Part shown: positions 1 to 64,000 of the stretch, piece by piece
Numbering within the stretch: the first letter of the stretch is position 1
Layout of the letters: the number at the start of each line of letters is the position of its first letter
DNA from: a virus
UHGV virus genome: UHGV-0084588
Reading direction: 5' to 3' (one strand)
Length of the DNA: 64,000 bases
The notes under the pieces: generated by a model
Seen by the model: only the letters and a program-made list of their open reading frames with translations
Database searches by the model: none
Told to the model about the DNA's origin: nothing
Translations under genes and position numbers: made by a program

Positions 1-848
1 GCTCTGACCCCCAGCGAGGGGGTGGGGATCGGTGAGCGGTATTTTCCGGAAAAACCGAAATTCGTACCCGGGGTATTTCACCAGGGTAAAATCCCCACCT
101 GGGGGATCGGGTAGGGGTGTACCCGACCGGGGGTAAAACCCCATTCCCCTTTTTCGAACGTTAAAACCCTATGGTATGTTCGGAGGATTTGCGTGGGGTG
201 ATTTACAAATCCGACCACGAAGATTTTTCGGAGTTCAGGAGTTTACTGCTCACAGCTCAAACACGATTTCTGTCTGCGAAGATTCAGCAGAGCTCGAAGC
301 CCCCTGACCGGGTGTTGGTTTGGGGGTTGTTTTTTCGAGTGCATGGAATTTATTTCACCGTGTACTGGGAAAAACAAAACGTTCAGCCTAACACTGGAGT
401 TTGTTTTACTATGGGGTTTGAAAATCGATTTGCGAATCGAATTTACCCCGAGGGATTTTTGGAATCCCCAGAGTTCAGGTGCTCGGTACCGTTCCCCGAC
501 TTACGAGTGTTGGGGAGCCCGCGCTATCAGTGACGCGTGGACCACATGAGAAAATCCGAGTGAACCGTGGCAGCCTCTGGGAGCGACGTTGGCGAAAGGT
601 CCGTAGAACTTACCTGCGGGCAGCCGACGGTGGGATACGCTCCCAGAGGTGCGGCCAGAATGCGAATTACGACGTTGCGTCGAATGACCCTGCTCCAGGT
701 AGCGCTGGCAGTGTGATGTCCTCTAGCTTGACGGCTCGCAAAGACGAGAGGGGTGCGTACTCCCGTTGAGAAACGCCGGTACGCAGCTGAATTATTTTTT
801 ACGGAGTTTCCTGTTGGTGTGACACAAATCACGGCAGGAGATTTTAAT
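1..848. other. GC-rich non-coding region with G/C-tract repeats and a 12-bp inverted repeat (574-585 / 638-649); no convincing CDS
   Basis: Only short ORFs without RBS; repeated units such as gtacccggggta...aaatcccc and gtacccgaccgggggtaaaacccc in 1-170; perfect inverted repeat cctctgggagcg / cgctcccagagg. Confidence 0.4.
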
Positions 849-1166
849 ATGACTTTGAATAATACGTCCAACTTGTATCTGGTGCATTCCTCAGACGGCA
901 AGCGAACCATTCTGGTTCATGCTGAATCGCATCGCGAGGCTGGCGAGCTTTGGGATGGCGACGAACAAGTTACGTTGCAAGTCGATCGACTTCTGGGCGG
1001 TACTTACCAGTTCACAGGCTCTCCGGTAATCTTGGCTGAAGTTGATGGGGCTGTAGCCACTGCTGGTGTTATCAGCACGCAGTTTTTCGTGTATGTCCCT
1101 GACGGGAAAACGCCCACAGCAGACGGCTTATCGCTGCTACAGCAGGCCGATGTAGGAATTCTGTGA
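849..1166 (+). CDS. hypothetical protein (105 aa)
   Basis: ATG at 849 preceded by aggag RBS; stop overlaps start of next gene (TGATG). Confidence 0.5.
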   Translation: MTLNNTSNLYLVHSSDGKRTILVHAESHREAGELWDGDEQVTLQVDRLLGGTYQFTGSPVILAEVDGAVATAGVISTQFFVYVPDGKTPTADGLSLLQQADVGIL

Positions 1167-1666
1167 TGACCACGATTGTTTTTGACGGAAAGACGTTAGC
1201 TTGTGATGGCCAAGTCACCGTGGAAGACCGAAGCGCTGCCACGCAATACCGTAAGATTCACACGCCGCCTGAGGGTACGACGTGGAAGCTTTTGGGTGAA
1301 GACGTGAAAGCGATTGGTTTGGCAGGTGATGTCGCCGCATTGCAATCCGTGCGTCAAGAACTCACGCTTGAACGTTTCGGCGGCATCGAACGGGGTGGGG
1401 TTCGTTTTGAAACGACGTATCCCGAACAGATTGAATTTATCGTACTTGCTGTTTTGACAGACGGGCGTGTTATCGACGCCTCGAAGTGCAAAGACAACAA
1501 ATACGCCAGCTACGTGTTTGTAGAACCGCCGTATGCGATAGGCTCAGGTGCTCACTATGCCCTGGGTGCATTAGGCGCTGGCGTTGACGCCCCCACTGCG
1601 GTGGAAGTGGCGAAACGTTACGACCTGTACAGCGGTGGTCAAACGCAAACACTTAAGCTGTTTTGA
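1166..1666 (+). CDS. HslV-like / proteasome beta-type Ntn-hydrolase peptidase
   Basis: N-terminus M-TTIV...DGQ(V)T matches HslV TTIVSV...GDGQAT; Lys near position 30; AIGSGA motif matches HslV AIGSGG; about 166 aa, similar to HslV length. Confidence 0.7.
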   Translation: MTTIVFDGKTLACDGQVTVEDRSAATQYRKIHTPPEGTTWKLLGEDVKAIGLAGDVAALQSVRQELTLERFGGIERGGVRFETTYPEQIEFIVLAVLTDGRVIDASKCKDNKYASYVFVEPPYAIGSGAHYALGALGAGVDAPTAVEVAKRYDLYSGGQTQTLKLF

Positions 1667-1675
1667 TGTATAAAG

Positions 1676-1748
1676 ACCATTGAAGTTAGAGGAATTAACA
1701 CCCGACTAATAATCGGTTATTTCGCAGGTTCGAATCCTGTCATTGGTC
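1676..1748 (+). tRNA. tRNA-like element (73 nt), anticodon loop cu-AAU-aa, identity uncertain
   Basis: Canonical T-arm gcagg-TTCGAAT-cctgt, 7-bp acceptor stem with one U-U mismatch, D-stem gtta/taac with GG in loop; atypical A8 and weak anticodon stem. Confidence 0.45.
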
Positions 1749-2384
1749 TCCCGAATTAGAGCAGTCGTACAGTGGGTAGATTTTCCCGTCAGCCTTCAAC
1801 TGAGATACGTCTGCTCTGATAACTTCTGCTCTTGCTCACGGGTAGAAAGCTCCTTAAAAACGTGTAAACACCTACCGATTAAGTTCGGACTTACGTTTAG
1901 GGCCGTAGGGTCCTGGTAGCACGACTACCGAAACGGTTGTACGGTGGGAGGATATCCTCCCACCTGCATCCATCAAGAATTTAATTATTGGGTTTTCCCC
2001 TAAGTGTAACGTGAATACCCTGTAATGTGAATTGAGAGTTACGTGTTAACTCGACGGTACCGGTCGTTGATTTTTTAGTAAACCTTCATCGTCCCATGTC
2101 TGCTGCATTTGGCTGGTACTGAACTTTGTCGCTAAGCCTGGTGAGGTGGCTACACACCGAGGCTGGGGCTCGACACCCGTTAGCGGCACCCTTTTTGCGT
2201 TATTGTCAGTATTCTGAAGCTGTGTTCAGTGACAATAGCGTTTTTTATTCGCGTTGGCGTTTGTACCATTGCTGCCACTGCCTGCTGCGCCTCAACAAAC
2301 GGTCAACGCGTCCCACTAACCCACACGTCGGGGTATAGCGACGTACAACAGAACGAGTAGTAGTAACAGAACGAGGTAACAGAA
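1749..2384 (+). other. structured non-coding region with multiple hairpins
   Basis: No ORF with RBS; perfect hairpin ggtgggagg-atat-cctcccacc (1945-1966); tattgtcag...ctgacaata stem (2201-2238). Confidence 0.35.
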
Positions 2385-3032
2385 ATGCTTACAGTAAAAC
2401 GCATCATTAACGGCGACCGTGTCATCACTGTTCACGAACGTGTACGTTTAGGTGACAAAATGTCCCGTGTTTACAAAGAAGCACTTAAAATCGTTAACGG
2501 CGAAGATAATGAATTGTGTTTTGATAACGCGATTGATTTGCCGAGAAAACCGAAACAGGTAGGTTATACAGCTTTAACTGATATGTCCGTAGAGGAACAG
2601 AAAAGCACCTTGGCCAACCTGCATCCGTTTTTGCACAATGTGTCAGATTGGACCGTTGTCATTGGAGGTCGACCTATTCCAGAGGATGTACCACGTGTGG
2701 TGATCGTTAACCCACGTATGCCGTCCTTCGAAGAAAAGAATTCGCCAGTCGACGAAATTTATATTCCTGGCAATAATTTCTATTGCCGGTTTTGTGGCTT
2801 TACACAGCGTGAAATGACGTATGTGATGCCAGCTCAAGAAATCCAATTAGTCCGCGAGCTGATTAACGAAGATGGTGATACCTTCTATCAGAATCAGCTC
2901 CGTAGCGGTAAGCACTCGGTTGACGAGGCGATTGGCGTTTTACTCGTCGACGATGCTTACGAATTTTTCTATCCAGGGGATGTGGTTTACATCATGAACA
3001 ATGAAGGTAAAACCATTGATACCCTGCGATAA
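2385..3032 (+). CDS. hypothetical protein (215 aa)
   Basis: ATG with RBS cgaggtaacagaa; followed by terminator-like hairpins. Confidence 0.6.
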   Translation: MLTVKRIINGDRVITVHERVRLGDKMSRVYKEALKIVNGEDNELCFDNAIDLPRKPKQVGYTALTDMSVEEQKSTLANLHPFLHNVSDWTVVIGGRPIPEDVPRVVIVNPRMPSFEEKNSPVDEIYIPGNNFYCRFCGFTQREMTYVMPAQEIQLVRELINEDGDTFYQNQLRSGKHSVDEAIGVLLVDDAYEFFYPGDVVYIMNNEGKTIDTLR

Positions 3033-3135
3033 CCAGTTTAGCTCCGCCGAAAGCTAAAAGCCCACCCTTCGAGAACGCCCATTCTCATGCCCTGAAGGGT
3101 TTTAATCCTGTAGTTTCATTGCCGATGACAGGGAA

Positions 3136-3176
3136 CGTACCTACCTCCGAAAGGGGGTAGGTATATTCTTTTTTAT
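3136..3176 (+). terminator. rho-independent terminator
   Basis: hairpin cctacc-tccgaaaggg-ggtagg followed by T-run. Confidence 0.55.
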
Positions 3177-3187
3177 CGCAAATTTTT

Positions 3188-3205
3188 AGAGATAGATGTT
3201 ACCTG
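3188..3205 (+). promoter_or_regulatory. candidate phage promoter, ATATATTACCT-family variant (agagatagatgttacctg)
   Basis: Resembles the 27-mer at 54336 and 62590; about 50 bp upstream of CDS 3257. Confidence 0.35.
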
Positions 3206-3256
3206 TATGAACGTTGGTACTAAGCGTTTTAATTCGACTTTTTAGGAGCAGGTAAA

Positions 3257-3697
3257 ATGAAAATAGATGCCATTGAAGGTTTGATGTGTTTGGGGTATTC
3301 GTTTGATGAAGCGGCTGTTATTCGACCGTTTTTGTCACGCCATTTCTCAGTGTGGCAAGCATTACCCAATGATGGTCCGACTGGTAAATTAGTAGAACGA
3401 TTTGTTGAGCGGGTGTTGAATCGTAATCGGAATGAATTTAGTTTACGGTGGGCGGATGGGAAAGAACGCAAGCACTTAAACCCAAGCCCTTGGTGTATGT
3501 TGGTGTTTCGTTGTGATGACGAAGAATTTACGTTCCCAGCTATTGAATTTGTAAGGCGGTACGGGTTAGCAATTTACACAGAGTTAGGAACAAACGGCGC
3601 AGGTCGGGTATTAGTTTACGACCGAGGCGAGCTACGGATTAAAACGAAACAGTTGGCGGAGCTTTACCACGAGCGTCACGCCGTAGAATTAGTATAA
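3257..3697 (+). CDS. hypothetical protein (146 aa)
   Basis: ATG with RBS aggagcaggtaaa; terminator downstream. Confidence 0.6.
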   Translation: MKIDAIEGLMCLGYSFDEAAVIRPFLSRHFSVWQALPNDGPTGKLVERFVERVLNRNRNEFSLRWADGKERKHLNPSPWCMLVFRCDDEEFTFPAIEFVRRYGLAIYTELGTNGAGRVLVYDRGELRIKTKQLAELYHERHAVELV

Positions 3698-3723
3698 CTA
3701 TAAATCAGCTATAGAGGGTGATT

Positions 3724-3750
3724 AGGGGACTATACGTCCCCTTTTTTTTG
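3724..3750 (+). terminator. rho-independent terminator
   Basis: hairpin ggggac-tata-cgtcccc followed by TTTTTTTT. Confidence 0.65.
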
Positions 3751-3790
3751 ATTTTTACGGTACTGGTATGTATTTATAGGAGGTGGTACC

Positions 3791-4195
3791 GTGAACGTCG
3801 AAGAACCACATTACGATTTTTATAGTTTGTTAGAGAACAACATCTTTCCAGAACGGATTTTAGTTCGCAGTCGTTTAGACGATTTGATTCTGTATACGCT
3901 CTTGCCTATACTGGCAAATCACCCTGAGTTTAAAGCATGGCTTACTGAAATGAAATCCATTGACGAACCTGCTTTGCTACTAAACGATGAGGTTCCGGTA
4001 ATACGCACGAATTACCACCTTACGCGAACGGAGGTCCATGCGATTACCCCGAAACTAGTTAATTCGTTTATGTGTGAATTAGCCAACGGGATAAAACGTC
4101 AACAGATACCGTTAGTTGAAGCTTTCTCTGTGTTATTGGATGCGGTATACAGTTTCCAGTACCAGGCAACCAATAAGCTGTCAAATATCCATTGA
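3791..4195 (+). CDS. hypothetical protein (134 aa), GTG start
   Basis: GTG preceded by ataggaggtggtacc RBS. Confidence 0.55.
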   Translation: MNVEEPHYDFYSLLENNIFPERILVRSRLDDLILYTLLPILANHPEFKAWLTEMKSIDEPALLLNDEVPVIRTNYHLTRTEVHAITPKLVNSFMCELANGIKRQQIPLVEAFSVLLDAVYSFQYQATNKLSNIH

Positions 4196-4214
4196 GTTAT
4201 AGTGGGAGAGAAAA

Positions 4215-4595
4215 ATGAATACTACACTGCGTCCACTGGACGTGATTTTGGTGCATCCGGACGCATTGAGTAAAATTAAGATTCGGAGCCAGCTCGACGA
4301 GAAGCTGCTTTCGTCTTTGGAATGGGGTTTTGTAATGCACCCCGGTGAGTATAAAAACACGCGATACAATGATGTTCCAGAAGGTAGCGTGATAGATTGG
4401 TCTGTGCCGGAAGGGTTTGAAGATGTCGTTCAGTACATGGCTGAAATGACGGTGCCCTACACGTTACCGATTGCGGGACCTGCGGAGAATATCATTAGCC
4501 TACGCAGATTGGTGAATGCACAACCTGAAAACATCCGTAATGGGGTGGCGTGGACGACAGGAACGGCATGTCATTTGAAGAATATGTTGCAGTGA
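4215..4595 (+). CDS. hypothetical protein (126 aa)
   Basis: ATG with RBS gggagagaaaa. Confidence 0.6.
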   Translation: MNTTLRPLDVILVHPDALSKIKIRSQLDEKLLSSLEWGFVMHPGEYKNTRYNDVPEGSVIDWSVPEGFEDVVQYMAEMTVPYTLPIAGPAENIISLRRLVNAQPENIRNGVAWTTGTACHLKNMLQ

Positions 4596-4602
4596 AAGAA
4601 TA

Positions 4603-4649
4603 GTACCCACTACTCGTTTCGGAGTAGTGGGTAGGTTTTCTTTTTTTTT
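4603..4649 (+). terminator. rho-independent terminator
   Basis: hairpin acccactactc-gtttcg-gagtagtgggt followed by a long T-run. Confidence 0.7.
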
Positions 4650-4650
4650 G

Positions 4651-5463
4651 TTACGATTTGAAACGACCGCCTGACATGTAGTTGTAACGGTTGCCCGAGT
4701 CGTCGTTGTGCACCATCGCACGTTGCAGACGTGGTAAATTGTCGTTGAACATTTCACCCGCATCGGAATAGCCTTCGATGACATTTTTAAACGCACCGAA
4801 TTCCATACCATTTTCGAGACGACCAGAATCCATGTCGAAAATCATTTTGTTGTAGATATACTGTTTTGTGGCGTAAAGTGCCATATCCGCAACAACCGGA
4901 TAGAAAGCCGGTTTGATTTCGTTTAAGTCTTCGGACATTTCGAATTTAACCTGGAGTTTGGTCGCATAAACGAACATGCCGGGGTCTTTGATTTTAATAG
5001 TGTTAGGTCCAAGCTTTTTCACCTCAGGTGAAGAAATGCGCGGCATTGCGGATTGACTATCCACCACCTGTTGAGTGGAGGCTAGTACACCAGACGTTGC
5101 ACCATCTAGATAAGACCCGGCAGGTGGTAAGGTATAGGCTTGTCCTGCCACTGGCGTGACGGCCATATGGACATCAAGTATTGGACGCCCGCCGGTTTTC
5201 ATATCGTCCAGGTAATAGATACGTGAGTAATAGTCCTGGGTGTCGTTTTCAAAAGGGAGACCCTGTAAATCGATCTCAGTATACTGACCTAAACGAGAGA
5301 CTTCTGGAATTAAGTATTCTCGAAAAACCTTTTGAGTGATTTCATTATCCAACGAACTGGCAACACCAAAGTTGCGAAGATTTTGAGGTACAAAAGCCGC
5401 ACGAAGAATCGGTTCGGGAATTTCACGACGTATTCTCCGTAGACAGTAGTCGATGACGCTCAT
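4651..5463 (-). CDS. hypothetical protein (270 aa)
   Basis: Minus-strand ORF with aggag RBS upstream of ATG (reverse complement of 5464-5480). Confidence 0.55.
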   Translation of the reverse strand: MSVIDYCLRRIRREIPEPILRAAFVPQNLRNFGVASSLDNEITQKVFREYLIPEVSRLGQYTEIDLQGLPFENDTQDYYSRIYYLDDMKTGGRPILDVHMAVTPVAGQAYTLPPAGSYLDGATSGVLASTQQVVDSQSAMPRISSPEVKKLGPNTIKIKDPGMFVYATKLQVKFEMSEDLNEIKPAFYPVVADMALYATKQYIYNKMIFDMDSGRLENGMEFGAFKNVIEGYSDAGEMFNDNLPRLQRAMVHNDDSGNRYNYMSGGRFKS

Positions 5464-5584
5464 TGCGTGCTCCTAATAGGCTCTGTAAAACGGTTCATAG
5501 GATCGGGTAATAGTCCAACCCTGCCTTACTAAAAAATACACTCTGTGCCCTTCCTGTGCGCACTATACTCGAATAATTTTTGTA

Positions 5585-5597
5585 TAGATATTATCTT
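5585..5597 (+). promoter_or_regulatory. palindromic TAGATATTATCT motif (candidate promoter/operator)
   Basis: Same motif family as 13388, 13468 and 27097; 33 bp upstream of CDS 5630. Confidence 0.4.
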
Positions 5598-5629
5598 AAT
5601 GATGTTCCCTTAAAGGAGTATTAACGTTA

Positions 5630-5953
5630 ATGACGCGCGTGCTATTTGGTTTTCTGCTAGACTCTAGCCATTCAGTTCGCTATCGTCCTGAGGAGATTTT
5701 AGAAGCGATACAAGAACTGATTTTTCCGGGTGTTCACAATTTACCTGGAGATCGCTTGAAGGTGGCAGAAAGATATTTTGGTTCGGATGCGTGGTTTATG
5801 ATCAGTGCGTTGGGTCGTGACCACAATAGTCCTTTCTCTTATAAAAATGGAGTTGTGCAAACGTGGTCAAAATACACTTCAATCCAGCTACAGTTTATCA
5901 TAACTTCTGGACAGCGATGGAAAAAACATCCTACGCTTCCGCTTTGCGGATGA
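5630..5953 (+). CDS. hypothetical protein (107 aa)
   Basis: ATG preceded by conserved taaaggagtatta RBS context; stop overlaps next start (ATGA). Confidence 0.55.
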   Translation: MTRVLFGFLLDSSHSVRYRPEEILEAIQELIFPGVHNLPGDRLKVAERYFGSDAWFMISALGRDHNSPFSYKNGVVQTWSKYTSIQLQFIITSGQRWKKHPTLPLCG

Positions 5954-6489
5954 CAGTAAAAGAAAAACAGGCCGTTACTGTACAACTGATACACACAGCA
6001 TTAGAGGATATTTTTCACTCAATCCCCAGAATGCCGAATAGTCGGCTGCCGGATTTTTTAGACCAGTTCACGGATGCTTACACCCTAACGAATTTACTGG
6101 TTGCAGATGGTCGTGTAAAACCACCTAAAACAGTGAAGTGTCGTCAGGTTCTTGTCCATCGTTCAGCGTTTGGTGAAGTTGCAACAGAACAAGAGCGTGA
6201 GGTTTGTGTGCTACGTTCGAAAACATATCTCTTGGGATTGGCGTTTGATGACTGCTACGACGTTTTGTTGTGTGAGGTCGAATCTTTAGTTAGGGAAGGG
6301 TTTGAGGCTGTCGGGGAAGTTTTCAATCCTTATTTAACGGTTGAGATTGAACCACACCTTACGCCGAGAGGTCAAATTGCGATGATGGAGCTTCGTCTTG
6401 GAGAAGATATCCGATTTATCCACTACCGGAACTGTTTCCCGGATAAAAGATACGATCCGGATTACCTTACTCGATCACGTGACGTATAA
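5950..6489 (+). CDS. hypothetical protein (about 179 aa); start chosen at the ATGA overlap rather than ORF-track start 5863
   Basis: In-frame ATG at 5950 overlapping upstream stop; translational coupling pattern. Confidence 0.5.
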   Translation: MTVKEKQAVTVQLIHTALEDIFHSIPRMPNSRLPDFLDQFTDAYTLTNLLVADGRVKPPKTVKCRQVLVHRSAFGEVATEQEREVCVLRSKTYLLGLAFDDCYDVLLCEVESLVREGFEAVGEVFNPYLTVEIEPHLTPRGQIAMMELRLGEDIRFIHYRNCFPDKRYDPDYLTRSRDV

Positions 6490-6829
6490 GGCGTATCAAC
6501 GTATACTCGCGGACGAAAGGTTGTCATCGTATTCAGGGACAGATGCTGAACAGTTAAAATATGTCATACTGTCCCTACTGGAGTATCTCATTCCTAATTT
6601 TACGGAATCGGGAATGTGGGATGCTAACTGTGCTGCAACGATAGTACGGTCTTATCGACCTCGGTCTACAGAGGAAGATGTTCGTCTGATAACGTCTTAC
6701 GTCCGTGGTGCACTGTGTGAGGAAATGGGCATTCCTCCCAAAGGGTGGCGTTTTTATTATCGGATAGACGGACATTTTCTTCGTTTTATTCCAAAGAAGG
6801 TAACGGATATTTATGACGATCTTTATTGA
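6398..6829 (+). CDS. hypothetical protein; true start uncertain (possible GTG near 6479)
   Basis: ORF overlaps upstream gene by about 90 nt if started at 6398. Confidence 0.4.
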   Translation: MEKISDLSTTGTVSRIKDTIRITLLDHVTYKAYQRILADERLSSYSGTDAEQLKYVILSLLEYLIPNFTESGMWDANCAATIVRSYRPRSTEEDVRLITSYVRGALCEEMGIPPKGWRFYYRIDGHFLRFIPKKVTDIYDDLY

Positions 6830-7214
6830 GTTTCCGTGGACAACCGCAGAAATTCTGAAGGTAGTAAAACGAGCCGCCTATCTTCAATACCTGGATGTTT
6901 CGGATACAGTAGATTATTACGTAGAACAGCTCGTTAGGCTGGAGGTGTTACGTCGAAAGTATTGCATCGACGAACTTACAGTACGTGAGCTGTTTGCTGA
7001 TATTATTCGTCGGTATCCGATTGTAGAATCGGAGAGTCCGAACAGTTACTGTATTAATCAAGTTATTGAAGTTGAGCTTCTGAATTCAGTGTCGTTATGG
7101 GCGCGACTTGAAGAGGAAGTGGTCGTTTTACCGAATGAAGGTTTTCTTCTGTTCCACACAGGTTCTGGCGTTTGGCGAATGTTTACAACAGGAGGGGTAG
7201 CGTATGGGGCGTGA
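6813..7214 (+). CDS. hypothetical protein (133 aa)
   Basis: ATG overlapping upstream stop; part of a run of coupled small genes. Confidence 0.5.
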   Translation: MTIFIEFPWTTAEILKVVKRAAYLQYLDVSDTVDYYVEQLVRLEVLRRKYCIDELTVRELFADIIRRYPIVESESPNSYCINQVIEVELLNSVSLWARLEEEVVVLPNEGFLLFHTGSGVWRMFTTGGVAYGA

Positions 7215-7713
7215 GAGCTATTTTATCATACCTGACTACCAATTTATTTGCGGACCGCTGACGGAGTTTGATCCGAACGCGATATTGCGCGAAATCTGTA
7301 CCGATTTAAATACGGTACTGAATTATGTTTGGGAGTATGCGTTAACGGGGCACTTCCCGGAGTTAAATCGTTACGCGTTACAAGGAACGTTTGATTTTAT
7401 TGGACGGGAACTTAACAGCCATGGCGTTTTGTTGGAGGGTGAGCGTGCGCTGGAATATGTAAGAGCGACGCAGGAGGTAGCGAAGGCTTTTGTGACAGCG
7501 GTGTCGACGGAGCCGTACTGGTTTACACGATACGGCCAGTGGGTAGGTGCACGTTATTGTGCACAAAAGCCTGGCGCGGTAGAGTTCCTTGTAAGGTATG
7601 AACAGGTGAAGTATCCGGAATACGAGGAACCCGCTTTGTTACAACAAATGACCCCAAAATTGCAAACGCTTACAGAAATGTTGCTGGGTAATCTGGCTGG
7701 GAAGGTCTTATAA
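7204..7713 (+). CDS. hypothetical protein (169 aa)
   Basis: ATG with RBS ggagggg; stop overlaps next start (TAATG). Confidence 0.55.
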   Translation: MGRESYFIIPDYQFICGPLTEFDPNAILREICTDLNTVLNYVWEYALTGHFPELNRYALQGTFDFIGRELNSHGVLLEGERALEYVRATQEVAKAFVTAVSTEPYWFTRYGQWVGARYCAQKPGAVEFLVRYEQVKYPEYEEPALLQQMTPKLQTLTEMLLGNLAGKVL

Positions 7714-8219
7714 TGCAGTATGTTTATTACGTCGCACAAGAGGTACAAAGTTACGGCAGAACCCGTTTTTACGAAGCAGTACGGGACGTGTTAGTGGACG
7801 TTTTAGAAACGAATCGTTTAGACGTTTTCGAGCACGATATTCGGCGACTCTATGAGGATTTCGGTACCGCATACATCATTGCGGCGAAGTCCTATAATCC
7901 TGAGTTGTTAAAAGAACTGCTTACCGTCACTGCATACGACGAAAATGTTATTCCTGGCGAAACCGTAGAAAGTATCACGTTTCTTTCTACGATAGGTGAT
8001 GAAGATAGCCATCTTGCGGCAATTTGTCACGCGGCGGATATTCTACAGCGTGAGCTCCAGTCGCAGACAGGATTGGCTGCGTTAATTAATTCTATGTTTC
8101 CTGGTTCACTGACGCGTTGGATTGGGGAAACATTCAGCGATCTGGTGTTGGTCTGCTATGAAACTGTTTATGGAAATTTCGGAAGTGTATCTCCCGGAAC
8201 GCCTACATTCGCGGGTTGA
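7713..8219 (+). CDS. hypothetical protein (168 aa)
   Basis: ATG at TAATG junction. Confidence 0.55.
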   Translation: MQYVYYVAQEVQSYGRTRFYEAVRDVLVDVLETNRLDVFEHDIRRLYEDFGTAYIIAAKSYNPELLKELLTVTAYDENVIPGETVESITFLSTIGDEDSHLAAICHAADILQRELQSQTGLAALINSMFPGSLTRWIGETFSDLVLVCYETVYGNFGSVSPGTPTFAG

Positions 8220-8589
8220 GAATGCGGATATTGGTTCGGTAGCACCATATATGGCGTATTGGTTCCTGGCGAAGTACGCAGAGGAATCTGTACGTTCAGT
8301 GGTACGTCGTTTGGGTGAGGGTGAAACGTTTCTGACGTTCATCCCACCCAATCACCAATTTATTTTCACACAACTAGCACAACTGTTCTCAGTCGATGAA
8401 GTGCGTATATTCTCCCATTCTTTGTTGCAGTTTGAAATAGAAAAGGATGTGGACTATTTTCGTATCCGTAATCTGGTCGAATCACTCTGGCAACAGTCTG
8501 GGTTAACGCTGGAAGAAGGATCGAAGAAAACCAAAGTATCTTTGTTTATGAATGAGATTGGGAGTGGTTTTATTTGCATAGAGGTTTGA
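8158..8589 (+). CDS. hypothetical protein; start uncertain (8122 or 8158)
   Basis: ORF overlapping the 3' end of the upstream gene. Confidence 0.4.
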   Translation: MKLFMEISEVYLPERLHSRVENADIGSVAPYMAYWFLAKYAEESVRSVVRRLGEGETFLTFIPPNHQFIFTQLAQLFSVDEVRIFSHSLLQFEIEKDVDYFRIRNLVESLWQQSGLTLEEGSKKTKVSLFMNEIGSGFICIEV

Positions 8590-9204
8590 ATGTACAAAGT
8601 ACGGGGTGATCACTTCATCCGTCCGAACTTAGGGTTACTGGAATACGCCACAGATGGCGATTTCTATAAAGATAAGTTAGTAAGAACCCTAATGCGCTTT
8701 CGCTGTATGCGAGTGTCTTTTCCTACAACGATAGAGACGGCGGATGAAGCAACGCGGTATATCAATACCGCGATTAGCGAGTTATCGAAAGCGTGTAACT
8801 TTCCTGGCAATAAAAGGGAACTGAAAGAGTTAGACAGTTACCTGAAACGGTTAAACGATGAATACCGGCAGTGGAAATTTAACTCAATGATGGAAACCAG
8901 TTATACGGAAGACATGATTGAGGATATGCGTCCCCTTCTGGAAATCTATGAGTTATGTAAAATACAAGGCGGGTCTTCTTGGGATGTGTTGCGTGAACAC
9001 GCGATAGAAATTCTTCGCGATAATATTCTCCAGATTTACGAGAATGATTGTCTACCCGCTATCCAGCTCTTTCGTGCCGCACACAAATGTGGTATTGAGA
9101 GCCTGTGTTTAAACTTATCGTTACACGATGACCTAGGTACCGTTTCAGGCGTTTACGTTACGTTCCATCTGGACATCACAATGTTGAGGAGTGATAATGT
9201 TTGA
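8590..9204 (+). CDS. hypothetical protein (204 aa)
   Basis: ATG immediately after upstream stop (TGAATG). Confidence 0.55.
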   Translation: MYKVRGDHFIRPNLGLLEYATDGDFYKDKLVRTLMRFRCMRVSFPTTIETADEATRYINTAISELSKACNFPGNKRELKELDSYLKRLNDEYRQWKFNSMMETSYTEDMIEDMRPLLEIYELCKIQGGSSWDVLREHAIEILRDNILQIYENDCLPAIQLFRAAHKCGIESLCLNLSLHDDLGTVSGVYVTFHLDITMLRSDNV

Positions 9205-9610
9205 TTTTAGTAACATTGAACCAGGGTCTATCGTAAATATTGTTTACGATACTCCGTTAAAAGGTAATGAAACGCGAGTGCGTGTACTCGCGTCTAAAGT
9301 CGGCTATGAGTTTGCAAAAACCGCAGGCGAAGACCTGGCTGCTATCCAGAAGAACATTTATTCGTCATTAGTAGCACAACCTTCAAATGACCTCACTGCG
9401 TATAACTATATGCTGTTCCGCGACTCTACAGGTAAGGTAGGCGTTGCGGCAGATGCGTGGGTGCGCGAAGTAAGGGTAATTACCAGTTTGACAGCACGTT
9501 TTGTTGTACAGCTCGATAACAAGCAAGAGAAAGAAGACCTGGAAGCTGCGTTGGCAGCACGTGGGTTTAATGATGTGGAAATCGAGATCATTGAAAACGC
9601 TGCGGGTTAA
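9197..9610 (+). CDS. hypothetical protein (about 137 aa)
   Basis: ATG at 9197 with gaggag RBS; terminator follows. Confidence 0.55.
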   Translation: MFDFSNIEPGSIVNIVYDTPLKGNETRVRVLASKVGYEFAKTAGEDLAAIQKNIYSSLVAQPSNDLTAYNYMLFRDSTGKVGVAADAWVREVRVITSLTARFVVQLDNKQEKEDLEAALAARGFNDVEIEIIENAAG

Positions 9611-9616
9611 TCGAAA

Positions 9617-9659
9617 AATGTCCTCTCTTCGGAGAGGACATACTTCTTTCTTTTTTTTT
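9617..9659 (+). terminator. rho-independent terminator
   Basis: hairpin tgtcctctc-ttcg-gagaggaca followed by T-run. Confidence 0.7.
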
Positions 9660-9713
9660 CACGTTACCCACCCTCCTTATAGCCGAGTTAAACTGCCTTT
9701 TTAGAGGTCAGCC

Positions 9714-12026
9714 GTGGAATACATTTCTCCTTTTCGTTTAACGGTAGATGAATACCATCGTGATATTGATGTCAATGATGCCTACCGCGAACAGGTCGCG
9801 TTATACATTCATAACGTGACAGCACAAAAATACCCTTTAGAATTTTGTCGTCAGGAAGTCGATGCTCTTATTGCTCCTGGCGGTGAGTTAGCAACCGAAT
9901 CACCCGTGTGTAAGATGTGGGTGCGAAATCAGAAAACGGGCGATCGTGAGGAAAAATACACTACCGTCGATAAGCTATTTAAAACCGTCATTGACAAACA
10001 GATTATCTCCGCACCTTCGTTAACTTTTTATTTGCCCGAACACGTCAAACGTTCTAAGTTGTCTGAATTCACAGCAGCTAACGTAGCGAAACGTGCTGCG
10101 GTAAAAAAGGAAATGTTTGCAGCAGCAGCAGCGGGCAATGAAGTATTAAAGATCAACAAAAAGAACGAACAGAATGCGGTCAAGACGCTGAACAACGGTA
10201 TGTCTGGTGCATTCTCCTCTCCGTACACGATTATTTTCAACCAGTCTTCACACTCCGTACTGACGTCCACTTGCCGTACTGCAACTTCGTTCGGCAATGC
10301 TGGAAACGAACGTTTATTAGGAGGTAATCGTCATTACGATACCCCGTCACGCATTATTGATCATTTCTTATCTATCGGTACTTTAACCGATTGGAATAGC
10401 TTTAAGAAATGTATGGAGACGTATGAGCTTCATTACCCGTCGGTAGAAGAGGTGATGGAAGTTATTCACTATTCTGCTGATTTCTACTTTAAGAACGAAG
10501 AGGGGATGGAGTTCGTTGAGCATTACGTTAGTAATGTATCACCGTTGACGCGTGCCGCGTTTGTTTACATGGGTGATTTTTTCCACCTGGCTAAATACAA
10601 CGATAAGTTCATGCGCGACTTTATTGGTGCATTAATTACCCCTGAAGCGCGAGTTGATACTGAGGGCTGGACTGATACGGACTGGGTTGCTGCTGAGAAG
10701 ACCATCGATGGTGATATGCAGATTATTATCTCACAGTTCCGTACCGACGTAGTACCGATGGGTAAAGCGTTCAGTGACGTTAAGAAACTTGACGGTAATA
10801 AAAAACCCTTGCCGTGGGATCAGCAGGATGGCTATAAAGAACTAATTCGTTCCGCGCTGTTCTTACAGAAAACGATCGGTAAATACGCACTACTGATTCG
10901 TAATATTCTTACCACGAAAAACTTACCAATCAACATTGCTCGAATGCCGGATGTGGTTCGTCGTGTAGGCGTAGTATCTGATACTGACTCTACAATGATG
11001 ACTGCGCAATGGTGGGCAATCTGGTACACCGGTAAACATTACGGTGAGATAGCGACCCGCGTTTCCAATGCGATGATCTATATTGCGACACAGCACTTAC
11101 GGCATTTGATGGCGAGTATGTCAGCAAACATCGGCGTGGCGAAGGAGCGCTTGTTCCTGTATGCAATGAAGAACGAATTTAAGTTTGATTCGTTTGCATT
11201 GACTACCAAAGCAAAACATTACTTCTCACTGATTACCGGTCAGGAAGGCCAGCTGAAAAAAGATCCCGAGCTGGAAGTAAAAGGTGTGTCTTTACGCACA
11301 TCTAACATTCCTCCGATTATCATGAAGGAATTTAAGAACACTATCAAAGGGCTATGTGAAGTTGTTGCCCGTGGTGATCAGATCGAAATCATTCCGTTAC
11401 TGGAAAAGGTTGCCCAAATCGAACACACGATTATGGATTCTATTCGTTCTGGAAATCCAGGGTATTTGAAAACGACGAACATCAAGGAACGTAGCGCTTA
11501 TAACGAGAAGGATGAGAAGAACTACCATTACCATCGAATGTATAATGCTATCTTTGGTCCGAAGTTTGGTTATTTGGAAGAACCGCCGTACGATGCTGTG
11601 AAACTTCCGGTAACACTGGAAAACAAAACGAAGATTAAAGAATGGATTGACGGTATCGAAGATCCGATCATCAAGAACGGCGCATCGGCGTGGTTTGAGG
11701 AGACAAACTTCCGTAAATATAAAACATTGATTCTACCAGAACACTTGGTGGAAAACTACGGTATCCCTAAAGAGCTTATCGATATCGCAGATATCCGTCG
11801 TACTGCTTTCTCTACGGTTGAACCGTACTATCACATTCTCGAATGCTTAGGTGTGTTCATGATGGATAAAAACAGGATGAGGTTGTTGTCAGATTTCTAC
11901 GATAAAACCGAGGAGAAAGACGAACTGTATAAGGAATTAGCGGAAGTACAATACGTTAAGAAATCGGAGAGGGCAGGGGATGACGAAGAAGACGATGACG
12001 AAGAAGAGGTTTTTGACGACGAATGA
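9714..12026 (+). CDS. putative family-B DNA polymerase, C-terminal (polymerase) fragment, with acidic C-terminal tail
   Basis: Motif B-like KTLNNGMSGAF, motif C VVSDTDS, KKRY-like KAKHY; no exonuclease motifs or motif A in this ORF; GTG start with agagg RBS; B-to-C spacing is unusually long. Confidence 0.45.
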   Translation: MEYISPFRLTVDEYHRDIDVNDAYREQVALYIHNVTAQKYPLEFCRQEVDALIAPGGELATESPVCKMWVRNQKTGDREEKYTTVDKLFKTVIDKQIISAPSLTFYLPEHVKRSKLSEFTAANVAKRAAVKKEMFAAAAAGNEVLKINKKNEQNAVKTLNNGMSGAFSSPYTIIFNQSSHSVLTSTCRTATSFGNAGNERLLGGNRHYDTPSRIIDHFLSIGTLTDWNSFKKCMETYELHYPSVEEVMEVIHYSADFYFKNEEGMEFVEHYVSNVSPLTRAAFVYMGDFFHLAKYNDKFMRDFIGALITPEARVDTEGWTDTDWVAAEKTIDGDMQIIISQFRTDVVPMGKAFSDVKKLDGNKKPLPWDQQDGYKELIRSALFLQKTIGKYALLIRNILTTKNLPINIARMPDVVRRVGVVSDTDSTMMTAQWWAIWYTGKHYGEIATRVSNAMIYIATQHLRHLMASMSANIGVAKERLFLYAMKNEFKFDSFALTTKAKHYFSLITGQEGQLKKDPELEVKGVSLRTSNIPPIIMKEFKNTIKGLCEVVARGDQIEIIPLLEKVAQIEHTIMDSIRSGNPGYLKTTNIKERSAYNEKDEKNYHYHRMYNAIFGPKFGYLEEPPYDAVKLPVTLENKTKIKEWIDGIEDPIIKNGASAWFEETNFRKYKTLILPEHLVENYGIPKELIDIADIRRTAFSTVEPYYHILECLGVFMMDKNRMRLLSDFYDKTEEKDELYKELAEVQYVKKSERAGDDEEDDDEEEVFDDE

Positions 12027-12171
12027 GATTAATTCGATCCCGTGTAACGAGCGTTGGTTCCGACTGAAGCCCGTTGTCAATTTCGAAATCTATTACGATG
12101 ATCCGTTAAACGGGTGGTTAGCACACGTAACCGGACAGAATGTTTTTGTCATGGGATACGAATTACGGTAA
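11980..12171 (+). CDS. small hypothetical ORF (63 aa), doubtful
   Basis: Overlaps the acidic tail coding region of the upstream gene; no clear RBS. Confidence 0.2.
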   Translation: MTKKTMTKKRFLTTNEINSIPCNERWFRLKPVVNFEIYYDDPLNGWLAHVTGQNVFVMGYELR

Positions 12172-12258
12172 AAAGAAAGTAAACGTTGCACCAAAGTGCA
12201 ACGTTTTAACTCTATTATATGGGGATTCGAAAGAATCCTCAGCGGGGGAGAGTAAGTC

Positions 12259-13320
12259 TTAATTTTCTAATGCTTGATATAATGGTAAAATTAACTCGTG
12301 TCGGTAATAGTTTCTAGCCGACCGTGTAAGTTTTTCCAATATCTTCGCATCTTCGAATCTGGCTATACGCACCATTAAATTGGATTTGTATTTGCTCATG
12401 CTCGAGTTGTCGAACTGTAAGCAGAACAACGCCCAATACCAGTTCACGATGTTTCGATGCCAACTACCTTGAATGGTTGAGCCTGGGTCTTTAAAAAGGA
12501 TACGGTCTACCGCAGTGGTAGGGTGTGTCGGATCATCAAAGAACTGTGGAATGTGTGCCATGACCACACCAGGTAAAGGTTTACCTGCACGGAGTGCTTT
12601 ACAAACTTGCGTTGCGTGTTTAATTGAAAGTTCACGCAAAGGCGGTGTAGGAACAACACGAAGTGGCGTTTCGGGTTCGACTTCTTTACCTGTTGCGACA
12701 GCGCGATGAATATTTAAAAAAGCGATATTCATGTAGCTAGGTAGCATACGGTAAATGATGTGTCGTTGCGCGTAAACTACACGGTTAATCGGTTCGGGTT
12801 GTGTTCTGTAATATTGTTCTGCAAGAACATATTGCCAAAGTAACGCAACCAGATTGATTTCGATAATACTGATGCCTCGGGGTTTGCCGTTCCCGAGACC
12901 CCAGTTAAGATTCGTGTACTCGTGATAAAGATAAACTGCAGGTGTGTAGTCACGAAAAGACAGTTCAGGATCAATAGGACGTGCGACGAGTGAAATAATC
13001 TCATCTTGCCCTTCGATAAAGATCCCGTTGAAAACTTGACCATACTCCCCCACAGAAGTTAGGTGTAGCGCATTACCGATATCGGAAAGCTTGCGTCGAC
13101 ATGCCCACTCGATCTCTTCGTAGCTGGGTTCACCCGCATATCCGATAGCCGCTAAGATTTTGAGTACCAGATGGCCTGAAACAACACGGGTTTGAATGGA
13201 CTCTAAATAGTTGCGAATGCGCTGATTATTATTTTTTACGGCACTGACCAATTGTATAGCGGAAGGGTCTTCGAATTTACCCTTTATGGCTGCTTGGTTT
13301 AACTCGGCTTGACTGAACAT
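12259..13320 (-). CDS. hypothetical protein (353 aa)
   Basis: Minus-strand ORF with aaggag RBS; divergent from the 13529 gene. Confidence 0.6.
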   Translation of the reverse strand: MFSQAELNQAAIKGKFEDPSAIQLVSAVKNNNQRIRNYLESIQTRVVSGHLVLKILAAIGYAGEPSYEEIEWACRRKLSDIGNALHLTSVGEYGQVFNGIFIEGQDEIISLVARPIDPELSFRDYTPAVYLYHEYTNLNWGLGNGKPRGISIIEINLVALLWQYVLAEQYYRTQPEPINRVVYAQRHIIYRMLPSYMNIAFLNIHRAVATGKEVEPETPLRVVPTPPLRELSIKHATQVCKALRAGKPLPGVVMAHIPQFFDDPTHPTTAVDRILFKDPGSTIQGSWHRNIVNWYWALFCLQFDNSSMSKYKSNLMVRIARFEDAKILEKLTRSARNYYRHELILPLYQALEN

Positions 13321-13374
13321 GACTTACTCCTTGGGGTTACACATAGGAAACGGTCACAGTCTAACTCACATTGA

Positions 13375-13405
13375 AAAATATCTTAGCTAGATATTATCTA
13401 TGTGA
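13375..13405 (+). repeat. 31-bp direct repeat copy 1 containing palindromic TAGATATTATCTA
   Basis: aaaatatcttagctagatattatctatgtga, near-identical to 13455-13485. Confidence 0.8.
13388..13400. promoter_or_regulatory. candidate promoter/operator TAGATATTATCTA (perfect 6-bp inverted repeat with 1-bp spacer)
   Basis: Palindrome TAGATA-T-TATCTA in divergent intergenic region. Confidence 0.45.
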
Positions 13406-13454
13406 TGGTTCGGTAGTTAATCATTTTAAGCTATGTGTGTTTTACGTGTATTCT

Positions 13455-13485
13455 AAAATATCTTAGCTAGATATTATCTACGTGA
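13455..13485 (+). repeat. 31-bp direct repeat copy 2 containing palindromic TAGATATTATCTA
   Basis: aaaatatcttagctagatattatctacgtga, one mismatch to copy 1; 44 bp upstream of ATG 13529. Confidence 0.8.
13468..13480. promoter_or_regulatory. candidate promoter/operator TAGATATTATCTA, second copy
   Basis: Identical palindrome about 48 bp upstream of the codon-optimised gene 13529. Confidence 0.45.
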
Positions 13486-13528
13486 ACCAACACTACAATT
13501 GTATTAAACCTTATAAGGATTAAGTAAA

Positions 13529-15376
13529 ATGGCTAAAGAGTTTATTGACAATCAAAACGACGTTGTGACTGGTGCTGCTGGTTCTGCTGCAGATCCAATT
13601 CCGTCTTTCGGTGGCGCGGGAGCTGCTACTGTGGATAATACCAATGCGGCCAACGCTTTTGGTGGGATGTCTAAAAACATCTCCACTTTCGATAAAGCTT
13701 TCGGATACATGTCTTTCGTGTCCACTGCTTCTCAGTTCACTAGCCTGATTGAGAAGATGGCGGAGAAGAACACATACCTGCGTAACTTCCGTTGGGGTGT
13801 CATTGACGGCATCAACTCTGAAATGGGTTCTGCTGCATACGTGGCTGGTCCGTCCGGCGATAACCATAACGAATGGCTCTACGGCATCCTGTTCTTTGAA
13901 CATGGCCAGTCCATCCGTTTCTACGAAATCAACGGTAAAGAAAACTACTACACCCTGGCGCAGCTGTTCAGTCAAGAAGGTGTGATGAACAACATCACTA
14001 ACCAGATTGCAACTCAACACAATCTGCCGAGCGTACAGTTCATGGTAATGAACTGCGTACCGGAACTGGGTAAAACCATGAACGAAGAATGGGCTAACCA
14101 GCTCATGGGCCAGATTGCACTGGGTATCTTCGGTCGTCATTCTGGCTACCTGGGCTACCTGAAAATGACCCGTTCTGATCGCTTCACCGCGCAAGTTAGC
14201 GTAGTTGAAGAAGGTTCTGTAACTGACGTTAACGGTTCCGCACAGCGTGCTGACCTGATGGTTGTGGTTGACCATACTCGTACCGGCAACAACGATAATA
14301 ACCCGACGCTGTTCTCTTCTGAACGCCTCCAGAATTATCCGAGCGTTGCAGGTGTTGGTTACATCAACCTCCGCCATAAAGGTAAACCTCAGACTCTGAC
14401 CAACGGTACTCAGGACCTGCGTCAGCTGGAAGCCGAAGTGGTTGTTTCCCTGATGGATTCTCAGTCCTCTGGGGCAATGGCACCTATCGAGCGTCAGCTG
14501 ATTGAACTGGCCGCGTTCGCACAAATCGCCACTATCGGTGGCTGGCGTGAACGTTTCATGCAGTCGCTGAACAAAACCGATCGCCGCTTCTCCCGCGTTC
14601 TGGAGTATGTAGAATGGGGCAGCGAAAAACCTGACCTGAGCAAAATCGACGGTAACCGTGAAGTTATCGAGAAATGCCTGGACACCTTCGCTAACCCGAC
14701 TGCAGCTCTGGTGGTGAACCATCGTGCAGGTAACGGTATCGGTGGTCTGTCTACTCTCCTGAGCGAAATCGGGATGGGTAACACCAACGCACTGTACACC
14801 CTGTTCAACATCCTGGATAACATGGCCAGCAACGGTGCGACTAAGTTCAGCACTCGCTTCAAAGCACTGCTGGGCAATGTCACCAACTTCGAGTGCAAAC
14901 ACGTTGTTATTGCCGGTTGCCCGACCATCTCTGGCCAGTATTTCAGCAACAGCCAGAAACGTAGCTTCCAGGATATGGACTTGGTTTCCGCTCTGACTAA
15001 AGTGGGTGACAACCAACGCGATGCGATCGACTACATCAGTGCACAGTCCTACTCTCACCGCTATCTGAATGCGCGTGACCAGCGTCTGTACCTGCTGAAA
15101 ATGGCTGCGTCCATGTTCGGTAGCAAACAGCCGCAGGTAACGGGTGAAGCGTCTGACCTGGCGATCAATCCGTTGTTTGGTAAGGCACTGGTGGAATACA
15201 TCACCGAAAACTGCAACTTCCAGGTGAACGGTGTTACCGCAGCGAACAGCCTCACTCACTCTGTGTTTGTTAACACGGGTAATGAGAACTTCGCTCTGTC
15301 TGGTAGCGGTCCTAACGCATTTGGTAGCGATTTCGGTATGTCCTTCGCTGCAACTGACTGGCGTCCGACTTTCTAA
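13529..15376 (+). CDS. abundant 615-aa protein; candidate phage nuclear-shell (chimallin-like) protein, alternatively a major capsid protein
   Basis: Strong bias to E. coli-type optimal codons; tandem promoter repeats upstream; strong terminator downstream; lies directly upstream of the RNAP beta-prime N-terminal gene, which from memory matches the phiKZ gp54-gp55 arrangement. Confidence 0.45.
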   Translation: MAKEFIDNQNDVVTGAAGSAADPIPSFGGAGAATVDNTNAANAFGGMSKNISTFDKAFGYMSFVSTASQFTSLIEKMAEKNTYLRNFRWGVIDGINSEMGSAAYVAGPSGDNHNEWLYGILFFEHGQSIRFYEINGKENYYTLAQLFSQEGVMNNITNQIATQHNLPSVQFMVMNCVPELGKTMNEEWANQLMGQIALGIFGRHSGYLGYLKMTRSDRFTAQVSVVEEGSVTDVNGSAQRADLMVVVDHTRTGNNDNNPTLFSSERLQNYPSVAGVGYINLRHKGKPQTLTNGTQDLRQLEAEVVVSLMDSQSSGAMAPIERQLIELAAFAQIATIGGWRERFMQSLNKTDRRFSRVLEYVEWGSEKPDLSKIDGNREVIEKCLDTFANPTAALVVNHRAGNGIGGLSTLLSEIGMGNTNALYTLFNILDNMASNGATKFSTRFKALLGNVTNFECKHVVIAGCPTISGQYFSNSQKRSFQDMDLVSALTKVGDNQRDAIDYISAQSYSHRYLNARDQRLYLLKMAASMFGSKQPQVTGEASDLAINPLFGKALVEYITENCNFQVNGVTAANSLTHSVFVNTGNENFALSGSGPNAFGSDFGMSFAATDWRPTF

Positions 15377-15403
15377 TAAGTTGGTAAGTAGTAAGCAGTA
15401 GTT

Positions 15404-15447
15404 GAGGGACAGGGGAAAACCCCCTGTCCCTTCCCTCTCTTTTTTTG
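15404..15447 (+). terminator. rho-independent terminator
   Basis: hairpin gagggacagggg-aaaa-cccctgtccc followed by T-run. Confidence 0.7.
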
Positions 15448-15460
15448 TTGAGGATTCGGC

Positions 15461-16828
15461 GTGGAACATAAACTAGAATATTACGGGATTTCAGGGCGAC
15501 TAATTAGTCACGATAAAATGCTACGTGACTGTATACAAGAAGCGGAGGAAAAAGGCTACAAACCCCCGATTATTATCAATGACGTTGCTGCAACGATGGA
15601 TACCATCGAAGCGTCAGAGATGATTAACCAAATACTTCAAAACCGAATCGTTGATGAAACACTCAACTCGGCTCCTATTTGCAGTCTGACCTGCGAATCA
15701 CCTATTACCCATCGTTATAATCTTGGGTTACGTTGCCCACATTGTGGTCATGTTGTTTCTGAACATCGGATTACGTCCGAAGTTTGGCTACGTGCACCCG
15801 ATGAGATAGGTAACTTTATCAATCCACGTTTTTGGTCTCTCTTTAATGCTTTCTTTGGCTCTAAGCTGAAAAAATTTAATCGTAACAAAGTGACGGTAGA
15901 GCGTGGTTCTGATTTGCTGCTATGGCTAATCGATCCGTACTACCATCCAGAAAAGGACGAAGGAACACGTGCTCGTGTGGTGAAAAGAATCCTCAGCGAA
16001 CATGGTTTCGAACGGGGAATTCGAAACTTTATCGACCACCATCGAACCGTCTTTAATATCCTTACGTCCCCGGAAGCTTGGAAGGAGATTTATCCACCGA
16101 CGAAAAACAACCGTTATGAGAGTGAACGCGTACGCTTAGAATGGCGTGAGTTCTTTCAGGAACAATCGTTCTCATTCTTTCCAAGACACCTTCCGATTAT
16201 TTCATCGAAACTGATCGTTACAGAGGAGCGCCGACAAGGTATCTTTATCGATCCCGTTTACACCAGTGCCATCGATGCAGTAAAAAATGTGGCGTTGTTG
16301 TACACGAATGCACGTCGTATCGAACCACGATTTATTATTCGTCGCGCGATCAAAGCGAATCGACAACTTGCGTATTTCTATATTGACCATCGTCAGGAAG
16401 TGATGGAAGGTAAACCTGGGTTCTATCGGGCAAAACTCGGGTCAACGCACGTACCGTGGGGCGGACGTGTGACTATCTCTCCTATCTCTGAACCTCACGA
16501 TGCGTTGAAAGTTATTGCGCCTTGGCGTTGGTTAGTTCCGTTGGCGAGTGTTCACATTGAGAACAAGTTAGGTCGACGTGACTACACACCTCGACAGTGT
16601 GAACGAATTATTGCATTCGCGGCAATGCAGTATGTACCGTTGGTACATGAAATTATTAATGAGCTGATTAAAGAATCCCCCGGCGGATTCGGTTTAATGT
16701 TGGAAGTTCTACGTAACCCAACATTGGTTCAGCTTTCTATTCAGACATTGTTTATCTCGGCGGTACTGACAGATGTAACACAATGTTCTCTGCGTATTTC
16801 TGATCGCGTCATCAAAGCACCTAATGCT
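15461..16828 (+). CDS. RNA polymerase beta-prime-like subunit, N-terminal fragment, exon 1
   Basis: Zn-ribbon C-x4-C...C-x2-CG; GKPGFYRAKLG...GGRVTISP matches [41 protein letters not shown] matches NRAPTLHRLGIQAF; ends ...KAPNA where bacterial beta-prime has YNA|DFDGD; GTG start. Confidence 0.75.
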
Positions 16829-17178
16829 AAATACTGGCCCACTAGACGGGAAACCTCTAGTGCGTATCCCTCGAATTGCTGGGAACTCCTAAAGCTTACG
16901 ATCCCGACAGGGTGGCGAAAGTCAGAAACAATTCGTAAGATAGCCTATGCTAACCAATAATGCTAAGGGTTGAGATAATGGATAACCAGCAGCGATGAAA
17001 ATCGTTCAACGACTATCGAAAGGGTAAAACCGAGTAGAGTAGCTGCTTAGTTTAGCGGCGAAGTGGGGGAGACCTACGGGTAGCAATACCTACGGTTATG
17101 ATATAGTCTGTGCCCATGTGAAAGCATGGGAGGGTGTCATTGCACACCTGCTCCAAAAGGAATGGGGTGGACAAACAG
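16829..17178 (+). ncRNA. group I self-splicing intron (350 nt, no internal ORF) interrupting the NADFDGD motif
   Basis: Exon 1 ends in U and intron ends in G; joining gives ...APNA-DFDGDQ...; core-like elements (consensus from memory): P aattgctgggaa (16874-16885), Q aaccagcagc (16984-16993), R gttcaacgacta (17004-17015), S gatatagtc (about 17100-17108). Confidence 0.75.
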
Positions 17179-17418
17179 GATTTCGATGGCGATCAGTTAC
17201 AATGCAGATTGGCAATCGACCAGATTGAAATGGAACTGGGCATGGCTTATCGTCCAGACAACGGGTTTATGTCAAGCACGAATGTGGATGAGGTTTCGAG
17301 CTGCATGATTCTCCATAACGAGAACATCAGCAACATAAACCGTTTCTTCCAGGATACTGAAGAGGACCTGGAGGCCGGTATCGCGCTTGACTCGGAATTA
17401 TTAAAAATGGCGGGGTAA
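17179..17418 (+). CDS. RNA polymerase beta-prime-like subunit, N-terminal fragment, exon 2
   Basis: Begins DFDGDQ...; ...MSSTN matches bacterial ...MMSTNN; same frame as ORF 17134..17418, whose apparent GTG start has no spaced RBS. Confidence 0.7.
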   Translation, partial: DFDGDQLQCRLAIDQIEMELGMAYRPDNGFMSSTNVDEVSSCMILHNENISNINRFFQDTEEDLEAGIALDSELLKMAG

Positions 17419-17424
17419 TGAAAC

Positions 17425-18012
17425 ATGGGCATGTGGAACTTAGGCGGAACCATCTGGACGCGACAAACTGAAAATAGTGGGATGTATCGCTATTTCAGAG
17501 ACAATTTCGATATTAACGCCTTTGCTCCTGACATGATCGAAAGCGTTAAACGAAAATGTAATGAGTTAATTTCATTAGAGCGTTTCCGTGAGATGTATGC
17601 AGCCGCACGCAAAGTACAGCACAGCGATGCGACTGACGTTGTACGACAATTGGAGAAGATAGGACAATTCCAGTTTGCAAACGCAACCTTACAGCCGTTG
17701 CTAATGGCAATGCCGGAATATCGACAATTGTACAATAACAACATGGCGACCGGTTATGAAAACGGGTATTCGAAAATCGATAACTTCCGTGGTTCGGCGT
17801 ATATGCATACGGACGATAACTTCCGCGAAGTAACGTCGGGTATGTCCAACGAGTACGATGAAGATCGTATTTGGAACTGGGTATCCAACGAAGATCGATC
17901 CAACAAACTCACTCGTGTAGAGCAAGTTGACATGCAAATCAACTGGGCACGTATGCGGAATTTTGATTGGGAAGACGAAGATCCGTGTTCTGAACTCGGC
18001 GCTTCGTGTTAA
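17425..18012 (+). CDS. hypothetical protein (195 aa)
   Basis: ATG 6 nt after upstream stop; terminator downstream. Confidence 0.55.
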   Translation: MGMWNLGGTIWTRQTENSGMYRYFRDNFDINAFAPDMIESVKRKCNELISLERFREMYAAARKVQHSDATDVVRQLEKIGQFQFANATLQPLLMAMPEYRQLYNNNMATGYENGYSKIDNFRGSAYMHTDDNFREVTSGMSNEYDEDRIWNWVSNEDRSNKLTRVEQVDMQINWARMRNFDWEDEDPCSELGASC

Positions 18013-18018
18013 TCGAAA

Positions 18019-18050
18019 AGAAGGGGATTGGGCACCCCCTTCTTTTTTCT
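18019..18050 (+). terminator. rho-independent terminator
   Basis: hairpin gaagggg-attgggcac-ccccttc followed by TTTTTT. Confidence 0.6.
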
Positions 18051-18089
18051 TATTTACAGCAGCAGCTATCAATGTGATAGGAGTAGTAA

Positions 18090-18473
18090 ATGGCGATTGC
18101 AGTAGGCACGGTTTCTACACGCGGCTGGGCAAAAACGCCCCGCGAACGTATTCGTGAGATGATGAATCATTACACGGAAGCAGGGTATAGCCAATCGCAA
18201 ATTTATCAAGGTAATGTCCGGTCACTTGCGAAAGCGAAGCAAATGTTTGCTCAAGATCCCGACGGCTTAGCCAATCGGGTGAAAACAGACTTAACTACGC
18301 TTTACGAACATATTTTTCCTGAAGGGGTTGAAGTAGAGACAACCTGGGAATATTTACCGGATACCGATGTACGCTATCGTATCATTATCCAAGCTCGCGT
18401 TATGTCGGGTGGGGTGTGGTATGATGTGGAACGATATGTTGAAACTGAAACATCAGTTATTGAGGATGAGTAA
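18090..18473 (+). CDS. hypothetical protein (127 aa)
   Basis: ATG with taggag RBS. Confidence 0.6.
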   Translation: MAIAVGTVSTRGWAKTPRERIREMMNHYTEAGYSQSQIYQGNVRSLAKAKQMFAQDPDGLANRVKTDLTTLYEHIFPEGVEVETTWEYLPDTDVRYRIIIQARVMSGGVWYDVERYVETETSVIEDE

Positions 18474-18475
18474 GG

Positions 18476-19144
18476 ATGGATCAAGAACCGGGAAAATTTA
18501 ATGGGGTGCCCATTGAAGAACTTTCTGGCCGTGCTAAGTTTGAGTTTGAGAAACTTCTTGAAATGGAAGAGATGCTTAAACAGGGCCAGGGTGTGTGCAG
18601 CGTGTTTACTGAATCGATGTTCCGTCGACAAGGTTTACCGCTGTTGTCGGGGATGCTGGATGGTACGTTTAACGAAGATACCTGGACGGATTATGTAGGG
18701 AGCGCTTTCGTTCCGTTACAGATTGTTTCGGATTCGGATAATTCAAAACTGCTCTTTACGATCCCGCCTCTGCTTAATACCGGTCGGTCACTTCAACATG
18801 TTGACGGTCAGCCATCGCTCACCGAAGAAACAGAGATGATTCGCCAGCAAGCCGATATCATTTCCGAGGTCGGTGAACGGCAGATGTATCAGATGATCGA
18901 TTATACGCTGGATGGTATCGAACAGTTATCGTACGAAGAAAATGCACTTCGTGCAAAACAGGTTATCGATCTGTTAAACTGGATCTTCCGTCGTTATAAC
19001 GTATCAGGGCAATTACCTTATCCTGAAGGACTTGAAGAATTGTGCAACCGTATCCAAGGACGAAAGAAACCTGCAACGGCGGCACAACCTGAACAGTCCT
19101 CCCCTGCTAAGGGAAGAAGAATCATCGATGAAGAGGATTACTAA
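18476..19144 (+). CDS. hypothetical protein (222 aa)
   Basis: ATG with taagg RBS immediately after upstream stop. Confidence 0.55.
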   Translation: MDQEPGKFNGVPIEELSGRAKFEFEKLLEMEEMLKQGQGVCSVFTESMFRRQGLPLLSGMLDGTFNEDTWTDYVGSAFVPLQIVSDSDNSKLLFTIPPLLNTGRSLQHVDGQPSLTEETEMIRQQADIISEVGERQMYQMIDYTLDGIEQLSYEENALRAKQVIDLLNWIFRRYNVSGQLPYPEGLEELCNRIQGRKKPATAAQPEQSSPAKGRRIIDEEDY

Positions 19145-20276
19145 TCCGCCACCGAAACCAGTTGGCGTCAAACGCATTTTCTCAACGGGCGATGTACATT
19201 TACTGCACCGTCGTGTACCGACGTGGCATATTGTTAACGTGCTCAAGGAAACCTTAGAACGGTTCGATAATACGATTGACGCTATTTATATAGCTGGCGA
19301 TTTATTTGATGATTCCCGGCATTTGCGGCAAGAAGATTCTCAAGAAGCCATAGGGTTTTTAACCTGGTTATTGCTCTGGGCCAAACAGACGAATACCGCT
19401 ATTCGTGTCTTGGAAGGAACACCCTCCCACGATCATAAACAATCGAAAATCGTTGAAGAGTTAAATCAGGCGGTGAGTGCAGATTGTTTGTATCTGGATA
19501 AGATTGGGGTGTTTTACGACGAGGCGTTAGGAGCGACTATCGGTTGGGTCCAGGACGAGTATAAAGCCCTGGGTTCTGAGTCTATTGATGCTGCCGCAAC
19601 AGAACAGGAAATGGCTGAATTATTAGCCACGCGCGGTATACAGCAGATGGATTTCTGCTTTATGCATGGCTGCTTTCAGTTCCAAGTTCCCGTTGAGTCT
19701 ACCCGCTTTTTCCATACAGATTTTTGGGAACCGTTAGTCAAGCATTTGATTATCATCCACCACGATCATCGTAGGAAACAATTGGGTAAGATTCGTGTAC
19801 CAGGCAGCCCCGATCGCCTGGCAATGGGTGAAGAAGAGGACAAAGGCTTTGCTATTGTCGATTTCACTCCTGATTTAGCCAGGGATTATTTCTTGGTTAA
19901 TGAACGCGCTTGCCCGCAGGTTAAAATTGCTGCGGAGGAGGACTACGAATCGCAGTACGCGAAATGTCTCTCTGCGCTTGAGTATATTGATACTCATCCG
20001 TCCTCGGTAATAGGACGATTGGAAATTGAATATTATCCCGATTCTCCATTGGCGGAAGCCATTACTCGGTGGAAATCGCAATATTCATTCCATATTTCAG
20101 GTACGCGTATACGTACGCCTGAAGAGGAGCAAATTCTCGCAGCCGGTTTTGCTATCGACGCAGAGGTCGAGGAAACCATCTCTGAAGAGAATGTTGAAGC
20201 GATTTTGTTAGAAGCATTAGTGCCGTTTAAATACGATGCACAAATTGTCACTGACATTATCAGGAGCATCAAATGA
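19128..20276 (+). CDS. calcineurin-like metallophosphoesterase, Mre11/SbcD-like nuclease candidate
   Basis: Motifs GDVHLL (D-x-H), AGDLFDD (GDxxD), GTPSHD (GNHD-like) in canonical order; start taken at in-frame ATG 19128. Confidence 0.5.
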   Translation: MKRITNPPPKPVGVKRIFSTGDVHLLHRRVPTWHIVNVLKETLERFDNTIDAIYIAGDLFDDSRHLRQEDSQEAIGFLTWLLLWAKQTNTAIRVLEGTPSHDHKQSKIVEELNQAVSADCLYLDKIGVFYDEALGATIGWVQDEYKALGSESIDAAATEQEMAELLATRGIQQMDFCFMHGCFQFQVPVESTRFFHTDFWEPLVKHLIIIHHDHRRKQLGKIRVPGSPDRLAMGEEEDKGFAIVDFTPDLARDYFLVNERACPQVKIAAEEDYESQYAKCLSALEYIDTHPSSVIGRLEIEYYPDSPLAEAITRWKSQYSFHISGTRIRTPEEEQILAAGFAIDAEVEETISEENVEAILLEALVPFKYDAQIVTDIIRSIK

Positions 20277-21109
20277 CCCCAATCAGTGTTGATCGCACGT
20301 TTGGGTTTTATCAAATGTCAATTGCTACATCGTTGGCTTTTGAAGGGCTTCTCCATGAAGGAGAATATGCCGATTGGAAGGGTCCTGTCCCTATCCACAA
20401 GTATCAGGATATTTACCTGAATCTACGGACGTTGTTCCGTAACGCGTTTTACGCGTTTGAAACGAATCGTGAACGATTAACACCTGAAGTGTTGCTGGCA
20501 TCGATTGAAGAAGATATTGCTTCTATTAACGCTACCGCGAAAGCGGTAGCGCCTTCGGTGCTATGTGTCCCCTATATCTGTACGTATAAAAGTGCGAACA
20601 GAGTCTTTCCAGAAGCAGCGTTCCGTACGATCGCAGGCGGGCAGGAAAAGATGACACCTAACCAGCATCACTTTAATGCGTTAGAACACGATACGTTAAA
20701 GTTATACGGTGAAAAATATCCTGAACAATTCAAAAGCTTTGATGTGTTTCCGAAAGGACAGCACGACACGTTGATTTTAACCCATTACCCTGCCGATCTG
20801 CTGGCCTACAAAGATTTCCCGCTGTTGAATTTGTTAGAATCACACACGGGGAAAATTAAAGGTCGGTTAGAATGGTACACGAAGCTTTACGGTAAACCCG
20901 AACAGATCCCGTTTAACAAAGCGTTCCTAACGCTATTTGGCGATGGGTATATGTTCTCCCCACTTGACAGAAAGGTTCGTAAGGTGGTGTTGAATACTGC
21001 CGAGAAATACCACTGGCGACAAGATACGACCATGGATCGTATTTACAGTTGCTTGAAGTTGGTTAACGAACCCTTTGTCATTGAGTTCCTTCGTAGATTG
21101 TCTCGCTAA
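20273..21109 (+). CDS. hypothetical protein (278 aa)
   Basis: ATGA overlap with upstream gene; caggag RBS. Confidence 0.55.
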   Translation: MTPISVDRTFGFYQMSIATSLAFEGLLHEGEYADWKGPVPIHKYQDIYLNLRTLFRNAFYAFETNRERLTPEVLLASIEEDIASINATAKAVAPSVLCVPYICTYKSANRVFPEAAFRTIAGGQEKMTPNQHHFNALEHDTLKLYGEKYPEQFKSFDVFPKGQHDTLILTHYPADLLAYKDFPLLNLLESHTGKIKGRLEWYTKLYGKPEQIPFNKAFLTLFGDGYMFSPLDRKVRKVVLNTAEKYHWRQDTTMDRIYSCLKLVNEPFVIEFLRRLSR

Positions 21110-21167
21110 TTTTACAGATCGTTTTGTTAGTTTGAGCACTCCGAAAATGTAAAAATAGGATAAGTAA

Positions 21168-21812
21168 ATGGTCAATAAAAACTTCCTTAAAGAGAAATGG
21201 CTTTACCCACAGACTGAGCCGGATCAACAGGGCCGTACCCGTAAACTGGGCATTGAATTGAACGAATTCAATGGTGATGTGGAACTGATGAAATTCCACT
21301 ACTCCTTTGGTAAAGGCGAAGGTCTTTATTTCACCGCAGGCTATACTGTTTGCGTTGATATCTTTGAAACCCTGCGTACGGTGATGCAGAAACCCGAAAA
21401 AGTCGTTTTCAAATGGGAAGATGCAAAAGGTAAGAAGGCACCGGTTAGCTTACACGTAGGTCGTGATGAAAACCTGACACCGTTCTTTGCACTGAGCGGC
21501 GAGATCCCAGGGGTTGGTGCGCGTCAGAAGAAATTCTATTTCACTTATCCGAAAGGTTATCGTGTTTTCCGTAATGGACAACTGGTCTCCGATCTGGAAC
21601 TGGCAGAGCGTCAACTACGCGCGTTCCTGAAAAATGCGGATGTATTCCTGGAAGATTTCCGTGACAACTACAAACCGCGCGAGTTTAATAACGCGGGTGG
21701 TGGTAGTTACGGTCGCGGAGGTTACAATAACGGCGGCAATGGCGGCGGTTATAACAACCAGTCTGGTGCAAAAGCCCCAACACCAACTAACGATTTTGAC
21801 GATATTATTTAA
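21168..21812 (+). CDS. putative ssDNA-binding protein, or nucleic-acid-binding protein with an RGG/Gly-Tyr low-complexity linker
   Basis: C-terminal Gly-rich linker GGGSYGRGGYNNGGNGGGYNN and acidic tip NDFDDII resembling E. coli SSB tail DFDDDIPF; strongly optimised codons. Confidence 0.4.
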   Translation: MVNKNFLKEKWLYPQTEPDQQGRTRKLGIELNEFNGDVELMKFHYSFGKGEGLYFTAGYTVCVDIFETLRTVMQKPEKVVFKWEDAKGKKAPVSLHVGRDENLTPFFALSGEIPGVGARQKKFYFTYPKGYRVFRNGQLVSDLELAERQLRAFLKNADVFLEDFRDNYKPREFNNAGGGSYGRGGYNNGGNGGGYNNQSGAKAPTPTNDFDDII

Positions 21813-21831
21813 ATAACGTAAAACTATAACA

Positions 21832-21862
21832 TAGCCCCAGGATATCCTGGGGCTCTTTATCG
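21832..21862 (+). terminator. terminator-like hairpin
   Basis: agccccagg-atat-cctggggct followed by a short T-rich stretch. Confidence 0.5.
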
Positions 21863-21894
21863 TGTATGTGTGTAGAATACAGTCGAAGTTATCT

Positions 21895-21911
21895 GAGATA
21901 GATTTTATCTT
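21895..21911 (+). promoter_or_regulatory. candidate promoter/operator, TAGAT-TTT-ATCT palindromic variant
   Basis: gagatagattttatctt about 35 bp upstream of ATG 21946. Confidence 0.3.
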
Positions 21912-21945
21912 AGTGCACGACTATGCTATTCCTGGAGATTTTAAA

Positions 21946-23574
21946 ATGCGTATTGAAAAGAATCGTGACCGTTTAGTGATAAAATACGGTGAAAAGGAGG
22001 TCGCGTTTAATGGTTTCCGAAACGGACGTAAAGACGTGAATGTGCCAGACGTACGCGATAGTTTCGGACAGATCGTAACGCATGATAAAATCATGTTCAT
22101 GGAAATCGATCGTTATTGGTCAACTTTAACGCCCGAAGAGAAAAGCGAACTGTTTTCAGTTTACGAAGAATTAGAGTTGTTAGCTAATGAACCCCCAGAA
22201 GTTATTCGTGAACACGTTCCCACACTCGTCGCGAGAATTGCTAAATTTCATCACGCAGATAGATTCCGCCAGCTTTATCCACACGGCTCGGTGTGGATTC
22301 CTCAAAACGTCCACGAAACGTACGAAGAGATGTCGTCGAATTATCCAAAAGAGATGACGTATATTGTACAAGATTATTACGAACTGGTGATTTTGTCTTT
22401 GATGACAAAACCGTTTATTCCAGTATTCTTGATTTTGGACGCTTTTCCTGCAACACGTGCTTCTGTTGAGTCGAAGCGCAAAAGTGTTTATAACCTGACC
22501 TACTGCATGGAGCTATTGTCGGATACCGAGATTGCCACGCTGCCTGCCATTACAAAGTTGCGTGAGTTTTTAGTGTCGGTGATTTCGAAAGTTCAAGACG
22601 GGGGCAGTAAAGGACCCAATACTGCAAATCTTACCGTCCTGGCATCTATCTGCGGCTACGGCACGGATATGGTAGAGGAATACATCGTAGCGTTCGCTGT
22701 TATCCGTTTAATTGCGATGAAGTTAATCGGTGCCGAGCTACCACCGGGTACGATGGTTGAAAACAACATCGTGGCGGGAATGTATTTCAATATTCGACAA
22801 GAAATTGAAACTGGCTTCGCGGGAAAAATTTCCGGTCAAAACGTGATGCTAAAAGCGAATCCTGAGAAAATCATGTTCAACGGCGAGAAGGGGAAAACTT
22901 CGTCGATTGACTTGGTTCAGGCTCGGACTAAAGCACCGATGAAAGAATTCGTTCGTACCCAAGAATTCTTTAATGACTACCGTCGTGCGGTGCGTGCTTT
23001 GAATCTCGATATTGCTCCCGCAGATGTGAAAGTGCTGATAGATTCTATCAACATTAATCATCAGTATCCGTTCTACGAACTCTACGAATGGTTGGTGGCG
23101 GCAGTGATGCACCGATTTGCAGATCGTCGTACATACAAGGAAATCGACTCGGAAGCATTTAAGAACGCGATGGGTATATCCCAAGCCGTTTACATCTATT
23201 ACGGAATGCCTGAGATTGCGCAGCTGTTAAGTTGTGAGATGATCCGGGCACCGCTAAATGGCGGGTATCCTATCGAACCGATCGATAATGAGATTAAAAT
23301 AAAAACGGATAGATATTATCCACAGGCATACCGTAAGCATCGTAATACTTACGAACAGTCAACGTTGAAGGATTCTCTCAGCTTGTTGGTTCGTGAGCAT
23401 ATTGCACCGTTCAACTTCAATCTCAGGGCAACACCGGAAGCAGCCAGAATGTTACGGTGTGGGACAGTGATGTTGGACTATTCGCCTCATCCGCGACTTC
23501 AGAACATGTTAGCAGAATTTCTGTTAATTCAAAACAGAAAGAAATGTGAAGAAGTGGCATGGTTTAATCAATAA
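21946..23574 (+). CDS. hypothetical protein (about 542 aa)
   Basis: ATG at 21946 with ggag RBS, chosen over ORF-track start 21862. Confidence 0.5.
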   Translation: MRIEKNRDRLVIKYGEKEVAFNGFRNGRKDVNVPDVRDSFGQIVTHDKIMFMEIDRYWSTLTPEEKSELFSVYEELELLANEPPEVIREHVPTLVARIAKFHHADRFRQLYPHGSVWIPQNVHETYEEMSSNYPKEMTYIVQDYYELVILSLMTKPFIPVFLILDAFPATRASVESKRKSVYNLTYCMELLSDTEIATLPAITKLREFLVSVISKVQDGGSKGPNTANLTVLASICGYGTDMVEEYIVAFAVIRLIAMKLIGAELPPGTMVENNIVAGMYFNIRQEIETGFAGKISGQNVMLKANPEKIMFNGEKGKTSSIDLVQARTKAPMKEFVRTQEFFNDYRRAVRALNLDIAPADVKVLIDSININHQYPFYELYEWLVAAVMHRFADRRTYKEIDSEAFKNAMGISQAVYIYYGMPEIAQLLSCEMIRAPLNGGYPIEPIDNEIKIKTDRYYPQAYRKHRNTYEQSTLKDSLSLLVREHIAPFNFNLRATPEAARMLRCGTVMLDYSPHPRLQNMLAEFLLIQNRKKCEEVAWFNQ

Positions 23575-23604
23575 TTTTCGGCTTGACCTAAAGGAGTATT
23601 TACA

Positions 23605-25311
23605 ATGGCAATGAAACTTTTGAAACTGCAAATGTATCCGGTGTACGAAATCCCAGAGCAGATTCGTCGTCGTATCGGGTTCTTTGAATCGCAGCACGCT
23701 TTGGATGAGTTAGTGGATGTGGTCGCAGAGCACGGTGATAAAGCAACAGGTTCTCGGGCTTATCAAGAAGCCCTGGGTCAGATTGTGGGCTTCGATAATA
23801 CTCCAACCGGTATTGAACGCCCATTCATTAACGTGAGCGATAATGAATCACAGCCAATCCACTTTGCGTATAACTCTCGCGATACGGGTGTGTATAACTT
23901 CGTGGCGATTATTGTTTCGAACTCGTTAAATGACACACGGACTCAAGAAACGCGTTATGTTGTTTCTGGGTATACATCTCAGGCAGAGCGGTCTATGTTT
24001 AATCACCTGCCGGATGACATGGTTCTGTATATCAACGAAATATACGGATTACAATGTACGTATATCACCGATGCGTTTGGTGGGCGTCGTATCAACCCGG
24101 ATTCTTTCCGTCTGATAGACAACTATGTGTTGTCCAAGACACTAACTGCGGACAGTTATGTGGAACACACCATCGACGTTATTTCTACCGCGAAAGCGGC
24201 TGATATGGTACGTAAAGTGGTGAAGGCAGGCGAACAGATTGAGCTGGATAATAACACGGTTATCTCCGCTAATTGCCAGCGTGCGCCACAGTTGATGTCT
24301 AGTCAATTAACCCGACCGGAATCTTTCGTGACGGCAATCTCCAATTCCTTTATTAACACCATGGGGATTGAAACGGAGCTGAGCGCAGTAGATAGTTTCT
24401 TCGCAGGAGATCATTCTCTTGGGGTAGAATCTGAACTTAGTCAGATCGGCGTGATGCGTAACTTCAATAGTTACGAATTGGTGAAGGCGTTTAGAACAGC
24501 CATATCCAACGCCACGTCAGATATGACTAGTGGTTGGAACGTTGCGAACCGTGCAGCATTTAAACTGTGTGACTTGCGTAATGCGGTGGTTAATCCCGAA
24601 GATGTGGATGCTGCAATTGCGCACTCGCTGGCTGTCGCGGCCCGTCGTGGTTTTGGTGAAATTGAACGCACCGATGATTGGGTAGGGCGTAATAACTATT
24701 CTACTCAGGGTTCATTAGTGGCGTTTGATTTAGCCATGTTACTGGGGCCTGTGGTCACCCGTAATCTTATCGGTGAAGTGACTTTCTTCTACGATAACCG
24801 TATGGCGGATATTGCAACACCTCCTCTGCTGCAAGTGTCAAAACACAACGTTGGGGCATTAACTGAAGACGGATTACCGGATGTGTTAGCACGTCGCTTC
24901 TTAAGTGACTTACAAGGCGTATTCTTGCAAGTGACTAAACATAACCGTATTCGTTGTAAGATGACTGTAACGTGTATCGTTGGGGTGGTTTCGCGTATTG
25001 AAATCGAAATCGATGGCGAGCTGCCTGAGTATTATACACATGCGTCGTTCATGAAAGCACGTCTGCATTGCGGTACAACAACTGACCTTCAGTACACGAA
25101 CCAGTTAGCTGCAGAAACAGCACAGCTGATGAATAAAGTGGAAGAAGGGTACCAAGAATTCAACCGTGGTCAGAACCGTTCGAATATCCTGTCGAATATT
25201 CCAACTGCCCCTGTGTCTGCGCCTACAAGCCTGGGTAGTTTCGGTAGCTTTGGCGGCAGCGATATGTCAACGCCTGTGCCAGTGTCTGGCTTTGGTGCAT
25301 TCGGCGAGTAA
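23605..25311 (+). CDS. hypothetical protein (568 aa) with C-terminal FG-repeat tail
   Basis: Conserved RBS context ctaaaggagtattta; C-terminus SLGSFGSFGGSDMSTPVPVSGFGAFGE. Confidence 0.6.
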   Translation: MAMKLLKLQMYPVYEIPEQIRRRIGFFESQHALDELVDVVAEHGDKATGSRAYQEALGQIVGFDNTPTGIERPFINVSDNESQPIHFAYNSRDTGVYNFVAIIVSNSLNDTRTQETRYVVSGYTSQAERSMFNHLPDDMVLYINEIYGLQCTYITDAFGGRRINPDSFRLIDNYVLSKTLTADSYVEHTIDVISTAKAADMVRKVVKAGEQIELDNNTVISANCQRAPQLMSSQLTRPESFVTAISNSFINTMGIETELSAVDSFFAGDHSLGVESELSQIGVMRNFNSYELVKAFRTAISNATSDMTSGWNVANRAAFKLCDLRNAVVNPEDVDAAIAHSLAVAARRGFGEIERTDDWVGRNNYSTQGSLVAFDLAMLLGPVVTRNLIGEVTFFYDNRMADIATPPLLQVSKHNVGALTEDGLPDVLARRFLSDLQGVFLQVTKHNRIRCKMTVTCIVGVVSRIEIEIDGELPEYYTHASFMKARLHCGTTTDLQYTNQLAAETAQLMNKVEEGYQEFNRGQNRSNILSNIPTAPVSAPTSLGSFGSFGGSDMSTPVPVSGFGAFGE

Positions 25312-25333
25312 AAGATTAATCAAGGACTCTTAA

Positions 25334-26713
25334 ATGAAAATTATTGAATTCTATAAATCGTTTCTTAAATCACAAGGATTCGATTTTGAAAACGATTTAC
25401 TCACTCGTGACGGTGGTGAACCGGCAGAGTTTACGTACAACAAAGTGAAGCGCCGTTTGGCGCTTCCTACCCCAGCGATGATTAAGCGCGGTATGGAAGA
25501 CGATGATGGGCGTGAATGTCAGGCTTTTCATCCGCTGTGCGAATCGGTGCTGGCAGGCGAATCAGGGACAATTCGTTTTCTGAAGAAATCCATTAATGCG
25601 AACCTGTTCATTCGTTCCTTTGCATTAATCGACGCGATTCTGGAAACGGGGGCAAGTGGCAAAGCAGTACGTTCAGCTTCCTACAAGAAGTTCTTAACAG
25701 AACAGATTTGCGAAGGGATGAAAGATCCGACGTTCGACGAACGTTTGGTGAAATCCTGGGAAGCGGTGAAAGCGTTCGTCTATGGGCAATTGGAAAAAGA
25801 TAAAAAGCACAAGATCACCCAGCTTTTTATTGCATCTGATTTAGTTATCGACGGCGTGAAGTTTAACCGTGTAGCTAATTATCGGAATATGTTCGAAGAA
25901 GAATCGTTAGATGGTACTGCAATGTACTTCTCTGCGAAGCTTCAACGTAAACAAGACAAAATCATTATCCATCGTTTATTGACCACTGTGTTCGGTTGGT
26001 ATCCGAGCGTAACGGGGTCTAATGATTCGCGTCCGTATTTCGGTTGCTTAGCACGTGGTTGGGCGCAGTACGTTGTGAATTATAACAACGTCGTTAAGGG
26101 ATTGCGCGACCACACATCTTTACGTCCGTTGGAAGATGAATGGATTTCTCAGCTGGACAATATGGATATTTACGATAACGTCATTCAGACTTTACCGTAT
26201 AACACCGGCCCACGTTCTGACAGCCCTGAACGTGATACCACGGCGCATGATTTCCGTATCGATCGTGCGCAGGCTCCGCAGCAGATTCCACAAAAACGTG
26301 CGTCGGATGCAGATAAAGCGGATAAGTCCGATCCGATGGAATTCTTCCGTGCTCGTGAACGTAACATGGCCACGCATAGTCCTTATGGGAATTTGACGCC
26401 AGCGATGCAACGTTACGCCGAGCAGCACGGAACAACTAACCCTGCCAACGGTATGGTAAGTCGAATTTCTGTTGTGGATGCGTTTGGTGGAGAGCGCAAG
26501 GTGTCACCTTTCGGTGGTCAGAGTAACTTCGGTGTAGGGAATACCGGAGGTTCTTTGGCAAGTACCTTTGGCGGAGGGAATAATTCTTTCAGCGGGAATG
26601 TAGGAGGGACTAGCGCGTTTAGCACGAGTTCAGCATTTGCAACGAATAGCAGTTTTGGCGGGCAGCCGCAAAGCAGCTTCGGTGGATTTGCAACTTCGCC
26701 ATTTACGCGCTAA
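25334..26713 (+). CDS. hypothetical protein (459 aa) with about 110-aa C-terminal FG/GFG-repeat low-complexity tail
   Basis: Tail: AFGG, PFGG, NFGV, TFGGG, SFSG, SSFGG, SFGGF separated by Ser/Thr/Asn/Gly spacers. Confidence 0.6.
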   Translation: MKIIEFYKSFLKSQGFDFENDLLTRDGGEPAEFTYNKVKRRLALPTPAMIKRGMEDDDGRECQAFHPLCESVLAGESGTIRFLKKSINANLFIRSFALIDAILETGASGKAVRSASYKKFLTEQICEGMKDPTFDERLVKSWEAVKAFVYGQLEKDKKHKITQLFIASDLVIDGVKFNRVANYRNMFEEESLDGTAMYFSAKLQRKQDKIIIHRLLTTVFGWYPSVTGSNDSRPYFGCLARGWAQYVVNYNNVVKGLRDHTSLRPLEDEWISQLDNMDIYDNVIQTLPYNTGPRSDSPERDTTAHDFRIDRAQAPQQIPQKRASDADKADKSDPMEFFRARERNMATHSPYGNLTPAMQRYAEQHGTTNPANGMVSRISVVDAFGGERKVSPFGGQSNFGVGNTGGSLASTFGGGNNSFSGNVGGTSAFSTSSAFATNSSFGGQPQSSFGGFATSPFTR

Positions 26714-26719
26714 GTGAAG

Positions 26720-26752
26720 TAAAAAGAAGGGACCGAGTCCCTTCTTTTTTTA
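26720..26752. terminator. bidirectional terminator between convergent genes
   Basis: hairpin aagaagggac-cgag-tcccttctt flanked by A-run and T-run. Confidence 0.65.
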
Positions 26753-27073
26753 ATCATTACCGATGGTGCTAATAATCTCACTAACCGTTCCGACGTCGGG
26801 TACGATTAGTTGCGTGATTTCAGGGGTGAAATTCATGGGGTCTTCTAGCCCGTTTAATAGCATCATTGGATAGATAATGATATCGGCGTAACCTTTGAGT
26901 TTACAGTAGGCGTAGAAATTGTGGACCTCAGGCCAACTGTAGCGTGGGTCAACATTTTCTATTTTAGTTTTCGGGTGTTTACGCAGATAGTCTGTGTAAT
27001 CGTGCATCACTTTCCACGTCGTGGTGTAAGGCGCAGGTATGAATTCTTCTAGGGTAATAAAATTGTCTAACAT
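26750..27073 (-). CDS. hypothetical protein (107 aa), lone minus-strand gene
   Basis: Minus-strand ORF with aggaa RBS. Confidence 0.5.
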   Translation of the reverse strand: MLDNFITLEEFIPAPYTTTWKVMHDYTDYLRKHPKTKIENVDPRYSWPEVHNFYAYCKLKGYADIIIYPMMLLNGLEDPMNFTPEITQLIVPDVGTVSEIISTIGND

Positions 27074-27096
27074 AATCGTTCCTAAAATAAGTGAGA

Positions 27097-27108
27097 TAGA
27101 TATTATCC
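27097..27108 (+). promoter_or_regulatory. TAGATATTATCC motif (candidate promoter/operator)
   Basis: Same family as 5585, 13388 and 13468; about 30 bp upstream of ATG 27137. Confidence 0.4.
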
Positions 27109-27136
27109 TACTGATTCAACCTAAAGGAGTATTAAA

Positions 27137-29374
27137 ATGAAAACGCCAGTAGAGCTAATGAGCAGTGTGGCTGACCGTGAGATTAATATCACCGAAGTAT
27201 CAGGTGCAAGGGCATCGATGGTAGGCAACCATATGAAGTCTGCGGTCCCTATCGACAATCCTGAACCATCGCCACATTTTACAGGGGCAGATATAAACTA
27301 CCACGATTTTCTGTTCAATGACGTTGTAGAAGATCCCGGTAGCATCTGCCACTATATGACCAAAGACGGTCGTCAGCGCCGTGCGACATTTACACGTTAT
27401 GGTCGTCGTGGGGATTCTAAAGCGTTGGAACATGCTATCTTCTTCCGCCGTGCAGAAATGAAGGGCGGTAAAACCATGATAGATGTGTTGGAGATTAACT
27501 TCTATACTAACCACGACAACATCTTCTCATCTGAGAAACGTGAGTCGATGAAACTGCGTAGTATTTTACGTGGTGAAACCGATCAGTTGGAAAAGGATGA
27601 AATTCTTACAACAATGTCGTGTATGGTGGAAGGTGAGTACGCTGATAGCGTCGTGCTACCAACCGTTACGATTTCGCATCCTGATATTATCGAGGATTCT
27701 TACACCATCTCTGAGTACGCCGCCCAAAAGCTCCACGGCTACGGTTTGAAAATCGTTGAAAAGACGCTACGCGAAGACGAGTTTTTACTGGATACTTACG
27801 GTTATATCGATCCGAATGGTAATCGTGTCCCACGCTATTTCCCGGATGTGGGGGAAGCTATTCGTGATGATGGGCTGGTCATTGCATCACGTCGTTTCGA
27901 TGAGCTTTACGGTGCGATTGATGCGTCGCTTGGGGAAACCCAACACGTCTCCCCGTTCTTTGATAGTTGCGAATATGTGGATGCCGATCCCGTCCATTAT
28001 AAAGCACGCCTTGCGGGCGACAAAGAACTGATGGAGAGTAGCGGTACACGCATCGTCGATATCCAGGTGTGGCGTGATGAAACGTCTTGCGCGAATGGTA
28101 CCAACAATATTTCTTGTACCGAAGAGAACAAACGAGAACTGGATAAATACGCATTAGCATTGAAAGACTATTACAATGCCATTGTACGTTTCTATTTCTC
28201 GATGTCTCGTGACAAAAATATTATCTGGTCACCGAAGGCGTGTGTGCTGTTGGAAAAAGCCTTCGCTTCCGAAACGTACGAAGTCTATCACGAGTTTCGT
28301 GAAGAGATTCGCGTAGTGATTGATGAAGCGATTCGTCGTGGTGAATATGGTAAAGAAAATGTCAGTCAGCAAATTCTTTCTAAGTTGACCGCACCAGTAC
28401 AGCGTGGACTCAGCGATCCCATCAACACGTATACCATTCGTATTGCTGTTCGTTATCCGATCCCGGTAACGGTGTCGTCTAAGATTACTGACCGTTCGGG
28501 TACGAAAGGGATTGTTGGACGCGTGTTACCCGTTGAACAGATGCCGATTAACGAATTCGGTGAACGTGTTCACGTTTTACGTTCGATGAACGCTGTAATT
28601 CGTCGCTCGACTTATGCAGCACTATTCCACATGTATTGGTCAGCTGCGTCTGAGCAGTTGAAGATGCGTCTTAAACCAATGCTGGACGAAGGCCGTATCA
28701 GTGAATGTTGGGAAATCCTGATGGATTATCTGTCACGTTATAATCCTGAATGGGCCAACACACTACAGGTAACACATCCTACGGAGGATTTACAACGCGA
28801 ACTCTTTAAAGAGATTTACGATTTTACAATACGTATTTACTTGCCACATGAACTTGACGACACGCCAGTCGATATCAGTGAACGGTTGGGTGAATTTAAA
28901 CCACGTAAATCAAAACTTCTACTTACTAACTTCGACGGTAAGCAGGAATGGACAAAAGATGAATTTTACGTAGGTGGTGTGGAAACATTGCGTCTGGATA
29001 AAACAGGTCGTGAGTTTTCCAGTATCTCGTCAATGTATCTGAATTATCTGGGTACGATAGACGCATCTAACCAAGGTCGTGGCTCGTATCCGATAAACTA
29101 TAAAACGCTAAAATGGGCTGGTCCTTCGGAAGAACGACTGTTAGCGGGTTATGGTCCAGGTAACTACGAAGAAGTTCACGATAGGGCAAATAACCCTGCG
29201 GTACATCGTGAGATTTTAGTAGGGCTTTATCGATCTCAAACCCCATCTAATCCGGGTCCATTAGTAGACCGGAATAAATTCCCGTTAGGGGATTCGCAGA
29301 TTGACAGGATGATGAAAAACATCCACAACTGTGAAGGGTTTGAATTGGTGAAAATGAAAAGGGGCGATGAATAA
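27137..29374 (+). CDS. RNA polymerase beta-like subunit, C-terminal fragment
   Basis: ARASMVGNHMKSAVP matches ANRALMGANMQRQAVP; IIEDSYTISE matches YNFEDSILVSE; GTRIVDIQVWRDE matches GTVIDVQVFTRDG; DRSGTKGIVGRVLPVEQMP...SMN matches GRHGNKGVISKINPIEDMP...SRMN. Confidence 0.75.
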   Translation: MKTPVELMSSVADREINITEVSGARASMVGNHMKSAVPIDNPEPSPHFTGADINYHDFLFNDVVEDPGSICHYMTKDGRQRRATFTRYGRRGDSKALEHAIFFRRAEMKGGKTMIDVLEINFYTNHDNIFSSEKRESMKLRSILRGETDQLEKDEILTTMSCMVEGEYADSVVLPTVTISHPDIIEDSYTISEYAAQKLHGYGLKIVEKTLREDEFLLDTYGYIDPNGNRVPRYFPDVGEAIRDDGLVIASRRFDELYGAIDASLGETQHVSPFFDSCEYVDADPVHYKARLAGDKELMESSGTRIVDIQVWRDETSCANGTNNISCTEENKRELDKYALALKDYYNAIVRFYFSMSRDKNIIWSPKACVLLEKAFASETYEVYHEFREEIRVVIDEAIRRGEYGKENVSQQILSKLTAPVQRGLSDPINTYTIRIAVRYPIPVTVSSKITDRSGTKGIVGRVLPVEQMPINEFGERVHVLRSMNAVIRRSTYAALFHMYWSAASEQLKMRLKPMLDEGRISECWEILMDYLSRYNPEWANTLQVTHPTEDLQRELFKEIYDFTIRIYLPHELDDTPVDISERLGEFKPRKSKLLLTNFDGKQEWTKDEFYVGGVETLRLDKTGREFSSISSMYLNYLGTIDASNQGRGSYPINYKTLKWAGPSEERLLAGYGPGNYEEVHDRANNPAVHREILVGLYRSQTPSNPGPLVDRNKFPLGDSQIDRMMKNIHNCEGFELVKMKRGDE

Positions 29375-31473
29375 TGAAGGGCACTCCAGTTCACGTGCGT
29401 GATCTGTGTAAACTGAACTCGGATCAGGTGTGGCTATTGCGCGGCAGATATGAAGTGACGTTTGATGACGGGGTAACCTTAAACATGTCAGGACGTCACA
29501 TTAAAATCAGTTGGCCTTATTGGGGGCTAACACGATTTTATCCGCAGATCCCAATCAGTTCGCAAATGGCGTATAAACATGGCGATACCGCTACAGACGA
29601 CGCACATCTGAAGTTTATGTCATTGGCAGCTGTAGCGGCTCGTAAAGCGGGTGTGGATTTAGCAGACACCCGTTATTTATTACAGCAGCACGTTTATGCG
29701 GATGCGTTTAATTTATCGGTGAAAAATCTGTTATCGTATTGCGTCACGATTGACTACGATACGATGATGGAAATTTACCAACACCGAAACTTTACGCAGA
29801 TTCATCAGTGGGCACAAATGTATCCTACTGGGTACGACGAAGAAGGTCGGGATATGGTTGAGGAAGCGTATCTTCTTATCGAAGATATCTTCAAAGACCC
29901 ACAACTTTGTTTAAACCCCGTGGTGATGTCGGTCTTGGATAAGACCATCAAAATGAACCAGGTTCTTCAGGCGTATATACGCGGGAAAACATCGGAGATT
30001 GATTCTCGTGTTTATTCTAACCAGGTATGGGAAGGTTTCTTCACGGGCCTACATTCTGTAATTAGCCGTCTGAAAGAAGCAGGTGCAACGTCACGTTCTC
30101 ACCTGTATAACACCGATAAAATCGCTGATGCGGAATATGCGTCACGTAAGCTACAGTTAGCAGCTAACGTGTTAATGTATTTCGAATACGACGATTGTGG
30201 TACGCATCACGTTCATCGTCACACGTTTACAGAAAGTAAACTGGAGCGTAAGAAGTACGATGCGATGGTGGGAATGCGTTATCGTTTTGAAGGTGTGGGT
30301 GGCCCGTGGCTACGATTCGAGAAAGGGGAGTTTGAGAAAGTCTTAGGCAAACCTATTGAGTTTCGTACCGCGATGTGTTGTAAGGGGATGGCACGTCAAA
30401 GCATTTGTGCAACCTGCATGGGTGATTTGATTTATAACCTTTCGCCGGGAACGTCCCCAGGTCACTTGGCCTCAACCTCGATATCTGAAAAGGGTACACA
30501 GGGGATTCTCTCAACGAAACACTTGGACTTCTTACGCTATCTGCTGAATCTGGTGCTGACTCCAAGAATGCGGGATTATCTTGGTGAGTATAAACACAAC
30601 TCCGTAAAAGGATTGAGTTTACGGGAGAAACCGCAGTACGGTAATTGGGATGAATACCAACTCGTTATTTCTGATGAAGTTTATTCTGAAATCAGCCAAA
30701 TCGCGTATCATGACGATTTGGAAGTGATCGACGAAACGGCATTGCCGGAGATTAACGAACTGACCTTTTTGCGGTTGGATGAAGCTGGGAATGTGTTGGC
30801 TGAAGATCCCATTGACGTCCGTATGGGGGTTTGTGGTAACTTCTCGAAAGCCTTCTTGCATTTCTTCTTGAAGCAGCGTGATAACATTACATTCCCGTCG
30901 AAGAAACTGGTACGGATTCCCCTGAAAGGATGGAAACCGAGTTGGCCGATACTAATTTATACGAATCGGTCTGAATCTATGGCGGAGTTTGTAGCAGGGT
31001 TAGAATTGAAACTTCGTTCGGTTGCGTCTGATAAATCGGATACTTTCGAACAGTTCTCTGATGACTCAATGCGTTTGAGCAAGAAGTCGGGTAAGGTAAA
31101 ACCAACGACACTGGTTCAGATGCGCGGTGCTACGGAGAAACAATGTACGCACGCGTTATTTGATGTGTTTAAATATATCCAACGTAAGCTCGGTGGTATT
31201 CCGATGACACACATCGCGATTATGCTGGCGATATCACGCGTTGAATCACCGACCAATCCTTTCCCGGCGGTTGGGTTTGATAGTGAAGATGCTGATGTGA
31301 TGGATGGCAAACGTTTCGAGGATCACAACACGTTGATTGCGATGCGTTCAGCTGTACCGATGTTGTTATTCGAAGGCCAACAGAAAAACCTGGACAACGT
31401 GCGTTTCTACACGTCGCGTAAACGTCCGGCGTCGTTATACGACAATACGGTGGCCGCGACTATCATTGAGTAA
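29374..31473 (+). CDS. RNA polymerase beta-prime-like subunit, C-terminal fragment
   Basis: FEYDDCGTHH matches VTEDDCGTHEG; CATCMGDL...SISEKGTQGILSTKHL matches CAHCYGRDL...SIGEPGTQLTMRTFH; TAATG overlap with the beta gene. Confidence 0.7.
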   Translation: MKGTPVHVRDLCKLNSDQVWLLRGRYEVTFDDGVTLNMSGRHIKISWPYWGLTRFYPQIPISSQMAYKHGDTATDDAHLKFMSLAAVAARKAGVDLADTRYLLQQHVYADAFNLSVKNLLSYCVTIDYDTMMEIYQHRNFTQIHQWAQMYPTGYDEEGRDMVEEAYLLIEDIFKDPQLCLNPVVMSVLDKTIKMNQVLQAYIRGKTSEIDSRVYSNQVWEGFFTGLHSVISRLKEAGATSRSHLYNTDKIADAEYASRKLQLAANVLMYFEYDDCGTHHVHRHTFTESKLERKKYDAMVGMRYRFEGVGGPWLRFEKGEFEKVLGKPIEFRTAMCCKGMARQSICATCMGDLIYNLSPGTSPGHLASTSISEKGTQGILSTKHLDFLRYLLNLVLTPRMRDYLGEYKHNSVKGLSLREKPQYGNWDEYQLVISDEVYSEISQIAYHDDLEVIDETALPEINELTFLRLDEAGNVLAEDPIDVRMGVCGNFSKAFLHFFLKQRDNITFPSKKLVRIPLKGWKPSWPILIYTNRSESMAEFVAGLELKLRSVASDKSDTFEQFSDDSMRLSKKSGKVKPTTLVQMRGATEKQCTHALFDVFKYIQRKLGGIPMTHIAIMLAISRVESPTNPFPAVGFDSEDADVMDGKRFEDHNTLIAMRSAVPMLLFEGQQKNLDNVRFYTSRKRPASLYDNTVAATIIE

Positions 31474-31475
31474 AC

Positions 31476-31503
31476 GAGAGGGGCCTGCGCCCCTCTTTTT
31501 TTG
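31476..31503 (+). terminator. rho-independent terminator
   Basis: hairpin gagaggggc-ctgc-gcccctct followed by T-run. Confidence 0.7.
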
Positions 31504-31515
31504 TAAGAGGGGAGC

Positions 31516-33225
31516 ATGTACGAATTCCACATGACCTTTACGAGTATGGGCGTGAGGGTCGAAGTCCCTTGTCGGCCCATAGAGTCGGCAATTTTAAAGT
31601 GGGCAGAAGAGAATATGCACGCCCCGAAAATGGGCAAACAATACGGAAGAATCATCACCGAACGTGGCGATCCGTATTACGCACATATTCCTTCTATCCG
31701 TACCTTTATATTCCACCGGAATTTTTCCGAACGTTTACGAATCATTATTAACCGAACGGCCGCTGAGTTTGCAATTGACTTCAAACTCTACGAGCACCAC
31801 TTAACCCAGGGAACACCTTACCGTTGTACGTTTGAAAACTATGGCTTTAAGATGATAGAAGAAGATGAATCGTCGCGCTTCTTTTATCAGAACGGCGTTG
31901 TAGAAACGGCGTGCCAGCCGAACCGGCTGCAAACCATCTTTGAGATTGGTACAGGGATGGGTAAGTCGAAGACGAACATGAAAGTGATGGTTCGTAAAGG
32001 GGTAAGAACGTTATTGATCCATCGACCCACGTACATTTCTAAATGGTTATTCGACTTAACGGAAGATCCCACCGGACTTCGTGAATCGAAAGAAGACGTC
32101 TTGGTTATACAGGGCGTACAAGCGGTCTACGAAGCGCTAGAAATGGGTGAAAGTGGTGAGTTGGATAAACGTGGCATCAAAGTTATTATCGTCTCTACAG
32201 TGACGCTACAGCGGTTTTTGAAAGAGTATATCAATACCGCCGCGACTAATCCGGTGAATATCGACGATTTCTATAACACGTTAGGTGTTGGGTTTTTATC
32301 GATGGATGAAGTGCATGAACATTTCCACTTGGTGTACATGGCTGGAATTATGTTGAATCCGCCACCCTCTGTTGAAATGTCGGCTACACTCCAACCGGGT
32401 GAATCGAAAGCGTTCTTGGCAGAACGGTATAAAGAACGTTTCCCACAAGAGGCACGTATCACCATTCCGATTATTCCTGCGGTACACGTGAAAGCGTTGT
32501 ATTACCGGATTGAGAATAAACGGTTTGCGTGGTGGGCATCGAAAATGACCCCGTACAACCACAAACTATTTGAAGGGAAGTTGATTAGCGAAAACCTTCA
32601 TCAGTCGTACGCGGATATGGTCTGGGATGTAATAGAACGCACGTATCTGGCAGGGTATCAACCTGGTCAGAAAGTGTTGGTGTTGTTTGCAACTGTCGCG
32701 ATGTGCGAGTTCTTTACGGAGTATGTGCGAGAGAAGCTTGCACAATCCGATAAGTTCCACGCTTTGATGGTTGCGAAATATAACGCAGGAGATTCGTATG
32801 ACGACTTCATTCAAGCGGATTTCTCTATTTCAACACCAGGGAAAGCGGGTACTGCGGTTGACAAACCGGGGTTGGTTCACATGTACATTACCACCCCTGT
32901 GGAAGACCAGCAGTTAAACCGTCAGATGGCCGGACGCCCACGTAAGATCCTCCACAACGACTGGGGTGAACTCGATCCCGTTGTGTGGTTATTCCATTCT
33001 TACTCGATACCGAAGCATTGTAATTACTTGAATGCGCGTCAAAAATCACTGAGTGATTCTGTGTTGTCGTTTAAGATAGCCACCTCACCGTATATTGTAA
33101 GGAAAGCTGATGTTACTACCGCCGCAGCCAACAGAGCCAACCGCGCCGTATGCCGGTCTGAACTTAGCAAGTTTTCTCGAAAAAGTTTTAAAGGCGTATC
33201 CCGACGTTTTAGACGTCGTAAATAA
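31516..33225 (+). CDS. SF2 (DEAH-type) helicase/ATPase
   Basis: Walker A GTGMGKSKT, Walker B/motif II DEVH, motif III SAT, motif VI QMAGRPRK in canonical order; 3' end overlaps next ORF so true stop region is uncertain. Confidence 0.65.
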   Translation: MYEFHMTFTSMGVRVEVPCRPIESAILKWAEENMHAPKMGKQYGRIITERGDPYYAHIPSIRTFIFHRNFSERLRIIINRTAAEFAIDFKLYEHHLTQGTPYRCTFENYGFKMIEEDESSRFFYQNGVVETACQPNRLQTIFEIGTGMGKSKTNMKVMVRKGVRTLLIHRPTYISKWLFDLTEDPTGLRESKEDVLVIQGVQAVYEALEMGESGELDKRGIKVIIVSTVTLQRFLKEYINTAATNPVNIDDFYNTLGVGFLSMDEVHEHFHLVYMAGIMLNPPPSVEMSATLQPGESKAFLAERYKERFPQEARITIPIIPAVHVKALYYRIENKRFAWWASKMTPYNHKLFEGKLISENLHQSYADMVWDVIERTYLAGYQPGQKVLVLFATVAMCEFFTEYVREKLAQSDKFHALMVAKYNAGDSYDDFIQADFSISTPGKAGTAVDKPGLVHMYITTPVEDQQLNRQMAGRPRKILHNDWGELDPVVWLFHSYSIPKHCNYLNARQKSLSDSVLSFKIATSPYIVRKADVTTAAANRANRAVCRSELSKFSRKSFKGVSRRFRRRK

Positions 33226-33493
33226 ACTCTGCACTGATCCTGTAATGGGTGGCGCATTTCACTATTACATGGTGAATGAACACTTCGCAGGAATGCAGAT
33301 TTTCCAACGTGGTAAATGTTATTACATCACACGTAACTCCAGTATTCGTAATACCTCGTCTTATGAATTGTACAGCTGGGTTCTGTGGTCTGAAAACCCC
33401 GCAGGTAACGTAGACCAAAACCCGAAAGTGGCTTATCGGTTATACTCCGAGAAATGGCACAGTTGGGTAACCGTTCCTCATGATAACGGTTAA
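33110..33493 (+). CDS. hypothetical protein (127 aa)
   Basis: ATG with aagga RBS; overlaps the helicase 3' end by about 115 nt. Confidence 0.45.
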   Translation: MLLPPQPTEPTAPYAGLNLASFLEKVLKAYPDVLDVVNKLCTDPVMGGAFHYYMVNEHFAGMQIFQRGKCYYITRNSSIRNTSSYELYSWVLWSENPAGNVDQNPKVAYRLYSEKWHSWVTVPHDNG

Positions 33494-33504
33494 AAAGAAC
33501 AGAA

Positions 33505-33538
33505 CGGGTGTATAATGTGTACACCCTTTCTTTTTTTG
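33505..33538 (+). terminator. rho-independent terminator
   Basis: hairpin gggtgta-taatgt-gtacaccc followed by T-run. Confidence 0.65.
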
Positions 33539-33555
33539 CTAAAGGAATATAAAAA

Positions 33556-34128
33556 ATGTCACGTCGTAAAAAGAAACCCGCTTATAACCCACGTGCTCTG
33601 GCGAAGAAAACCCTTCGTGAAAGCGTGAAGAACGTGTATAAACTGGTCATTCTGTTCGAAGACCAAATGAAAATTTTGGCTGAGCGTATCGACAAAGAAC
33701 GCGAGATTCTGGACGCGCTGCAAGAACCAGAATATAAAGAATTTGCCATTAACGCGTTAGATGAAGCGAAAGCGGCTTTCGTGGGTCTGATGGCAGAGGG
33801 GAAAGAAAAGCTGGGTGCCAAATTGATTGCGATCGATGAAGTGGCAACCAAAACCAAAACGATGTTGGAAAGCACGAATTGGTCCAACGTCAAAGAGCAA
33901 TATGAACTGGATACTTTGCTGGTGACTAACCTGGAAACTGATGCGATGTTCCTGGGTAAAGATATCCAGGGTGCCGCGATTGAGATCTTGTCACTGTACA
34001 ATAGTCGCGCCGATTTCGTAAAACGTGCAATGCAGCAAGGTAGCACGTTCGCTGAAGCGTACGAACTTCTACAGCAGGCCGAGCAGGCTGTAAAACAACC
34101 AGACACCGTCGTTGAAGCAGAGGGTTAA
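33556..34128 (+). CDS. hypothetical coiled-coil protein (190 aa), basic N-terminus
   Basis: ATG with aaagga RBS; Lys/Glu/Ala-rich heptad-like sequence. Confidence 0.55.
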   Translation: MSRRKKKPAYNPRALAKKTLRESVKNVYKLVILFEDQMKILAERIDKEREILDALQEPEYKEFAINALDEAKAAFVGLMAEGKEKLGAKLIAIDEVATKTKTMLESTNWSNVKEQYELDTLLVTNLETDAMFLGKDIQGAAIEILSLYNSRADFVKRAMQQGSTFAEAYELLQQAEQAVKQPDTVVEAEG

Positions 34129-34131
34129 TTA

Positions 34132-36090
34132 ATGTCAGATACTTTAGACCAACGCCCAGGCAATGGGCGTCGTCGGGCTCAGGAAGACGCACCTCATGTC
34201 GTCGTGCCCGAGGTTGACTTGTCTACGATGTCCGCCGACGATGGGATTATGGCAATCAAGCGCAGTAATCCCCAATTTTCATTCGCTCAAGCAGAAGAGA
34301 TGTATCACAATCTCGTAAAAGCGAAACCTGCTGAAGAACCCGTTCTACCTAAACCGGTTTATGAAGAAGAACCTGCTCCGGTAGTGACAATTACCGAGCC
34401 TGAACCCGTTGTCGTTGAGCCAGTTATTCAGCAAACTGGTGCTGCCCCTGCCGCACACAAACCTGAGCCTGCGGTAGAAAAGAAAGTCGAAGAACCTTAC
34501 GTTCCTCAGGCGATTGAAGGTTCGCAGATTGCCGCTGATCACGAACCTGAAGCGTCACCGGCAGTGAAAGAACAACCGGCTGAACACCATGTGAATTTCG
34601 GTACGCAAGCACCGCACGAAGAGATCAGTGAATTGCCCGAAGACGACCCAGGTCGGGTTCTGACAGAGTTCAATACACTGATTGGTTTACGTGAAGACCC
34701 TAATCTCATCGGTAGCGAGCTGAAGAAATTCTTTTCCAGCGTTCCGCGTGGTAATGACGGTCGACTCCTGTTTAAATCGGAAGAACAGCGTGACCTGTAC
34801 GAGCGTTTGTATCGTGCATTGAACATGATGCCGCCGCGTTTACAAAACCAACAGCAAGCGTTCGATGGTGCATTGTCTCGTGAAGATACCGCCTGGGAAC
34901 AGCGTGTGCAGTTGCCGGGAATGTCTAAGCCGGTCGGCTTCATTACACCGCGTAACAGCCAGCACACTGGTGCTATTGCGGCACTTCGTCGTCGCCGTAA
35001 ATCAGGTATCCCTAACTGGGTATGGCTACCCGCAACAGGCATCTTTGTAGGTTTCCGTGCACCATTAGAACGCGAAATCTGCGATTTTGATATTCAGCTG
35101 ACCCTGGAAACTGCAAAAATCGGTATGCAGACTTACGGCCTGATGTTATCCGCGTCTTCAGGTATCTATTTAAGCCATATGGTTGAATTTGCGTTACGCT
35201 TCGTCACCGACTGCACGTTGGATTGCGAAGGGAACGACATGAAGACCGTGCTGTTGGATACTATCGATCTTGCGGATTATTGGCTGTTGCTGATTGGCGT
35301 GATGCAAGCGAAATATCCGGGTGGTTTGCCGTGGACGTTAATCTGTGGTCATGAGGGTTGCGGCTATCAGGAAGATATTCGCCTGAACCTGGCCCGTTGT
35401 ATCCGCATGGGTACGTCACTTTACACAGATATGCAGCGTAGCCTGTGGGCCCAGCAGCGTGGTAAAGAAGACGTTACGATCAGTCGTTTGGAACAACGTA
35501 AGTTTGTTGAAGAACATCTGAAAGATCCGTCTGCGACATTCGTAAGCGACGGCATTACCGTTAAATTCGGTCGTTCGACGTTAGGCAAGTTCTTTGACAA
35601 TACGGAACGTTGGGTCGAAGAGAACAACACCGCGTCCACATCTGCGTTGGCTGAGAAAGGTACCGAACGCGAGCGTGAAGATCATCTCCGTCTCATTACC
35701 GAAGCACGTCGCCTAACACGTTATGCGTATATGGTGGAATCCATTACAGTAACTGAAGAAGTTGTGCAGGACGATGAAGTTCGTGAGGTAAGCACCACAG
35801 AAACGGATACCGATAAGATTATCCAGATTCTGGAGGAGCTGTCTTCCGATCGTCATTATGTGTATGAGTTTGAGGCGGCTGCGGCGAACTATAACGAACG
35901 TAGTCGTTTGGCGGTGTTCGGATATATGGGACAGAAATGTCCGTCGTGCGGCAAAACGCATGAAGGCGAGAAAGAAGGCACTTACCGTGGTATCGTGACG
36001 ATCTCACCGGACCGCGTTTTTTTCGAGCTATCTCGAGTGGTGTCCGAGATTCAGCGGTATCTGAGGGATCAATACGCCGTTATTGGCTAG
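34132..36090 (+). CDS. hypothetical protein (652 aa) with Pro/Glu-rich low-complexity N-terminal region and C-terminal CxxC cluster
   Basis: PEPVVVEPV / EEPAPVV repeats; C-terminal CPSCGKTHEG. Confidence 0.55.
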   Translation: MSDTLDQRPGNGRRRAQEDAPHVVVPEVDLSTMSADDGIMAIKRSNPQFSFAQAEEMYHNLVKAKPAEEPVLPKPVYEEEPAPVVTITEPEPVVVEPVIQQTGAAPAAHKPEPAVEKKVEEPYVPQAIEGSQIAADHEPEASPAVKEQPAEHHVNFGTQAPHEEISELPEDDPGRVLTEFNTLIGLREDPNLIGSELKKFFSSVPRGNDGRLLFKSEEQRDLYERLYRALNMMPPRLQNQQQAFDGALSREDTAWEQRVQLPGMSKPVGFITPRNSQHTGAIAALRRRRKSGIPNWVWLPATGIFVGFRAPLEREICDFDIQLTLETAKIGMQTYGLMLSASSGIYLSHMVEFALRFVTDCTLDCEGNDMKTVLLDTIDLADYWLLLIGVMQAKYPGGLPWTLICGHEGCGYQEDIRLNLARCIRMGTSLYTDMQRSLWAQQRGKEDVTISRLEQRKFVEEHLKDPSATFVSDGITVKFGRSTLGKFFDNTERWVEENNTASTSALAEKGTEREREDHLRLITEARRLTRYAYMVESITVTEEVVQDDEVREVSTTETDTDKIIQILEELSSDRHYVYEFEAAAANYNERSRLAVFGYMGQKCPSCGKTHEGEKEGTYRGIVTISPDRVFFELSRVVSEIQRYLRDQYAVIG

Positions 36091-36206
36091 ACCCGAACGA
36101 GATTCCTTCGGATCACGTCATTAATACGCTTAAGCTTGATACCACCTCACTGTTCAAACAACGTAGCACGCGCCCGATAACTTATCAGGAAGCCCACGAT
36201 GAGCTT

Positions 36207-36512
36207 TTGGGTGCGTACGATTTATCGGTCGGACTAGATACCGGGACGAGACATGTTGGCTTATCAGATTTCGAAAACCCCGAATATGGGAGTTTGTATG
36301 AAATCTGGATGGAAGTGTATCTGCGCGAGCAGATAGGTGAGCATTTCAGAATGACCTTCGACGAGTGGTTAAATCGACCACGGTGGGAGATTTTGATGAT
36401 GCTCCGTGTGCTTAATCGTCGTAAAGCTGCGATTAAGAAAGTCATGAGTGACGTTACTGCCGGTGATCCAGAGCTACAAGGTTTGGAGAAAGAACTTAAG
36501 CTGAAAAATTAA
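36207..36512 (+). CDS. small hypothetical ORF, TTG start or later start; doubtful
   Basis: No ATG with good RBS at the 5' end. Confidence 0.3.
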   Translation: MGAYDLSVGLDTGTRHVGLSDFENPEYGSLYEIWMEVYLREQIGEHFRMTFDEWLNRPRWEILMMLRVLNRRKAAIKKVMSDVTAGDPELQGLEKELKLKN

Positions 36513-36514
36513 GT

Positions 36515-36558
36515 ATAAGGGAGTCGTAAAGACTCCCTTAGCTTTTTCTTTTTTTTTC
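36515..36558 (+). terminator. rho-independent terminator
   Basis: hairpin taagggagtc-gtaaa-gactccctta followed by a long T-run. Confidence 0.7.
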
Positions 36559-36593
36559 GCTTTTGGTATGAACCCCTTGTATTGGAAAAGGCT

Positions 36594-37448
36594 ATGATTG
36601 ACATTTATACCGATTACGCCGCCGTTCTTACCGTCAATCGTGCGGAAGAACGTGCTGCGCCTTTCCTGGACTTAGTAACGCTGTGCATGGATTACGGTTA
36701 CGATGTTGCGTTAAGCGATGTGTATTGGCAACCGTCGTCTGATCCTGCCGACGAAACCGTAAGACTGGAAGGGATTATTGTAAAATGCGCAGTGGCGTTA
36801 GGTAACCGTTTAGGCGTTGCTTTAAACCCACAAGAAGTTTTCCGTAAACCGAAAGAGACCGTACGTATTCTAGACGGCATTACGTCTAAATTCGAAGAGT
36901 TCGAAGACACCGATACGTTATACGGTCTTGTGATGTCTGGAGAAACGCCAGAGTTTATCCTGGAAAGTATCTGCCGTTACGTGTACGGTGACGATAATAT
37001 CCATTTTGAAGATTTGGTCATTCGTGTTTCACCCCGTGTAATGACAGTGATGCGTAATTATCTCTCAGCTATGGTTGTGGATGAGCAACTCGCTGTAGGT
37101 AACGATGTACGTCTGACGCGTATTGCAGAATACTTGCGTCTTTATCCGCAAAATCCCTCTGCGTTCGTATTCTTAAACTTACCTGAAGATCCTGATTTGA
37201 CGGTTGTCCAACAATCGTTAGTCTTTGACGTCGAGGATTACAGCGAAACAGAATTGCTCGAGATGTATACGGTAGGACTTTCGATTATCGATAACGATGA
37301 CTTCGATGACGCGTATGCTGATCTTTCGACGAACTTAGAGAAACTTAATAATGATGGGTTACAACCCATTACTGTTTTACAACCTGCTTTAAAAAGCCTA
37401 CGGGTGATTTATCGGGTTGAGGAGGCAGAGCACGATGACGAGGTTTGA
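36594..37448 (+). CDS. hypothetical protein (about 284 aa)
   Basis: ATG at 36594 with ggaaaagg RBS (ORF track begins at TTG 36582). Confidence 0.5.
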   Translation: MIDIYTDYAAVLTVNRAEERAAPFLDLVTLCMDYGYDVALSDVYWQPSSDPADETVRLEGIIVKCAVALGNRLGVALNPQEVFRKPKETVRILDGITSKFEEFEDTDTLYGLVMSGETPEFILESICRYVYGDDNIHFEDLVIRVSPRVMTVMRNYLSAMVVDEQLAVGNDVRLTRIAEYLRLYPQNPSAFVFLNLPEDPDLTVVQQSLVFDVEDYSETELLEMYTVGLSIIDNDDFDDAYADLSTNLEKLNNDGLQPITVLQPALKSLRVIYRVEEAEHDDEV

Positions 37449-38736
37449 GTTCTTAGTAGCGGCATGTAAAGCCGAAGCATGGCGTCGCTTGGTTTGGCGC
37501 ATTGCTATCTTTAACATGTCGGTGTTTCCAACTGGGCGTGAAGAACCCGAAGCGTTTGATATTACGTACATTGACGGCTTACCGCATTATTACGCTGTAG
37601 AAGACGGCAAGGGCAGTTGGGAACCGATTACCGACGGTGTAAAGGATCAGGAGCTGTTTATCCCTGAAGAACAGTTCGAACTCCGTCCCGACGACTATCC
37701 CGGTCTAGAAGGTCCTATCCCCACGACAGTAGGGCGATACGTTTTTAACTGGATTGTTATCTGGTATGCTTTTGGTACACGTTTACCTTATCTGGCGATT
37801 TCACAAAACCCGTTGGAATACCGCAAAGAGATGCATCGGCGCTGTTTAGACCATGAATCCGATGAGCCAGAAAACGAAGGTGCGATTCGTCCGAGTATGA
37901 TTGAACGCTTTGTAAGCGGCTTACACGAACTCGCTCCTCTCACGTCAGGTATTGCACCAACCGGTACGTTACGAAGCCTTACGGTGCATCCTGATGCGTA
38001 TAAAATTCGCGATGCGTTGCTGTTGAAGCATAAGGATGAATTAGACGATCCTGCCGTTATCGTTAAGATTGAAAAAGCGTTGGATGAGTTAGACAAAGAG
38101 TGGTTGTCAGGTGACCAATCTATTGAGTTTTATAACTCGCCGAAATCACGGATGCGTCGTCGTAAATTAATGTTGATGTACGGTATTGAGTCGTCTTTTC
38201 AGGAAGGGGGACATTACACGCTCATTCCGAACGCGTTAGTTGAAGTTGATAAGGCGGGGATGGAAAACCTGGTTGCGAAATTCAACTCTATCCGTGAAGG
38301 TTCATTCTCTCGTGGTGCAGAAACAGCGAAAGGGGGTGAGCAGGTACGTATTATCCAGATGATTTTCCAGAACCATCGAATCGTCCCTGGTGACTGTGGA
38401 ACGAAACTAACGTATCCGGTTGTGATTACCGAAGATAACGTAAAACGTTACGTTGGGATGAATGCGATGGTTAATGGTAAACTGACGCCACTGACTGAGG
38501 AATATTTAAAGCAGCAGTTAGGTAAGGTGGTGCGGTTACGCCGACCCATCTTATGTCAGTATGGCCACATCGACACCTGCACAGCGTGTTCGTCAGCGAA
38601 TAAAGGGGAAGAACCTCGTGCAATCGCTGCGGATATATCCTCGGCGTTCTCTAACGTTATGTCCGTGGCAATGGCCGCGATGCACGGTAAAGAGACTGTG
38701 GTACACGAATTTAATCCATCGATCCACATTACGTAA
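37435..38736 (+). CDS. second RNA polymerase beta-prime-like C-terminal fragment (paralog of 29374-31473)
   Basis: SFQEG...REGSFSRGAETAKGG matches NFREG...HGARKGLADTALKTANSG; IVPGDCGT matches VVTEDDCGT; CTACSSANKGEEPRAIAADISSAF matches CAHCYG...NKGEAIGVIAAQSIGE; same 65-aa DCGT-to-CxxC spacing as 29374. Confidence 0.55.
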   Translation: MTRFEFLVAACKAEAWRRLVWRIAIFNMSVFPTGREEPEAFDITYIDGLPHYYAVEDGKGSWEPITDGVKDQELFIPEEQFELRPDDYPGLEGPIPTTVGRYVFNWIVIWYAFGTRLPYLAISQNPLEYRKEMHRRCLDHESDEPENEGAIRPSMIERFVSGLHELAPLTSGIAPTGTLRSLTVHPDAYKIRDALLLKHKDELDDPAVIVKIEKALDELDKEWLSGDQSIEFYNSPKSRMRRRKLMLMYGIESSFQEGGHYTLIPNALVEVDKAGMENLVAKFNSIREGSFSRGAETAKGGEQVRIIQMIFQNHRIVPGDCGTKLTYPVVITEDNVKRYVGMNAMVNGKLTPLTEEYLKQQLGKVVRLRRPILCQYGHIDTCTACSSANKGEEPRAIAADISSAFSNVMSVAMAAMHGKETVVHEFNPSIHIT

Positions 38737-38749
38737 GGATTATTAGCCA

Positions 38750-39259
38750 ATGGCAACTAAAGATATTACGACACAAGACGAGCGTACGTCAGCTGTAAGA
38801 CGTGCTGAGGAAAATACGGTAAATTACAGCCAAGATGACGCGTACCAGGTGCGACTTATTGCTACTCAGCTCGATGAGGCTGGCGCGGCAATTAGCCAAA
38901 ATAAACCGAAAGATACTCCAGAAGCTGACGATGCTTTCCGTAAGCTGCATCAATCGTTCCGTTCGTTATTTGAACTACGCGGTCAGGCGTTCATTGATGC
39001 TTTCAACGTGTTCGTTGAAGCTGCAATTAAACACAAGCGCGGTATCTTCTACTATCCGAATGTAAACTACCATTTAGATTGGTTTTACGATTCCGCCGAA
39101 CGTGAAACATACGTCGTGTTCATCAATATGTTAGTACGTTTCGCAAATTCCCAGGATAAAGCAAATTTCGCTCAGCGTGACAACGTTGGACGTTTGGTAC
39201 AACGTGTGACCGATCCAGAGCTGCAACACTTACTGGCTTACTGCTTCAACGCGGCATAA
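38750..39259 (+). CDS. hypothetical protein (169 aa)
   Basis: ATG with aagga RBS. Confidence 0.55.
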   Translation: MATKDITTQDERTSAVRRAEENTVNYSQDDAYQVRLIATQLDEAGAAISQNKPKDTPEADDAFRKLHQSFRSLFELRGQAFIDAFNVFVEAAIKHKRGIFYYPNVNYHLDWFYDSAERETYVVFINMLVRFANSQDKANFAQRDNVGRLVQRVTDPELQHLLAYCFNAA

Positions 39260-39261
39260 AA

Positions 39262-39309
39262 GTATTACCCTACTCCCATCGGGAGTAGGGTAACGTTTAT
39301 TTTTTTTTA
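39262..39309. terminator. bidirectional terminator; hairpin nearly identical to 44622-44669
   Basis: ttaccctactccc-atc-gggagtagggtaa flanked by A/T runs, between convergent genes. Confidence 0.7.
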
Positions 39310-41088
39310 CTTTGCGGCTTTGATGTATTCAAAAGGATCGGTAATTGCTTCTCCTTGTCGACGTAGAAAGGCTTCTAAGACGTCGTTTTTATCGGGTAAT
39401 AGGAAGAAATCTGTCGCGATCTCCATTGCGTTAACGCGACCTGCAGTAAGGTTAATACCGACGCGACGCCGTACTTCTTCAGGAACACCGTGAATGCTTA
39501 ATAACTCGATTAACGTCGTCTCACGAGACTGGTTCATCATGTTTGTTGCGGATGGGTATGCCTGGGTTAAGTCAGCATCTGCGGTTTGACCACGGAAAGC
39601 CGTGTAGAAATCATCAACCTCCTTGATGATGTTTCGTAGGCCATTCTCTGCGTTCATACACGCGGTCAATGTAACAATCCAACCGTCTGTCCCAATGACT
39701 TCATTGTCAAAATCGTTACGCATCGCGCTACCCACACAGCCGATAACCAGACCTTGTTCGTAGAGGTAGTACGTGTACGCAATACAGATTCGCTTCGGCA
39801 GTGAAGGGAAGATATCGTACATCGAATAACCTGCCAACACTGAAATAGCAGAAGACAGATCGTTCGTCTTTTTATCAAGCAGAACAATCATCAGGTTATC
39901 GAAGATGTTATAAACGCAGTATTCTAACGGGAAATCTTTCTGTGCCTTTAAGTGCCATTCCAATTTTTCCTCGTAGGGTAAATCCGGTAAGTCTAACTTG
40001 TTTAAACCCAACTCGGTTTCCAGTATCGCGTTAAGTTTGTAAGAAGGACGTTGCCCTTCGTGTACACGCAATGAACGGAATAGACACATCGCATCTACAC
40101 AGTAGAATGACGCCGTACAATAAAGAATGTGCCACTGCTGTGAAGGTGCTTTTGTTAGTGACTTTGATTCCGTTTTCTTCGATGCTTCGTCTTTCTTAAA
40201 GTAGACACGACGGTACTGTTTCGGCACGTCTGGATGACAGAAGACGTCTTCCGGTGGAATGCCCGCTGCTTCTAAAGCTTCTAACATACGTGAAATATCG
40301 AACTCGTGGTTCCATGCGACAAGTAAGTCAGGGAGACGAGGGTGAATTTCCTCAAACATCCGTTGAATACAACAGCCCGAATTGAGACATTCGTAAACGA
40401 AGATTTTGTAACCGTCGATAACGTTTTTGTATTTAACGATAGGATTGTCGTTCTCGTCTTTTCCACGAAAAGCGATTTTAGAAAGCAATTCCTGAGCACG
40501 ATTGACGAGTCGCGCTTCAAAGTTTTCGCGTCCGCAGCGTGTGACGTAGTCTTTCGTAGCAAAGAAATGAATCTCGTCGTCTAAAACAAAACTCATAATC
40601 CAGGGGTCTCGAGATTTGTCTTCTTCTCGAGTTTCCACGTCGTATACACAGATGCGGTTGGGTGAAACAGCATTAGGCCATTTACGCATGTACTTTTCTT
40701 TAATCCAGCTCGTAATGGGCAAATCGGCCCAGTAAACAAACGGTGAAGTACAAACTTGGCGGAGTGGTTTCTTTTTGTCGGGAAAACGAATCCCCAAACC
40801 CATCTGTATGGTTGAGGACATCATTACATCCGTTGTTAAATATTCCTGACACTTACTACGTTCCTCGTATTCCTTCTTTTCCTTGTGGTTACGATGTTGT
40901 GGTAAAGTAATGTAGATGGGACGTTTCAGATTTTCACGCATGACAATTCGTGGGATATATCTGCCATCTTTAGTATGGACGACCTCCTTTATGAGCACGA
41001 AGTCGTTTTCTTTCTGCTGATCGGTTGCGTAAGAAACAAACTTGCACTCCTTGGCAATAACGTCTTCCGGTGCGTAATAGTTATTCAT
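39307..41088 (-). CDS. putative family-B DNA polymerase, N-terminal fragment (3'-5' exonuclease domain plus motif A)
   Basis: Exo I YDVETRE, Exo II AWNHEFD, Exo III-like FYCVDA, motif A-like DLTQAYPSA in canonical order; start at internal ATG 41088 with RBS. Confidence 0.45.
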   Translation of the reverse strand: MNNYYAPEDVIAKECKFVSYATDQQKENDFVLIKEVVHTKDGRYIPRIVMRENLKRPIYITLPQHRNHKEKKEYEERSKCQEYLTTDVMMSSTIQMGLGIRFPDKKKPLRQVCTSPFVYWADLPITSWIKEKYMRKWPNAVSPNRICVYDVETREEDKSRDPWIMSFVLDDEIHFFATKDYVTRCGRENFEARLVNRAQELLSKIAFRGKDENDNPIVKYKNVIDGYKIFVYECLNSGCCIQRMFEEIHPRLPDLLVAWNHEFDISRMLEALEAAGIPPEDVFCHPDVPKQYRRVYFKKDEASKKTESKSLTKAPSQQWHILYCTASFYCVDAMCLFRSLRVHEGQRPSYKLNAILETELGLNKLDLPDLPYEEKLEWHLKAQKDFPLEYCVYNIFDNLMIVLLDKKTNDLSSAISVLAGYSMYDIFPSLPKRICIAYTYYLYEQGLVIGCVGSAMRNDFDNEVIGTDGWIVTLTACMNAENGLRNIIKEVDDFYTAFRGQTADADLTQAYPSATNMMNQSRETTLIELLSIHGVPEEVRRRVGINLTAGRVNAMEIATDFFLLPDKNDVLEAFLRRQGEAITDPFEYIKAAK

Positions 41089-41159
41089 GATTTCACTCTC
41101 AAATCTAGCGGCTGCTATACTGATTTGTGGGTAATGTAATTTCTCAAAAGGAAACACAA

Positions 41160-42494
41160 ATGGGATATTGGCAAAATCACATTGCATCAGTTGCGGATGC
41201 AAAGGTTGTAGCCGCAGAATCGATTAAATTCCAAGACAAAAAGAAGCTGGCAGAATTGGCTGATGTTATTGCTAAGTTTCGTGGGGCAGGCGATTTCAGT
41301 CCTGCGGGCTACGAAAGTGCCGGGGTTTCGGATTGGGTATTTAAGAATATCGGCATTACGATTCACTTTAAGAACGGTGGCGAACTGGGTCTTGCTGACG
41401 TTGCTTTTGCAGGTGTAGAACCACCGAAATTGGATGCAAACAGCCCAATCATCGCATCGATGACTCGTGCACTGTACGCAGGTAACAAAGACCTGGATAT
41501 GTACAGTAAGTTCATCAAAGAAAACGAGTTAAACACAACAATCGATGACAGCAGTGCAAAAATCAGTGGTGACCTGAGCAAAGTGGGTTCTCCGCTTTAC
41601 CTTACCCCGGTGCTGCTGGAAAAACTAAACTTGACCGATTTGGAGATCGCTTCGGTGATTCTTCACGAGGTGGGTCACATCTACTATTATTTCCGTACGC
41701 TGATGCGCACTGTAGTGACTGATTTGCTGGCAGATGCTGCGGCTAACCGCATTATGGAAACGGAAGACCAAACTGTCCGCCTGCGTATCGTTAAAGACGT
41801 GGAAAAGATGCTGAACACGAAAGTGAATCAGCCGGAAACGATTTGTACTGAGTACAAAAAAGAAAACGTCTATATGCACTTAGTCACACAGCTGTTATTA
41901 GATCGTCCGTACATTAGCGGCAGTCAAGGTTTTGCTAACAGGACATGGGAACGTGCTGCGGATGATTTTGCTTCCCGCTTTGGCGGCGCTCCTTATCTGG
42001 CCTCGGCACTGTATAAAATGGAAACCAGCCCGTTCTATTTGCTGCGGAACTCAGCGTATATGAACATGGGTGTCCATTTGACACTAGAGCTTTTCCGCGT
42101 GACCGCACTGATAGTTTCTTCTACGATTCCAATTATTCCAGTGATCTCTGTGACATTCGGAATGATCTTAAATGACCCGGATAACACCATTTACGATCCG
42201 CCGCAGCAGCGTTTTGAGGCGATGCGTCGTACACTCGTTGAAGAACTCAATACGATTAAAGACAAGAATACGAAAGCTGCTAACGAACAACGTAAACGTA
42301 TTCTGGATGGTATTGCGGTTATCGACAAGTTGTTAGAAACGGTAAAAGACAAAGATAATCTGTATCAGTTTATCTGGAATACCTTGACGCCGAAGGGTCG
42401 TCGTTCACGTGCTGCTGTGGACTATCAGCGTGCAATCGGGAAGTACATGTCGAATGACCTTCGTATTGCTTCAGCCATGTTTAATGTCGAATAA
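41160..42494 (+). CDS. hypothetical protein with HExxH zinc-metallopeptidase-like motif
   Basis: ILHEVGHIYYY; ATG at 41160 with aaagga RBS. Confidence 0.4.
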   Translation: MGYWQNHIASVADAKVVAAESIKFQDKKKLAELADVIAKFRGAGDFSPAGYESAGVSDWVFKNIGITIHFKNGGELGLADVAFAGVEPPKLDANSPIIASMTRALYAGNKDLDMYSKFIKENELNTTIDDSSAKISGDLSKVGSPLYLTPVLLEKLNLTDLEIASVILHEVGHIYYYFRTLMRTVVTDLLADAAANRIMETEDQTVRLRIVKDVEKMLNTKVNQPETICTEYKKENVYMHLVTQLLLDRPYISGSQGFANRTWERAADDFASRFGGAPYLASALYKMETSPFYLLRNSAYMNMGVHLTLELFRVTALIVSSTIPIIPVISVTFGMILNDPDNTIYDPPQQRFEAMRRTLVEELNTIKDKNTKAANEQRKRILDGIAVIDKLLETVKDKDNLYQFIWNTLTPKGRRSRAAVDYQRAIGKYMSNDLRIASAMFNVE

Positions 42495-42508
42495 GTAAAG
42501 GTAAAATC

Positions 42509-42952
42509 ATGACGCATAAAGTTTCTTTAAACTCCTTAGTTCTGGACTTTAAACGTACGAACGAGGGTAAGGGAGTACAGGCACAGCGTGCTCTGACTGG
42601 CCTGGTTGCATTCACACTGGCGTATAACGCCGATATGCCCGATAATGGACCGCTGGGAGCGAATGAGGTAGCACAACTTAAACTTCGTCCGCTGATGAAA
42701 AACGTTGTGTCCGATGTGAATGAACTCTATTGTGTCGACCTGGGCAGCATCGAAGATTTGACCGTTGGGCTATTCTGCAACCGTTACGACAGTGCTTGGG
42801 GCGGTCGTCGCGCTATTGAGAATTTCTCTGTTCGTGAGATTTTCAATGAAGCGCTGGGCGATGATGTATGGGATACCGTTAACCTGTGGCTGGAACGCTT
42901 CATGGAAACGGTGAAATTCTATATGGATGAAACGCGAGGCAAACTGGTATGA
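42509..42952 (+). CDS. hypothetical protein (147 aa)
   Basis: ATG with RBS; ATGA overlap with next gene. Confidence 0.55.
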   Translation: MTHKVSLNSLVLDFKRTNEGKGVQAQRALTGLVAFTLAYNADMPDNGPLGANEVAQLKLRPLMKNVVSDVNELYCVDLGSIEDLTVGLFCNRYDSAWGGRRAIENFSVREIFNEALGDDVWDTVNLWLERFMETVKFYMDETRGKLV

Positions 42953-44619
42953 GCATGGAGATGATGGCAAACATTGCGCAACCGCAGTGGAAACTCGATG
43001 AACTTCCTGCGTTATTAGAACAACGTATGGAAGAACGAATCGATTCTGTTAGCCAACTCAATCTCTACATGCAGCGTAATGAAGCAGACCTGATCTACGG
43101 TTCTCGTCTTATCGCACAGATTGAAGCGATTCTGCGTGAAATCCGTAAAGCAGGATTGAACCGTGATGTTGCTGTAGCGACTGAATCTTTGCGTCCTGGC
43201 ACGATCCCGAAGGCTGTACAAAGTGTACTGACGTCGAATTATTCCAAAACACACCAGAAAGAAACGGTGGTGGCGTTAGAGTCTTACGCTAATTTCGGTA
43301 AGATTAGCCTTATCGTGATGGTGATGATGGGGATAATGAAAATCCTCAGTTGGATTATCAGCAACGCTGTTCCTTTTGCGGGCGCTGCGAACATTGACGG
43401 GAACGACTATCGCGAGAAACTGGAAGAGAAGTTGGCCGATGTTCCTTTCACAGAGCGCTTGAAAACTACTGTACTGAAAGAAGTTTATCTGGTACTGTCA
43501 AAAGGTTTGAAAGACAGCGAGTTAAGCAACCTGGAGTTATCTCTTTCACTGGCCGACGATGTTTTCGTGAACATGGAAGCTGAAGAGTTTCTAAATAAAC
43601 TCGCCGCCGCGTTAGGGAAATCGCCGTTTATCGATACGTTTAAGAACCACCTTAAACGACGTCAGAATGAGCTGCAGGTTATTCAGGATCTGCTAGATAC
43701 GCTGCTACGGACGAACATCGGTTACGGTGTATTTGACTTCGGGGTTGCTGAGGAAGTCTATAATGGCTTGCCACCTGATGTGAAACGTGCTGGGGTGAAC
43801 ATTCCGTCAGATATTCAGTTCAACTTAATGAGCACGATTCTTGACAGTTTTGGCGGCGCGCTTCAGGACTTAGACCAGTCGCTGAAAGACATCAAAACTT
43901 ACTACCTGTCAAATAACCCGAAGGTAGGGACGTCGCAAGAGAACCAAGTTGCTGCGGTGCATCTGGTCCGTGCGTTAGGTGAGATCAACGGTCGAATCGA
44001 ATATTCTGCTACGGAGTTCGGTCGACAGAAAGGTAGCCCGGGCCCAATTTTGCGTGTGAAAGACAAGGTTGAGCTTCTCGGTTATACCACACGTGAATTA
44101 GACAACGGTTGGATGATTGCATCAATCGGCGCTAACTCTTTCTTTGGCTCCACAACAAACCTGGAGATGATGCGCCAGGAGTTGAGCTTAAGTAACGGCG
44201 ACTATCGTGAGCTGTTAGCATGTCTGATTACGCTGGCACGTAGTGGTATCTCGGACGGTGTGGCGAATACTGCGCTGGACAAGTATAAGGTGTTGGAAAA
44301 ACGTGTCGATCAGGTTGTAAAAACGCTGAAAGAGATGGCGCGTCAGTCACGTTCTGGTGTTGACACTGAGAAATGGCAGGCGATGGAACAGGCGTTTAAA
44401 GACCAGGTGACGCGAGGGGAAAATTTTAACCTTCACGGTCGTGAATTGACCACGATGATGGTGTTAAACCCTGACCGTAATGTCTGGGATTCTGTTGCGC
44501 ACAGTGCAAACATGATTAACATGTGGTGCAAGGCTGCAGGGTCTATGGCAACGGTGTTGAAACGCGCCAAGTCCAACCCACTTGTAAAAGGCGGGAAGTT
44601 CAATAAATTAGTTGATTAA
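42949..44619 (+). CDS. hypothetical protein (556 aa) with one predicted transmembrane segment
   Basis: Hydrophobic stretch ISLIVMVMMGIMKILSWIISNAVPFAGAA. Confidence 0.5.
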   Translation: MSMEMMANIAQPQWKLDELPALLEQRMEERIDSVSQLNLYMQRNEADLIYGSRLIAQIEAILREIRKAGLNRDVAVATESLRPGTIPKAVQSVLTSNYSKTHQKETVVALESYANFGKISLIVMVMMGIMKILSWIISNAVPFAGAANIDGNDYREKLEEKLADVPFTERLKTTVLKEVYLVLSKGLKDSELSNLELSLSLADDVFVNMEAEEFLNKLAAALGKSPFIDTFKNHLKRRQNELQVIQDLLDTLLRTNIGYGVFDFGVAEEVYNGLPPDVKRAGVNIPSDIQFNLMSTILDSFGGALQDLDQSLKDIKTYYLSNNPKVGTSQENQVAAVHLVRALGEINGRIEYSATEFGRQKGSPGPILRVKDKVELLGYTTRELDNGWMIASIGANSFFGSTTNLEMMRQELSLSNGDYRELLACLITLARSGISDGVANTALDKYKVLEKRVDQVVKTLKEMARQSRSGVDTEKWQAMEQAFKDQVTRGENFNLHGRELTTMMVLNPDRNVWDSVAHSANMINMWCKAAGSMATVLKRAKSNPLVKGGKFNKLVD

Positions 44620-44621
44620 AA

Positions 44622-44669
44622 AAGATTACCCTACTCCTCCGGGAGTAGGGTAACTTTTATTATTTTTTC
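44622..44669. terminator. bidirectional terminator; hairpin nearly identical to 39262-39309
   Basis: ttaccctactcc-tcc-gggagtagggtaa flanked by A/T runs. Confidence 0.7.
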
Positions 44670-47624
44670 TTAATCGGCGGTAGTATCGTGGCGGTTATAA
44701 ACAATAACGATATCGTCTTTAAGCCCGATGTCGCCGCTGGCCTCAATGTCCAGCTTTTTACCTATAGTTGCTCTTGATGCTTCTGAGACAACGGTAAAGA
44801 GACGCATGTCTTTATCTGGCCCCATAGCATCGAGTTCAACACCGATAATAGACGCATCGAGGGTTTCACTCAACGCATTACCGATTTCTGTTGCAGAGAT
44901 TGTTAGATGGCTACCCAAGTAATCGTTGATAACCTGAGAAGTTTTCTTACGAATCTGCGTTAAGAGCTCGGTGTTATTGCGGTTAGCAGCTGTTAGGTAA
45001 TAGCGTACTGTGAATTGGTTTTCCGCAGGGACAGGTGTTACTACCCCGTCCTCTGTACGAGCGTCGATATACCCCATTGTTGTAATCGGCACAAAGTAAC
45101 CTTCGGTGCGTTCTAACAACATAGGCTTCAAAGTCGGGAGTATTACCGTGACGTAGTTAACGATGTTTTCGATAACTTCATTCAGATACGATTTTGCAGA
45201 AGGTGTCGTCGCGAATTTATATCGCGCATCGAACACTGCCATCTCACTCCGGAATTTGATAGAACGTGACTTCGCAATTTTCGGATTACCAAACTCGTCT
45301 TTAACTAAGTCGCCTTCACGATGTAGGACGATCTGTTCTCCAGCTTCGTCGAGTTTAGGATCGCCTTTACGATGCTCGTACGTAATCTGAAGTGGTGGAG
45401 TGCGGCCTGCATCGTAAGTATAGATTGGTACACCATTCTCATCGCGTTTAACAACATCGATCTCCCACGTTGCCATCACGTCTTGTTCGTAATACTGGTA
45501 GTTAATGCTGTCAGTAACAGCACGCGCTTTACGCCAGTAGTACGTCATTGCCTTACCCAATTCGATTTTGAAAATTTCATGGGTAATACCAATCGCGTCA
45601 CGTGATGGGGCAGTGATTAACGCATCCATTTCCGCACGTTCGTAATTGCCAGGGTAGTAACCCGTGCAGCCGTAGAACAGGTTGAAATCTGTTGTCAGTG
45701 GTACAGGCGTTTCCGTTGGCGTGCTACTACTAATACGCGTATTCGTTAGTACCAATTCGTCATTACGGTCAACGTCCAGGTTGGTTTCCAGTAGGAACTC
45801 CCATACACGTTCGCTACCCTGCTTACCGACTAACGTACCGTTGATGTACGCTAAAGTATTGTCTGCGTTACGCGGACGGAACGATAGCTGCGCAAAAACT
45901 TGGTCGTCAGTCAGTGCTTGATAAGGTGCCTCCGACTTCGTTACGGTACGCAAAACATAACCGGCTTCGGTCTTTTCGATAGTGTAGTCAGCCGTTACCA
46001 CACTGAGTTCCGTACTTACGTTAGTAGCAATAAAGCGTTTGGAGTTTAACGTCGGTTTATCTAATTGATAAATACGAACGTCGATGGCTTTATTGTTGAT
46101 ATCCACAACGTAATGGAATGGCGTAAAGAGATAACGATTAGCGTTGGCCGCGTTAATCAAATCTTCTTTACGCATGGTTTTTGCTAAGACCGTCATTTCA
46201 GCATCAACCGTCAGGCTGGTGTCGGTGAATCGATAAAGCGTATCAGGAAGAATCGTCAAGCGATTACCGTTAACCTTTACCGTCGGCAGATTAACCAATT
46301 CATTCCAGGAGAAATAGAACGGTGCCGTGATTGTCCCGATGGGAGAACTGACATTGGGAATTGTCGAATCGAGCATCGGTGCCGTTAAGAAGTATGTACG
46401 GCTAGTAACATAGTCGTTTGGTTTCGACAACGTTAGGCCGTAATCGGAAACCGTTGCTTCTAATTGCTTCTCCGTAACAGGGAGTTTTCGTGCACCTACA
46501 GCGTTATTGACCACACGTGTACGCAAGTCTTCGAACGTGAGCTGGCTACGACCACCTGATAACATTTTACCCGCTTTTGCAGCCATCTGTTTGATGGAAA
46601 AACTCTTAATCGGGTTAACGTAGTTTTCGTCGTACTCACCGTTTAAATCACGCAATGTGAACGTGTACTCATCAGACGGATAAGCCGAGATATCGACACT
46701 CAAAGGCCCTAAGGTCGTGTAGATATCCATACGAATTTCGCCACTTACCAAATTCTTCGCCATGTAGATCGAAGGGATGGTACACCGTATAACACCGTCA
46801 CCGACCTGAATCAACGCCGTTGGGGTGTTGGGGTCGTAAACGTCACGACTGTGCGTATGTTGAATTTCAACCCACTTGTTATCGTTGGTTGATTTCATCC
46901 ACACCCTTACGTAGAAAAATTTGTTAGTGTAGTGGCGGGTCATGACAAAGGTATTTTTCCCCGCAACGGTGTCACTTTCGTTCTTCACCGCATACTGCAT
47001 GACGGGGATATGGATTGCCAGCAGTTGTGAAGCCGTGGTGTTAGACGATGTCAATTCCCAGTCCAGTGCATTCGTCGAGACAGGAGAAATAGGTGACTGT
47101 GTTTCGGTAATCCATAGAACCTGAAAAGCTGGGTTTTCATTGGTGCCGTAAGGAAGTACCCTGATTTCAATCGGGTATTGGATGGCGAAGGTGTAACCTG
47201 AAACCGTGAAAATTGTGTCTCGTGGGATAACAACCTTACGCACACCCGCTATTTGCAAAGGGTACGCCTTGGAGATTAAACTGTCAACATCGATTAATAA
47301 CAACAACTCGGTGGTCGAAGGTTGGGCGAACACATCAACATAGTCTACATCGGACATATGTCGGAACAGGTCATCGTACGTTTGCGCCATCGATGGAAAA
47401 GTCTTTGGTACCGATTCTTGCAAACCCATGAGCGTCGCATGACCTAACATTGTCCCCATTTCCGCCAAGTAAACAACAGGGTCTGTTGGGTCACGTAACA
47501 GTATTTGGCCTTCGGCGTCTTCTACATCCAGAAGCTGATTCAAGAGCAGTGTTTGCATCGCTGCCGGATGGTGGGCAAACAACAGTATGTTCTTTGCCAA
47601 AGTATCGTAAGTCGTAGAACTCAT
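44670..47624 (-). CDS. large hypothetical protein (984 aa); possibly a virion structural protein
   Basis: Long minus-strand ORF, ATGA-coupled to the upstream minus gene; no recognisable enzymatic motifs. Confidence 0.55.
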   Translation of the reverse strand: MSSTTYDTLAKNILLFAHHPAAMQTLLLNQLLDVEDAEGQILLRDPTDPVVYLAEMGTMLGHATLMGLQESVPKTFPSMAQTYDDLFRHMSDVDYVDVFAQPSTTELLLLIDVDSLISKAYPLQIAGVRKVVIPRDTIFTVSGYTFAIQYPIEIRVLPYGTNENPAFQVLWITETQSPISPVSTNALDWELTSSNTTASQLLAIHIPVMQYAVKNESDTVAGKNTFVMTRHYTNKFFYVRVWMKSTNDNKWVEIQHTHSRDVYDPNTPTALIQVGDGVIRCTIPSIYMAKNLVSGEIRMDIYTTLGPLSVDISAYPSDEYTFTLRDLNGEYDENYVNPIKSFSIKQMAAKAGKMLSGGRSQLTFEDLRTRVVNNAVGARKLPVTEKQLEATVSDYGLTLSKPNDYVTSRTYFLTAPMLDSTIPNVSSPIGTITAPFYFSWNELVNLPTVKVNGNRLTILPDTLYRFTDTSLTVDAEMTVLAKTMRKEDLINAANANRYLFTPFHYVVDINNKAIDVRIYQLDKPTLNSKRFIATNVSTELSVVTADYTIEKTEAGYVLRTVTKSEAPYQALTDDQVFAQLSFRPRNADNTLAYINGTLVGKQGSERVWEFLLETNLDVDRNDELVLTNTRISSSTPTETPVPLTTDFNLFYGCTGYYPGNYERAEMDALITAPSRDAIGITHEIFKIELGKAMTYYWRKARAVTDSINYQYYEQDVMATWEIDVVKRDENGVPIYTYDAGRTPPLQITYEHRKGDPKLDEAGEQIVLHREGDLVKDEFGNPKIAKSRSIKFRSEMAVFDARYKFATTPSAKSYLNEVIENIVNYVTVILPTLKPMLLERTEGYFVPITTMGYIDARTEDGVVTPVPAENQFTVRYYLTAANRNNTELLTQIRKKTSQVINDYLGSHLTISATEIGNALSETLDASIIGVELDAMGPDKDMRLFTVVSEASRATIGKKLDIEASGDIGLKDDIVIVYNRHDTTAD

Positions 47625-48922
47625 CAGTTATTACCCGTCGGTAGTGAAGCGGCATTAGCGTTATCTAGTAATCCCGCTTTCTTGAGAATATGTTGGTAGT
47701 CTGCTTGGTAAACATACCAGGTAAGTTTGCGTCGTACGGAATCGATGTGTGGATAACCGTAATAGTTGAATAACGGCAGTAGTTGTGGCGCGATGGGCAC
47801 TAATTGATCACTGGCAATCGGGATAAAGTTGCCCGACTGGATAGAACCAGGTTGCGGTAACATATCCGGATTAAAAATGGAGACGGTGCGGTTAAACATT
47901 TCCATGTATAACGGATCGTTAAACCGCGCACCGATAGCTTGCCAGTTAATAGTAATCGTAACGTCATCGTTTAACTGCGGTTTGGAGTTATCAACGTTCG
48001 CCATTTGACCCGCGTTATCGTTCATTGGCCACGCGACACAAATCGTCCAGAAACGGGTGATGTTTCCCAGAGCATCGTAACGCATCCCGTAAATTCGTGA
48101 CTGATAATCGATTCTGCGTTGAATGGAGTTGCGCATCTTCGGACGGAATTTACCCATCTTCACGCCAGACATATACTCTAGCCACACGCCCATCATTTTC
48201 ATTAACGGGTCACCATAAGGGTTGTTTAATGACATGCTGATGGAAAAGCTATTGTTAACTTCGTGGGTAGAGTCAACCATCCCCCATTGTTCACGCATTA
48301 AACCTTCACTTGCCATCCAGTTATCAATCGATTGATCGGGTGCACCACTAAGGCTGATCAGTTGCGTACTGAGTATTGGTATGAACGCTTGTAGATTATC
48401 GAATTTTACTTGAGGCATAAACGGCGTACCTAAGCGATTCTTTCGTCTACCGTTTTCCATAGGTGCGTCTGTAAACCCGAGTTCAAAATCAGGGTCAAGC
48501 GCAGCTAAAATCGAATAATCTATGGAGTCCTTTGGCTGCATTGCCATGTTCGACATTTTACGTGACTTAGCAATGTTGTCGTAGCACAGGTTAAAATCGG
48601 GCCGGGTAATAAAAGTTAGTCCACCATATTCTCGGTTGATTGGCGTGGGGTTAGACGCCATCATATGGTTGAACCCCATGTAGGGGTTGGTCAAACGCTG
48701 CGCAGCAAGACCCAAACCTACAGTAAGACGGATACGATCGTTCCATGCCGTAAGTTCAGTATTAGCGTCGTAAGGCGTCGGAGGGTTAGCATTACTAATC
48801 CGTCCGTCGAAATATCCTGCGACCGAAGGCACCGCGTCCGCGTTATTCGGATTGTGGAGAGAATCGTCGTAGTCAGTATTCGGGTCATACCCCGGATCGT
48901 TCTTATCTGTCTCGTCACTCAT
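47624..48922 (-). CDS. hypothetical protein (432 aa), first gene of a minus-strand pair
   Basis: ATG with ggag RBS (reverse complement), divergent from 48949. Confidence 0.55.
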   Translation of the reverse strand: MSDETDKNDPGYDPNTDYDDSLHNPNNADAVPSVAGYFDGRISNANPPTPYDANTELTAWNDRIRLTVGLGLAAQRLTNPYMGFNHMMASNPTPINREYGGLTFITRPDFNLCYDNIAKSRKMSNMAMQPKDSIDYSILAALDPDFELGFTDAPMENGRRKNRLGTPFMPQVKFDNLQAFIPILSTQLISLSGAPDQSIDNWMASEGLMREQWGMVDSTHEVNNSFSISMSLNNPYGDPLMKMMGVWLEYMSGVKMGKFRPKMRNSIQRRIDYQSRIYGMRYDALGNITRFWTICVAWPMNDNAGQMANVDNSKPQLNDDVTITINWQAIGARFNDPLYMEMFNRTVSIFNPDMLPQPGSIQSGNFIPIASDQLVPIAPQLLPLFNYYGYPHIDSVRRKLTWYVYQADYQHILKKAGLLDNANAASLPTGNN

Positions 48923-48948
48923 CTTTAACTCCGGAGTTCATTAGGAAA

Positions 48949-50055
48949 ATGTTAGAAAAAACGTTTGAGACAAGCGTTGTCTCTTTCCTCTCCAGACTTC
49001 CCATGCTGTTTCGTTCGCGTGCGGAGTCGATGGAGGAATTTAACTCAGTGCTCTATAACGAGCACATTACCTTAGTCGAACAAAGCCTGCTGGGTTTAGA
49101 TTACCTTCCGGGAATTCTGGAGAAAATCCAAATTTTGCTGGCAGGAAACCAATTAACGGCTATCTCACTGTTAACCGGTGTACCGGATGTTGACATTATC
49201 GGTACCCTGGATCAGGTCAGCACACGTCGTAGTGCGCTTGATAACGCAGTCCGCACCGGTTCCCGCTTAGCAGCGCTTGCAGTCGGCGAATCTGCCCGTT
49301 ATGGTTTACCATCATACGATAAAATCGGCATTGCAGTCGGCGAATCTGCCCGACGGGTCGCCCAGGAATCAAAAGGTTCGGTCAGTGGCGGGAAAGGTGA
49401 TCCGATTAAACAGCTTTTCGATCAAGAAGGGTTGTCCAACGGGAAGATGTTCTCAGTAACATTCGAACGTGACGGTAATAAAGTCGAACTCCCAATGCGC
49501 CTACGTTTGGATGTGAAATCCTTACCGACCGAACAAATTGAAACGCTGATTGCGTTCAGTGACCAGACGAAAACATTCTGGGAACGCTGGCTGCGTGCAC
49601 GTGTTGGCGCGTTGAGTTACGTAAAAGACATCGCGTTCTGTAACGACCTGGTAGAAGAATATCGTAAGAACCGTTATCGCGATAAGTCCGGTTATTACCG
49701 TAAGATGATGGAGAAGAAGAACGGTAACTGGTTGTCTGGTTTGCTGTCTCTGGCACCGTCTATCAATAACGCTTCTTCCGTCATGGTGGTCTCTCAAGAC
49801 ACAATCGACGGCTTGACCGCACAGCTAGGTGGCGAATTCGACGATTTCAATATTCGTCAACGTGTATTCAAAGACACCCTGACTGTCTACTATGTTGTTG
49901 TGGACACCACCTGGAATCGTGTCACTATTTATACCCGTGGTCAGAATGGCTCTCAGGAACTCGATAAATCTGACTTTAGTAAATCGAAGTCTGGTAGCGC
50001 CGATGTGAATAAAATCATCGAAGCGTATCGCTCTGGCGCTCAGCCAGTTCTTTAA
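48949..50055 (+). CDS. hypothetical protein (368 aa) with internal AVGESAR direct repeat
   Basis: ATG with agga RBS; 21-bp direct repeat gcagtcggcgaatctgcccg at about 49277 and 49331. Confidence 0.55.
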   Translation: MLEKTFETSVVSFLSRLPMLFRSRAESMEEFNSVLYNEHITLVEQSLLGLDYLPGILEKIQILLAGNQLTAISLLTGVPDVDIIGTLDQVSTRRSALDNAVRTGSRLAALAVGESARYGLPSYDKIGIAVGESARRVAQESKGSVSGGKGDPIKQLFDQEGLSNGKMFSVTFERDGNKVELPMRLRLDVKSLPTEQIETLIAFSDQTKTFWERWLRARVGALSYVKDIAFCNDLVEEYRKNRYRDKSGYYRKMMEKKNGNWLSGLLSLAPSINNASSVMVVSQDTIDGLTAQLGGEFDDFNIRQRVFKDTLTVYYVVVDTTWNRVTIYTRGQNGSQELDKSDFSKSKSGSADVNKIIEAYRSGAQPVL

Positions 50056-50065
50056 GGGGTAAGGC

Positions 50066-51001
50066 ATGGCAATCCCGAATATGCTCGCTATGTTGTTGCC
50101 GAGCTTTGAAGCAACAAACTTGAAAAACCAGCTCTCATCAAACTGTGATGCGATTGGTGAACAACTTTTACCGCGTTTCCAGTCTCTGCAAGAGCTGGTA
50201 GCGTCGAAAGAAGGCAAGCCGTTTAAATCGAAAACGGTGCAGGACATGTCGGATGATTTGGTTAAGTACCTGCGGAATTCCGGTCTGGAAGCCAAAGGTC
50301 TCCGTAATCCTTCGATGCTGGAATACATCGTTGCCTCGATGGAAAACACGCTACAATTGCGTTCTTTCTTAGACCAATGTATTACACGTGACATTGGTAA
50401 AGCGTTAGTCACGTCTTCAATGACGTTTAATAAATTAACGGTGCTCAGACTGCTTGACCTGATTGATTTCTTTACAGGCTACAGTGCCACCTTACTTAAC
50501 TACGTAACCGCAGAAGAAATAGCCGCCGTAGAAGGCTCGAATATTGAAGTAAAAGGCGTCGGTCCGAATGACCTTCAATACCTCAATACTCGTTCTATTT
50601 CTTACTGCATTGCTGTCCGTGTGCTGGCAACGCCGCTGAATAAACTGAAAGCGGATTATGCGGAAATTCCTGAAGCGATCTTTAACGACGAAACTTACGG
50701 TGAGTTGGCGCAACAGTTCGGTTCGAGCTCCGTTGACCCACTGGGAATGAGCAGTGTACCGTTCCCAATCTCACTGATACTGCGCGTACGTTTAAATATC
50801 GCTGAACGGCAGATGGATAAGTACGACGAGTGTGTAGAAGCGGCGAAAGCGGCGGAACTGCGTATCTTACTTTACAAAAAGCAAGTCGCAGAAGGTAAGG
50901 GTGATGCCCACATTGAGAAACTGATTGAAATCAGTGAAAAGCATCTGATGGAACTCAAGCACAAGCGTGAGCGTCTTGAAAAGAAATACGGTTTAGCGTA
51001 A
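50066..51001 (+). CDS. hypothetical protein (311 aa)
   Basis: ATG with taagg RBS. Confidence 0.55.
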   Translation: MAIPNMLAMLLPSFEATNLKNQLSSNCDAIGEQLLPRFQSLQELVASKEGKPFKSKTVQDMSDDLVKYLRNSGLEAKGLRNPSMLEYIVASMENTLQLRSFLDQCITRDIGKALVTSSMTFNKLTVLRLLDLIDFFTGYSATLLNYVTAEEIAAVEGSNIEVKGVGPNDLQYLNTRSISYCIAVRVLATPLNKLKADYAEIPEAIFNDETYGELAQQFGSSSVDPLGMSSVPFPISLILRVRLNIAERQMDKYDECVEAAKAAELRILLYKKQVAEGKGDAHIEKLIEISEKHLMELKHKRERLEKKYGLA

Positions 51002-51018
51002 ACCGTTAGGAGAGGCGA

Positions 51019-51579
51019 ATGTTTGAGCACGATAGTCCAGAATTTAATGTTGCTGTAGAGCGCATTAAATCCTACATGTCGATTTTATCGAAAAACCCAA
51101 TCGACACACACGATGACGAAGTTATTCACAAAACGCTGGAAGCCGCCGCCGTTGTTTTACCGTATTTTCGTCTGATGGCTGCGGATTCTTTGCAGCAAGT
51201 ATTATATGACGAATATCCGCAGGTCGGATTTACCTTTAATACGTTTTATAACGAAAGCGTAGCCTTCCTGCTGGATGGTAAGCGACGTAATGTGACGTTA
51301 GGGCAGTGGTCGACTTTGCTGTCGTCGTATATGAACGATGTTCGTAACACGAAGAATGTTGAACAGACGGGTGCATTAGGCTCGCGTCTGTTAGCTGCTG
51401 CGTTTGGTCGCCGAGGTACTGTACGTAATATGGGCTCCGCTCACCAATCCATTGAGTGTAGCAAACGTCTTTTATCTTATGCAGACCATGAACTGCTGGC
51501 ACGCTGGATGACACGCCCGAACGGGTTGTCCGACATGATCTCGTCGTTAGCAGTGTTTTTGAAAATCGCACGTCCCTAA
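51019..51579 (+). CDS. hypothetical protein (186 aa)
   Basis: ATG with aggagagg RBS. Confidence 0.55.
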   Translation: MFEHDSPEFNVAVERIKSYMSILSKNPIDTHDDEVIHKTLEAAAVVLPYFRLMAADSLQQVLYDEYPQVGFTFNTFYNESVAFLLDGKRRNVTLGQWSTLLSSYMNDVRNTKNVEQTGALGSRLLAAAFGRRGTVRNMGSAHQSIECSKRLLSYADHELLARWMTRPNGLSDMISSLAVFLKIARP

Positions 51580-51610
51580 GGGGGCCCCTCATTCTAGGGG
51601 CGTGTAATTG

Positions 51611-51622
51611 GGTTATATAACC
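51611..51622. promoter_or_regulatory. perfect 12-bp palindrome GGTTATATAACC (candidate promoter/operator)
   Basis: 17 bp upstream of ATG 51639; AT core TATATAAC resembles the TATATTAC element. Confidence 0.3.
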
Positions 51623-51638
51623 AAAGGAAATAAACGAA

Positions 51639-52910
51639 ATGGCAAATTTCGCAAAAACTCGCGCCGCTCGTGAATCGATGGAAGCGGCCGATGAAGTAAT
51701 CGACGGTATCAGCAACGTTGAACCGGCAGAAGAGAACCTGGACGTCCAACTTGCGGACGTTGCATCTATCGACGGTCAGCTCGATCAGCTGGAAACCGAC
51801 GGTGAAACCCTGGCTGCCGATACCGAGCGTACTGAAGACGCTATCGAACAGGCGGAAGAAGCCGTTGCTAACGGTGAAGAAATGCCGGAAGAAGCGGTTG
51901 CCCTGCACGAAGTGGCACAGGAATCCATCGCACGTCGTTGGTGCCTGGAACGTACTAAACTGGCTCGCGAATCCTATCGTCGTGGTCGTGGTATGACTGC
52001 TGCTGCCCAGGAAGGTTGGAAAGAAACCCTGAAAGATCTTTACGATCGTTTCATTCAGTTCTGTAAAGAAGTGATTGCGAAGATCAAAGACCTGAAACTG
52101 AAATATTTCAACGTCGGTAAGACTGCACAGAAACGTGCGAAGAAATATCAGGAAATGCTGCGTAAGCTGGGCAAACAGAAGAAAGATGAGATCTCCGGTG
52201 GCTTTATCACCAAGCTGTCCATCGAAGGTAAATTCGATGCTGCTGGCTCCATCGCTATTGCGAAAGAAGTTACCGCTGGTAAAGCTAAAGGTTCCATCAG
52301 TGTTCTGGAAAAACAAGCTGGCGAAGCTGTAACTGCTGTTGCCAAAGGTGACGATGACGCATTCAAAGCGATGCGTGGCGATCAGCCGGTAGAACTGTTT
52401 GGTAAAGCTGCGTCTAAACTGCGCTCTCTGCCGAACTTTGAAAAAGGTGATGCGTCTAAACTGCTGGCTCTGCCGGGTAACGCATACGTCCAGGCTGGTA
52501 CTAAAGAACTGGCTGGCGGCCACAAGTTCACCGCAATTGCATTCATGAGCACTGGCGACGCTTCTGACGATAAAGACGTGAAAACTCCGTCTGTTTCTGA
52601 AATGGCTGGTGCTGCTTCTGCTCTGGAAGCGATCGGTAAAGGCTTCGAAGCTGTACTGAAAGATTTCCGTGCTTATGACGCCGAAATCGTGAAGCTGCAA
52701 CAGGCTGCTGAGAAAGCTGCTAACGCGCTGAACAACGAAAAAGACGAAAGCAAATGGGATGGCCTGCGTAACGCACGTCAAGCTGCTGATTGGTCTGTTA
52801 AGAACTACCAGACCCTGAACCGCGCCGTTAGCTATGTTGCTAACACCGTTATTAGCGGTCTGAACGGCTACCTGGGTGCTGGTATCGGTGCTTACGAAAA
52901 GTCTAAATAA
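51639..52910 (+). CDS. abundant acidic protein, paralog A (423 aa); function unknown
   Basis: Strongly optimised codons; shares N-terminus MANF..ARESME, internal RKLGKQKKDEISGGFI and C-terminus GLNGYLGAGIGAYEKSK with 52993. Confidence 0.65.
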   Translation: MANFAKTRAARESMEAADEVIDGISNVEPAEENLDVQLADVASIDGQLDQLETDGETLAADTERTEDAIEQAEEAVANGEEMPEEAVALHEVAQESIARRWCLERTKLARESYRRGRGMTAAAQEGWKETLKDLYDRFIQFCKEVIAKIKDLKLKYFNVGKTAQKRAKKYQEMLRKLGKQKKDEISGGFITKLSIEGKFDAAGSIAIAKEVTAGKAKGSISVLEKQAGEAVTAVAKGDDDAFKAMRGDQPVELFGKAASKLRSLPNFEKGDASKLLALPGNAYVQAGTKELAGGHKFTAIAFMSTGDASDDKDVKTPSVSEMAGAASALEAIGKGFEAVLKDFRAYDAEIVKLQQAAEKAANALNNEKDESKWDGLRNARQAADWSVKNYQTLNRAVSYVANTVISGLNGYLGAGIGAYEKSK

Positions 52911-52992
52911 TAATTTAGATTCGTAGTTCCGTACAGTTCTTGAAATAAATCATCAGGGGAACAACGCGTTCCCCTTAGAGGAAAAGCTTAAA

Positions 52993-54258
52993 ATGGCGAA
53001 TTTCTACAAAAACAAAATTGCTCGTGAGTCTATGGAGTCTACCGCTACTGTAGTTCCAGACGGCATCGAACTGCCAGCAGAATCCGTAGAAGGTACTCTG
53101 GCCGATATCGAGCATGACACCAAACCGATCGAAGCCCTGGACGCTGACGCTGAACTGCTGGCAGAAGACGGCGACGAAACTGACGCTCAGCTGGATGTTC
53201 TGGATGAAGCTCAGGCCGCTGCTGACGGTGAAGGTGCTGGCGAAGACGGCGAAGACCCGATGGACGCCGAAGAAGATATGCCGGACGACGCTGCGACCGC
53301 GCTGGACGTTGCTCAGGAATCTATCCGTTCTCGTTGGAACTTCGAACACCGTTCTTCTGTTGCTCACGAATCTTACGGTTCTCGTAACCGTCGCCAGGTG
53401 GCTCGTGAATCCCTGTGGGAAGACATTAAAGCCTTCCTGGGCCGTATTCTCGATTGGCTGAAAGAACAAGGCCGTAAACTGAAAGATCGCTGGCTGAAAT
53501 TCCACAACCAGGGTAAATCTATCCAGGCGCGTGCTAAGAAATACGATGAAGTTATTCGTAAGCTGGGCAAACAGAAGAAAGATGAGATCTCTGGTGGCTT
53601 CATCAAGTCTCTGTCTATCGATGGCAAGTTCGTCGGTGATAATATTCCGAAACTGAAAGGTATCCTTAACCAGGTTTCCACATTCTATAGCGCTAAGATG
53701 CCTGCCATGGCCTCTAAAGCTGCTGAAGTGGTTTCCGATGTTACCAAAGGTAACGGTGTTAAAGTTGAAAAACTGAAAGCCGACTTTACCGAACTGTCCA
53801 AACAAGACAGTCTCCAAAACTTCAAACTCGGTAACATGGCAGTGAAAACCGAGTATGACAACGAAGGCGGCTTCAGCTCCACTTTTGTTGAAGCTGAAAA
53901 TAGCGTTGAAACTAGCGTGAAAACTCCGTCTGTTGGCGAACTGGCTAAAATCAATGCTCTCTTCAACGAAGTGGGTAAACAGATCGAGAAGAACGTTCAG
54001 GATTATCGTAAAGTCGAAAGCGCGCGGAAAACTTTTGAAGATAATATCGATAAGCTCCTGAAAGAAGTCGATAAAGTTAAGATCGACGAAAAACCGGAAC
54101 TGACCGAAGGTGTACGTGCTGCCCGTCGTTTCATCACCAGCGTTAACCAGGGCCTGTCTCTGGGTGAGAAGGTTATTGCTTCTACTCAGAAACACCTGGC
54201 CGGTGGTCTGAACGGCTACCTGAGTGCTGGTATCGGCGCTTACGAAAAATCTAAATAA
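52993..54258 (+). CDS. abundant acidic protein, paralog B (421 aa); function unknown
   Basis: Same conserved blocks as paralog A; acidic D/E-rich N-terminal region. Confidence 0.65.
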   Translation: MANFYKNKIARESMESTATVVPDGIELPAESVEGTLADIEHDTKPIEALDADAELLAEDGDETDAQLDVLDEAQAAADGEGAGEDGEDPMDAEEDMPDDAATALDVAQESIRSRWNFEHRSSVAHESYGSRNRRQVARESLWEDIKAFLGRILDWLKEQGRKLKDRWLKFHNQGKSIQARAKKYDEVIRKLGKQKKDEISGGFIKSLSIDGKFVGDNIPKLKGILNQVSTFYSAKMPAMASKAAEVVSDVTKGNGVKVEKLKADFTELSKQDSLQNFKLGNMAVKTEYDNEGGFSSTFVEAENSVETSVKTPSVGELAKINALFNEVGKQIEKNVQDYRKVESARKTFEDNIDKLLKEVDKVKIDEKPELTEGVRAARRFITSVNQGLSLGEKVIASTQKHLAGGLNGYLSAGIGAYEKSK

Positions 54259-54275
54259 TCTCTGATTGTTTAGTA

Positions 54276-54323
54276 AGAGAACCACCCTGTAATGGGGTGG
54301 TTCTCTCTTTTCTTTTTTTTTTC
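54276..54323 (+). terminator. rho-independent terminator
   Basis: hairpin gagaaccaccc-tgtaat-ggggtggttctc followed by a long T-run. Confidence 0.75.
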
Positions 54324-54335
54324 GATTAAAAACAA

Positions 54336-54362
54336 TTTCAGATATATATTACCTAGGTGAGA
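54336..54362 (+). promoter_or_regulatory. candidate strong phage promoter, 27-mer TTTCAGATATATATTACCTAGGTGAGA
   Basis: Identical 27-mer at 62590-62616; contains TATATTAC; about 50 bp upstream of ATG 54413. Confidence 0.55.
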
Positions 54363-54412
54363 TTACACAGTAATCTCTTTACGACTTGTTTATTACGTTT
54401 AGGAGAAATATC

Positions 54413-55054
54413 ATGAGCCGCATTAATTTAACTGATTTCGTTGATGGTGTTGTGTCTATGGAGAAAGGCACCGTTACGATGGTGGCACCGAATAGTAAAG
54501 TTGTTATTTTAAATCCGGTAGAACTGATTTCTATTTCTACCTGGTTGCGTTTACTTTCTGATAAGAAACCTAAAGACCAAGCGAAGGGCGGGTTGTTAGT
54601 AGGTCCACGCGAGTTTGTTTTCAAAGACATAACCCAAGATAAACTGGACAGTATTGCTAAAGAACTGAACGGCAAGCATAAAACCCGCGACATCGGGAGT
54701 ACCGAACATGACGGTGTAACGTACCATGCATTTCTTGATAGTCACGTAGCATTGCGTGAAAAAGAAAATGGGGTGTACGAATCAGTTTGTTTCTTTCATT
54801 TAATCGCACCAACAGAAAACGATGCTGTGTATGGCACTGTTGAAAAATCGGCGGAAGCTGTTATGGAAACGGTGTCAGAACTTGTAGAAGGGATGAAAAG
54901 AATCCCACGTGTGTTGAAGGTTACTGATGGTGCTATCGATTGTTTTAAATTATTGCCCTTAATAGCTAGTAAAGAATACGAAGTTGAGAACACGTTTGGG
55001 CTATTCGAAATTAGTCTTTCGGAAGCAGTTGTTACTTTCTTCGAAGCTTTATAA
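54413..55054 (+). CDS. hypothetical protein (213 aa)
   Basis: ATG at 54413 with aggag RBS downstream of the conserved 27-mer. Confidence 0.55.
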   Translation: MSRINLTDFVDGVVSMEKGTVTMVAPNSKVVILNPVELISISTWLRLLSDKKPKDQAKGGLLVGPREFVFKDITQDKLDSIAKELNGKHKTRDIGSTEHDGVTYHAFLDSHVALREKENGVYESVCFFHLIAPTENDAVYGTVEKSAEAVMETVSELVEGMKRIPRVLKVTDGAIDCFKLLPLIASKEYEVENTFGLFEISLSEAVVTFFEAL

Positions 55055-55055
55055 T

Positions 55056-55089
55056 CAGAAAGCCCTCCGTAGAGGGCTTTATTTTTTCG
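55056..55089 (+). terminator. rho-independent terminator
   Basis: hairpin agaaagccctc-cgta-gagggcttt followed by T-run. Confidence 0.6.
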
Positions 55090-55107
55090 ACCTTTAGGAG
55101 AATAGAA

Positions 55108-55659
55108 ATGAACAAATTTAATATCTTAGACGCTGAAGTCGTATCTGAAACCAGCCTACAGCAGGAAATTTTCCGCATTCAGTTTGGCGATAAAACCCTT
55201 ATCGTCCCACGACCGGTAATGATTGGACTGGCTATTTTTATTAACTGCGCGCATTGTAATGGTTCTCAACTTTCCACGCTCACTTACGGCAATTACGAAT
55301 TCTATATTCCAGAGCACCTGGAATATAATCGTTTCATCGCTTTACGTCCGTTCTACAAGTTTATGTTAGACGCAGGTTATTCTACACTGACGAAAACATA
55401 CATTCGTGATTATTCGAAGCTGGAAACGTTCTATCGTCGTCGTAGTTATCGTGTTCCTGAGCCTATTGACGGTTTTCAAACCCGTGTTGTATTACTTAAA
55501 CCGCTAGAAAAAGAACTGGCTTGCTATAAACTTGATATTGAGCAGAAGTTACTGCGTGAGGATTTGTTGAATTTATACAACCAACTTTCAGTTGTACCGA
55601 AAGCCACAGTAGAAAACATTCTACCTGATTACGGAATTAGACAATATCAGGAAGGTTAA
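55108..55659 (+). CDS. hypothetical protein (183 aa)
   Basis: ATG with taggag RBS. Confidence 0.55.
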   Translation: MNKFNILDAEVVSETSLQQEIFRIQFGDKTLIVPRPVMIGLAIFINCAHCNGSQLSTLTYGNYEFYIPEHLEYNRFIALRPFYKFMLDAGYSTLTKTYIRDYSKLETFYRRRSYRVPEPIDGFQTRVVLLKPLEKELACYKLDIEQKLLREDLLNLYNQLSVVPKATVENILPDYGIRQYQEG

Positions 55660-55660
55660 A

Positions 55661-55966
55661 ATGAAACTCAAAGCCGATGCGATATGTGTTGTTAAGTTGC
55701 CGGAAAGTAATGTGGTGTACTGCGTAAAACGGCTGGACATCCGATTACTGATACCGAGACTTAATGAACCTGGTTGGAATGGGGATTTGATGATTCCACT
55801 GATCAGACCACTTCCTACGAACGATGGTAATATAACGCATTTGCACATGGAAGCCAAAGGGCGGTACATCACCGTTTACCATTTGGCCGATCAGTACAAA
55901 ACGAGTCGGTATACCCGAAGGGATTTTATACGGCATTTAAGGGGCTCACTGGAGATAGAGAAATGA
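55661..55966 (+). CDS. hypothetical protein (101 aa)
   Basis: ATG 2 nt after upstream stop; ATGA overlap with DHFR gene. Confidence 0.5.
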   Translation: MKLKADAICVVKLPESNVVYCVKRLDIRLLIPRLNEPGWNGDLMIPLIRPLPTNDGNITHLHMEAKGRYITVYHLADQYKTSRYTRRDFIRHLRGSLEIEK

Positions 55967-56499
55967 CAATTACAGTTTCGATGATAGCTGCTGCTGGGTT
56001 GAATAACGAAATTGGGAAAGACAATAAACTACCGTGGCGTATTCCCGACGACTTAAAGAATTTTAAGGCACTTACATCAGGTAAAGTTATCGTGATGGGA
56101 AGCAAGACATGGGAATCGTTAGGGTATAAACCCCTACCCAATCGTCACCACGTTGTGTTAACGAGAAGACCTGGTGGTGTGCCAGAAATCGATGGGGTGC
56201 TTAACCTTAAGGGTGAAATGGGTTCGATTATTGAATTCCTCAAAACCGAGGTTGAGAAAAAGGGTTATCCTAAGGAAATCTTTATTATCGGTGGCGCAGA
56301 AATTTACCATCAGGCGTTACCTTACGTGGATAAGATTTACTTGTCACGTGTGGAGGTTAAAGTTGATGGTGCAGATGCGTTCTTTCCTGAAATCGATCGT
56401 AGCAAGTTTGGACTGGTTTATAACTTAACACACGCTTCCAAACCGGATAGCGATGTTCCACGTTGGCATTATCAGATTTGGAAAAGAGATGGGCACTGA
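55963..56499 (+). CDS. folA: dihydrofolate reductase
   Basis: SMIAAAGLNNEIGKDNKLPWRIPDDLKNFKALTSGKVIVMGSKTWESLGYKPLPNRHHVVLTR matches the DHFR N-terminal signature; 178 aa. Confidence 0.9.
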   Translation: MTITVSMIAAAGLNNEIGKDNKLPWRIPDDLKNFKALTSGKVIVMGSKTWESLGYKPLPNRHHVVLTRRPGGVPEIDGVLNLKGEMGSIIEFLKTEVEKKGYPKEIFIIGGAEIYHQALPYVDKIYLSRVEVKVDGADAFFPEIDRSKFGLVYNLTHASKPDSDVPRWHYQIWKRDGH

Positions 56500-56785
56500 G
56501 TTTGCAACCTTAGAAAAGCTCTTTTTAGGTAGCGTTGCGAAAAGGAAAATAGCGCGCTTCTCTTGGTATCCTTCCCCTGCAAAACACGCGTTCATACGTC
56601 GTTTACATCAAGAGAAAAGTGTCAGGCTGGTCTTGATAGTGTTGTTCGAAAACAGCCGTGGGTTGTTGATTAACAACCACCGTTTTGCGGCAGAGATTTG
56701 GGCAACCACATCTGGGGGCGAGGAAGCGTCTGTTGGCTTCGCTAACGACGAGATTATCTTTGAAGGTATACCTTATCTGTTATAG
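56489..56785 (+). CDS. hypothetical protein (about 98 aa)
   Basis: ATG at 56489 with RBS, overlapping the DHFR stop. Confidence 0.4.
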   Translation: MGTEFATLEKLFLGSVAKRKIARFSWYPSPAKHAFIRRLHQEKSVRLVLIVLFENSRGLLINNHRFAAEIWATTSGGEEASVGFANDEIIFEGIPYLL

Positions 56786-56798
56786 GTAGTTTAAACGT

Positions 56799-56833
56799 AA
56801 AAGGGGACTTCGGTTCCCTTTTATTTTTTTTTC
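56799..56833 (+). terminator. rho-independent terminator
   Basis: hairpin aaggggac-ttcg-gttccctt followed by a long T-run. Confidence 0.65.
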
Positions 56834-56874
56834 ATTTCGCGCCTGTGATATGACTATAACGAAGGAACAAGCCA

Positions 56875-58383
56875 ATGCAACAGTATTTTGAAATTCCGTC
56901 GTTAGACGCGACCATTCGCAAACCAATAATCGATGGTGTTATACAACGTGTACTTAATGAGTCTGGTATCGATACAGCAGCGGTTGTTTTCCTCGATGAA
57001 TTCAATAGCGCCCATCAACCAGATTCCACGTTAGGTGACGGTACTGATGTAGAGTACAGTTCACCTGAAAAGGTTTACGTTGAAGTAGAAGAAGAACGCG
57101 ATGAGTGGGCAAGAATCAACCGTCAGGTTGGTCAGCAGGCTGAACCGTACTTCTTTGAGAACCATGTCGATCAGGTACGCGCCTGGCCCGTTAGAACGAT
57201 GTATAACGTAACAGTAACGTTACGACGTACCAGTGCCTCACGTGATGAGTTATTGCGCTGGACGAACCGTTTAGACTCGTTAGTGGACATGGGTCGTTAT
57301 TCGACCATGACGGAGTCAGAAGCGTTCTATTATATCCCTAAACCTGCTTTAAAATTGTTGAATGCCTGCTACGTTGCTGCGGGAACGCGAGTACCAACGT
57401 TTGGCGATTTTAAAGCCTATTTGAAAGCGTATTTTACGCCCGATGTATTTCGCGCAGCTAATGTTGCTGGCGGTCAGGAAACCATTGCGGTACGTTACGC
57501 ACCTACGCGTTTAGAAACGGTATATGATGTTCAAACACCGGCCTGGGATAAAGATGAAAACCGCTGGGAAGCAACGTTCGTTATCCGTTTCTCTTATCAG
57601 CGTCCTGAGGAGATTGTGGTTTCGTATCCGTATATCATCAATCAGACACCACTGCCTGATGAATATTGGCCGGAGATAGATCCTCCGTGGGTATCTAACG
57701 AGGAGTTAGTTTACCGCCATCCTCAGCAACGCAATCTGGATTCGACCTGGTGGATTAACGAAACTCGTCAGTATATTCGTCTCCCGTATTTGTTATCCCC
57801 CACGGAACAGTTCCATCGTACACACTCTCCGCTTAAAGATAAACTCTTACCGATTTTTGGTACAGATGTTGTTTTTGAACCGGACAACATGTTATCGCCG
57901 AAGGTGATGTCTACGGAAGATTTACCCTACGAGTGGAACGAAGCGTTGCTGCCGTATATCGAACATTGTCGTGCGATAGACCCGACAGGACAGACGGGCG
58001 TATTCCGTGTCGAGCTGTTCGAAGAGGGACAGATTATCGAACCGCGTTTCTACCATTGGGAAGGAAATACGTTTTCGCTTAAAGGTCGTGACCTGAAAGT
58101 AAATAAGGGTTATTACTTAACCGAATCGGTTATGTTTGACTGGCGTGGAATGAACCTCTGGCCATTACAGTTATATCCGCAGGCAGCGAAAGTGTTAATT
58201 GAATGGTTGTTCCCGAAATGGGACGTTCCTGATTGGTGGTGGGATAAGCCGGTGTTACCGCCGAGTGTTATCGATGACATTAATAAACTGATTCCGAACG
58301 TAGAAGCCCGTGTGTTACTGACGATGCTGAACTCGACCATTATTACCATGCGAGGAACAGAGAATGCTCAAAGCGAAGCGTGA
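56875..58383 (+). CDS. hypothetical protein (502 aa)
   Basis: ATG with gaagga RBS; first of a run of coupled genes. Confidence 0.6.
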   Translation: MQQYFEIPSLDATIRKPIIDGVIQRVLNESGIDTAAVVFLDEFNSAHQPDSTLGDGTDVEYSSPEKVYVEVEEERDEWARINRQVGQQAEPYFFENHVDQVRAWPVRTMYNVTVTLRRTSASRDELLRWTNRLDSLVDMGRYSTMTESEAFYYIPKPALKLLNACYVAAGTRVPTFGDFKAYLKAYFTPDVFRAANVAGGQETIAVRYAPTRLETVYDVQTPAWDKDENRWEATFVIRFSYQRPEEIVVSYPYIINQTPLPDEYWPEIDPPWVSNEELVYRHPQQRNLDSTWWINETRQYIRLPYLLSPTEQFHRTHSPLKDKLLPIFGTDVVFEPDNMLSPKVMSTEDLPYEWNEALLPYIEHCRAIDPTGQTGVFRVELFEEGQIIEPRFYHWEGNTFSLKGRDLKVNKGYYLTESVMFDWRGMNLWPLQLYPQAAKVLIEWLFPKWDVPDWWWDKPVLPPSVIDDINKLIPNVEARVLLTMLNSTIITMRGTENAQSEA

Positions 58384-59734
58384 TAAACCGTCTTCTTTCG
58401 AACCGGTGGAACGCCCGATACCTGAGTTGAATAAACCGCAAGACGGCGTGAAGGAAACCACGAACGTGGTGACACAGCCGACCCGTACAACGGTGACGGA
58501 TTTAGAGCGTATACCGAAGCAGTACCTGATGAAATACCTGGAAGGGTCTTCCTGGACTGTTGATTTCTTTAACTTCTTGAAAGGACGTAACGACGCGAAG
58601 AAATTCTTCGATTCGAAGGTGCTTACGCCTGACCAACAAGTAGAGAAAATCATCGGGTTAGAATTGCGTGTCACTACACCGTTAGATCGTTCTCAGGACA
58701 CAACAAACAAAACGTTCACCATGTCCGGTGCCGCAACAATGGCGAACTCGGTGATTCCCAATGAAGGGTGTTTTTTCGTTGCCCCGATTGGAGACGGACG
58801 GTTTGCGTTGTTCAACGTCACTAACGTCGTGCGGATGTCCAATAACAAAATTGCAACGTATAACATCGAGTATACATTGCTGTTTGAAGTTGATCCGGGC
58901 GTTGCAGAAACCATTCGTCGCTGTACGGTTCGTGAGTATTATTACGTTTCTGAACGTGCCTGGACGGGCGGTGATACGTTACTGACACCGAAAGAATACC
59001 GTGCGTTTTTGAAAGTTGTTGATGCTATTGCGGATATTGAACAGACTTACGTAAAACGGTTTTACGATGGGGAAACGGCAACGTTGCTTTTCCCCCACGA
59101 TCGTCACAGCGATGGGTTGCGTAGTCGCGCGTATTACGATGTGTTCTTGGCACAGTTTGTACGCTCTGTAGGCTTACGGACCGTCGGTAAAGATATTCAA
59201 ATCTACCCGCACCCACCAATGCGTGTGGAAGATATTGAAACGGTCTGGACAGCATTGTTAAATCAATCGCCAACGTTCTTAGCGGATTACAAACGTGATT
59301 CCAGTGTCTGGCAGGTAAAAACCTTCCGCACGATGCAGCATCGGAATTCTGTGACCTGGTCATTAATTTCGGATACCCGATTCTTTACCGATGAATTAAA
59401 ACCGGGTTATGGGATGGCACAACGTTTTCCTGGACAGTGGCCGAAGTGGACGGAGTTTGAACCGGTTGAAGTGGAGAACTATCGGGGTAACGAAGGCGAA
59501 TCGATCCCTGCGTTTTTACCGCTGACCTACAAGCCGTATTTGTTAAGCCCAACGTTTTACGAGGGCTCGTACAGTTCGTTATTAGAATACGGTTTATATC
59601 TCTATCTGAATAAGCGACCACTGTCGACGGTAATTGCGTTGCGGTTGTTTGAAGAAGTTTACCGTTTGCCGAAGGATGCGCAATTCTATTACATCCCGAT
59701 GGTGTATTTGTTGTTACGGTATGCGAGGGATTAA
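58364..59734 (+). CDS. hypothetical protein (456 aa)
   Basis: ATG with gaggaacagag RBS, overlapping upstream gene by 20 nt. Confidence 0.55.
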   Translation: MLKAKRDKPSSFEPVERPIPELNKPQDGVKETTNVVTQPTRTTVTDLERIPKQYLMKYLEGSSWTVDFFNFLKGRNDAKKFFDSKVLTPDQQVEKIIGLELRVTTPLDRSQDTTNKTFTMSGAATMANSVIPNEGCFFVAPIGDGRFALFNVTNVVRMSNNKIATYNIEYTLLFEVDPGVAETIRRCTVREYYYVSERAWTGGDTLLTPKEYRAFLKVVDAIADIEQTYVKRFYDGETATLLFPHDRHSDGLRSRAYYDVFLAQFVRSVGLRTVGKDIQIYPHPPMRVEDIETVWTALLNQSPTFLADYKRDSSVWQVKTFRTMQHRNSVTWSLISDTRFFTDELKPGYGMAQRFPGQWPKWTEFEPVEVENYRGNEGESIPAFLPLTYKPYLLSPTFYEGSYSSLLEYGLYLYLNKRPLSTVIALRLFEEVYRLPKDAQFYYIPMVYLLLRYARD

Positions 59735-59735
59735 C

Positions 59736-60275
59736 GTGGCTGAAAAACGTAGCGCAGCATTTATGCTGTTTCACAAGTGGGTAGGATGGCGTGTTCCTGA
59801 ATGGACGACGATTTCAACGTATATGTCTCAGGAACATGGGTTGTTCTTACCGGAAGACGAGAAAAAAGCACGCGCGATACTGCTAAATAAAAAGACCGTA
59901 TACATGCGACCTTTCGAAGTTGCGGTTTATGCAGAAACGGGTGCGGCATTAGACGTCCACGACCCACATGACGGGATTATCGTGTACGGGTATATCATGG
60001 AGCACTTAGCCGATTGGCTAAACTACATGCAGACCCCACACTTAACAACACGTAAAGTCCCTATGGAGGGCTTACGTCAGTTTAATGCGTTAGCGCGTAA
60101 ACTGTTCCCGGTAGCGAACCGTTACGGTTACTTTAAGAAACCTGAAGTAACCATGGTGGTTTCCGTACAAGCGTTATTTGGCGAAGTCCGATTGGAAACA
60201 GAACGGCATCAGTTCAACGATACGATTATGCACCGTATTGAACAGATATACCGTAGACGTGGAGGAATTCTGTAA
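59736..60275 (+). CDS. hypothetical protein (about 180 aa), GTG start
   Basis: In-frame GTG directly after upstream stop with gagg RBS; ORF-track start 59634 would overlap by 100 nt. Confidence 0.45.
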   Translation: MAEKRSAAFMLFHKWVGWRVPEWTTISTYMSQEHGLFLPEDEKKARAILLNKKTVYMRPFEVAVYAETGAALDVHDPHDGIIVYGYIMEHLADWLNYMQTPHLTTRKVPMEGLRQFNALARKLFPVANRYGYFKKPEVTMVVSVQALFGEVRLETERHQFNDTIMHRIEQIYRRRGGIL

Positions 60276-61594
60276 TGTCGTTTGGTCGGTTACAGAACAT
60301 AGCAAACGTGCACATTGCACAAGCGGCGGGATTACCGGCCATCGACTACGTACCCCTTATTACAGTTCGTGGGGTGACGATCGACGTTTACAAAACCATG
60401 TCGATAATCCATGCCAGTAATTTCGCTCAGGATTTAACGACTATCACACATCTCAGTGTGGTAATTCCACTGAGCCAGCAACGTATTCTTACGTCGTCGG
60501 CAGAAGGGGATTTATCAGTTAAAATCCTGATGCGGACAATGAACAAGAAAACCATTGCTCAACTGAACTACCGAGGAATCGTGGTTAACAATCACGATCC
60601 CGATATGGAATCGCCCACGATGTTCTTGGGTGAGTCTGACCAAAAAGGGTTGGGCGTGGTGACGTTGGAACTGATGGACGAATCGATGTGGTTCCTTCGC
60701 TGTCGGCAGGTAGGAGGGATTTACCACGAAACAGACGGATTAAGTGTCGTTCGTGCATTGCTTGCTGATACGTTACCTACTGGGGATGCACCAGAAGGTC
60801 AGTTGGTTGGTGTGGAATACGAGGAAGAAGAACAACAGCCTTATCGTGACATTTTGATTCCCGATTCGCAAAGTTTTCTTTCGGTTTTCGATTTCATTCA
60901 GAACCGTTACGGTGTGTATAGCCAAGGATTAGGTGTCTTCTTGTATAAACACCGTTGGCATATCTTTCAACCGTGGGATTCTAAGAAATTCTCTACGGCG
61001 AAAAAGAAACTGGTGGTAATTAACCTTCCAAGAGAGAAAGTTGCCTATTTAGATAAAACGTGCCACATTGCAGGTGACGTCATTTATCTGATTTGTGGTG
61101 GCGATGTTCACACCTTCGAAGACAAAGACGCCCTTGCGCTAAATCAGGGAACGGGTTACCGCGTGGGTTCAATCCGTGCCTTAGATGGACGTGCAAGTTC
61201 TTTCTCTCCAGGCGATGTTTCGGCAACGACGTCAGATTCGTTTGTTTCAGCAGCAGACCCTACACAGTACCCTGGTGGTGTTGTTAATGCGCCTATTGAT
61301 CCAAACGAGCACTTCAGCGACACGGATAAGCCCCGTCGTTCTAAGTTGGCTGCCGCCAGAGGGACACTGACCGCAACGACCTGGAACCGTTCAGCGTATG
61401 GCTTATTGCAGCCGGGTATGGCAGTAAAATATCTGTATGCGAATAATTACGGTGTATACACTCGTTATGGGACGTTGGTTGGTGAAGTTTTCCAAGCTGC
61501 TGTTGATGGCGGTTCGATGGCGTCCCCACAATTCAATACCATTAGTCAATTGACGTTGTGGTTGACTAATGAAAAATTTACAACCGCTACGTAA
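60275..61594 (+). CDS. hypothetical protein (439 aa)
   Basis: TAATG junction; ggagg RBS. Confidence 0.6.
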   Translation: MSFGRLQNIANVHIAQAAGLPAIDYVPLITVRGVTIDVYKTMSIIHASNFAQDLTTITHLSVVIPLSQQRILTSSAEGDLSVKILMRTMNKKTIAQLNYRGIVVNNHDPDMESPTMFLGESDQKGLGVVTLELMDESMWFLRCRQVGGIYHETDGLSVVRALLADTLPTGDAPEGQLVGVEYEEEEQQPYRDILIPDSQSFLSVFDFIQNRYGVYSQGLGVFLYKHRWHIFQPWDSKKFSTAKKKLVVINLPREKVAYLDKTCHIAGDVIYLICGGDVHTFEDKDALALNQGTGYRVGSIRALDGRASSFSPGDVSATTSDSFVSAADPTQYPGGVVNAPIDPNEHFSDTDKPRRSKLAAARGTLTATTWNRSAYGLLQPGMAVKYLYANNYGVYTRYGTLVGEVFQAAVDGGSMASPQFNTISQLTLWLTNEKFTTAT

Positions 61595-61626
61595 ATTATG
61601 TTGTCCGTAACCTAAAGGATTTGTTA

Positions 61627-62427
61627 ATGAGTAATCTACTTACTTTCAGAATGTCTGGCCAAACGTTAATCCAAATCGACAAGTTCGAAGAAGAGAATTT
61701 TTCGAAACCGTCGAAGTTGTTAGAACGTTGCCTTAATGTTATTCCTGGTGGCGAACAACGCCAGTTGGATTACATCATGGCGTCCAGTGCTGACAAAACG
61801 ATTTCTGTTATTTATACCGTAGACGGTGTACAGAATTGTCGCTTATTACCAATCGAAGAAAAAGGGACGTTAGGTCACTTGTTGTTCCTGCACGCGATCA
61901 CAACTGCTGTGGTGTCTGGTGCTTTAGAAGCGCAATACGGCTTTGCTTATTGTTACTTCTATGCTCAGAAATTGGCTGCAGCGGTTACCCCAGGGCAACA
62001 GGAAACCTATCCTCAGTATATTGAACGTATTCTCCCTTCACACTTTAGTGAGTCGGAAGACTATGACTTCAATGCGTTTCGTTTTACCGTAGTGGGTGAA
62101 GCCCGCGATCCTGAATACACAACAGCGGTTCGTGCGGTGGTGCGCTATTCTGTGATTTCTACAGACAGCGGTACATCAAATAACTTTAATGAAGTGTACC
62201 CGGTCTTGCAGTTAGGTCCTTATGTGACTTTCAACAGCTACGTACCATTCAGTTGCCAGCTTGTGGGTCCGCAGGATAACGATTCTATTCTCCCTGTTGC
62301 GGAAGAAAAGTCATTGTTTATTCGCGAATCTGTAGAAGCTATTAGCGATAAGCGCTTTATGATTTCTTCGAAGACGGGCATTAGCGATCCTGAAATCGCT
62401 GTAATGGATAAGATGCAAGGTCTGTAA
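61627..62427 (+). CDS. hypothetical protein (about 267 aa)
   Basis: ATG at 61627 with aaagga RBS. Confidence 0.55.
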   Translation: MSNLLTFRMSGQTLIQIDKFEEENFSKPSKLLERCLNVIPGGEQRQLDYIMASSADKTISVIYTVDGVQNCRLLPIEEKGTLGHLLFLHAITTAVVSGALEAQYGFAYCYFYAQKLAAAVTPGQQETYPQYIERILPSHFSESEDYDFNAFRFTVVGEARDPEYTTAVRAVVRYSVISTDSGTSNNFNEVYPVLQLGPYVTFNSYVPFSCQLVGPQDNDSILPVAEEKSLFIRESVEAISDKRFMISSKTGISDPEIAVMDKMQGL

Positions 62428-62429
62428 AA

Positions 62430-62472
62430 ACTTCCCGTTACCTCTGTGGGTAACGGGAATACCTTTTATTTA
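62430..62472 (+). terminator. terminator-like hairpin
   Basis: cttcccgttacc-tctgtg-ggtaacgggaa followed by a T-rich stretch. Confidence 0.55.
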
Positions 62473-62589
62473 TCGCTAAACGCCACGCAGAAGTCATTTC
62501 ACCATTAAGGCGACTAATTACCCTTTAAAAAGAAAATCGCGTTAGAATGCGTTTTAGAGCGTTCTAGAGGGTATATGGATTCAAAAAGA

Positions 62590-62616
62590 TTTCAGATATA
62601 TATTACCTAGGTGAGA
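62590..62616 (+). promoter_or_regulatory. candidate strong phage promoter, 27-mer TTTCAGATATATATTACCTAGGTGAGA (second copy)
   Basis: Identical to 54336-54362; about 47 bp upstream of ATG 62663. Confidence 0.55.
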
Positions 62617-62662
62617 GTTTACGTAATACTCATTTATCGAATACCTAATTAGGAGTTATATC

Positions 62663-62806
62663 ATGATTTCTGTAAAACACAAAAAAGCTATCTTCGCTGT
62701 TGTTATCGCTGTTGTTCTGGGTTGCCTGTACCTGGACATCGACAAAGGCTACGACACTTGCATCGACAACGGTAATTCCGTTGCACAGTGCACTGGTCGT
62801 GGTTAA
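62663..62806 (+). CDS. small membrane protein (47 aa), not in the ORF track
   Basis: taggag RBS 7 nt upstream of ATG; MISVKHKKAIFAVVIAVVLGCLYLDIDKGYDTCIDNGNSVAQCTGRG; optimised codons; own promoter and terminator. Confidence 0.6.
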   Translation: MISVKHKKAIFAVVIAVVLGCLYLDIDKGYDTCIDNGNSVAQCTGRG

Positions 62807-62810
62807 TGTA

Positions 62811-62843
62811 TAAGGCACCTTCGGGTGCCCTTAATTTTTTTAT
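62811..62843 (+). terminator. rho-independent terminator
   Basis: hairpin aaggcacc-ttcg-ggtgcctt followed by TTTTTTT. Confidence 0.7.
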
Positions 62844-62860
62844 TAATTGGAGCATAAAAG

Positions 62861-63676
62861 ATGATTACTATTAAAGATTATTTTCCGCGTGGGCTGAGCA
62901 ATGAAAACTTCGTTCCAACTGAAGACATTGCCATCGTTGCAGAGTCTAACGATAAGTCTTTTAAACTCTACTTGAGTACAGCAGCAGGAAAATCTACTCT
63001 TATCCTTCGTGAACCTGAAGTGATAAGCATCTGCTCGTTTGGGGGCGGTGTAGAAGGAACGATTAACTGGTTGAAATCCAGAATGCATCGTTTACTTATC
63101 GTGAATACCGATCCTACGATTCGATTACAGCAATTGAAATCGTTGAATGAAGTTATCGTCGGATTATTGGAACACGAAACGTTCGGTAGTGCTGAGATTG
63201 CGGAAGCGATTAAATCTGTAGAACTGATCGAGTGGAGTGATATCGAATACGAACGTGCTGCGTTATTCGCAATGTACGGTGACGATAATCCCGTTGTGTT
63301 TGCACAAACGTTGGATAATGTTACCGTGACGGCGCGCGTATTGTTCGGCTTGCAACGTGTTGAGTTTGAACTGAAACACGTTTATGTAAGTAATACTCCA
63401 GAGATGGTGGAAACGTTGACTCGTGCGTTCGCTTACCCGTTAGACGGAGAATGGGAACAGCAGATTAATGAAGCGTTAGGCGCAATGCTGTTCTTAGCAG
63501 GCACACTAAGGAAAGAAGAGAAATTAGAAGGTCGTGTCTACCCAGAATACGATTTTGTTTGTGAAGAATGTGGAGCACAGTATCAAATACGTGTTCCTTT
63601 AACCGGCCTGACAATCCCGAAAGCCAACGTGGAATGTAAAGAATGTGGCCATGTTCAATACGTAGCGACTAAATAA
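62861..63676 (+). CDS. hypothetical protein (271 aa) with C-terminal zinc-ribbon
   Basis: CEECG...x17...CKECG; ATG with ggagcataaaag RBS. Confidence 0.6.
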   Translation: MITIKDYFPRGLSNENFVPTEDIAIVAESNDKSFKLYLSTAAGKSTLILREPEVISICSFGGGVEGTINWLKSRMHRLLIVNTDPTIRLQQLKSLNEVIVGLLEHETFGSAEIAEAIKSVELIEWSDIEYERAALFAMYGDDNPVVFAQTLDNVTVTARVLFGLQRVEFELKHVYVSNTPEMVETLTRAFAYPLDGEWEQQINEALGAMLFLAGTLRKEEKLEGRVYPEYDFVCEECGAQYQIRVPLTGLTIPKANVECKECGHVQYVATK

Positions 63677-63679
63677 AAG

Positions 63680-63730
63680 CAACCCCTAATCCCGAAAAGG
63701 ATTAGGGGTACACTTTATTTATTTTCGCAA
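63680..63730 (+). terminator. rho-independent terminator
   Basis: hairpin acccctaatcc-cgaaaa-ggattaggggt followed by a T-rich stretch. Confidence 0.65.
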
Positions 63731-63769
63731 ATTTCACTGAAAAGAGGAGTGAACACTACTAACTAATAA

Positions 63770-63885
63770 AGGAGGGGCTGTTCCAGCAGCCCCTCCTCCT
63801 CGCTTTAACTTTTCGAAAGAGAAGTTAAAGCAGTAGGGACTGTATAGGCAGTCCCTACTTAGGCGGCTAACGAACTGTTAGCCTA
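63770..63885 (+). other. cluster of four consecutive stable hairpins in an intergenic region
   Basis: aggaggggctg/cagcccctcct; gctttaactt/aagttaaagc (10 bp); gtagggactg/cagtccctac; ggctaac/gttagcc. Confidence 0.4.
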
Positions 63886-63913
63886 ACATTAAGACACTAA
63901 GTGAGGTATCAAA

Positions 63914-64000
63914 ATGCCTGATTTACGTAAGGAAGTTTTAAAGCAAACGAAATTATCACAGCTTAGGGAAAGTGAGTTCAAGGCACACATAAACGACTAT
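63914..64000 (+). CDS. hypothetical protein, 5' partial (continues beyond window)
   Basis: ATG with gtgagg RBS; open to window end. Confidence 0.45.
   Translation, partial: MPDLRKEVLKQTKLSQLRESEFKAHINDY

Follow-up and report, generated by a model that had tools for sequence, protein, structure and literature searches.

The two adjacent genes ORF1 and ORF2 in the 64-kb stretch of viral DNA analyzed here (the window) probably encode, with a probability that we put at roughly 0.87, the two major PF12699 internal head, or 'ejection', proteins of their phage, which would be expressed late and at a high level, matured by a gp245-type protease and injected together with the DNA. The genome that hosts the pair is that of an SPN3US/Asesino-like jumbo phage of ∼222 kb and, as judged by sequence and gene order, ORF1 and ORF2 are the syntenic orthologs of SPN3US gp53 and gp54, known as 'paralog family A'. 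The gene pair itself is mostly ordinary, being this giant phage's copies of known abundant head proteins. Homology, orthology, synteny, motif conservation, charge layout, codon bias and flanking signals were observed directly in the sequence; copy number, cleavage, head retention and injection of the pair we infer from experiments on SPN3US, phiKZ and Goslar. For this phage, the case for abundance, cleavage and ejection is built wholly on orthology, at 62–69% identity.

A tandem pair of PF12699 genes

Both open reading frames are present exactly where the initial annotation placed them (Table 1), and its reading of the two as paralogs is borne out by BLASTP, which aligns the products at 36% identity and 51% positives (E = 2e-56). 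The N-terminal block MANFxKxxxARESME, described as common to both, is indeed shared, with 11 of the first 16 residues identical, and the internal block RKLGKQKKDEISGGFI is an exact 16-residue match between residues 175–190 of ORF1 and 189–204 of ORF2, encoded by DNA that is identical at 46 of 48 nucleotides with a longest identical run of 35 nt. The C-termini had been called identical, which is not quite the case: GLNGYLGAGIGAYEKSK of ORF1 and GLNGYLSAGIGAYEKSK of ORF2 agree at 16 of 17 residues, with G in one and S in the other, and the final 10 residues are the same. Divergence outside the named blocks is as had been described, with identity in 30-column windows at 0.53–0.77 in the blocks versus 0.13–0.25 across most of the body.

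Table 1. Coordinates of the two genes, their predicted products and the surrounding elements
Feature	Coordinates	Strand	Description
GC-rich hairpin GCCCCT-cattct-AGGGGC	51584–51601	+	just 3′ of upstream-gene stop; predicted dG −10 kcal/mol
Perfect palindrome GGTTATATAACC	51611–51622	+	between hairpin and ORF1 ribosome-binding site; unique exact match in window
ORF1 Shine-Dalgarno-like AAAGGAA	51623–51629	+	read from sequence; aGGAA conserved in relatives
ORF1	51639–52910	+	423 aa; SPN3US gp53 ortholog, PF12699 internal head/ejection protein
ORF1 predicted propeptide	51639–52013	+	aa 1–125; 12-residue leader, ARE-12, AQE-95, ARE-111, AQE-125 (followed by GWKETLK)
ORF1 predicted mature protein	52014–52907	+	aa 126–423; basic, helix-rich, small beta domain
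ORF1 internal block RKLGKQKKDEISGGFI	52161–52208	+	aa 175–190; exact amino-acid match to ORF2
ORF1 C-terminal block GLNGYLGAGIGAYEKSK	52857–52907	+	aa 407–423; 16/17 versus ORF2
Intercistronic hairpin AGGGGAAC-aacgc-GTTCCCCT	52955–52975	+	abuts ORF2 ribosome-binding site; predicted dG −12.8
ORF2 Shine-Dalgarno TAGAGGAA	52976–52983	+	AGAGGA invariant in 12-phage spacer alignment
ORF2	52993–54258	+	421 aa; SPN3US gp54 ortholog, PF12699 internal head/ejection protein
ORF2 predicted propeptide	52993–53409	+	aa 1–139; ARE-12, AQE-109, AHE-126, ARE-139 (followed by SLWEDIK)
ORF2 predicted mature protein	53410–54255	+	aa 140–421; holds RKLGKQKKDEISGGFI and GLNGYLSAGIGAYEKSK blocks
ORF2 internal block RKLGKQKKDEISGGFI	53557–53604	+	within predicted mature protein
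ORF2 C-terminal block GLNGYLSAGIGAYEKSK	54205–54255	+	within predicted mature protein
Terminator-like element, 13–14 bp stem AGAGAACCACCC-tgtaat-GGGGTGGTTCTCT plus T-rich tail	54276–54323	+	terminator scan; predicted dG −22.5

Both products belong to Pfam family PF12699 (phiKZ_IP, phiKZ-like phage internal head proteins), matching above the gathering cut-off of 27 bits and over nearly the full length of the model: ORF1 scores 247.6 bits (E = 3.1e-73, model positions 2–387 of 387) and ORF2 195.7 bits (E = 1.8e-57, positions 2–386 of 387). The 'internal head protein' family phrog_2497 is likewise matched by both (E = 1e-147 for ORF1 and 7e-120 for ORF2). Each ORF is nearer to its SPN3US counterpart than to its own neighbor, as one-to-one orthologs should be. 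Identity of ORF1 is 69% with SPN3US gp53, 74% with Asesino gp70 and 33% with SPN3US gp54; for ORF2 it is 62% with gp54 and 34% with gp53 of SPN3US. A neighbor-joining tree of 12 phages separates into two clean clades, a gp53-type that holds ORF1 and a gp54-type that holds ORF2, and a gene duplication that left two clades across 12 phages is, on this tree, ancient.

Gene order is preserved as well. ORFs of 368, 311 and 186 aa lead into ORF1 and ORF2, with a DHFR gene further on at 55963–56499; the tandem pair thus stands after the gp50–gp52 orthologs and before DHFR, the same arrangement as in SPN3US and 11 other phages. The gene directly upstream of ORF1 matches PF25618 (PhiKZ_gp91). Two copies of the family per genome are found in 62 of 62 related enterobacterial phage records, and a single copy in each of the two Vibrio relatives.

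Describing the function of these proteins as unknown, as had been done, is overstated. Family, location, processing and abundance are established for the orthologs. Chimallivirus heads contain tens of megadaltons of protein of the PF12699 family, whose role is termed 'a key unsolved mystery' in a 2026 preprint.

Conserved cleavage motifs and charge layout

The acidic N-terminal regions noted in the initial annotation are present, with residues 1–100 carrying a net charge of −22 in ORF1 and −29 in ORF2 (pI 4.05), and the remainder of each protein is basic. In SPN3US, the prohead protease gp245 cuts gp53 and gp54 after AXE motifs (PMC10052503). The sites in gp53 are ARE-12, AQE-95 and AQE-125, giving the mature N-terminus GWKETLKDLFER (PMC10052503, Table 2, Fig. 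3), those in gp54 are AQE-124 and ARE-137, giving the mature N-terminus SLWDDIK (PMC10052503), and recombinant gp245 cleaves gp53 in vitro (PMC7411985, PMC10052503). Both ORFs carry the A-x-E motif of MEROPS S80-protease substrates at these experimentally mapped positions, the maturation site included, with one motif altered (gp54 AQE-124 reads AHE-126 in ORF2). In an alignment of 21 sequences, the A and E columns either do not vary or reach at least 90% conservation, and the E12/S13 and E95/S96 motifs are invariant. The residues that follow the maturation sites also agree with SPN3US (GWKETLKDL and SLW(E/D)DIK).

Since all AXE columns mapped in SPN3US are kept here, we predict acidic propeptides of 125 and 139 residues followed by basic mature bodies. 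The predicted propeptide of ORF1 has a mass of 13.7 kDa, a pI of 4.23 and a net charge of −19, and that of ORF2 15.1 kDa, 4.06 and −27; the corresponding values for the predicted mature proteins are 32.1 kDa, 9.37 and +11 for ORF1 and 31.3 kDa, 9.44 and +11 for ORF2. The two propeptides hold 8 AXE motifs versus ∼4.0 expected from composition and 6 versus ∼3.1, respectively, and because this is only about twice the expectation, the argument for cleavage rests on positional conservation and not on motif counts. The shared ARESME block holds the protease motifs ARE/S and SME/, the first of which, ARE-12, is the mapped gp245 site in SPN3US gp53 (PMC10052503, Table 2). This is the main significance of the block, and it had been missed. 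The protease gene itself, the gp245 ortholog, is expected ∼170 kb away, outside the window.

These features suggest a life cycle for the two proteins modeled on that of their orthologs. ORF1 and ORF2 would be expressed late and at a very high level as a two-gene unit, a step suggested by their enterobacterial-optimized codons, strong ribosome-binding sites and the strong terminator after ORF2. Each precursor would consist of a 12-residue leader resembling a capsid-targeting sequence, an acidic stretch of ∼110–125 residues and a basic, helix-rich body, and hundreds of copies would be built into the prohead together with the major capsid protein. The gp245-ortholog protease would then cut ORF1 after E12, E95, E111 and E125, and ORF2 after E12, E109, E126 and E139, reducing the acidic propeptide to small fragments. 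The mature proteins, basic and of ∼31–32 kDa, would remain in the DNA-filled head and enter the host with the genome. We infer for ourselves that the acidic propeptide may offset the charge of the basic body until the DNA is packaged.

Clearance of the propeptide from the head may hold only in part, given that in phiKZ the N-terminal fragments of both gp93 and gp162 remain attached to the inside of the capsid (PMC11297242). By analogy, and as an extension of the main explanation, the fragment between the E12 and E95 cuts might be retained as a cementing fiber on the inner capsid face, such that only the helix-rich body becomes a free internal and ejected protein. Residues 14–84 of phiKZ gp93 do bridge adjacent hexamers inside the capsid, starting at an E13/S14 cut (PMC11297242), purified SPN3US heads still yield peptides of the gp53 propeptide (PMC10052503), and the two motifs that bound this fragment are those found invariant in all 21 sequences. 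However, no sequence similarity can be detected between the SPN3US-type propeptide and the gp93 fragment, PDB sequences searched with a profile of the family alignment gave no relevant match, most of the propeptide signal is lost in SPN3US mass spectrometry, and the AlphaFold2 (AF2) model of ORF1 places long helices at residues 34–77 and 84–100 in place of an S-shaped arm-helix-arm. We consider such a dual role possible but on balance unlikely.

Co-variation of leader and tail between paralogs

Within each genome, residues at the two ends of the proteins, the N-terminal leader and the C-terminal tail, vary in step between the paralogs. In Kwan, a phage of another clade, the leader starts MNFIQQ and the tail ends in AKG. 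At the variable N-terminal residues, paralogs of the same genome are alike at 0.81, versus 0.56 between orthologs, and Met at position 14 (ESME) in both ORFs is unique to this phage among the 12 compared. Such co-variation within genomes suggests a shared docking partner. Our tentative proposal is that leader (12 residues) and tail act together as a bipartite docking signal that co-evolves between paralogs, in that both must fit the same phage-specific partner, which could be a gp243-like incorporation factor, the capsid protein or the protease.

The shared blocks could also have arisen by recent tandem duplication or continuing gene conversion, an explanation that we regard as improbable. Besides the within-genome likeness of the variable N-terminal residues, it draws on the internal block, which among the 12 phages is identical between paralogs in this phage only, and whose 46 matching nucleotides and 35-nt run compare with 65–75% identity in other phages. 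Recent duplication is difficult to reconcile with an overall identity of 36% and with paralogs that fall into two ancient clades across 12 phages from several genera. As for conversion, synonymous differences occur in every conserved block, and the sharing of synonymous codons at the N-terminus is 0.77 within versus 0.71 between genomes (permutation p = 0.13). In the internal block, the paralogs use the same codon at 14 of 16 positions, versus ∼9.7 expected from codon bias, but this comparison is post hoc and is lost on correction for choosing the best block. We therefore reject recent gene conversion as the source of the shared blocks given the synonymous differences throughout, with only the internal block of this phage being suggestive.

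Predicted structure of the mature body

The AF2 model of ORF1 (pLDDT 83.9, pTM 0.81) contains long helices at residues 119–174, 201–236, 319–366 and 371–417 and strands between 276 and 315, with the internal block located where the first long helix meets the beta strands. Its top Foldseek matches, which are weak, include three ClyA-family toxins (MakB 6t8d, SmhA 7a26/7a27 and NheA 4k1p). With their helix bundle and beta-tongue, the mature bodies might be membrane-active ejection proteins that resemble ClyA-type alpha-pores and remodel the host inner membrane into the early phage infection (EPI) vesicle after injection. In phiKZ, gp93, an injected PF12699 protein, co-localizes with a membrane dye, and membrane proteins are pulled down with it (bioRxiv 10.1101/2024.03.24.586471). 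If this were the case, injected bodies would help to form or line the EPI vesicle, the lipid-bounded compartment in which chimallivirus DNA is sheltered until the protein nucleus forms. Nevertheless, the Foldseek resemblance is non-significant and falls short of a specific structural likeness to the ClyA family (helical tail plus hydrophobic beta-tongue head), and we consider this membrane role very improbable.

Codon bias and abundance

The initial annotation ranked the codon optimization of the pair as the strongest in the window apart from the gene at 13529, and the data go slightly further, with ORF1 first and ORF2 second of 58 window genes. Their fractions of enterobacterial optimal codons (Fop) are 0.793 and 0.768, against a mean of 0.491 (sd 0.070) for the other 56 genes (z = 4.3 and 3.9, respectively), and their Wright's Nc values are 31.4 and 35.7 versus a median of 50. 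The 13529 gene has an Fop of 0.764, placing it third and not first. A reference-free principal component analysis of RSCU puts ORF1, ORF2 and the 13529 gene together at one extreme. This third gene (13529–15376, + strand) is the ortholog of SPN3US gp22, a protein found in very high amounts in proheads but not in virions (PMC7411985), and codon bias alone singled out the window's three highest-copy head-assembly proteins. We also considered the 13529 gene as chimallin, which is ruled out: it lacks a PDB sequence match, it is the gp22 ortholog, and the SPN3US chimallin is gp244 (PMC9365700).

The codon bias had been taken to imply very abundant products such as inner-body, scaffold or nucleus-associated proteins. 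The first of these guesses is correct by way of PF12699 membership and orthology to SPN3US gp53 and gp54; a capsid of that phage holds >600 copies of either protein, and their incorporation depends on gp243 (PMC5694885). In the present genome, the signs of high expression are indirect (top codon bias, strong Shine-Dalgarno sequences and a terminator), direct copy data coming from the orthologs only. 'Nucleus-associated' is wrong in the sense of a nuclear shell, since the SPN3US chimallin is gp244, and PDB sequence searches with ORF1, ORF2 and the family profile returned no chimallin chain down to E = 1. Injected phiKZ PF12699 proteins do later travel with the phage nucleus (bioRxiv 10.1101/2024.03.24.586471); injection of PF12699 proteins is reported for both phiKZ and Goslar (bioRxiv 10.1101/2024.03.24.586471; 10.64898/2026.04.21.720040).

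'Scaffold' is apt insofar as, in protease-deficient particles, the uncleaved SPN3US orthologs assemble beneath the capsid into an ordered inner shell with T=1 (PMC7552025), and inapt in that the proteins are retained in the mature head and not expelled. That the products of ORF1 and ORF2 serve purely as scaffold or core, to be degraded and expelled as T4 gp22 and P22 gp8 are, and so are absent from the virion, we hold to be the least likely reading of all: heads are unstable when incorporation fails in a gp243 amber mutant (PMC5694885), but by abundance the mature SPN3US forms rank within the top three proteins in purified virions and in tailless heads (PMC5694885, PMC10052503), and the prohead-abundant, virion-absent gp22, with its separate ortholog in the window, is the better candidate.

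RNA and DNA elements flanking the genes

Several conserved elements surround the pair (Table 1). The stem of the hairpin upstream of ORF1 is invariant in 12 of 12 phages, with only the loop varying, and is found at this one place in the window; a role as a weak terminator or as an mRNA-end element is conceivable. The palindrome that follows it is possibly a phage promoter or operator, and its counterpart at the same site in other phages reads GGTTATAACC or GGTTAACC. The intercistronic hairpin keeps its position in 12 of 12 phages, where the stems differ yet pair (dG −12.6 to −18.7), and no T-run follows it in any of the 12. A hairpin plus T-run after the gp54 ortholog is likewise found in 12 of 12 phages, again with stems that differ but still pair, and in this phage the terminator-like element closes the two-gene unit. 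The conserved RNA hairpins could set the ratio of ORF1 and ORF2 products. Between 48.5 and 55.2 kb, the search for sigma-70-like promoters gave none on the + strand and two on the − strand, with 7.8 expected, and an Rfam search of 51.4–54.5 kb gave only a chance-level match (E = 0.9).

Comparison with known internal head proteins

The likeness to SPN3US gp53/gp54 extends to tandem order, neighbors, a length of ∼420 aa, the MANFxKxxxARESxE leader, the AXE columns, the mature N-termini, the layout of acidic propeptide and basic body, and the C-terminal G(L/V)NGYxxAGIGAYEKSK. The two phages differ in that nucleotide identity of the genomes is only ∼75%, and in that the leaders of the two paralogs match at 15 of 16 residues in SPN3US versus 11 of 16 here.

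With phiKZ gp93, gp95, gp97, gp162 and others, and with Goslar gp53–gp58, the pair shares the Pfam family, a high-copy and helix-rich character in the head interior, an S80-family prohead protease that cuts after Glu, genes that adjoin those of the vertex-binding complex, and injection with the DNA, the head-interior, cleavage and injection traits being expected here by orthology. Sequence similarity to the phiKZ type is too low for BLAST, which found no homologs in Pseudomonas phages. The motif cut by the protease reads S/A/G-x-E in phiKZ and A-x-E in SPN3US. Copy numbers are also distributed differently: phiKZ has 5–8 paralogs at ∼100–200 copies each and Goslar one dominant paralog at ∼2,150 copies, whereas the SPN3US type has exactly two that are roughly co-equal. 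The internal proteins of T4 are analogous, being basic, present in hundreds of copies with the DNA, cut after Glu by the prohead protease to remove the N-terminal leader that directs them into the prohead, and injected. However, they show no homology, have a leader of 10–19 residues cut at (L/I)-x-E and no long acidic propeptide, and measure only ∼8–21 kDa.

What the present work adds to this picture is small, namely the co-variation of leader and tail within genomes and the conserved hairpins and terminator around the genes. Together with the four cleavage motifs of invariant position and the strictly conserved acidic/basic charge switch, the co-variation and the RNA hairpins are the handles that the 12-phage comparison provides. 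For annotation, the genes should be called internal head/ejection proteins. Close relatives of this lineage include genomes of 87–91% identity, and one 91% identical episome is that of E. coli 98232 under accession NZ_CP173450.1. In the closest deposited relatives, 222-kb E. coli/Enterobacter 'plasmids' (91% identical), both are labeled 'hypothetical protein', and one NCBI fragment is mislabeled YajC.

Two internal head protein genes of an SPN3US relative

The adjacent genes ORF1 and ORF2 lie where the initial annotation had placed them and are paralogues, as it had proposed, with 36% identity between their products (BLASTP, E=2e-56). Both match the Pfam model of phiKZ-like internal head proteins, PF12699, over nearly its whole length, with 248 bits for ORF1 and 196 bits for ORF2 against a cut-off of 27 bits, and both match phrog_2497, 'internal head protein', so that the class guessed earlier for these products was right. 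The gene order is that of phage SPN3US, orthologues of gp50, gp51 and gp52 being followed by ORF1 and ORF2 and, a few genes on, by DHFR; identity to the SPN3US counterparts is 69% for ORF1 (gp53) and 62% for ORF2 (gp54). The source of the window is an SPN3US/Asesino-like jumbo phage, which has no entry in the INPHARED collection; its best match there reaches about 76% nucleotide identity. ORF1 and ORF2 thus belong to a known family that has been studied by experiment, here in an SPN3US relative not catalogued before; what remains of value in the pair lies in the function of the family and in the co-variation of the paralogue termini.

In a neighbour-joining tree of seven two-copy genomes, for which a Vibrio phage with one copy served as outgroup, the paralogues form two clean clades, and the duplication is therefore older than the split of the compared Salmonella, Erwinia and Cronobacter jumbo phages. 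Two copies are present in all 62 related enterobacterial phage records and one in each of the two Vibrio relatives. Because the gene directly upstream of ORF1 matches PF25618 (30.3 bits, cut-off 27, E=4.5e-7), the pair adjoins a capsid vertex-complex gene, as internal head protein genes likewise do in phiKZ and Goslar.

Coordinates of features in the window
Feature	Position	Strand	Remarks
ORF1	51639-52910	+	423 aa
ORF2	52993-54258	+	421 aa
Gene directly upstream of ORF1	51019-51579	+	186 aa; PF25618, PhiKZ gp91 vertex-binding protein
13529 gene	13529-15376	+	615 aa; Fop 0.764; phrog_8316; SPN3US gp22 orthologue, 51% identity
Fourth codon-biased gene	21168-21812	+	214 aa; Fop 0.656
Shadow ORF	51594-52781	-	395 aa; opposite ORF1
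Shadow ORF	52975-54285	-	436 aa; opposite ORF2
Shadow ORF	13520-15469	-	649 aa; opposite 13529 gene
AGATA(T/G)ATAT(T/C)A motif	54340-54351, 27094-27105, 62594-62605	+	3 found, 0.05 expected
RKLGKQKKDEISGGFI block, ORF1	52161-52208
RKLGKQKKDEISGGFI block, ORF2	53557-53604

Known biology of the family

In SPN3US, gp53 and gp54 make up 'paralog family A'; in head abundance they come next after the major capsid protein, at conservatively >600 copies apiece. Both share the capsid interior with the DNA, and gp243 is required for them to be incorporated (PMC5694885). In capsids of a protease-deficient mutant the uncleaved proteins are arranged as an open T=1 inner shell, and mature heads keep them in rearranged form (PMC7552025). 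The phiKZ members gp93, gp95 and gp97 accompany the DNA on injection, enter the early lipid vesicle and later travel with the phage nucleus (bioRxiv 10.1101/2024.03.24.586471). In the phiKZ capsid structure, N-terminal fragments of gp93 and gp162 stay attached to the inside of the capsid as cementing fibres; that of gp93 starts precisely at a cleavage site (PMC11297242). The virions of Goslar carry ~2,150 copies of a single PF12699 protein, and the authors of that study call the family's role 'a key unsolved mystery' (bioRxiv 10.64898/2026.04.21.720040).

Processing sites, charge and predicted structure

The prohead protease gp245 of SPN3US cuts after A-x-E, with mapped cuts in gp53 at ARE-12, AQE-95 and AQE-125 (mature N-terminus GWKETLKDLFER) and in gp54, whose mature form begins with SLWDDIK, at AQE-124 and ARE-137 (PMC10052503, Table 2 and Fig. 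3), and recombinant gp245 cleaves gp53 in vitro (PMC7411985). In ORF1 the motifs are ARE-12, AQE-95, ARE-111 and AQE-125, the last preceding GWKETLKDLYDR; in ORF2 they are ARE-12, AQE-109, AHE-126 and ARE-139, the last preceding SLWEDIK. Across 21 aligned sequences, both the A and the E are invariant or ≥90% conserved in each of the four motif columns. Another alignment places gp54 AQE-124 in the ARE-111 column and gp54 ARE-137 in that of gp53 AQE-125; for each column there is therefore experimental evidence of cleavage in at least one SPN3US paralogue. The MANF..ARESME block, which the two proteins share as described earlier together with the RKLGKQKKDEISGGFI block, spans two protease-type motifs (ARE|S and SME|), and ARE-12 within it is one of the gp245 sites mapped in gp53 (PMC10052503).

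The N-terminal regions are acidic, as had been noted, with net charges of -22 (ORF1) and -29 (ORF2) over residues 1-100. Cleavage after the last motif is predicted to separate a 125-residue propeptide (pI 4.23, net charge -19) from a mature ORF1 of 32.1 kDa (pI 9.37, +11), and a 139-residue one (pI 4.06, -27) from a mature ORF2 of 31.3 kDa (pI 9.44, +11). The acidic propeptide might balance the positive charge of the mature part until proteolysis and the entry of DNA into the head.

For ORF1, AlphaFold2 gave a confident model (pLDDT 83.9, pTM 0.81) from 43 aligned sequences, with long helices in the propeptide (34-77, 84-100) and the body (119-174, 201-236, 319-366, 371-417) and a small beta domain at about 276-315. 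Foldseek found no significant match to it in the PDB; ClyA-family toxins recur among its weak matches, and the membrane-active role that they suggested is unsupported and at best a remote possibility.

Codon usage and expression signals

Codon usage was scored against the enterobacterial optimal codons of Ikemura and of Sharp and Li. In accordance with the strong optimisation claimed for both genes, the fraction of optimal codons (Fop) is 0.793 in ORF1 and 0.768 in ORF2, against a mean of 0.491 (sd 0.070) for the other 56 window genes; the two genes have Wright's Nc values of 31 and 36 (median 50), and both lie at the same extreme of a reference-free PCA of RSCU. The 13529 gene, named earlier as the exception that outranked them, does score highly but comes third. 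Neither ORF1 nor ORF2 contains a TTA, CTA or TCA codon, hence no in-frame stop on the opposite strand, which accounts for their antisense shadow ORFs. All three long shadow ORFs lie opposite the three most codon-biased genes and two of them exceed the real gene in length, so a longest-ORF gene caller would be misled.

SPN3US gp22, the 13529 orthologue, is as abundant as capsid protein in prohead preparations and absent from virions, and a head scaffold or core role has been proposed for it (PMC7411985); its orthologues are 'hypothetical' in all 62 phage records. As a gp22 orthologue the 13529 product is not chimallin, which in SPN3US is gp244 (PMC9365700). The fourth gene in codon bias, which matches phrog_3284 (unknown function) and gave no match in a Pfam search, may encode another high-abundance product.

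In the 12 phages compared, an invariant hairpin and a palindrome precede ORF1, a hairpin whose stems vary with pairing always kept adjoins the ORF2 Shine-Dalgarno, and a strong terminator follows ORF2 (12/12). A promoter scan round the pair found no sigma-70-like promoter on the + strand, from which we infer transcription of the unit by a phage RNA polymerase. One copy of the AT-rich motif, ~30 nt past the terminator, lies within TTTCAGATATATATTACCTAGGTGAGATT, which is kept upstream of the next gene in 12/12 phages; the motif is a candidate promoter for the phage polymerase, possibly an early one.

Co-variation of the paralogue termini

Identity between ORF1 and ORF2 is uneven (30-column windows), at 0.53 at the N-terminus and 0.60-0.77 round the internal block, dropping to 0.13-0.25 over most of the body. 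The C-termini, described as identical, match at 16 of 17 residues, with G in one and S in the other. Had the paralogues evolved independently since the duplication, an ORF1-type and an ORF2-type protein from one genome would be expected to resemble each other no more than a pair drawn from two genomes, and across the 12 phages the body behaves in this way while both ends do not: identity within and between genomes is 0.83 and 0.64 for residues 1-16, and 0.56 and 0.50 from residue 401 to the end (permutation p=2e-4 for each). At the variable positions of the leader (NFxxxxx), identity is 0.81 for the two paralogues of a genome and only about 0.56 for orthologues. Met-14 (ESME) occurs in both paralogues of the window's phage and is unique among the 12, and the C-terminal tails follow clade (EKSK, AKG, xKK or xKA), being the same in both paralogues.

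The excess of shared synonymous codons is not significant (0.77 within genomes vs 0.71 between, p=0.13). Together these results favour co-adaptation of the termini to a shared, phage-specific partner over recent gene conversion. Identical 15-residue N-termini of gp53 and gp54 had been noted within SPN3US alone (PMC5694885); the comparison across phages, and the like pattern in the tails, take that observation further. A short gene-conversion event restricted to the window's lineage may account for the RKLGKQKKDEISGGFI block: the two copies of the block agree at 46 of 48 nt, including a 35-nt identical run that contains the less-preferred codons AAG, GAT and GAG, whereas the corresponding blocks of five other phages are 65-75% identical. 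With the same codon at 14 of 16 positions (about 9.7 expected; post hoc test), this is statistically suggestive only.

Occurrence in isolates and databases

A partial copy of an ORF1-homologous protein in an NCBI E. coli record is named 'preprotein translocase subunit YajC', which appears to be a misannotation; ORF1 itself matches YajC PF02699 below threshold (E=0.076, 13.4 bits, cut-off 28.2). The exact ORF1 protein is encoded on at least 23 contigs, among which are two ENA metagenome-assembly scaffolds of ~221-223 kb. Relatives with 91% identity are filed as non-mobilizable 'plasmids', NZ_CP173450.1 (221,873 bp) in E. coli 98232 and NZ_CP134650.1 (222,441 bp) in Enterobacter ludwigii, and gp54-like proteins occur on dozens of ~220-227 kb contigs from assemblies of Salmonella, Shigella and E. 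coli isolates. This jumbo-phage lineage looks to be maintained in isolates, either as an episome or in a carrier state.

Follow-up and report, generated by a model that had tools for sequence, protein, structure and literature searches.

Two identical 27-bp elements in an SPN3US-like jumbo phage genome are very probably phiKZ-type early promoters and belong to a larger motif family

The virus genome UHGV-0084588 carries a 27-bp element, TTTCAGATATATATTACCTAGGTGAGA, which an earlier note found twice upstream of genes and considered a candidate phage promoter; the question is whether both copies are promoters and which RNA polymerase would read them. We analysed a stretch of 64,000 nucleotides of this genome, hereafter the window. 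The two copies are exact matches on the + strand (54336-54362 and 62590-62616), and no other match appeared even when up to 3 mismatches were allowed, while 100 shuffles gave 0. The distance of about 50 bp from each element to a gene start also held, the starts at 54413 and 62663 lying 51 and 47 nucleotides past the 27-mer. The likeness between both copies extends beyond the 27-mer to about 39 nucleotides, from GATT (-35) to GAGA (+4), with 2 mismatches, and each copy has a terminator on its 5' side and a ribosome-binding site plus ATG about 50 nucleotides downstream. The bare 8-mer TATATTAC alone was not enriched in the window (3 found, 1.9 expected), so the signal sits in a longer motif. An exact 25-mer occurred 1-4 times per genome in each of 7 jumbo-phage genomes.

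A matrix (PWM) scan of the window yielded 9 + strand sites, eight of which are intergenic although intergenic DNA makes up 8.8% of the window (p = 3e-8); the intergenic sites lie 24-125 nucleotides before the next + strand ATG (Table 1). The site outside the seed set scored 23.5, against 17.4 for the best shuffle. The degenerate copy previously noticed at 3188-3205 proved to be real, and the window has six further sites that had been missed, with cores starting at 5586, 13389, 13469, 21900, 23311 and 27098. The 27-mers are not special as a pair: they are the best-conserved members of a same-strand family of at least nine window sites, whose consensus from -34 to +2 consists of an A-rich block, TnTCAGATAKATATTAYCT and then GTG(+1)A. 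Two classes were distinguished in the window, class A being the two 27-mers (TATATTACYTAGGTG) and class B six sites with TATTAT and without a hairpin; the seventh non-27-mer site (core start 3194) has a TTAC core and the same layout as the rest of the family. G at +1 and A at -29 were present in 31/31 sites compared.

Table 1. Positions of the family sites and neighbouring features in the window.
Feature	Position	Strand	Basis and remarks
Family member AGAGATAGATGTTACCTGTATGA	3188-3210	+	PWM 25.1; predicted +1 3209; after terminator; next gene 3257-3697
Class-B site	5580-5602	+	PWM 26.3; predicted +1 5601; downstream gene 5630-5953 (phrog_9874)
Tandem class-B pair, 80 bp apart	13383-13405, 13463-13485	+	PWM 30.6, 30.0; predicted +1 13404, 13484
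Class-B site, outside seed set	21894-21916	+	PWM 23.5; predicted +1 21915; after terminator; gene 21946-23574
Weaker site in 3' part of gene 21946-23574	23305-23327	+	PWM 16.6; 279 nt 5' of gene 23605-25311
Class-B site	27092-27114	+	PWM 27.5; predicted +1 27113
Virion RNAP beta'-middle subunit gene	37417-38736	+	phrog_2962; synteny with SPN3US gp42
Intrinsic terminator	54276-54322	+	Terminator scan; 14-bp stem, then T-run
Copy 1, probable class-A early promoter (-34 to +2)	54325-54360	+	Holds 27-mer 54336-54362; published consensi and spacing rule
Predicted 5'-terminal stem-loop	54359-54377	+	GAGATTAC-ACA-GTAATCTC; perfect 8-bp stem
Downstream gene, 213 aa	54413-55054	+	AGGAG ribosome-binding site 54401-54405
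Terminator hairpin after gene 61621-62427	62432-62459	+	Terminator scan
Conserved GCGTT-repeat block GCGTTagaatGCGTTttagaGCGTTcTAGAGGGTAT	62539-62575	+	10-bp period; 5' of copy 2
Copy 2, probable class-A early promoter (-34 to +2)	62579-62614	+	Holds 27-mer 62590-62616
Weak, imperfect 5' hairpin GAGAGTTTACGTAATACTC	62613-62631	+	-2.7 kcal/mol, z -0.2
47-aa gene	62663-62806	+	phrog_8574; SPN3US gp66 ortholog; AGGAG 62651-62655

Judged from its sequence, the window comes from an SPN3US/Erwinia-like jumbo phage with virion (vRNAP) and non-virion (nvRNAP) multisubunit RNA polymerases: PHROGs matches for RNAP placed nvRNAP homologs at 15461, 27137 and 29374, and the last two are homologous to phiKZ gp071 and SPN3US gp34/gp35. 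We found neither transcript 5' ends nor expression timing for the window phage or SPN3US-like phages in the reachable literature; Lavysh 2016 may already list SPN3US promoters of this type. A PWM built from window sites only and run on SPN3US found 21 sites at >=18 bits, with 0 in shuffles, and 20/21 were intergenic and pointed the same way as the neighbouring gene; these genes, 19 of them annotated, include non-virion polymerase subunits. The site at 25230 lies inside gp30, 276 nucleotides before gp31, that at 72490 is followed only by an unannotated short ORF, and one palindromic site is common to the divergent pair gp220/gp221. Several window sites have SPN3US counterparts: that of 5580-5602 is conserved at 7394, 5' of gp9, that of 21894-21916 lies at 23814, upstream of gp30, and the tandem layout found upstream of the gene 13529-15376 (615 aa, clade-specific) recurs upstream of gp22. 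The weaker site at 23305-23327 is a probable internal promoter, and its conserved counterpart inside gp30, upstream of gp31, scored 26.2.

In the SPN3US scan, no site was found upstream of the vRNAP genes gp42, gp218, gp240/241 and gp244, nor upstream of the main annotated virion-structural clusters gp140-153, gp167-170 and gp238-241; the virion RNAP gene of the window, a gp42 homolog at 37417, likewise has no family motif on its upstream side. Mass spectrometry identified SPN3US gp42 as a subunit of the virion RNAP (PMC5105663), and we propose that the product of the window gene is part of the enzyme that would read the motif sites.

The early promoter of phiKZ-like phages is an already known kind of element, and Table 2 of PMC7058600 confirms the earlier note's comparison of TATATTAC with the phiKZ early core. 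The whole 27-mer fits the early consensi of 201phi2-1 (TTTRARR_BTATATTACDWHDGTG) and of OBP/N1M2 (TTTCARRYAKATATTATYWAAGTGWA) from the same source, and also the published spacing of core, 6 nucleotides and G(+1) (PMC5312081). Class A has an 8-nt core identical to that of phiKZ/201phi2-1, whose early start sites (TSSs) were mapped by primer extension, dRNA-seq and ONT-cappable-seq; these phages also share with the window a TTT-N-A-R-R block two bases 5' of the core, GTG with its G six bases 3', tens of copies per genome before early operons, and conservation at -10, -20 and -30, as seen in the mapped 201phi2-1 early promoters (PMC11512511). They differ from the window, which belongs with the enterobacterial SPN3US/Erwinia-like phages, in host range and genus; moreover, in the window a second, OBP-like variant (TATTAT) coexists in one genome and the class-A spacer CYTAGGT is invariant. 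Class B, e.g. TGAGATAGATATTATCCTACTGA, fits the consensus of OBP (Pseudomonas) and N1M2 (Klebsiella) nearly everywhere, and the class-A 27-mer fits it except at few positions. In those phages, as in the window, the motif stands upstream of the RNAP beta subunit gene, but they are of other genera, their promoters are bioinformatic predictions, and N1M2 carries only one type, in 31 copies, whereas the window mixes two. Bacillus phage AR9 has early promoters of the form AAATATATATTAT-(6N)-G+1, which are experimentally early and protein-synthesis-independent, and the TSSs of phiKZ and phiR1-37 are likewise 6 nucleotides downstream (PMC5312081). The core register ATATATATTAY, the 6-nt spacer and the G start are common to AR9 and the window, but AR9 has a uracil-containing genome, no nucleus, no TTTCAG block and only distant kinship.

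We consider the 27-mers very probably early promoters for vRNAP, of the kind found in phiKZ-like phages (Chimalliviridae). Their sequence, family, conservation, placement and structure are observations, while the enzyme, the start site, the timing and the role of the hairpin are inferred from them. An injected, virion-packaged multisubunit polymerase would recognise a double-stranded signal from about -34 to +2, comprising the A-rich block at about -29, TTTCAG at -23 to -18 and the AT-rich core (A)TATATTAC at -14 to -7, and would start at the invariant G six bases past the core; the mRNAs for the 213-aa protein and the 47-aa membrane protein would then have 5' UTRs about 50 nucleotides long. 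When the AR9 study appeared, neither purification of a vRNAP from this group nor its in vitro binding to a site of this kind had been reported (PMC5312081), and experiments on 201phi2-1 revealed only six early promoters, with some nvRNAP genes having none nearby (PMC11512511).

It is extremely improbable that the elements are ordinary host sigma-70 promoters, with TATATT as the -10 box for the bacterial RNA polymerase. The core does hold the -10-like TATATT/TATTAC and the AT-rich DNA upstream resembles an UP element, but no -35/-10 pair passed the scan at either copy (shuffles gave 0.7-1.5), and a sigma-70 architecture does not fit the invariants TTTCAG (-23 to -18), C (-6) and GTG (-2 to +1). 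The exact 25-mer had 0 matches in 185,579 bacterial and archaeal genomes, and transcription in phiKZ-type phages is independent of host RNAP. The motif could alternatively be mainly an operator for a dimeric phage DNA-binding protein (a repressor or switch factor) instead of a polymerase signal. The class-B core AGATA-T-TATCT is near-palindromic and gives reverse-strand PWM hits at identical sites, class A contains the palindrome CCTAGG, and one SPN3US site is followed by gp101, a gene with a transcriptional-regulator annotation. This reading is nevertheless very unlikely, given that the motif overall is strongly asymmetric, with the A-rich block upstream only and GTGA downstream only, that its orientation is always that of the downstream gene with fixed spacing to the invariant G, and that near-matching motifs in phiKZ, AR9 and 201phi2-1 precede mapped TSSs by about 10 bp; an operator may overlap the promoter.

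With regard to timing, the predicted +1 at 27113 is 24 nucleotides before the nvRNAP genes for beta (27137-29374) and beta' (29374-31473), which this class-B site would drive. Since nvRNAP genes need transcription before nvRNAP exists, a site directly 5' of them favours reading by vRNAP. This argument covers only the class-B site with its core at 27098, and class A might be a separate promoter class with other timing or an extra factor, class B alone being truly early. The two classes have different bases at -14 and -7, the invariant spacer CYTAGGT occurs in class A alone, and the +1 hairpin goes with class A (9/10 sites, against 6/22), so that one enzyme acting at one time is an assumption. 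Yet it is class A, not class B, whose core is identical to the validated phiKZ/201phi2-1 one, the -34 to +2 layout and the invariant G are common to both classes, and class A is unlike the published phiKZ middle and late motifs (a TACT motif at about -22; TATG). We therefore regard a separate class, read for example by nvRNAP or by vRNAP with a co-injected protein, as very unlikely. The class-A form is kept invariant across several phage genera.

At the first locus, the terminator ends the upstream internal-head-protein gene (52993-54258, matching phrog_2497) and insulates copy 1, which consists of the A-rich block GATTAAAAACAA, TTTCAG (-23 to -18), TATATTAC (-14 to -7) and the spacer CTAGGT, with G 54359 as predicted +1. 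The promoter block is unchanged in the orthologous SPN3US spacer while the flanks diverged. The 213-aa gene, with a predicted 5' UTR of 54 nucleotides, is the positional ortholog of SPN3US gp55, and its protein gave no match in PHROG, Pfam or PDB. Copy 2, with G 62613 as predicted +1, is unchanged across five orthologous spacers, again with diverged flanks. As previously described, it precedes a 47-aa membrane protein gene, whose product begins MISVKHKKAIFAVVIAVVLGCLYL and has a hydrophobic N-terminal helix. A terminator at 62814-62829 closes this gene, so the predicted transcript is about 220 nucleotides long and holds the 47-aa gene only. The GCGTT-repeat block 5' of copy 2 stands outside the promoter consensus.

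A similar short hairpin had been described after each 27-mer; at copy 1 the perfect stem (8 bp, -8.2 kcal/mol by RNA folding, z -3.7) has its first paired base at +1, and at copy 2 the pairing is weak and imperfect (z -0.2). The SPN3US ortholog of the copy 1 stem, GAGATTGC-ATTG-GTAATCTT, keeps pairing through G-U pairs, and that of copy 2 is a perfect stem of unrelated sequence, GATAGA...TCTATC. Among 33 distinct class-A copies, 26 have a stem that begins between +1 and +3 with dG <= -3, using 17 different 5' arms, against a control rate of 24%; the sense strand is stabler than the antisense in 29/33 (p = 4e-5), and G-U pairs account for 26/211 pairs. The +1 hairpin is present in 77-79% of class-A copies and in 22% of same-pattern sites of other jumbo phages, which equals the control rate. 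The hairpin is a genuine feature, specific to the TATATTAC subclass; its complementarity is kept while the sequence changes, and it is strand-specific.

Could this hairpin be a transcription attenuator or terminator, or a mere DNA palindrome? In several copies the stem is followed by ...AATCTTTT, the SPN3US copy at 165691 has a true terminator within about 60 nucleotides, and 201phi2-1 has 5'-UTR-derived short RNAs arising through premature termination (PMC11512511). However, the 6 nucleotides past the stem hold 2.15 T against 1.9 expected, with >=5 T in no copy, the stems average 7 pairs and are AT-rich, at 42% GC, and a strand-specific structure with G-U pairs is needless for a DNA palindrome, which makes these readings highly improbable. 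Without a T-run, the hairpin is most plausibly a stem-loop at the 5' end of the mRNA, and class-A transcripts would open with it flush against their predicted 5' end.

In bacteria, 5'-terminal stem-loops stabilise mRNAs, e.g. the E. coli ompA leader. Class-A stems resemble such leaders in lying <=2 nucleotides from the predicted 5' end and upstream of the ribosome-binding site, in being about 7 bp long and AT/GC-mixed, and in conserving structure instead of sequence; they differ in that the 5' end is here a predicted one and in going with a single promoter subclass in one phage clade. By this analogy, which leans on general knowledge of E. coli mRNA decay, a stabilising role is most likely, and the stem-loop would shield early mRNA from 5'-end-dependent decay. 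Phage N4 also injects a virion polymerase that reads early promoters associated with a small hairpin, but that enzyme is single-subunit and the hairpin it reads, located 5' of the start, itself constitutes the promoter, whereas the window has a linear -34 to +2 signal and a sequence-variable hairpin downstream of the predicted start.

The 27-mer TTTCAGATATATATTACCTAGGTGAGA was found exactly at the two positions reported in the earlier note (copies 1 and 2), both on the + strand, and no extra match was detected in the window with three mismatches allowed, nor any in 100 dinucleotide-preserving shuffles. Between GATT at −35 and GAGA at +4, a span of about 39 nt, the copies differ at two positions; outside it they diverge. 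Each has an intrinsic terminator on its 5' side and an AGGAG ribosome-binding site with an ATG on its 3' side, at 54413 for copy 1 (a protein of 213 aa) and at 62663 for copy 2 (47 aa). The N-terminal helix of the 47-aa product (MISVKHKKAIFAVVIAVVLGCLYLDIDKG...) is hydrophobic and its gene is followed by a terminator of its own; function searches with the 213-aa protein gave no match. At both copies all Rfam families stayed below their gathering scores; the only Rfam matches in the window, to a tRNA and a group I intron, lie elsewhere.

Features located in the window (positions in nucleotides)
Feature	Position	Strand	Remarks
27-mer, copy 1	54336-54362	+	exact
27-mer, copy 2	62590-62616	+	exact
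Intrinsic terminator 5' of copy 1	54276-54306		followed by a T-run
Intrinsic terminator 5' of copy 2	62432-62459		
Terminator of the 47-aa gene	62814-62829		
Degenerate copy	3188-3205		
Non-seed matrix site	21894-21916	+	
Weaker matrix site	23305-23327	+	intragenic
Site before the nvRNAP beta/beta' genes	27092-27114	+	24 nt upstream
Tandem class-B sites	13378-13485	+	upstream of gene 13529
vRNAP beta'-middle subunit gene	37417-38736		homolog of SPN3US gp42
GCGTT block	62539-62575		directly upstream of copy 2
Group I intron	16819-17130	+	Rfam RF00028, 61.4 bits, full-length
tRNA gene	1676-1748	+	Rfam tRNA, 38.3 bits

The bare 8-mer TATATTAC was not enriched in the window (3 observed vs. 1.9 expected) and was discarded as a signal by itself. 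A motif search of the kind proposed in the earlier note revealed nine + strand sites in the 64-kb window and not two, since a relaxed search returned extra + strand sites of the form atAGATATTAYC-N5-GA. A weight matrix built only from the window sites of that search recovered a site outside its seeds with a score of 23.5 vs. a best score of 17.4 in 50 shuffles, together with a weaker intragenic site. The degenerate copy described previously was real, as it was also recovered in the matrix scan, and strong matches in the window were all on the + strand. Eight of the nine sites are intergenic, in a window whose intergenic share is 8.8% (p = 3e-8), and these eight lie 24-125 nt from the next + strand ATG downstream. 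One of them precedes the genes for the beta/beta' subunits of the non-virion RNA polymerase (nvRNAP), and two tandem sites, 80 bp apart, are found upstream of a clade-specific gene of 615 aa. The idea that this gene encodes the phage-nucleus shell protein found no support, since its product matched nothing in PDB or Pfam and has homologs in this clade only.

The consensus derived from 31 sites covers positions −34 to +2. Its upstream part is an A-rich block with AA at −29/−28 (the A at −29 being shared by all 31 sites), positions −23 to −5 read TnTCAGATAKATATTAYCT, where TnTCAG occupies −23 to −18, and GTGA follows around an invariant G. Nearly invariant within the core are A−13, T−12, T−10, T−9 and A−8, and at the sequence level all 31 sites have their G precisely 6 nt past the core. 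Both 27-mers include ATATATATTAC. The AT-rich core of about 10 nt near −10 (TATATTAC / ATATTAT) agrees with published cores, and the extra blocks near −20 and −30 follow the same layout reported for 201phi2-1 and phiKZ. Two subclasses were recognized among the sites of the window and of the Salmonella jumbo phage SPN3US: class A, which takes in both 27-mers, consists of TATATTAC with the spacer CYTAGGT, and class B consists of TATTAT with a variable spacer.

According to a review, every jumbo phage that encodes RNAPs carries before its early operons a conserved AT-rich motif, about 10 nt long and with its centre near −10, and in all those with profiled transcripts the motif turned out to be the early promoter of the virion RNAP (PMC7598289). 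The AR9 early promoter is AAATATATATTAT-(6N)-G+1, and in phiKZ and phiR1-37 transcription starts 6 nt past the core (PMC5312081). Promoters tabulated in the N1M2 paper are TATATTAC for phiKZ, TTTRARR_BTATATTACDWHDGTG for 201phi2-1 and TTTCARRYAKATATTATYWAAGTGWA for OBP/N1M2 (PMC7058600), and ONT-cappable-seq of 201phi2-1 placed the motif about 10 bp before mapped transcription start sites, with conserved −10, −20 and −30 regions (PMC11512511). The 27-mer of the window matches the published phiKZ, 201phi2-1, OBP/N1M2 and AR9 promoters almost base for base, so that the likeness to phiKZ early promoters proposed in the earlier note was right; on the basis of this fit and of the spacing, the predicted +1 positions are G 54359 and G 62613. 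The general pattern TTTNARRNNTATATTACNNNNGTG was found again in many jumbo-sized IMG/VR contigs. A host sigma-70 origin of promoter activity at the two 27-mers is not supported: −35/−10 hexamers 16-18 nt apart were absent from 54150-54500 and 62400-62900 (shuffles gave 0.7 and 1.5), the 25-mer was missing from all 185,579 representative genomes of bacteria and archaea searched, which also ruled out a bacterial origin of this sequence, and the 31-site consensus itself tells against sigma-70. The proposal of a phage promoter is supported by these comparisons, and the two 27-mers are most likely a further case of a well-described kind, predicted early starts of the phiKZ-like type, which leaves the known picture of phiKZ-like transcription unchanged.

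The window belongs to essentially the same phage as the 225-kb IMG/VR contig UViG_3300029126_000001. Its DNA shows patchy similarity of about 72% to Salmonella SPN3US-like phages and short matches to Erwinia jumbo phages. From about 2 to 66 kb its gene order is in step with that of SPN3US, which is counted among the Chimalliviridae. The nvRNAP subunit genes in the window are homologs of SPN3US gp23, gp34 and gp35, of which gp34 corresponds to phiKZ gp071. A virion-packaged multisubunit RNAP (vRNAP) is represented by the gp42 homolog, with the other subunits outside the window; SPN3US gp42 is the vRNAP beta' middle subunit and was detected in virions by mass spectrometry (PMC5105663).

When the window-only matrix was applied to the complete SPN3US genome, 21 sites of at least 18 bits were obtained vs. 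none in shuffles. Twenty of them lie between genes, in the orientation of the gene next to them, and 19 of these genes are annotated; the site at 72490 is upstream of an unannotated short ORF only, and that at 25230 is internal to gp30, 276 nt upstream of gp31. Thus, in both the window and SPN3US the element occurs in many copies, intergenic and co-oriented with a downstream gene or operon. Counterparts of the window sites are located upstream of gp9, gp30, gp34, gp55 and gp66, as a tandem pair upstream of gp22, and within gp30 upstream of gp31. The sole − strand match is a palindromic site in the spacer of the divergent genes gp220/gp221. No site was found by the matrix scan upstream of the vRNAP genes gp42, gp218, gp240/241 and gp244, nor upstream of the main annotated virion-structural clusters gp140-153, gp167-170 and gp238-241, a check made at the level of these main clusters. 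The element is placed before genes taken as early by homology, among them those of the nvRNAP, and was absent before the vRNAP genes and the main structural clusters. No SPN3US promoter map or expression time course was found in the accessible literature. The same matrix thus gives predicted early transcription starts for both SPN3US, a genetic model phage, and the uncultivated jumbo phage of IMG/VR UViG_3300029126, and the approximately 22 SPN3US sites and nine window sites would mark candidate early genes and provide putative compact, host-independent promoter parts.

The exact 25-mer is present in 1-4 copies in each of seven jumbo-phage genomes, and 68 phage records contain the element by BLAST. 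SPN3US has the identical 25-mer before gp55, gp66 and gp180, with the predicted start G at 56313, 65432 and 165706. A comparison of orthologous spacers showed a promoter block without change through +1, a terminator kept as structure only, and a leader that has diverged. The near-palindromic core of class B suggests another reading, in which the motif is an operator for a dimeric protein, maybe overlapping a promoter, but an operator leaves the asymmetric flanks, the fixed orientation and the invariant G unexplained.

Of the short hairpins that the earlier note placed after both 27-mers, that of copy 1 has a perfect 8-bp stem (GAGATTAC-ACA-GTAATCTC, −8.2 kcal/mol, z −3.7), whereas that of copy 2 is weak (−2.7 kcal/mol, z −0.2). 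Counting a hairpin where pairing begins at +1 to +3 with dG of −3 or lower, we found one at 9 of 10 class-A sites in the window and SPN3US, vs. 24% of random control 30-mers starting with GA. Class-B sites were not enriched (6/22), and a general trait of phiKZ-like early promoters was ruled out, as the frequency at 94 sites in other jumbo phages (22%) equals the control rate. About a dozen genomes supplied 33 distinct class-A copies; the hairpin was present in 26 of them, with 17 different 5' arms (e.g., GATAGA/TCTATC, GAGAGT/ACTCTC, GAGCATTGA/TCAATGCTT and GAGGAT/ATCCTC). The antisense fold was less stable than the sense fold in 29 of the 33 (p = 4e-5), and G-U pairs made up 26 of 211 stem pairs. 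An attenuator or terminator, which needs a GC-rich stem and a U-run, was rejected because no T-run follows the stem: the stems are AT-rich (42% GC in paired bases), the 6 nt past them hold 2.15 T vs. 1.9 expected, and none of 27 hairpins has at least five T there.

Relative to the predicted 5' end, the stem of most class-A copies begins within about 2 nt of the terminus and its structure is kept on the sense strand. As it begins at the start base given by the published rule, it lends modest independent support to the predicted start site. In E. coli, 5'-terminal mRNA stem-loops slow 5'-end-dependent decay, and by analogy the class-A hairpin fits a stem-loop of this kind; this class-A-specific stem-loop is possibly an unreported detail. 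An invariant spacer and an enriched 5' hairpin are confined to class A, which makes a separate temporal class possible but unlikely, as the class-A form is identical to the experimentally validated core of phiKZ and 201phi2-1. We consider it improbable that the class-A module, a 25-mer invariant down to its spacer with a sequence-variable, 5'-flush stem-loop, is a regulatory unit in its own right in SPN3US/Erwinia-like jumbo phages and more than the best match among early promoters; if it were, classes A and B would differ in the kinetics or factors with which they are read. The stem-loop might then act as a recognition or protection tag on a subset of immediate-early mRNAs, which could shield them from host 5'-end-dependent decay or RNA-targeting defences, or could take part in transcript handling inside the early-infection vesicle. 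The subclass-specific stem-loop offers a small, directly testable hypothesis on the protection of early jumbo-phage mRNAs.

Leader hairpins of another kind were observed in five other jumbo-phage contigs (L047, L070, L072, L083 and L113), where the promoter pattern is followed by GAATA and a strong hairpin from +6 (e.g., GGATACAA...TTGTATCC, −7 to −10 kcal/mol), which suggests leader hairpins peculiar to other clades, set at another offset. Upstream of gp180, the SPN3US locus L020 (165691-165780) combines an exact class-A promoter with its 5' hairpin (GAGTTAA-gaga-TTAACTC), and a GC-rich terminator (ggctaccttcgggtagcc) with a T-run comes within about 60 nt after them; this arrangement could yield a non-coding RNA of very small size, or else act as a regulated leader.

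The tandem class-B sites sit in an approximately 30-bp direct repeat (aaaATATCTTAGCTAGATATTATCTAyGTGA). The cores of these sites are nearly palindromic and reach scores of 17.4 and 14.3 on the − strand, toward the divergent gene 12259-13320, so that the sites might work in both directions, and the SPN3US gp220/gp221 site likewise appears bidirectional. From 27098 to 54344 (about 27 kb) there is no motif site of at least 14 bits, so that the genes after the nvRNAP pair would form one long early operon or use unrecognised middle or late promoters; this stretch holds a helicase, DNA-polymerase parts, the vRNAP gp42 homolog and structural genes (27137-39259). The GCGTT block comprises three 10-bp-phased repeats (GCGTTagaat GCGTTttaga GCGTTcTAGA) and then GGGTAT. 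It is kept in the orthologous spacers of SPN3US, Caitlin, ChrisDB and another UViG, at a variable distance from the promoter. In SPN3US, intergenic tandem copies occur at two loci only (65366 and 137556), with one further tandem inside gp186, and the copies close to the record end are single; this rarity ruled out a second promoter class, and the block is possibly a protein-binding array.

The group I intron interrupts the nvRNAP subunit gene homologous to gp23, which is uninterrupted in SPN3US. Residues 1-456 of gp23 align to the ORF before the intron (15461-16960) and residues 457-528, which open with the catalytic DFDGD motif, to the ORF after it (17134-17418). The tRNA gene of the window is syntenic with the SPN3US tRNA-Trp. 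Finally, the SPN3US record opens with a 1.2-kb non-coding region, of which about 130 bp (L017, 95-240) are extremely AT-rich and rich in palindromes, with GC-rich CGCGTGCGCG repeats on the flanks; this stretch may be an origin-like or terminal region.

Follow-up and report, generated by a model that had tools for sequence, protein, structure and literature searches.

The stretch of DNA analysed here (64,000 nucleotides, hereafter the window) carries, flanked by a gp65-like gene and a gp70-like (zinc-ribbon) gene, a short expression unit for a protein of 47 residues. The features of this locus are as follows:

62432-62459, + strand: intrinsic terminator at the end of the gp65-like gene upstream, with a stem of 12 bp and then a T-rich tail
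62539-62571, + strand: three tandem repeats of 10 bp each and of the type GCGTT-n-AGA, GCGTTAGAAT / GCGTTTTAGA / GCGTTCTAGAggg, a short way ahead of the promoter and unique in the window
62578-62616, + strand: phiKZ-type early (virion RNA polymerase) promoter motif, GATTCAAAAAGATTTCAGATATATATTACCTAGGTGAGA, with the core TATATTAC at 62599-62606
62651-62655, + strand: Shine-Dalgarno sequence AGGAG, 7 nt ahead of the ATG of the 47-aa ORF, read from the sequence
62663-62806, + strand: coding sequence of the 47-aa protein, stop codon included, with an ATG start and the translation MISVKHKKAIFAVVIAVVLGCLYLDIDKGYDTCIDNGNSVAQCTGRG
62814-62843, + strand: intrinsic terminator of the 47-aa gene, a GGCACC-UUCG-GGUGCC stem-loop at 62814-62829 and then CTTAATTTTTTTATT, from a terminator scan and RNA folding

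The preliminary description of this locus had called the ORF unannotated, which is correct for the ORF track only, as the GenBank records of relatives list the counterpart as a hypothetical protein. The other elements that it had pointed out, i.e. a near-perfect ribosome-binding site, strongly optimised codons, a conserved 27-mer upstream and a terminator belonging to the gene itself, were all recovered in our analysis, and its notion of a self-contained expression unit holds for this combination of promoter, ribosome-binding site, optimised ORF and terminator. At the 3' end, 7 bases separate the stop codon from GGCACC-TTCG-GGTGCC, and a run of 7 T follows the stem-loop. Because the gp65-like gene ends in its own terminator, the 47-aa gene constitutes a monocistronic unit that is insulated on its 5' side. 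A 5' stem-loop, which is common in transcripts from this promoter, was considered as a further part of the unit and set aside, the one found here being weak (-2.7 kcal/mol, z = 0).

The 47-aa ORF has the highest codon adaptation in the window, with a CAI of 0.867 vs. a mean of 0.30 (sd 0.11) and a maximum of 0.70 among 53 window genes, based on the E. coli weights of Sharp and Li, with which the ranking is robust and the absolute values are approximate. The two paralogous internal head proteins rank next (0.70 and 0.65). In the 47-aa ORF, 38 of the 46 codons (83%) are the one that E. coli prefers for the amino acid, compared to 63-68% in the internal head protein genes, and a CAI of 0.867 is reached by 0.06% of 46-codon windows. 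Homologues in related phages are usually the best codon-adapted gene of their own neighbourhood, with values of 0.48-0.70 vs. 0.87 for the window copy; a 98%-identical copy in a Logan assembly has 0.82. As judged by codon choice, the 47-aa product would be very abundant.

As short ORFs abound here (4 kb contain 43 with 25 aa or more), the presence of a 47-aa ORF proves nothing on its own, and the case for a gene rests on the combined evidence. One may argue, from the frequency of ORFs of such length and from a transcript that folds slightly better than shuffled controls (z = -2.05), that the ORF occurs by chance within a non-coding RNA made early, either an sRNA or a leader, and yields no protein product. 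This argument is contradicted by several findings: 1) amino acids are conserved while synonymous change is near saturation, with codon-by-codon comparison of sequence pairs giving a pS of 0.5-0.75, a pN of 0.14-0.42 and an omega of ~0.05-0.6; 2) the protein has a full-length match in the PHROG profiles (phrog_8574); 3) the high codon adaptation is confined to the coding frame (0.87 vs. 0.18 and 0.12 in the other frames); 4) a strong ribosome-binding site is positioned at the right distance; 5) an Rfam scan of 62300-64000 returned no match. We regard the chance-ORF or sRNA explanation as effectively refuted, with a negligible probability left to it. The gene is conserved, syntenic and under purifying selection, and we are nearly certain that it is a real and translated one.

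The PHROG match (E 3.4e-23) aligns residues 1-47 with profile positions 1-47 of 47, and the 47-aa gene is the orthologue of SPN3US gp66 (SPN3US_0066, AEP83899.1), a member of PHROG 8574, with 53% identity between the two proteins. With tblastn, homologues were found in 61-63 GenBank phage genomes, all of them SPN3US-, Machina-, Wellington- or Erskine-like jumbo phages infecting Salmonella, Erwinia, Escherichia or Proteus, and nearly all records label the product "hypothetical protein", as exemplified by SPN3US_0066 (47 aa). A profile search of a set of 5.8 billion proteins yielded 32-33 cluster representatives with lengths of 45-51 aa; recovery of the family required a profile of 14 orthologues, given that a single-sequence, word-indexed search gave one near-identical match only. 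Three IMG/VR contigs of 150-225 kb encode an identical 47-aa protein. Among 1.84 billion representatives scanned exhaustively with HMMER, the gp66 family was found along with one weak outlier, P0033 (E 9e-4), a metagenomic membrane protein of 381 aa in which the repeat Y-x-x-C-I-x-N-G-N-S-x-x-Q-C occurs four times. This protein, on a contig of 1.9 kb, had no Pfam domain and no relatives on follow-up, and we treat its link to the family as a weak lead.

The position of the gene is conserved as well. In the relatives examined, gp66 homologues always lie downstream of the homologues of SPN3US gp64 (a virion protein) and gp65; in the window, the ORFs at 60275-61594 and 61621-62427 precede the 47-aa gene in the matching gp64/gp65 order, with the gp65-like ORF at 61621-62427 matching phrog_8163 (E 1e-119). 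Genes for split RNAP beta-like subunits and for internal head proteins of the phiKZ type are also present in the window, and the phage is a divergent SPN3US-like, phiKZ-related jumbo phage of Enterobacterales. That it is a distant relative follows from a conserved 615-aa protein of the window, which is only ~51% identical to its best GenBank match; measured against this value, the 47-aa protein, at 53% identity to gp66, has been kept about as well as a large protein. The 615-aa protein (13529-15376), itself of high CAI, was considered as a solved chimallin and dismissed on finding no PDB or Pfam match and "hypothetical" labels in all relatives. The gp66 family is absent from the CR5/Phobos-type relatives, which have other conserved genes in common, and we conclude from this absence that the gene is not essential to the phage life style.

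Sequence searches in Pfam (which covered 33 family members), NCBIfam and the PDB returned no relative of the 47-aa protein. A sub-threshold NCBIfam match of the ChrisDB orthologue to AimP (E 0.11), restricted to the hydrophobic segment, was judged non-specific, and literature searches returned nothing relevant on SPN3US gp66 and nothing usable on SPN3US transcriptomics. The window gene thus adds a divergent member to a family, PHROG 8574, that is catalogued and uncharacterised.

Transcription of the gene is likely governed by the motif at 62578-62616. This 39-nt block recurs in the window at 54324-54362 with 92% identity, and the 27-mer of the preliminary description has one other window match (3 mismatches) where 0 would be expected by chance; a regex scan of the window distinguished two subclasses of the motif. 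Outside the window, the SPN3US and ChrisDB loci carry the 25-mer TTTCAGATATATATTACCTAGGTGA without a single change even though the proteins are only ~50% identical. In nearly all relatives, the motif is found upstream of the operon bearing the homologue: directly upstream of the gene in SPN3US, and 277-908 nt upstream in Erwinia phages, with 1-2 small genes in between. The operon context varies accordingly among phages, as SPN3US gp66 heads a three-gene operon and the Erwinia phage homologues are the second or third gene, whereas the window copy forms a one-gene unit that ends in its own terminator. A CTTCGG-loop terminator of a similar kind follows the homologue in Huxley, pEa_SNUABM_43 and pEa_SNUABM_6.

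The core TATATTAC is that of phiKZ early promoters, and longer early consensus sequences have been published for 201phi2-1, OBP and N1M2 (PMC7058600, Table 2). The window motif fits the published early-promoter consensus of phiKZ, 201phi2-1, OBP and N1M2 (PMC7058600; further PMC7598289, PMC11512511), and an AT-rich core centred near -10 is the signature of early promoters read by the virion RNA polymerase (PMC7598289). We infer a transcription start near 62612-62615. On account of the identity of the motif with published early promoters, early expression of the 47-aa gene is very probable. Alignment of the loci further revealed that the three tandem 10-bp repeats also occur at this position in SPN3US, ChrisDB, Caitlin, Huxley, Asesino and Wellington; these are possibly a putative regulator-binding or UP-like element.

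Three parts make up the 47-aa protein: a basic N-terminus with KHKK, a hydrophobic segment from A9 to L24 that includes VLG-C21, and a tail (D25-G47) in which C33 and C43 (C-x9-C) flank an NGNS turn ahead of the C-terminal end CTGRG. In an alignment of 33 representatives, C33, G37, S39, C43, T44, G45 and R46 are invariant, and Y30, N36 and G47 are invariant or nearly so across the family tail. SPN3US gp66 has the same layout, with C-x9-C, NG[NH]S and a CTGR[GS] end, in addition to sharing the syntenic position and the early-promoter 25-mer. Across 42 distinct orthologues, the N-terminus has a net charge of +2 to +4 and the tail a neutral or acidic character; the uncharged run spans 15-22 residues (16 in the window copy and 18-20 in most), with one 13-residue outlier (P0032). 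AlphaFold2, run with the 33-sequence alignment, predicts a continuous helix at residues 4-35, a turn at NGNS and a helix at 40-44 (mean pLDDT 85.5), and a C33-C43 disulfide could staple this helix / NGNS turn / short helix hairpin that ends in CTGRG. The charge distribution together with the Cys pair suggests an N-in/C-out orientation, with KHKK in the cytoplasm and the last ~20 residues in the oxidising periplasm. It is very likely that the protein is exported or membrane-anchored with a periplasmic tail.

The preliminary description had noticed an LGC triplet resembling a lipobox and three further Cys; the triplet stands, as VLG-C21 fits a lipobox, but the protein has three Cys in total (C21, C33 and C43), hence two further ones. 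Partitioned as MISVKHKK / AIFAVVIAVVLG / C21, the N-terminus fits a basic n-region, an h-region of 7-22 residues and the lipobox [LVI][ASTVI][GAS]C of a PS51257-type PROSITE pattern as coded here. We surmise from this resemblance to a classical signal (KHKK, a 12-residue h-region and VLG-C within the first 21 residues) that the product could be a true lipoprotein that masks a receptor or channel in the manner of the exclusion lipoproteins of the Llp/Cor type. The full pattern is found in 17 of the 42 distinct orthologues, an A or G stands before the lipobox Cys (19 of 42) in almost every case, Asp does not occur at +2, and the Kwan orthologue bears the UniRef name 'Lipoprotein'. T5 Llp, a small outer-membrane lipoprotein made shortly after infection that plugs FhuA, provides an early-acting precedent. 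However, the remaining 23 of 42 have V, S, A, T, I, W or L at this position, and among them is SPN3US gp66, which reads AFA-V where the window copy has its Cys. With the Cys present in only 19 of 42 and missing in SPN3US, lipidation cannot be the conserved feature of the family, and the gp66 family differs in this respect from Llp-type lipoproteins. In addition, the residues following the C21 site remain hydrophobic (LYL, SYITL, AIITV) and the AlphaFold2 helix runs unbroken through the site; MgrB, which carries the same lipobox-like feature, is an uncleaved membrane protein (PMC2789325). PHROG and Pfam scans showed no similarity to the Llp or Cor families, with phrog_8574 as the one significant match.

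Taken as a question about the window orthologue itself, lipidation and processing to a 27-residue lipopeptide is conceivable but somewhat doubtful; the more specific proposal of an Llp/Cor-like masking lipoprotein seems to us a little less likely still. Since a 16-residue hydrophobic run with small residues at -1 (37 of 42) and -3 suits cleavage by signal peptidase I or II, processing could leave a 27-mer, free or lipidated, without a membrane span. As for exclusion proteins in general, T4 Imm and Sp are further examples, and Llp has a disulfide and a mature form of ~61 aa. What the window protein would have in common with T5 Llp, Cor-type proteins and T4 Imm/Sp is that these are small envelope proteins made soon after infection and acting from the periplasmic side, where they keep further phage from entering. 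It differs in that its exposed part is ~20-27 residues vs. ~61 in mature Llp, and in that T5 llp adjoins the gene of a receptor-binding protein, which is not the case for the window gene.

The preliminary description had also proposed a lysis or spanin-like lipoprotein. As part of a lysis cassette, the protein would be an o-spanin or u-spanin-like lipoprotein, a small holin or an antiholin, and its small size, one hydrophobic segment, lipobox-like Cys and predicted periplasmic Cys are indeed features of such proteins; T4 RI is an antiholin that is a small signal-anchored protein, and there is a weak PHROG match to an Rz-like spanin (phrog_4297, E 0.042, residues 4-37). This match is non-significant and limited to the hydrophobic segment. 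Spanins (Rz1-type o-spanin and u-spanin) resemble the window protein in small size, a possible lipoprotein signal and periplasmic Cys, but they are distinguished by a late promoter, an i-spanin partner or lysis neighbours, and a proline-rich domain or C-terminal TMD. In contrast, the 47-aa gene has a promoter motif of the early type, is monocistronic, lacks an i-spanin, holin or endolysin gene next to it or embedded in it, and encodes a tail without proline and without the C-terminal TMD that a u-spanin needs; its counterparts in relatives share their transcripts with genes for small, uncharacterised soluble proteins. A role in lysis is therefore very improbable on these grounds, and this part of the earlier interpretation is not supported, while that of a small protein with a hydrophobic segment in a self-contained unit was retained.

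A protein that is small, hydrophobic, early and very highly expressed could also act as a toxin on membranes (Hok/TisB/entericidin-like) and shut off the host by depolarising or permeabilising the inner membrane. Hok-type toxins have an N-terminal TM segment and a short Cys-containing periplasmic tail, a layout that the window protein has in common with them. However, the best conserved part of the family is the polar Cys-loop tail and not the hydrophobic segment, which argues for specific recognition over bulk membrane damage. An early collapse of the proton-motive force would presumably also harm a phage with a long energy-dependent cycle, and Pfam and NCBIfam searches revealed no sequence relation to any toxin family. 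We deem a toxin hardly more probable than a lysis protein.

A host protein of similar architecture is MgrB, an inhibitor of the sensor kinase PhoQ in E. coli and Salmonella. Its periplasmic tail has two Cys about ten residues apart, and it shares with the window protein a length of 47 aa, a basic N-terminus, a single hydrophobic segment, a lipobox-like LAC (vs. LGC here) and a short tail with a Cys pair. The charge distribution, hydrophobic run and AlphaFold2 helix of the window protein are consistent with an MgrB-like N-in/C-out single pass. MgrB was initially taken for a protein with a type I or type II signal and was found by experiment to be an uncleaved N-in/C-out inner-membrane protein (PMC2789325); it acts by binding a larger membrane protein (PMC2789325; bioRxiv 10.1101/438515). 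The two genes are set apart by their contexts, MgrB (PF13998) being a host feedback regulator of PhoQ, and the window gene a phage gene with early and extreme expression signals. With respect to homology, no Pfam match to MgrB was found in 33 family members, and hhalign gave a probability of 22.7% over the hydrophobic segment only. The comparisons with MgrB, Llp and Imm/Sp are thus to be read as "works like", without homology.

Taken together, the early timing and very high expression of the gene, the probable envelope location of its product and a tail far better conserved than the hydrophobic segment point to the specific binding of an envelope component. Since Pfam, NCBIfam and the PDB offer no relative, this reading of the function is built on architecture and timing only. 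We propose that the 47-aa gene is transcribed within minutes of infection by the injected virion RNA polymerase from its TATATTAC-type promoter, giving an early mRNA of ~230 nt; that the product inserts N-in/C-out so that an abundant peptide faces the periplasm; and that this peptide binds a component of the host envelope very early. We would assign this whole chain, i.e. an early, exported, envelope-acting binding peptide, a probability of roughly 55%.

Two outcomes of such binding can be envisioned. In the first, further phage entry would be blocked, or the inactivation of progeny on debris prevented (superinfection exclusion); in the second, a host membrane protein would be silenced or hijacked, as MgrB acts on PhoQ. 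Superinfection-exclusion and host-takeover readings are both plausible. Superinfection exclusion in particular, argued from the exclusion proteins above as the best-known functional analogues, is a tentative proposal that we would not bet on. A narrower version of the second outcome is that the protein is a phage-made mimic of the MgrB-type small-protein regulators of the host, in which the membrane helix and the disulfide-stapled hairpin would dock onto a host sensor kinase or other envelope machine, thereby re-programming envelope signalling. To our knowledge, control of a host membrane sensor by a small protein has not been described as a means of host takeover for phages, and we consider this analogy-based version a long shot.

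Small membrane proteins are routinely overlooked or left as "hypothetical". The 47-aa gene joins three features, namely the strongest expression signals in 64 kb, a conserved promoter with locus-specific repeats, and a highly conserved, predicted periplasmic Cys-loop, and its promoter is kept base-for-base identical across genera. Should the function turn out to be ordinary exclusion, the result would be incremental; if the mimic were true, the envelope signalling of the host would be blinded or re-programmed in the first minutes of infection. In either event, SPN3US gp66, residing in a genetically tractable phage, is an inexpensive, well-defined candidate in the search for an early envelope function of nucleus-forming jumbo phages, which may be superinfection exclusion, receptor masking or the hijacking of a host sensor.

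Two subclasses, A and B, of the phiKZ-like early-promoter motif are found in this one genome, with class A being rare, conserved base for base and present in two copies, and class B being looser and present in at least five; among the latter are a tandem pair spaced 80 bp apart, positioned 5' of a 615-aa gene, and one motif positioned 5' of RNAP beta-like genes.

54344 and 62598: class A motif, TTTCAGATATATATTACCTAGGTGAGA
5586, 13389, 13469, 21900 and 27098: class B motif, AGATATTATC-type
62539-62571: three 10-bp tandem repeats of exact period, GCGTTAGAAT / GCGTTTTAGA / GCGTTCTAGAggg

The 10-bp repeats lie directly 5' of the early promoter of the 47-aa gene (the SPN3US gp66 orthologue), occur nowhere else in the 64-kb window and have no counterpart at the promoter copy at 54324. 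They are kept at the equivalent place in SPN3US, ChrisDB, Caitlin, Huxley, Asesino and Wellington. This array may be a regulator-binding or UP-like element specific to the locus.

Transcripts from class A promoters are predicted to start, as a rule, with a 5'-terminal stem-loop.

54360-54379: 5' stem-loop in the window
~970 in L010 (a locus of phage STsAS): 5' stem-loop, with equivalents in the other phage loci L011, L014, L012 and L001

The stem sequence varies by phage with complementarity kept (GAGAGTTGA..TCAACTCTC, GAGAGA..TCTCTC, GAACGA..TCGTTC and GAGATTAC..GTAATCTC), and folding z-scores of class A transcripts reach as low as -5.7; the 47-aa gene's own stem-loop is weak (z = 0).

Outside the promoters themselves, we noticed the following elements.

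51639-52910 and 52993-54258: tandem paralogues encoding phiKZ-type internal head proteins (PF12699, E 3e-73)
62861-63676: SPN3US gp70 homologue, 3' of the 47-aa gene, with a weak phrog_10180 match
63682-63860: three strong hairpins clustered in 180 nt (63682-63709; ~63770-63800, AGGAGGGGCTG..CAGCCCCTCCTCC; 63832-63859)
39280-39308 and 44640-44668: 29-nt repeat, CGGGAGTAGGGTAACGTTTATTTTTTTTT, 93% identical between sites
13529-15376: 615-aa ORF

The head protein paralogues share several near-identical DNA stretches, including the final 55 nt (95%), and codon optimisation is strong in each (CAI 0.70 and 0.65). The gp70 homologue starts 20 nt past the T-run of the 47-aa gene's terminator and lacks its own early-promoter motif. 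Its C-terminal end is a CxxC...CxxC zinc ribbon, with a below-cutoff match to Pfam Zn_ribbon_8 (E 0.0012). Two of the three hairpins score as terminators on both strands, and the next small gene, at 63915, follows this cluster. The two sites of the 29-nt repeat border gene blocks on the minus strand (39307-41202 and 44670-47624), and the repeat probably serves as a terminator module common to both.

The 615-aa protein, with a high CAI (0.62) and the two tandem class B promoters 5' of its gene, matches phrog_8316 (unknown function), had no match in Pfam or PDB, and is "hypothetical" in 62/62 relatives. Based on its size, expression signals and early promoters, it is a candidate for the nucleus-shell (chimallin) protein.

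P0033, a 381-aa metagenomic membrane protein (Logan SRR21621036 contig, L022 448-1593) for which a search for relatives and domains found none, contains four tandem repeats, A-Y-[DNS]-x-C-I-G-[NS]-G-[NA]-[ST]-x-x-Q-C, close to the gp66-family Cys-loop, Y-D-T-C-I-D-N-G-N-S-V-A-Q-C (E 9e-4 library-wide). This resemblance hints that the Cys-loop of the gp66 family may be an older extracytoplasmic mini-module.
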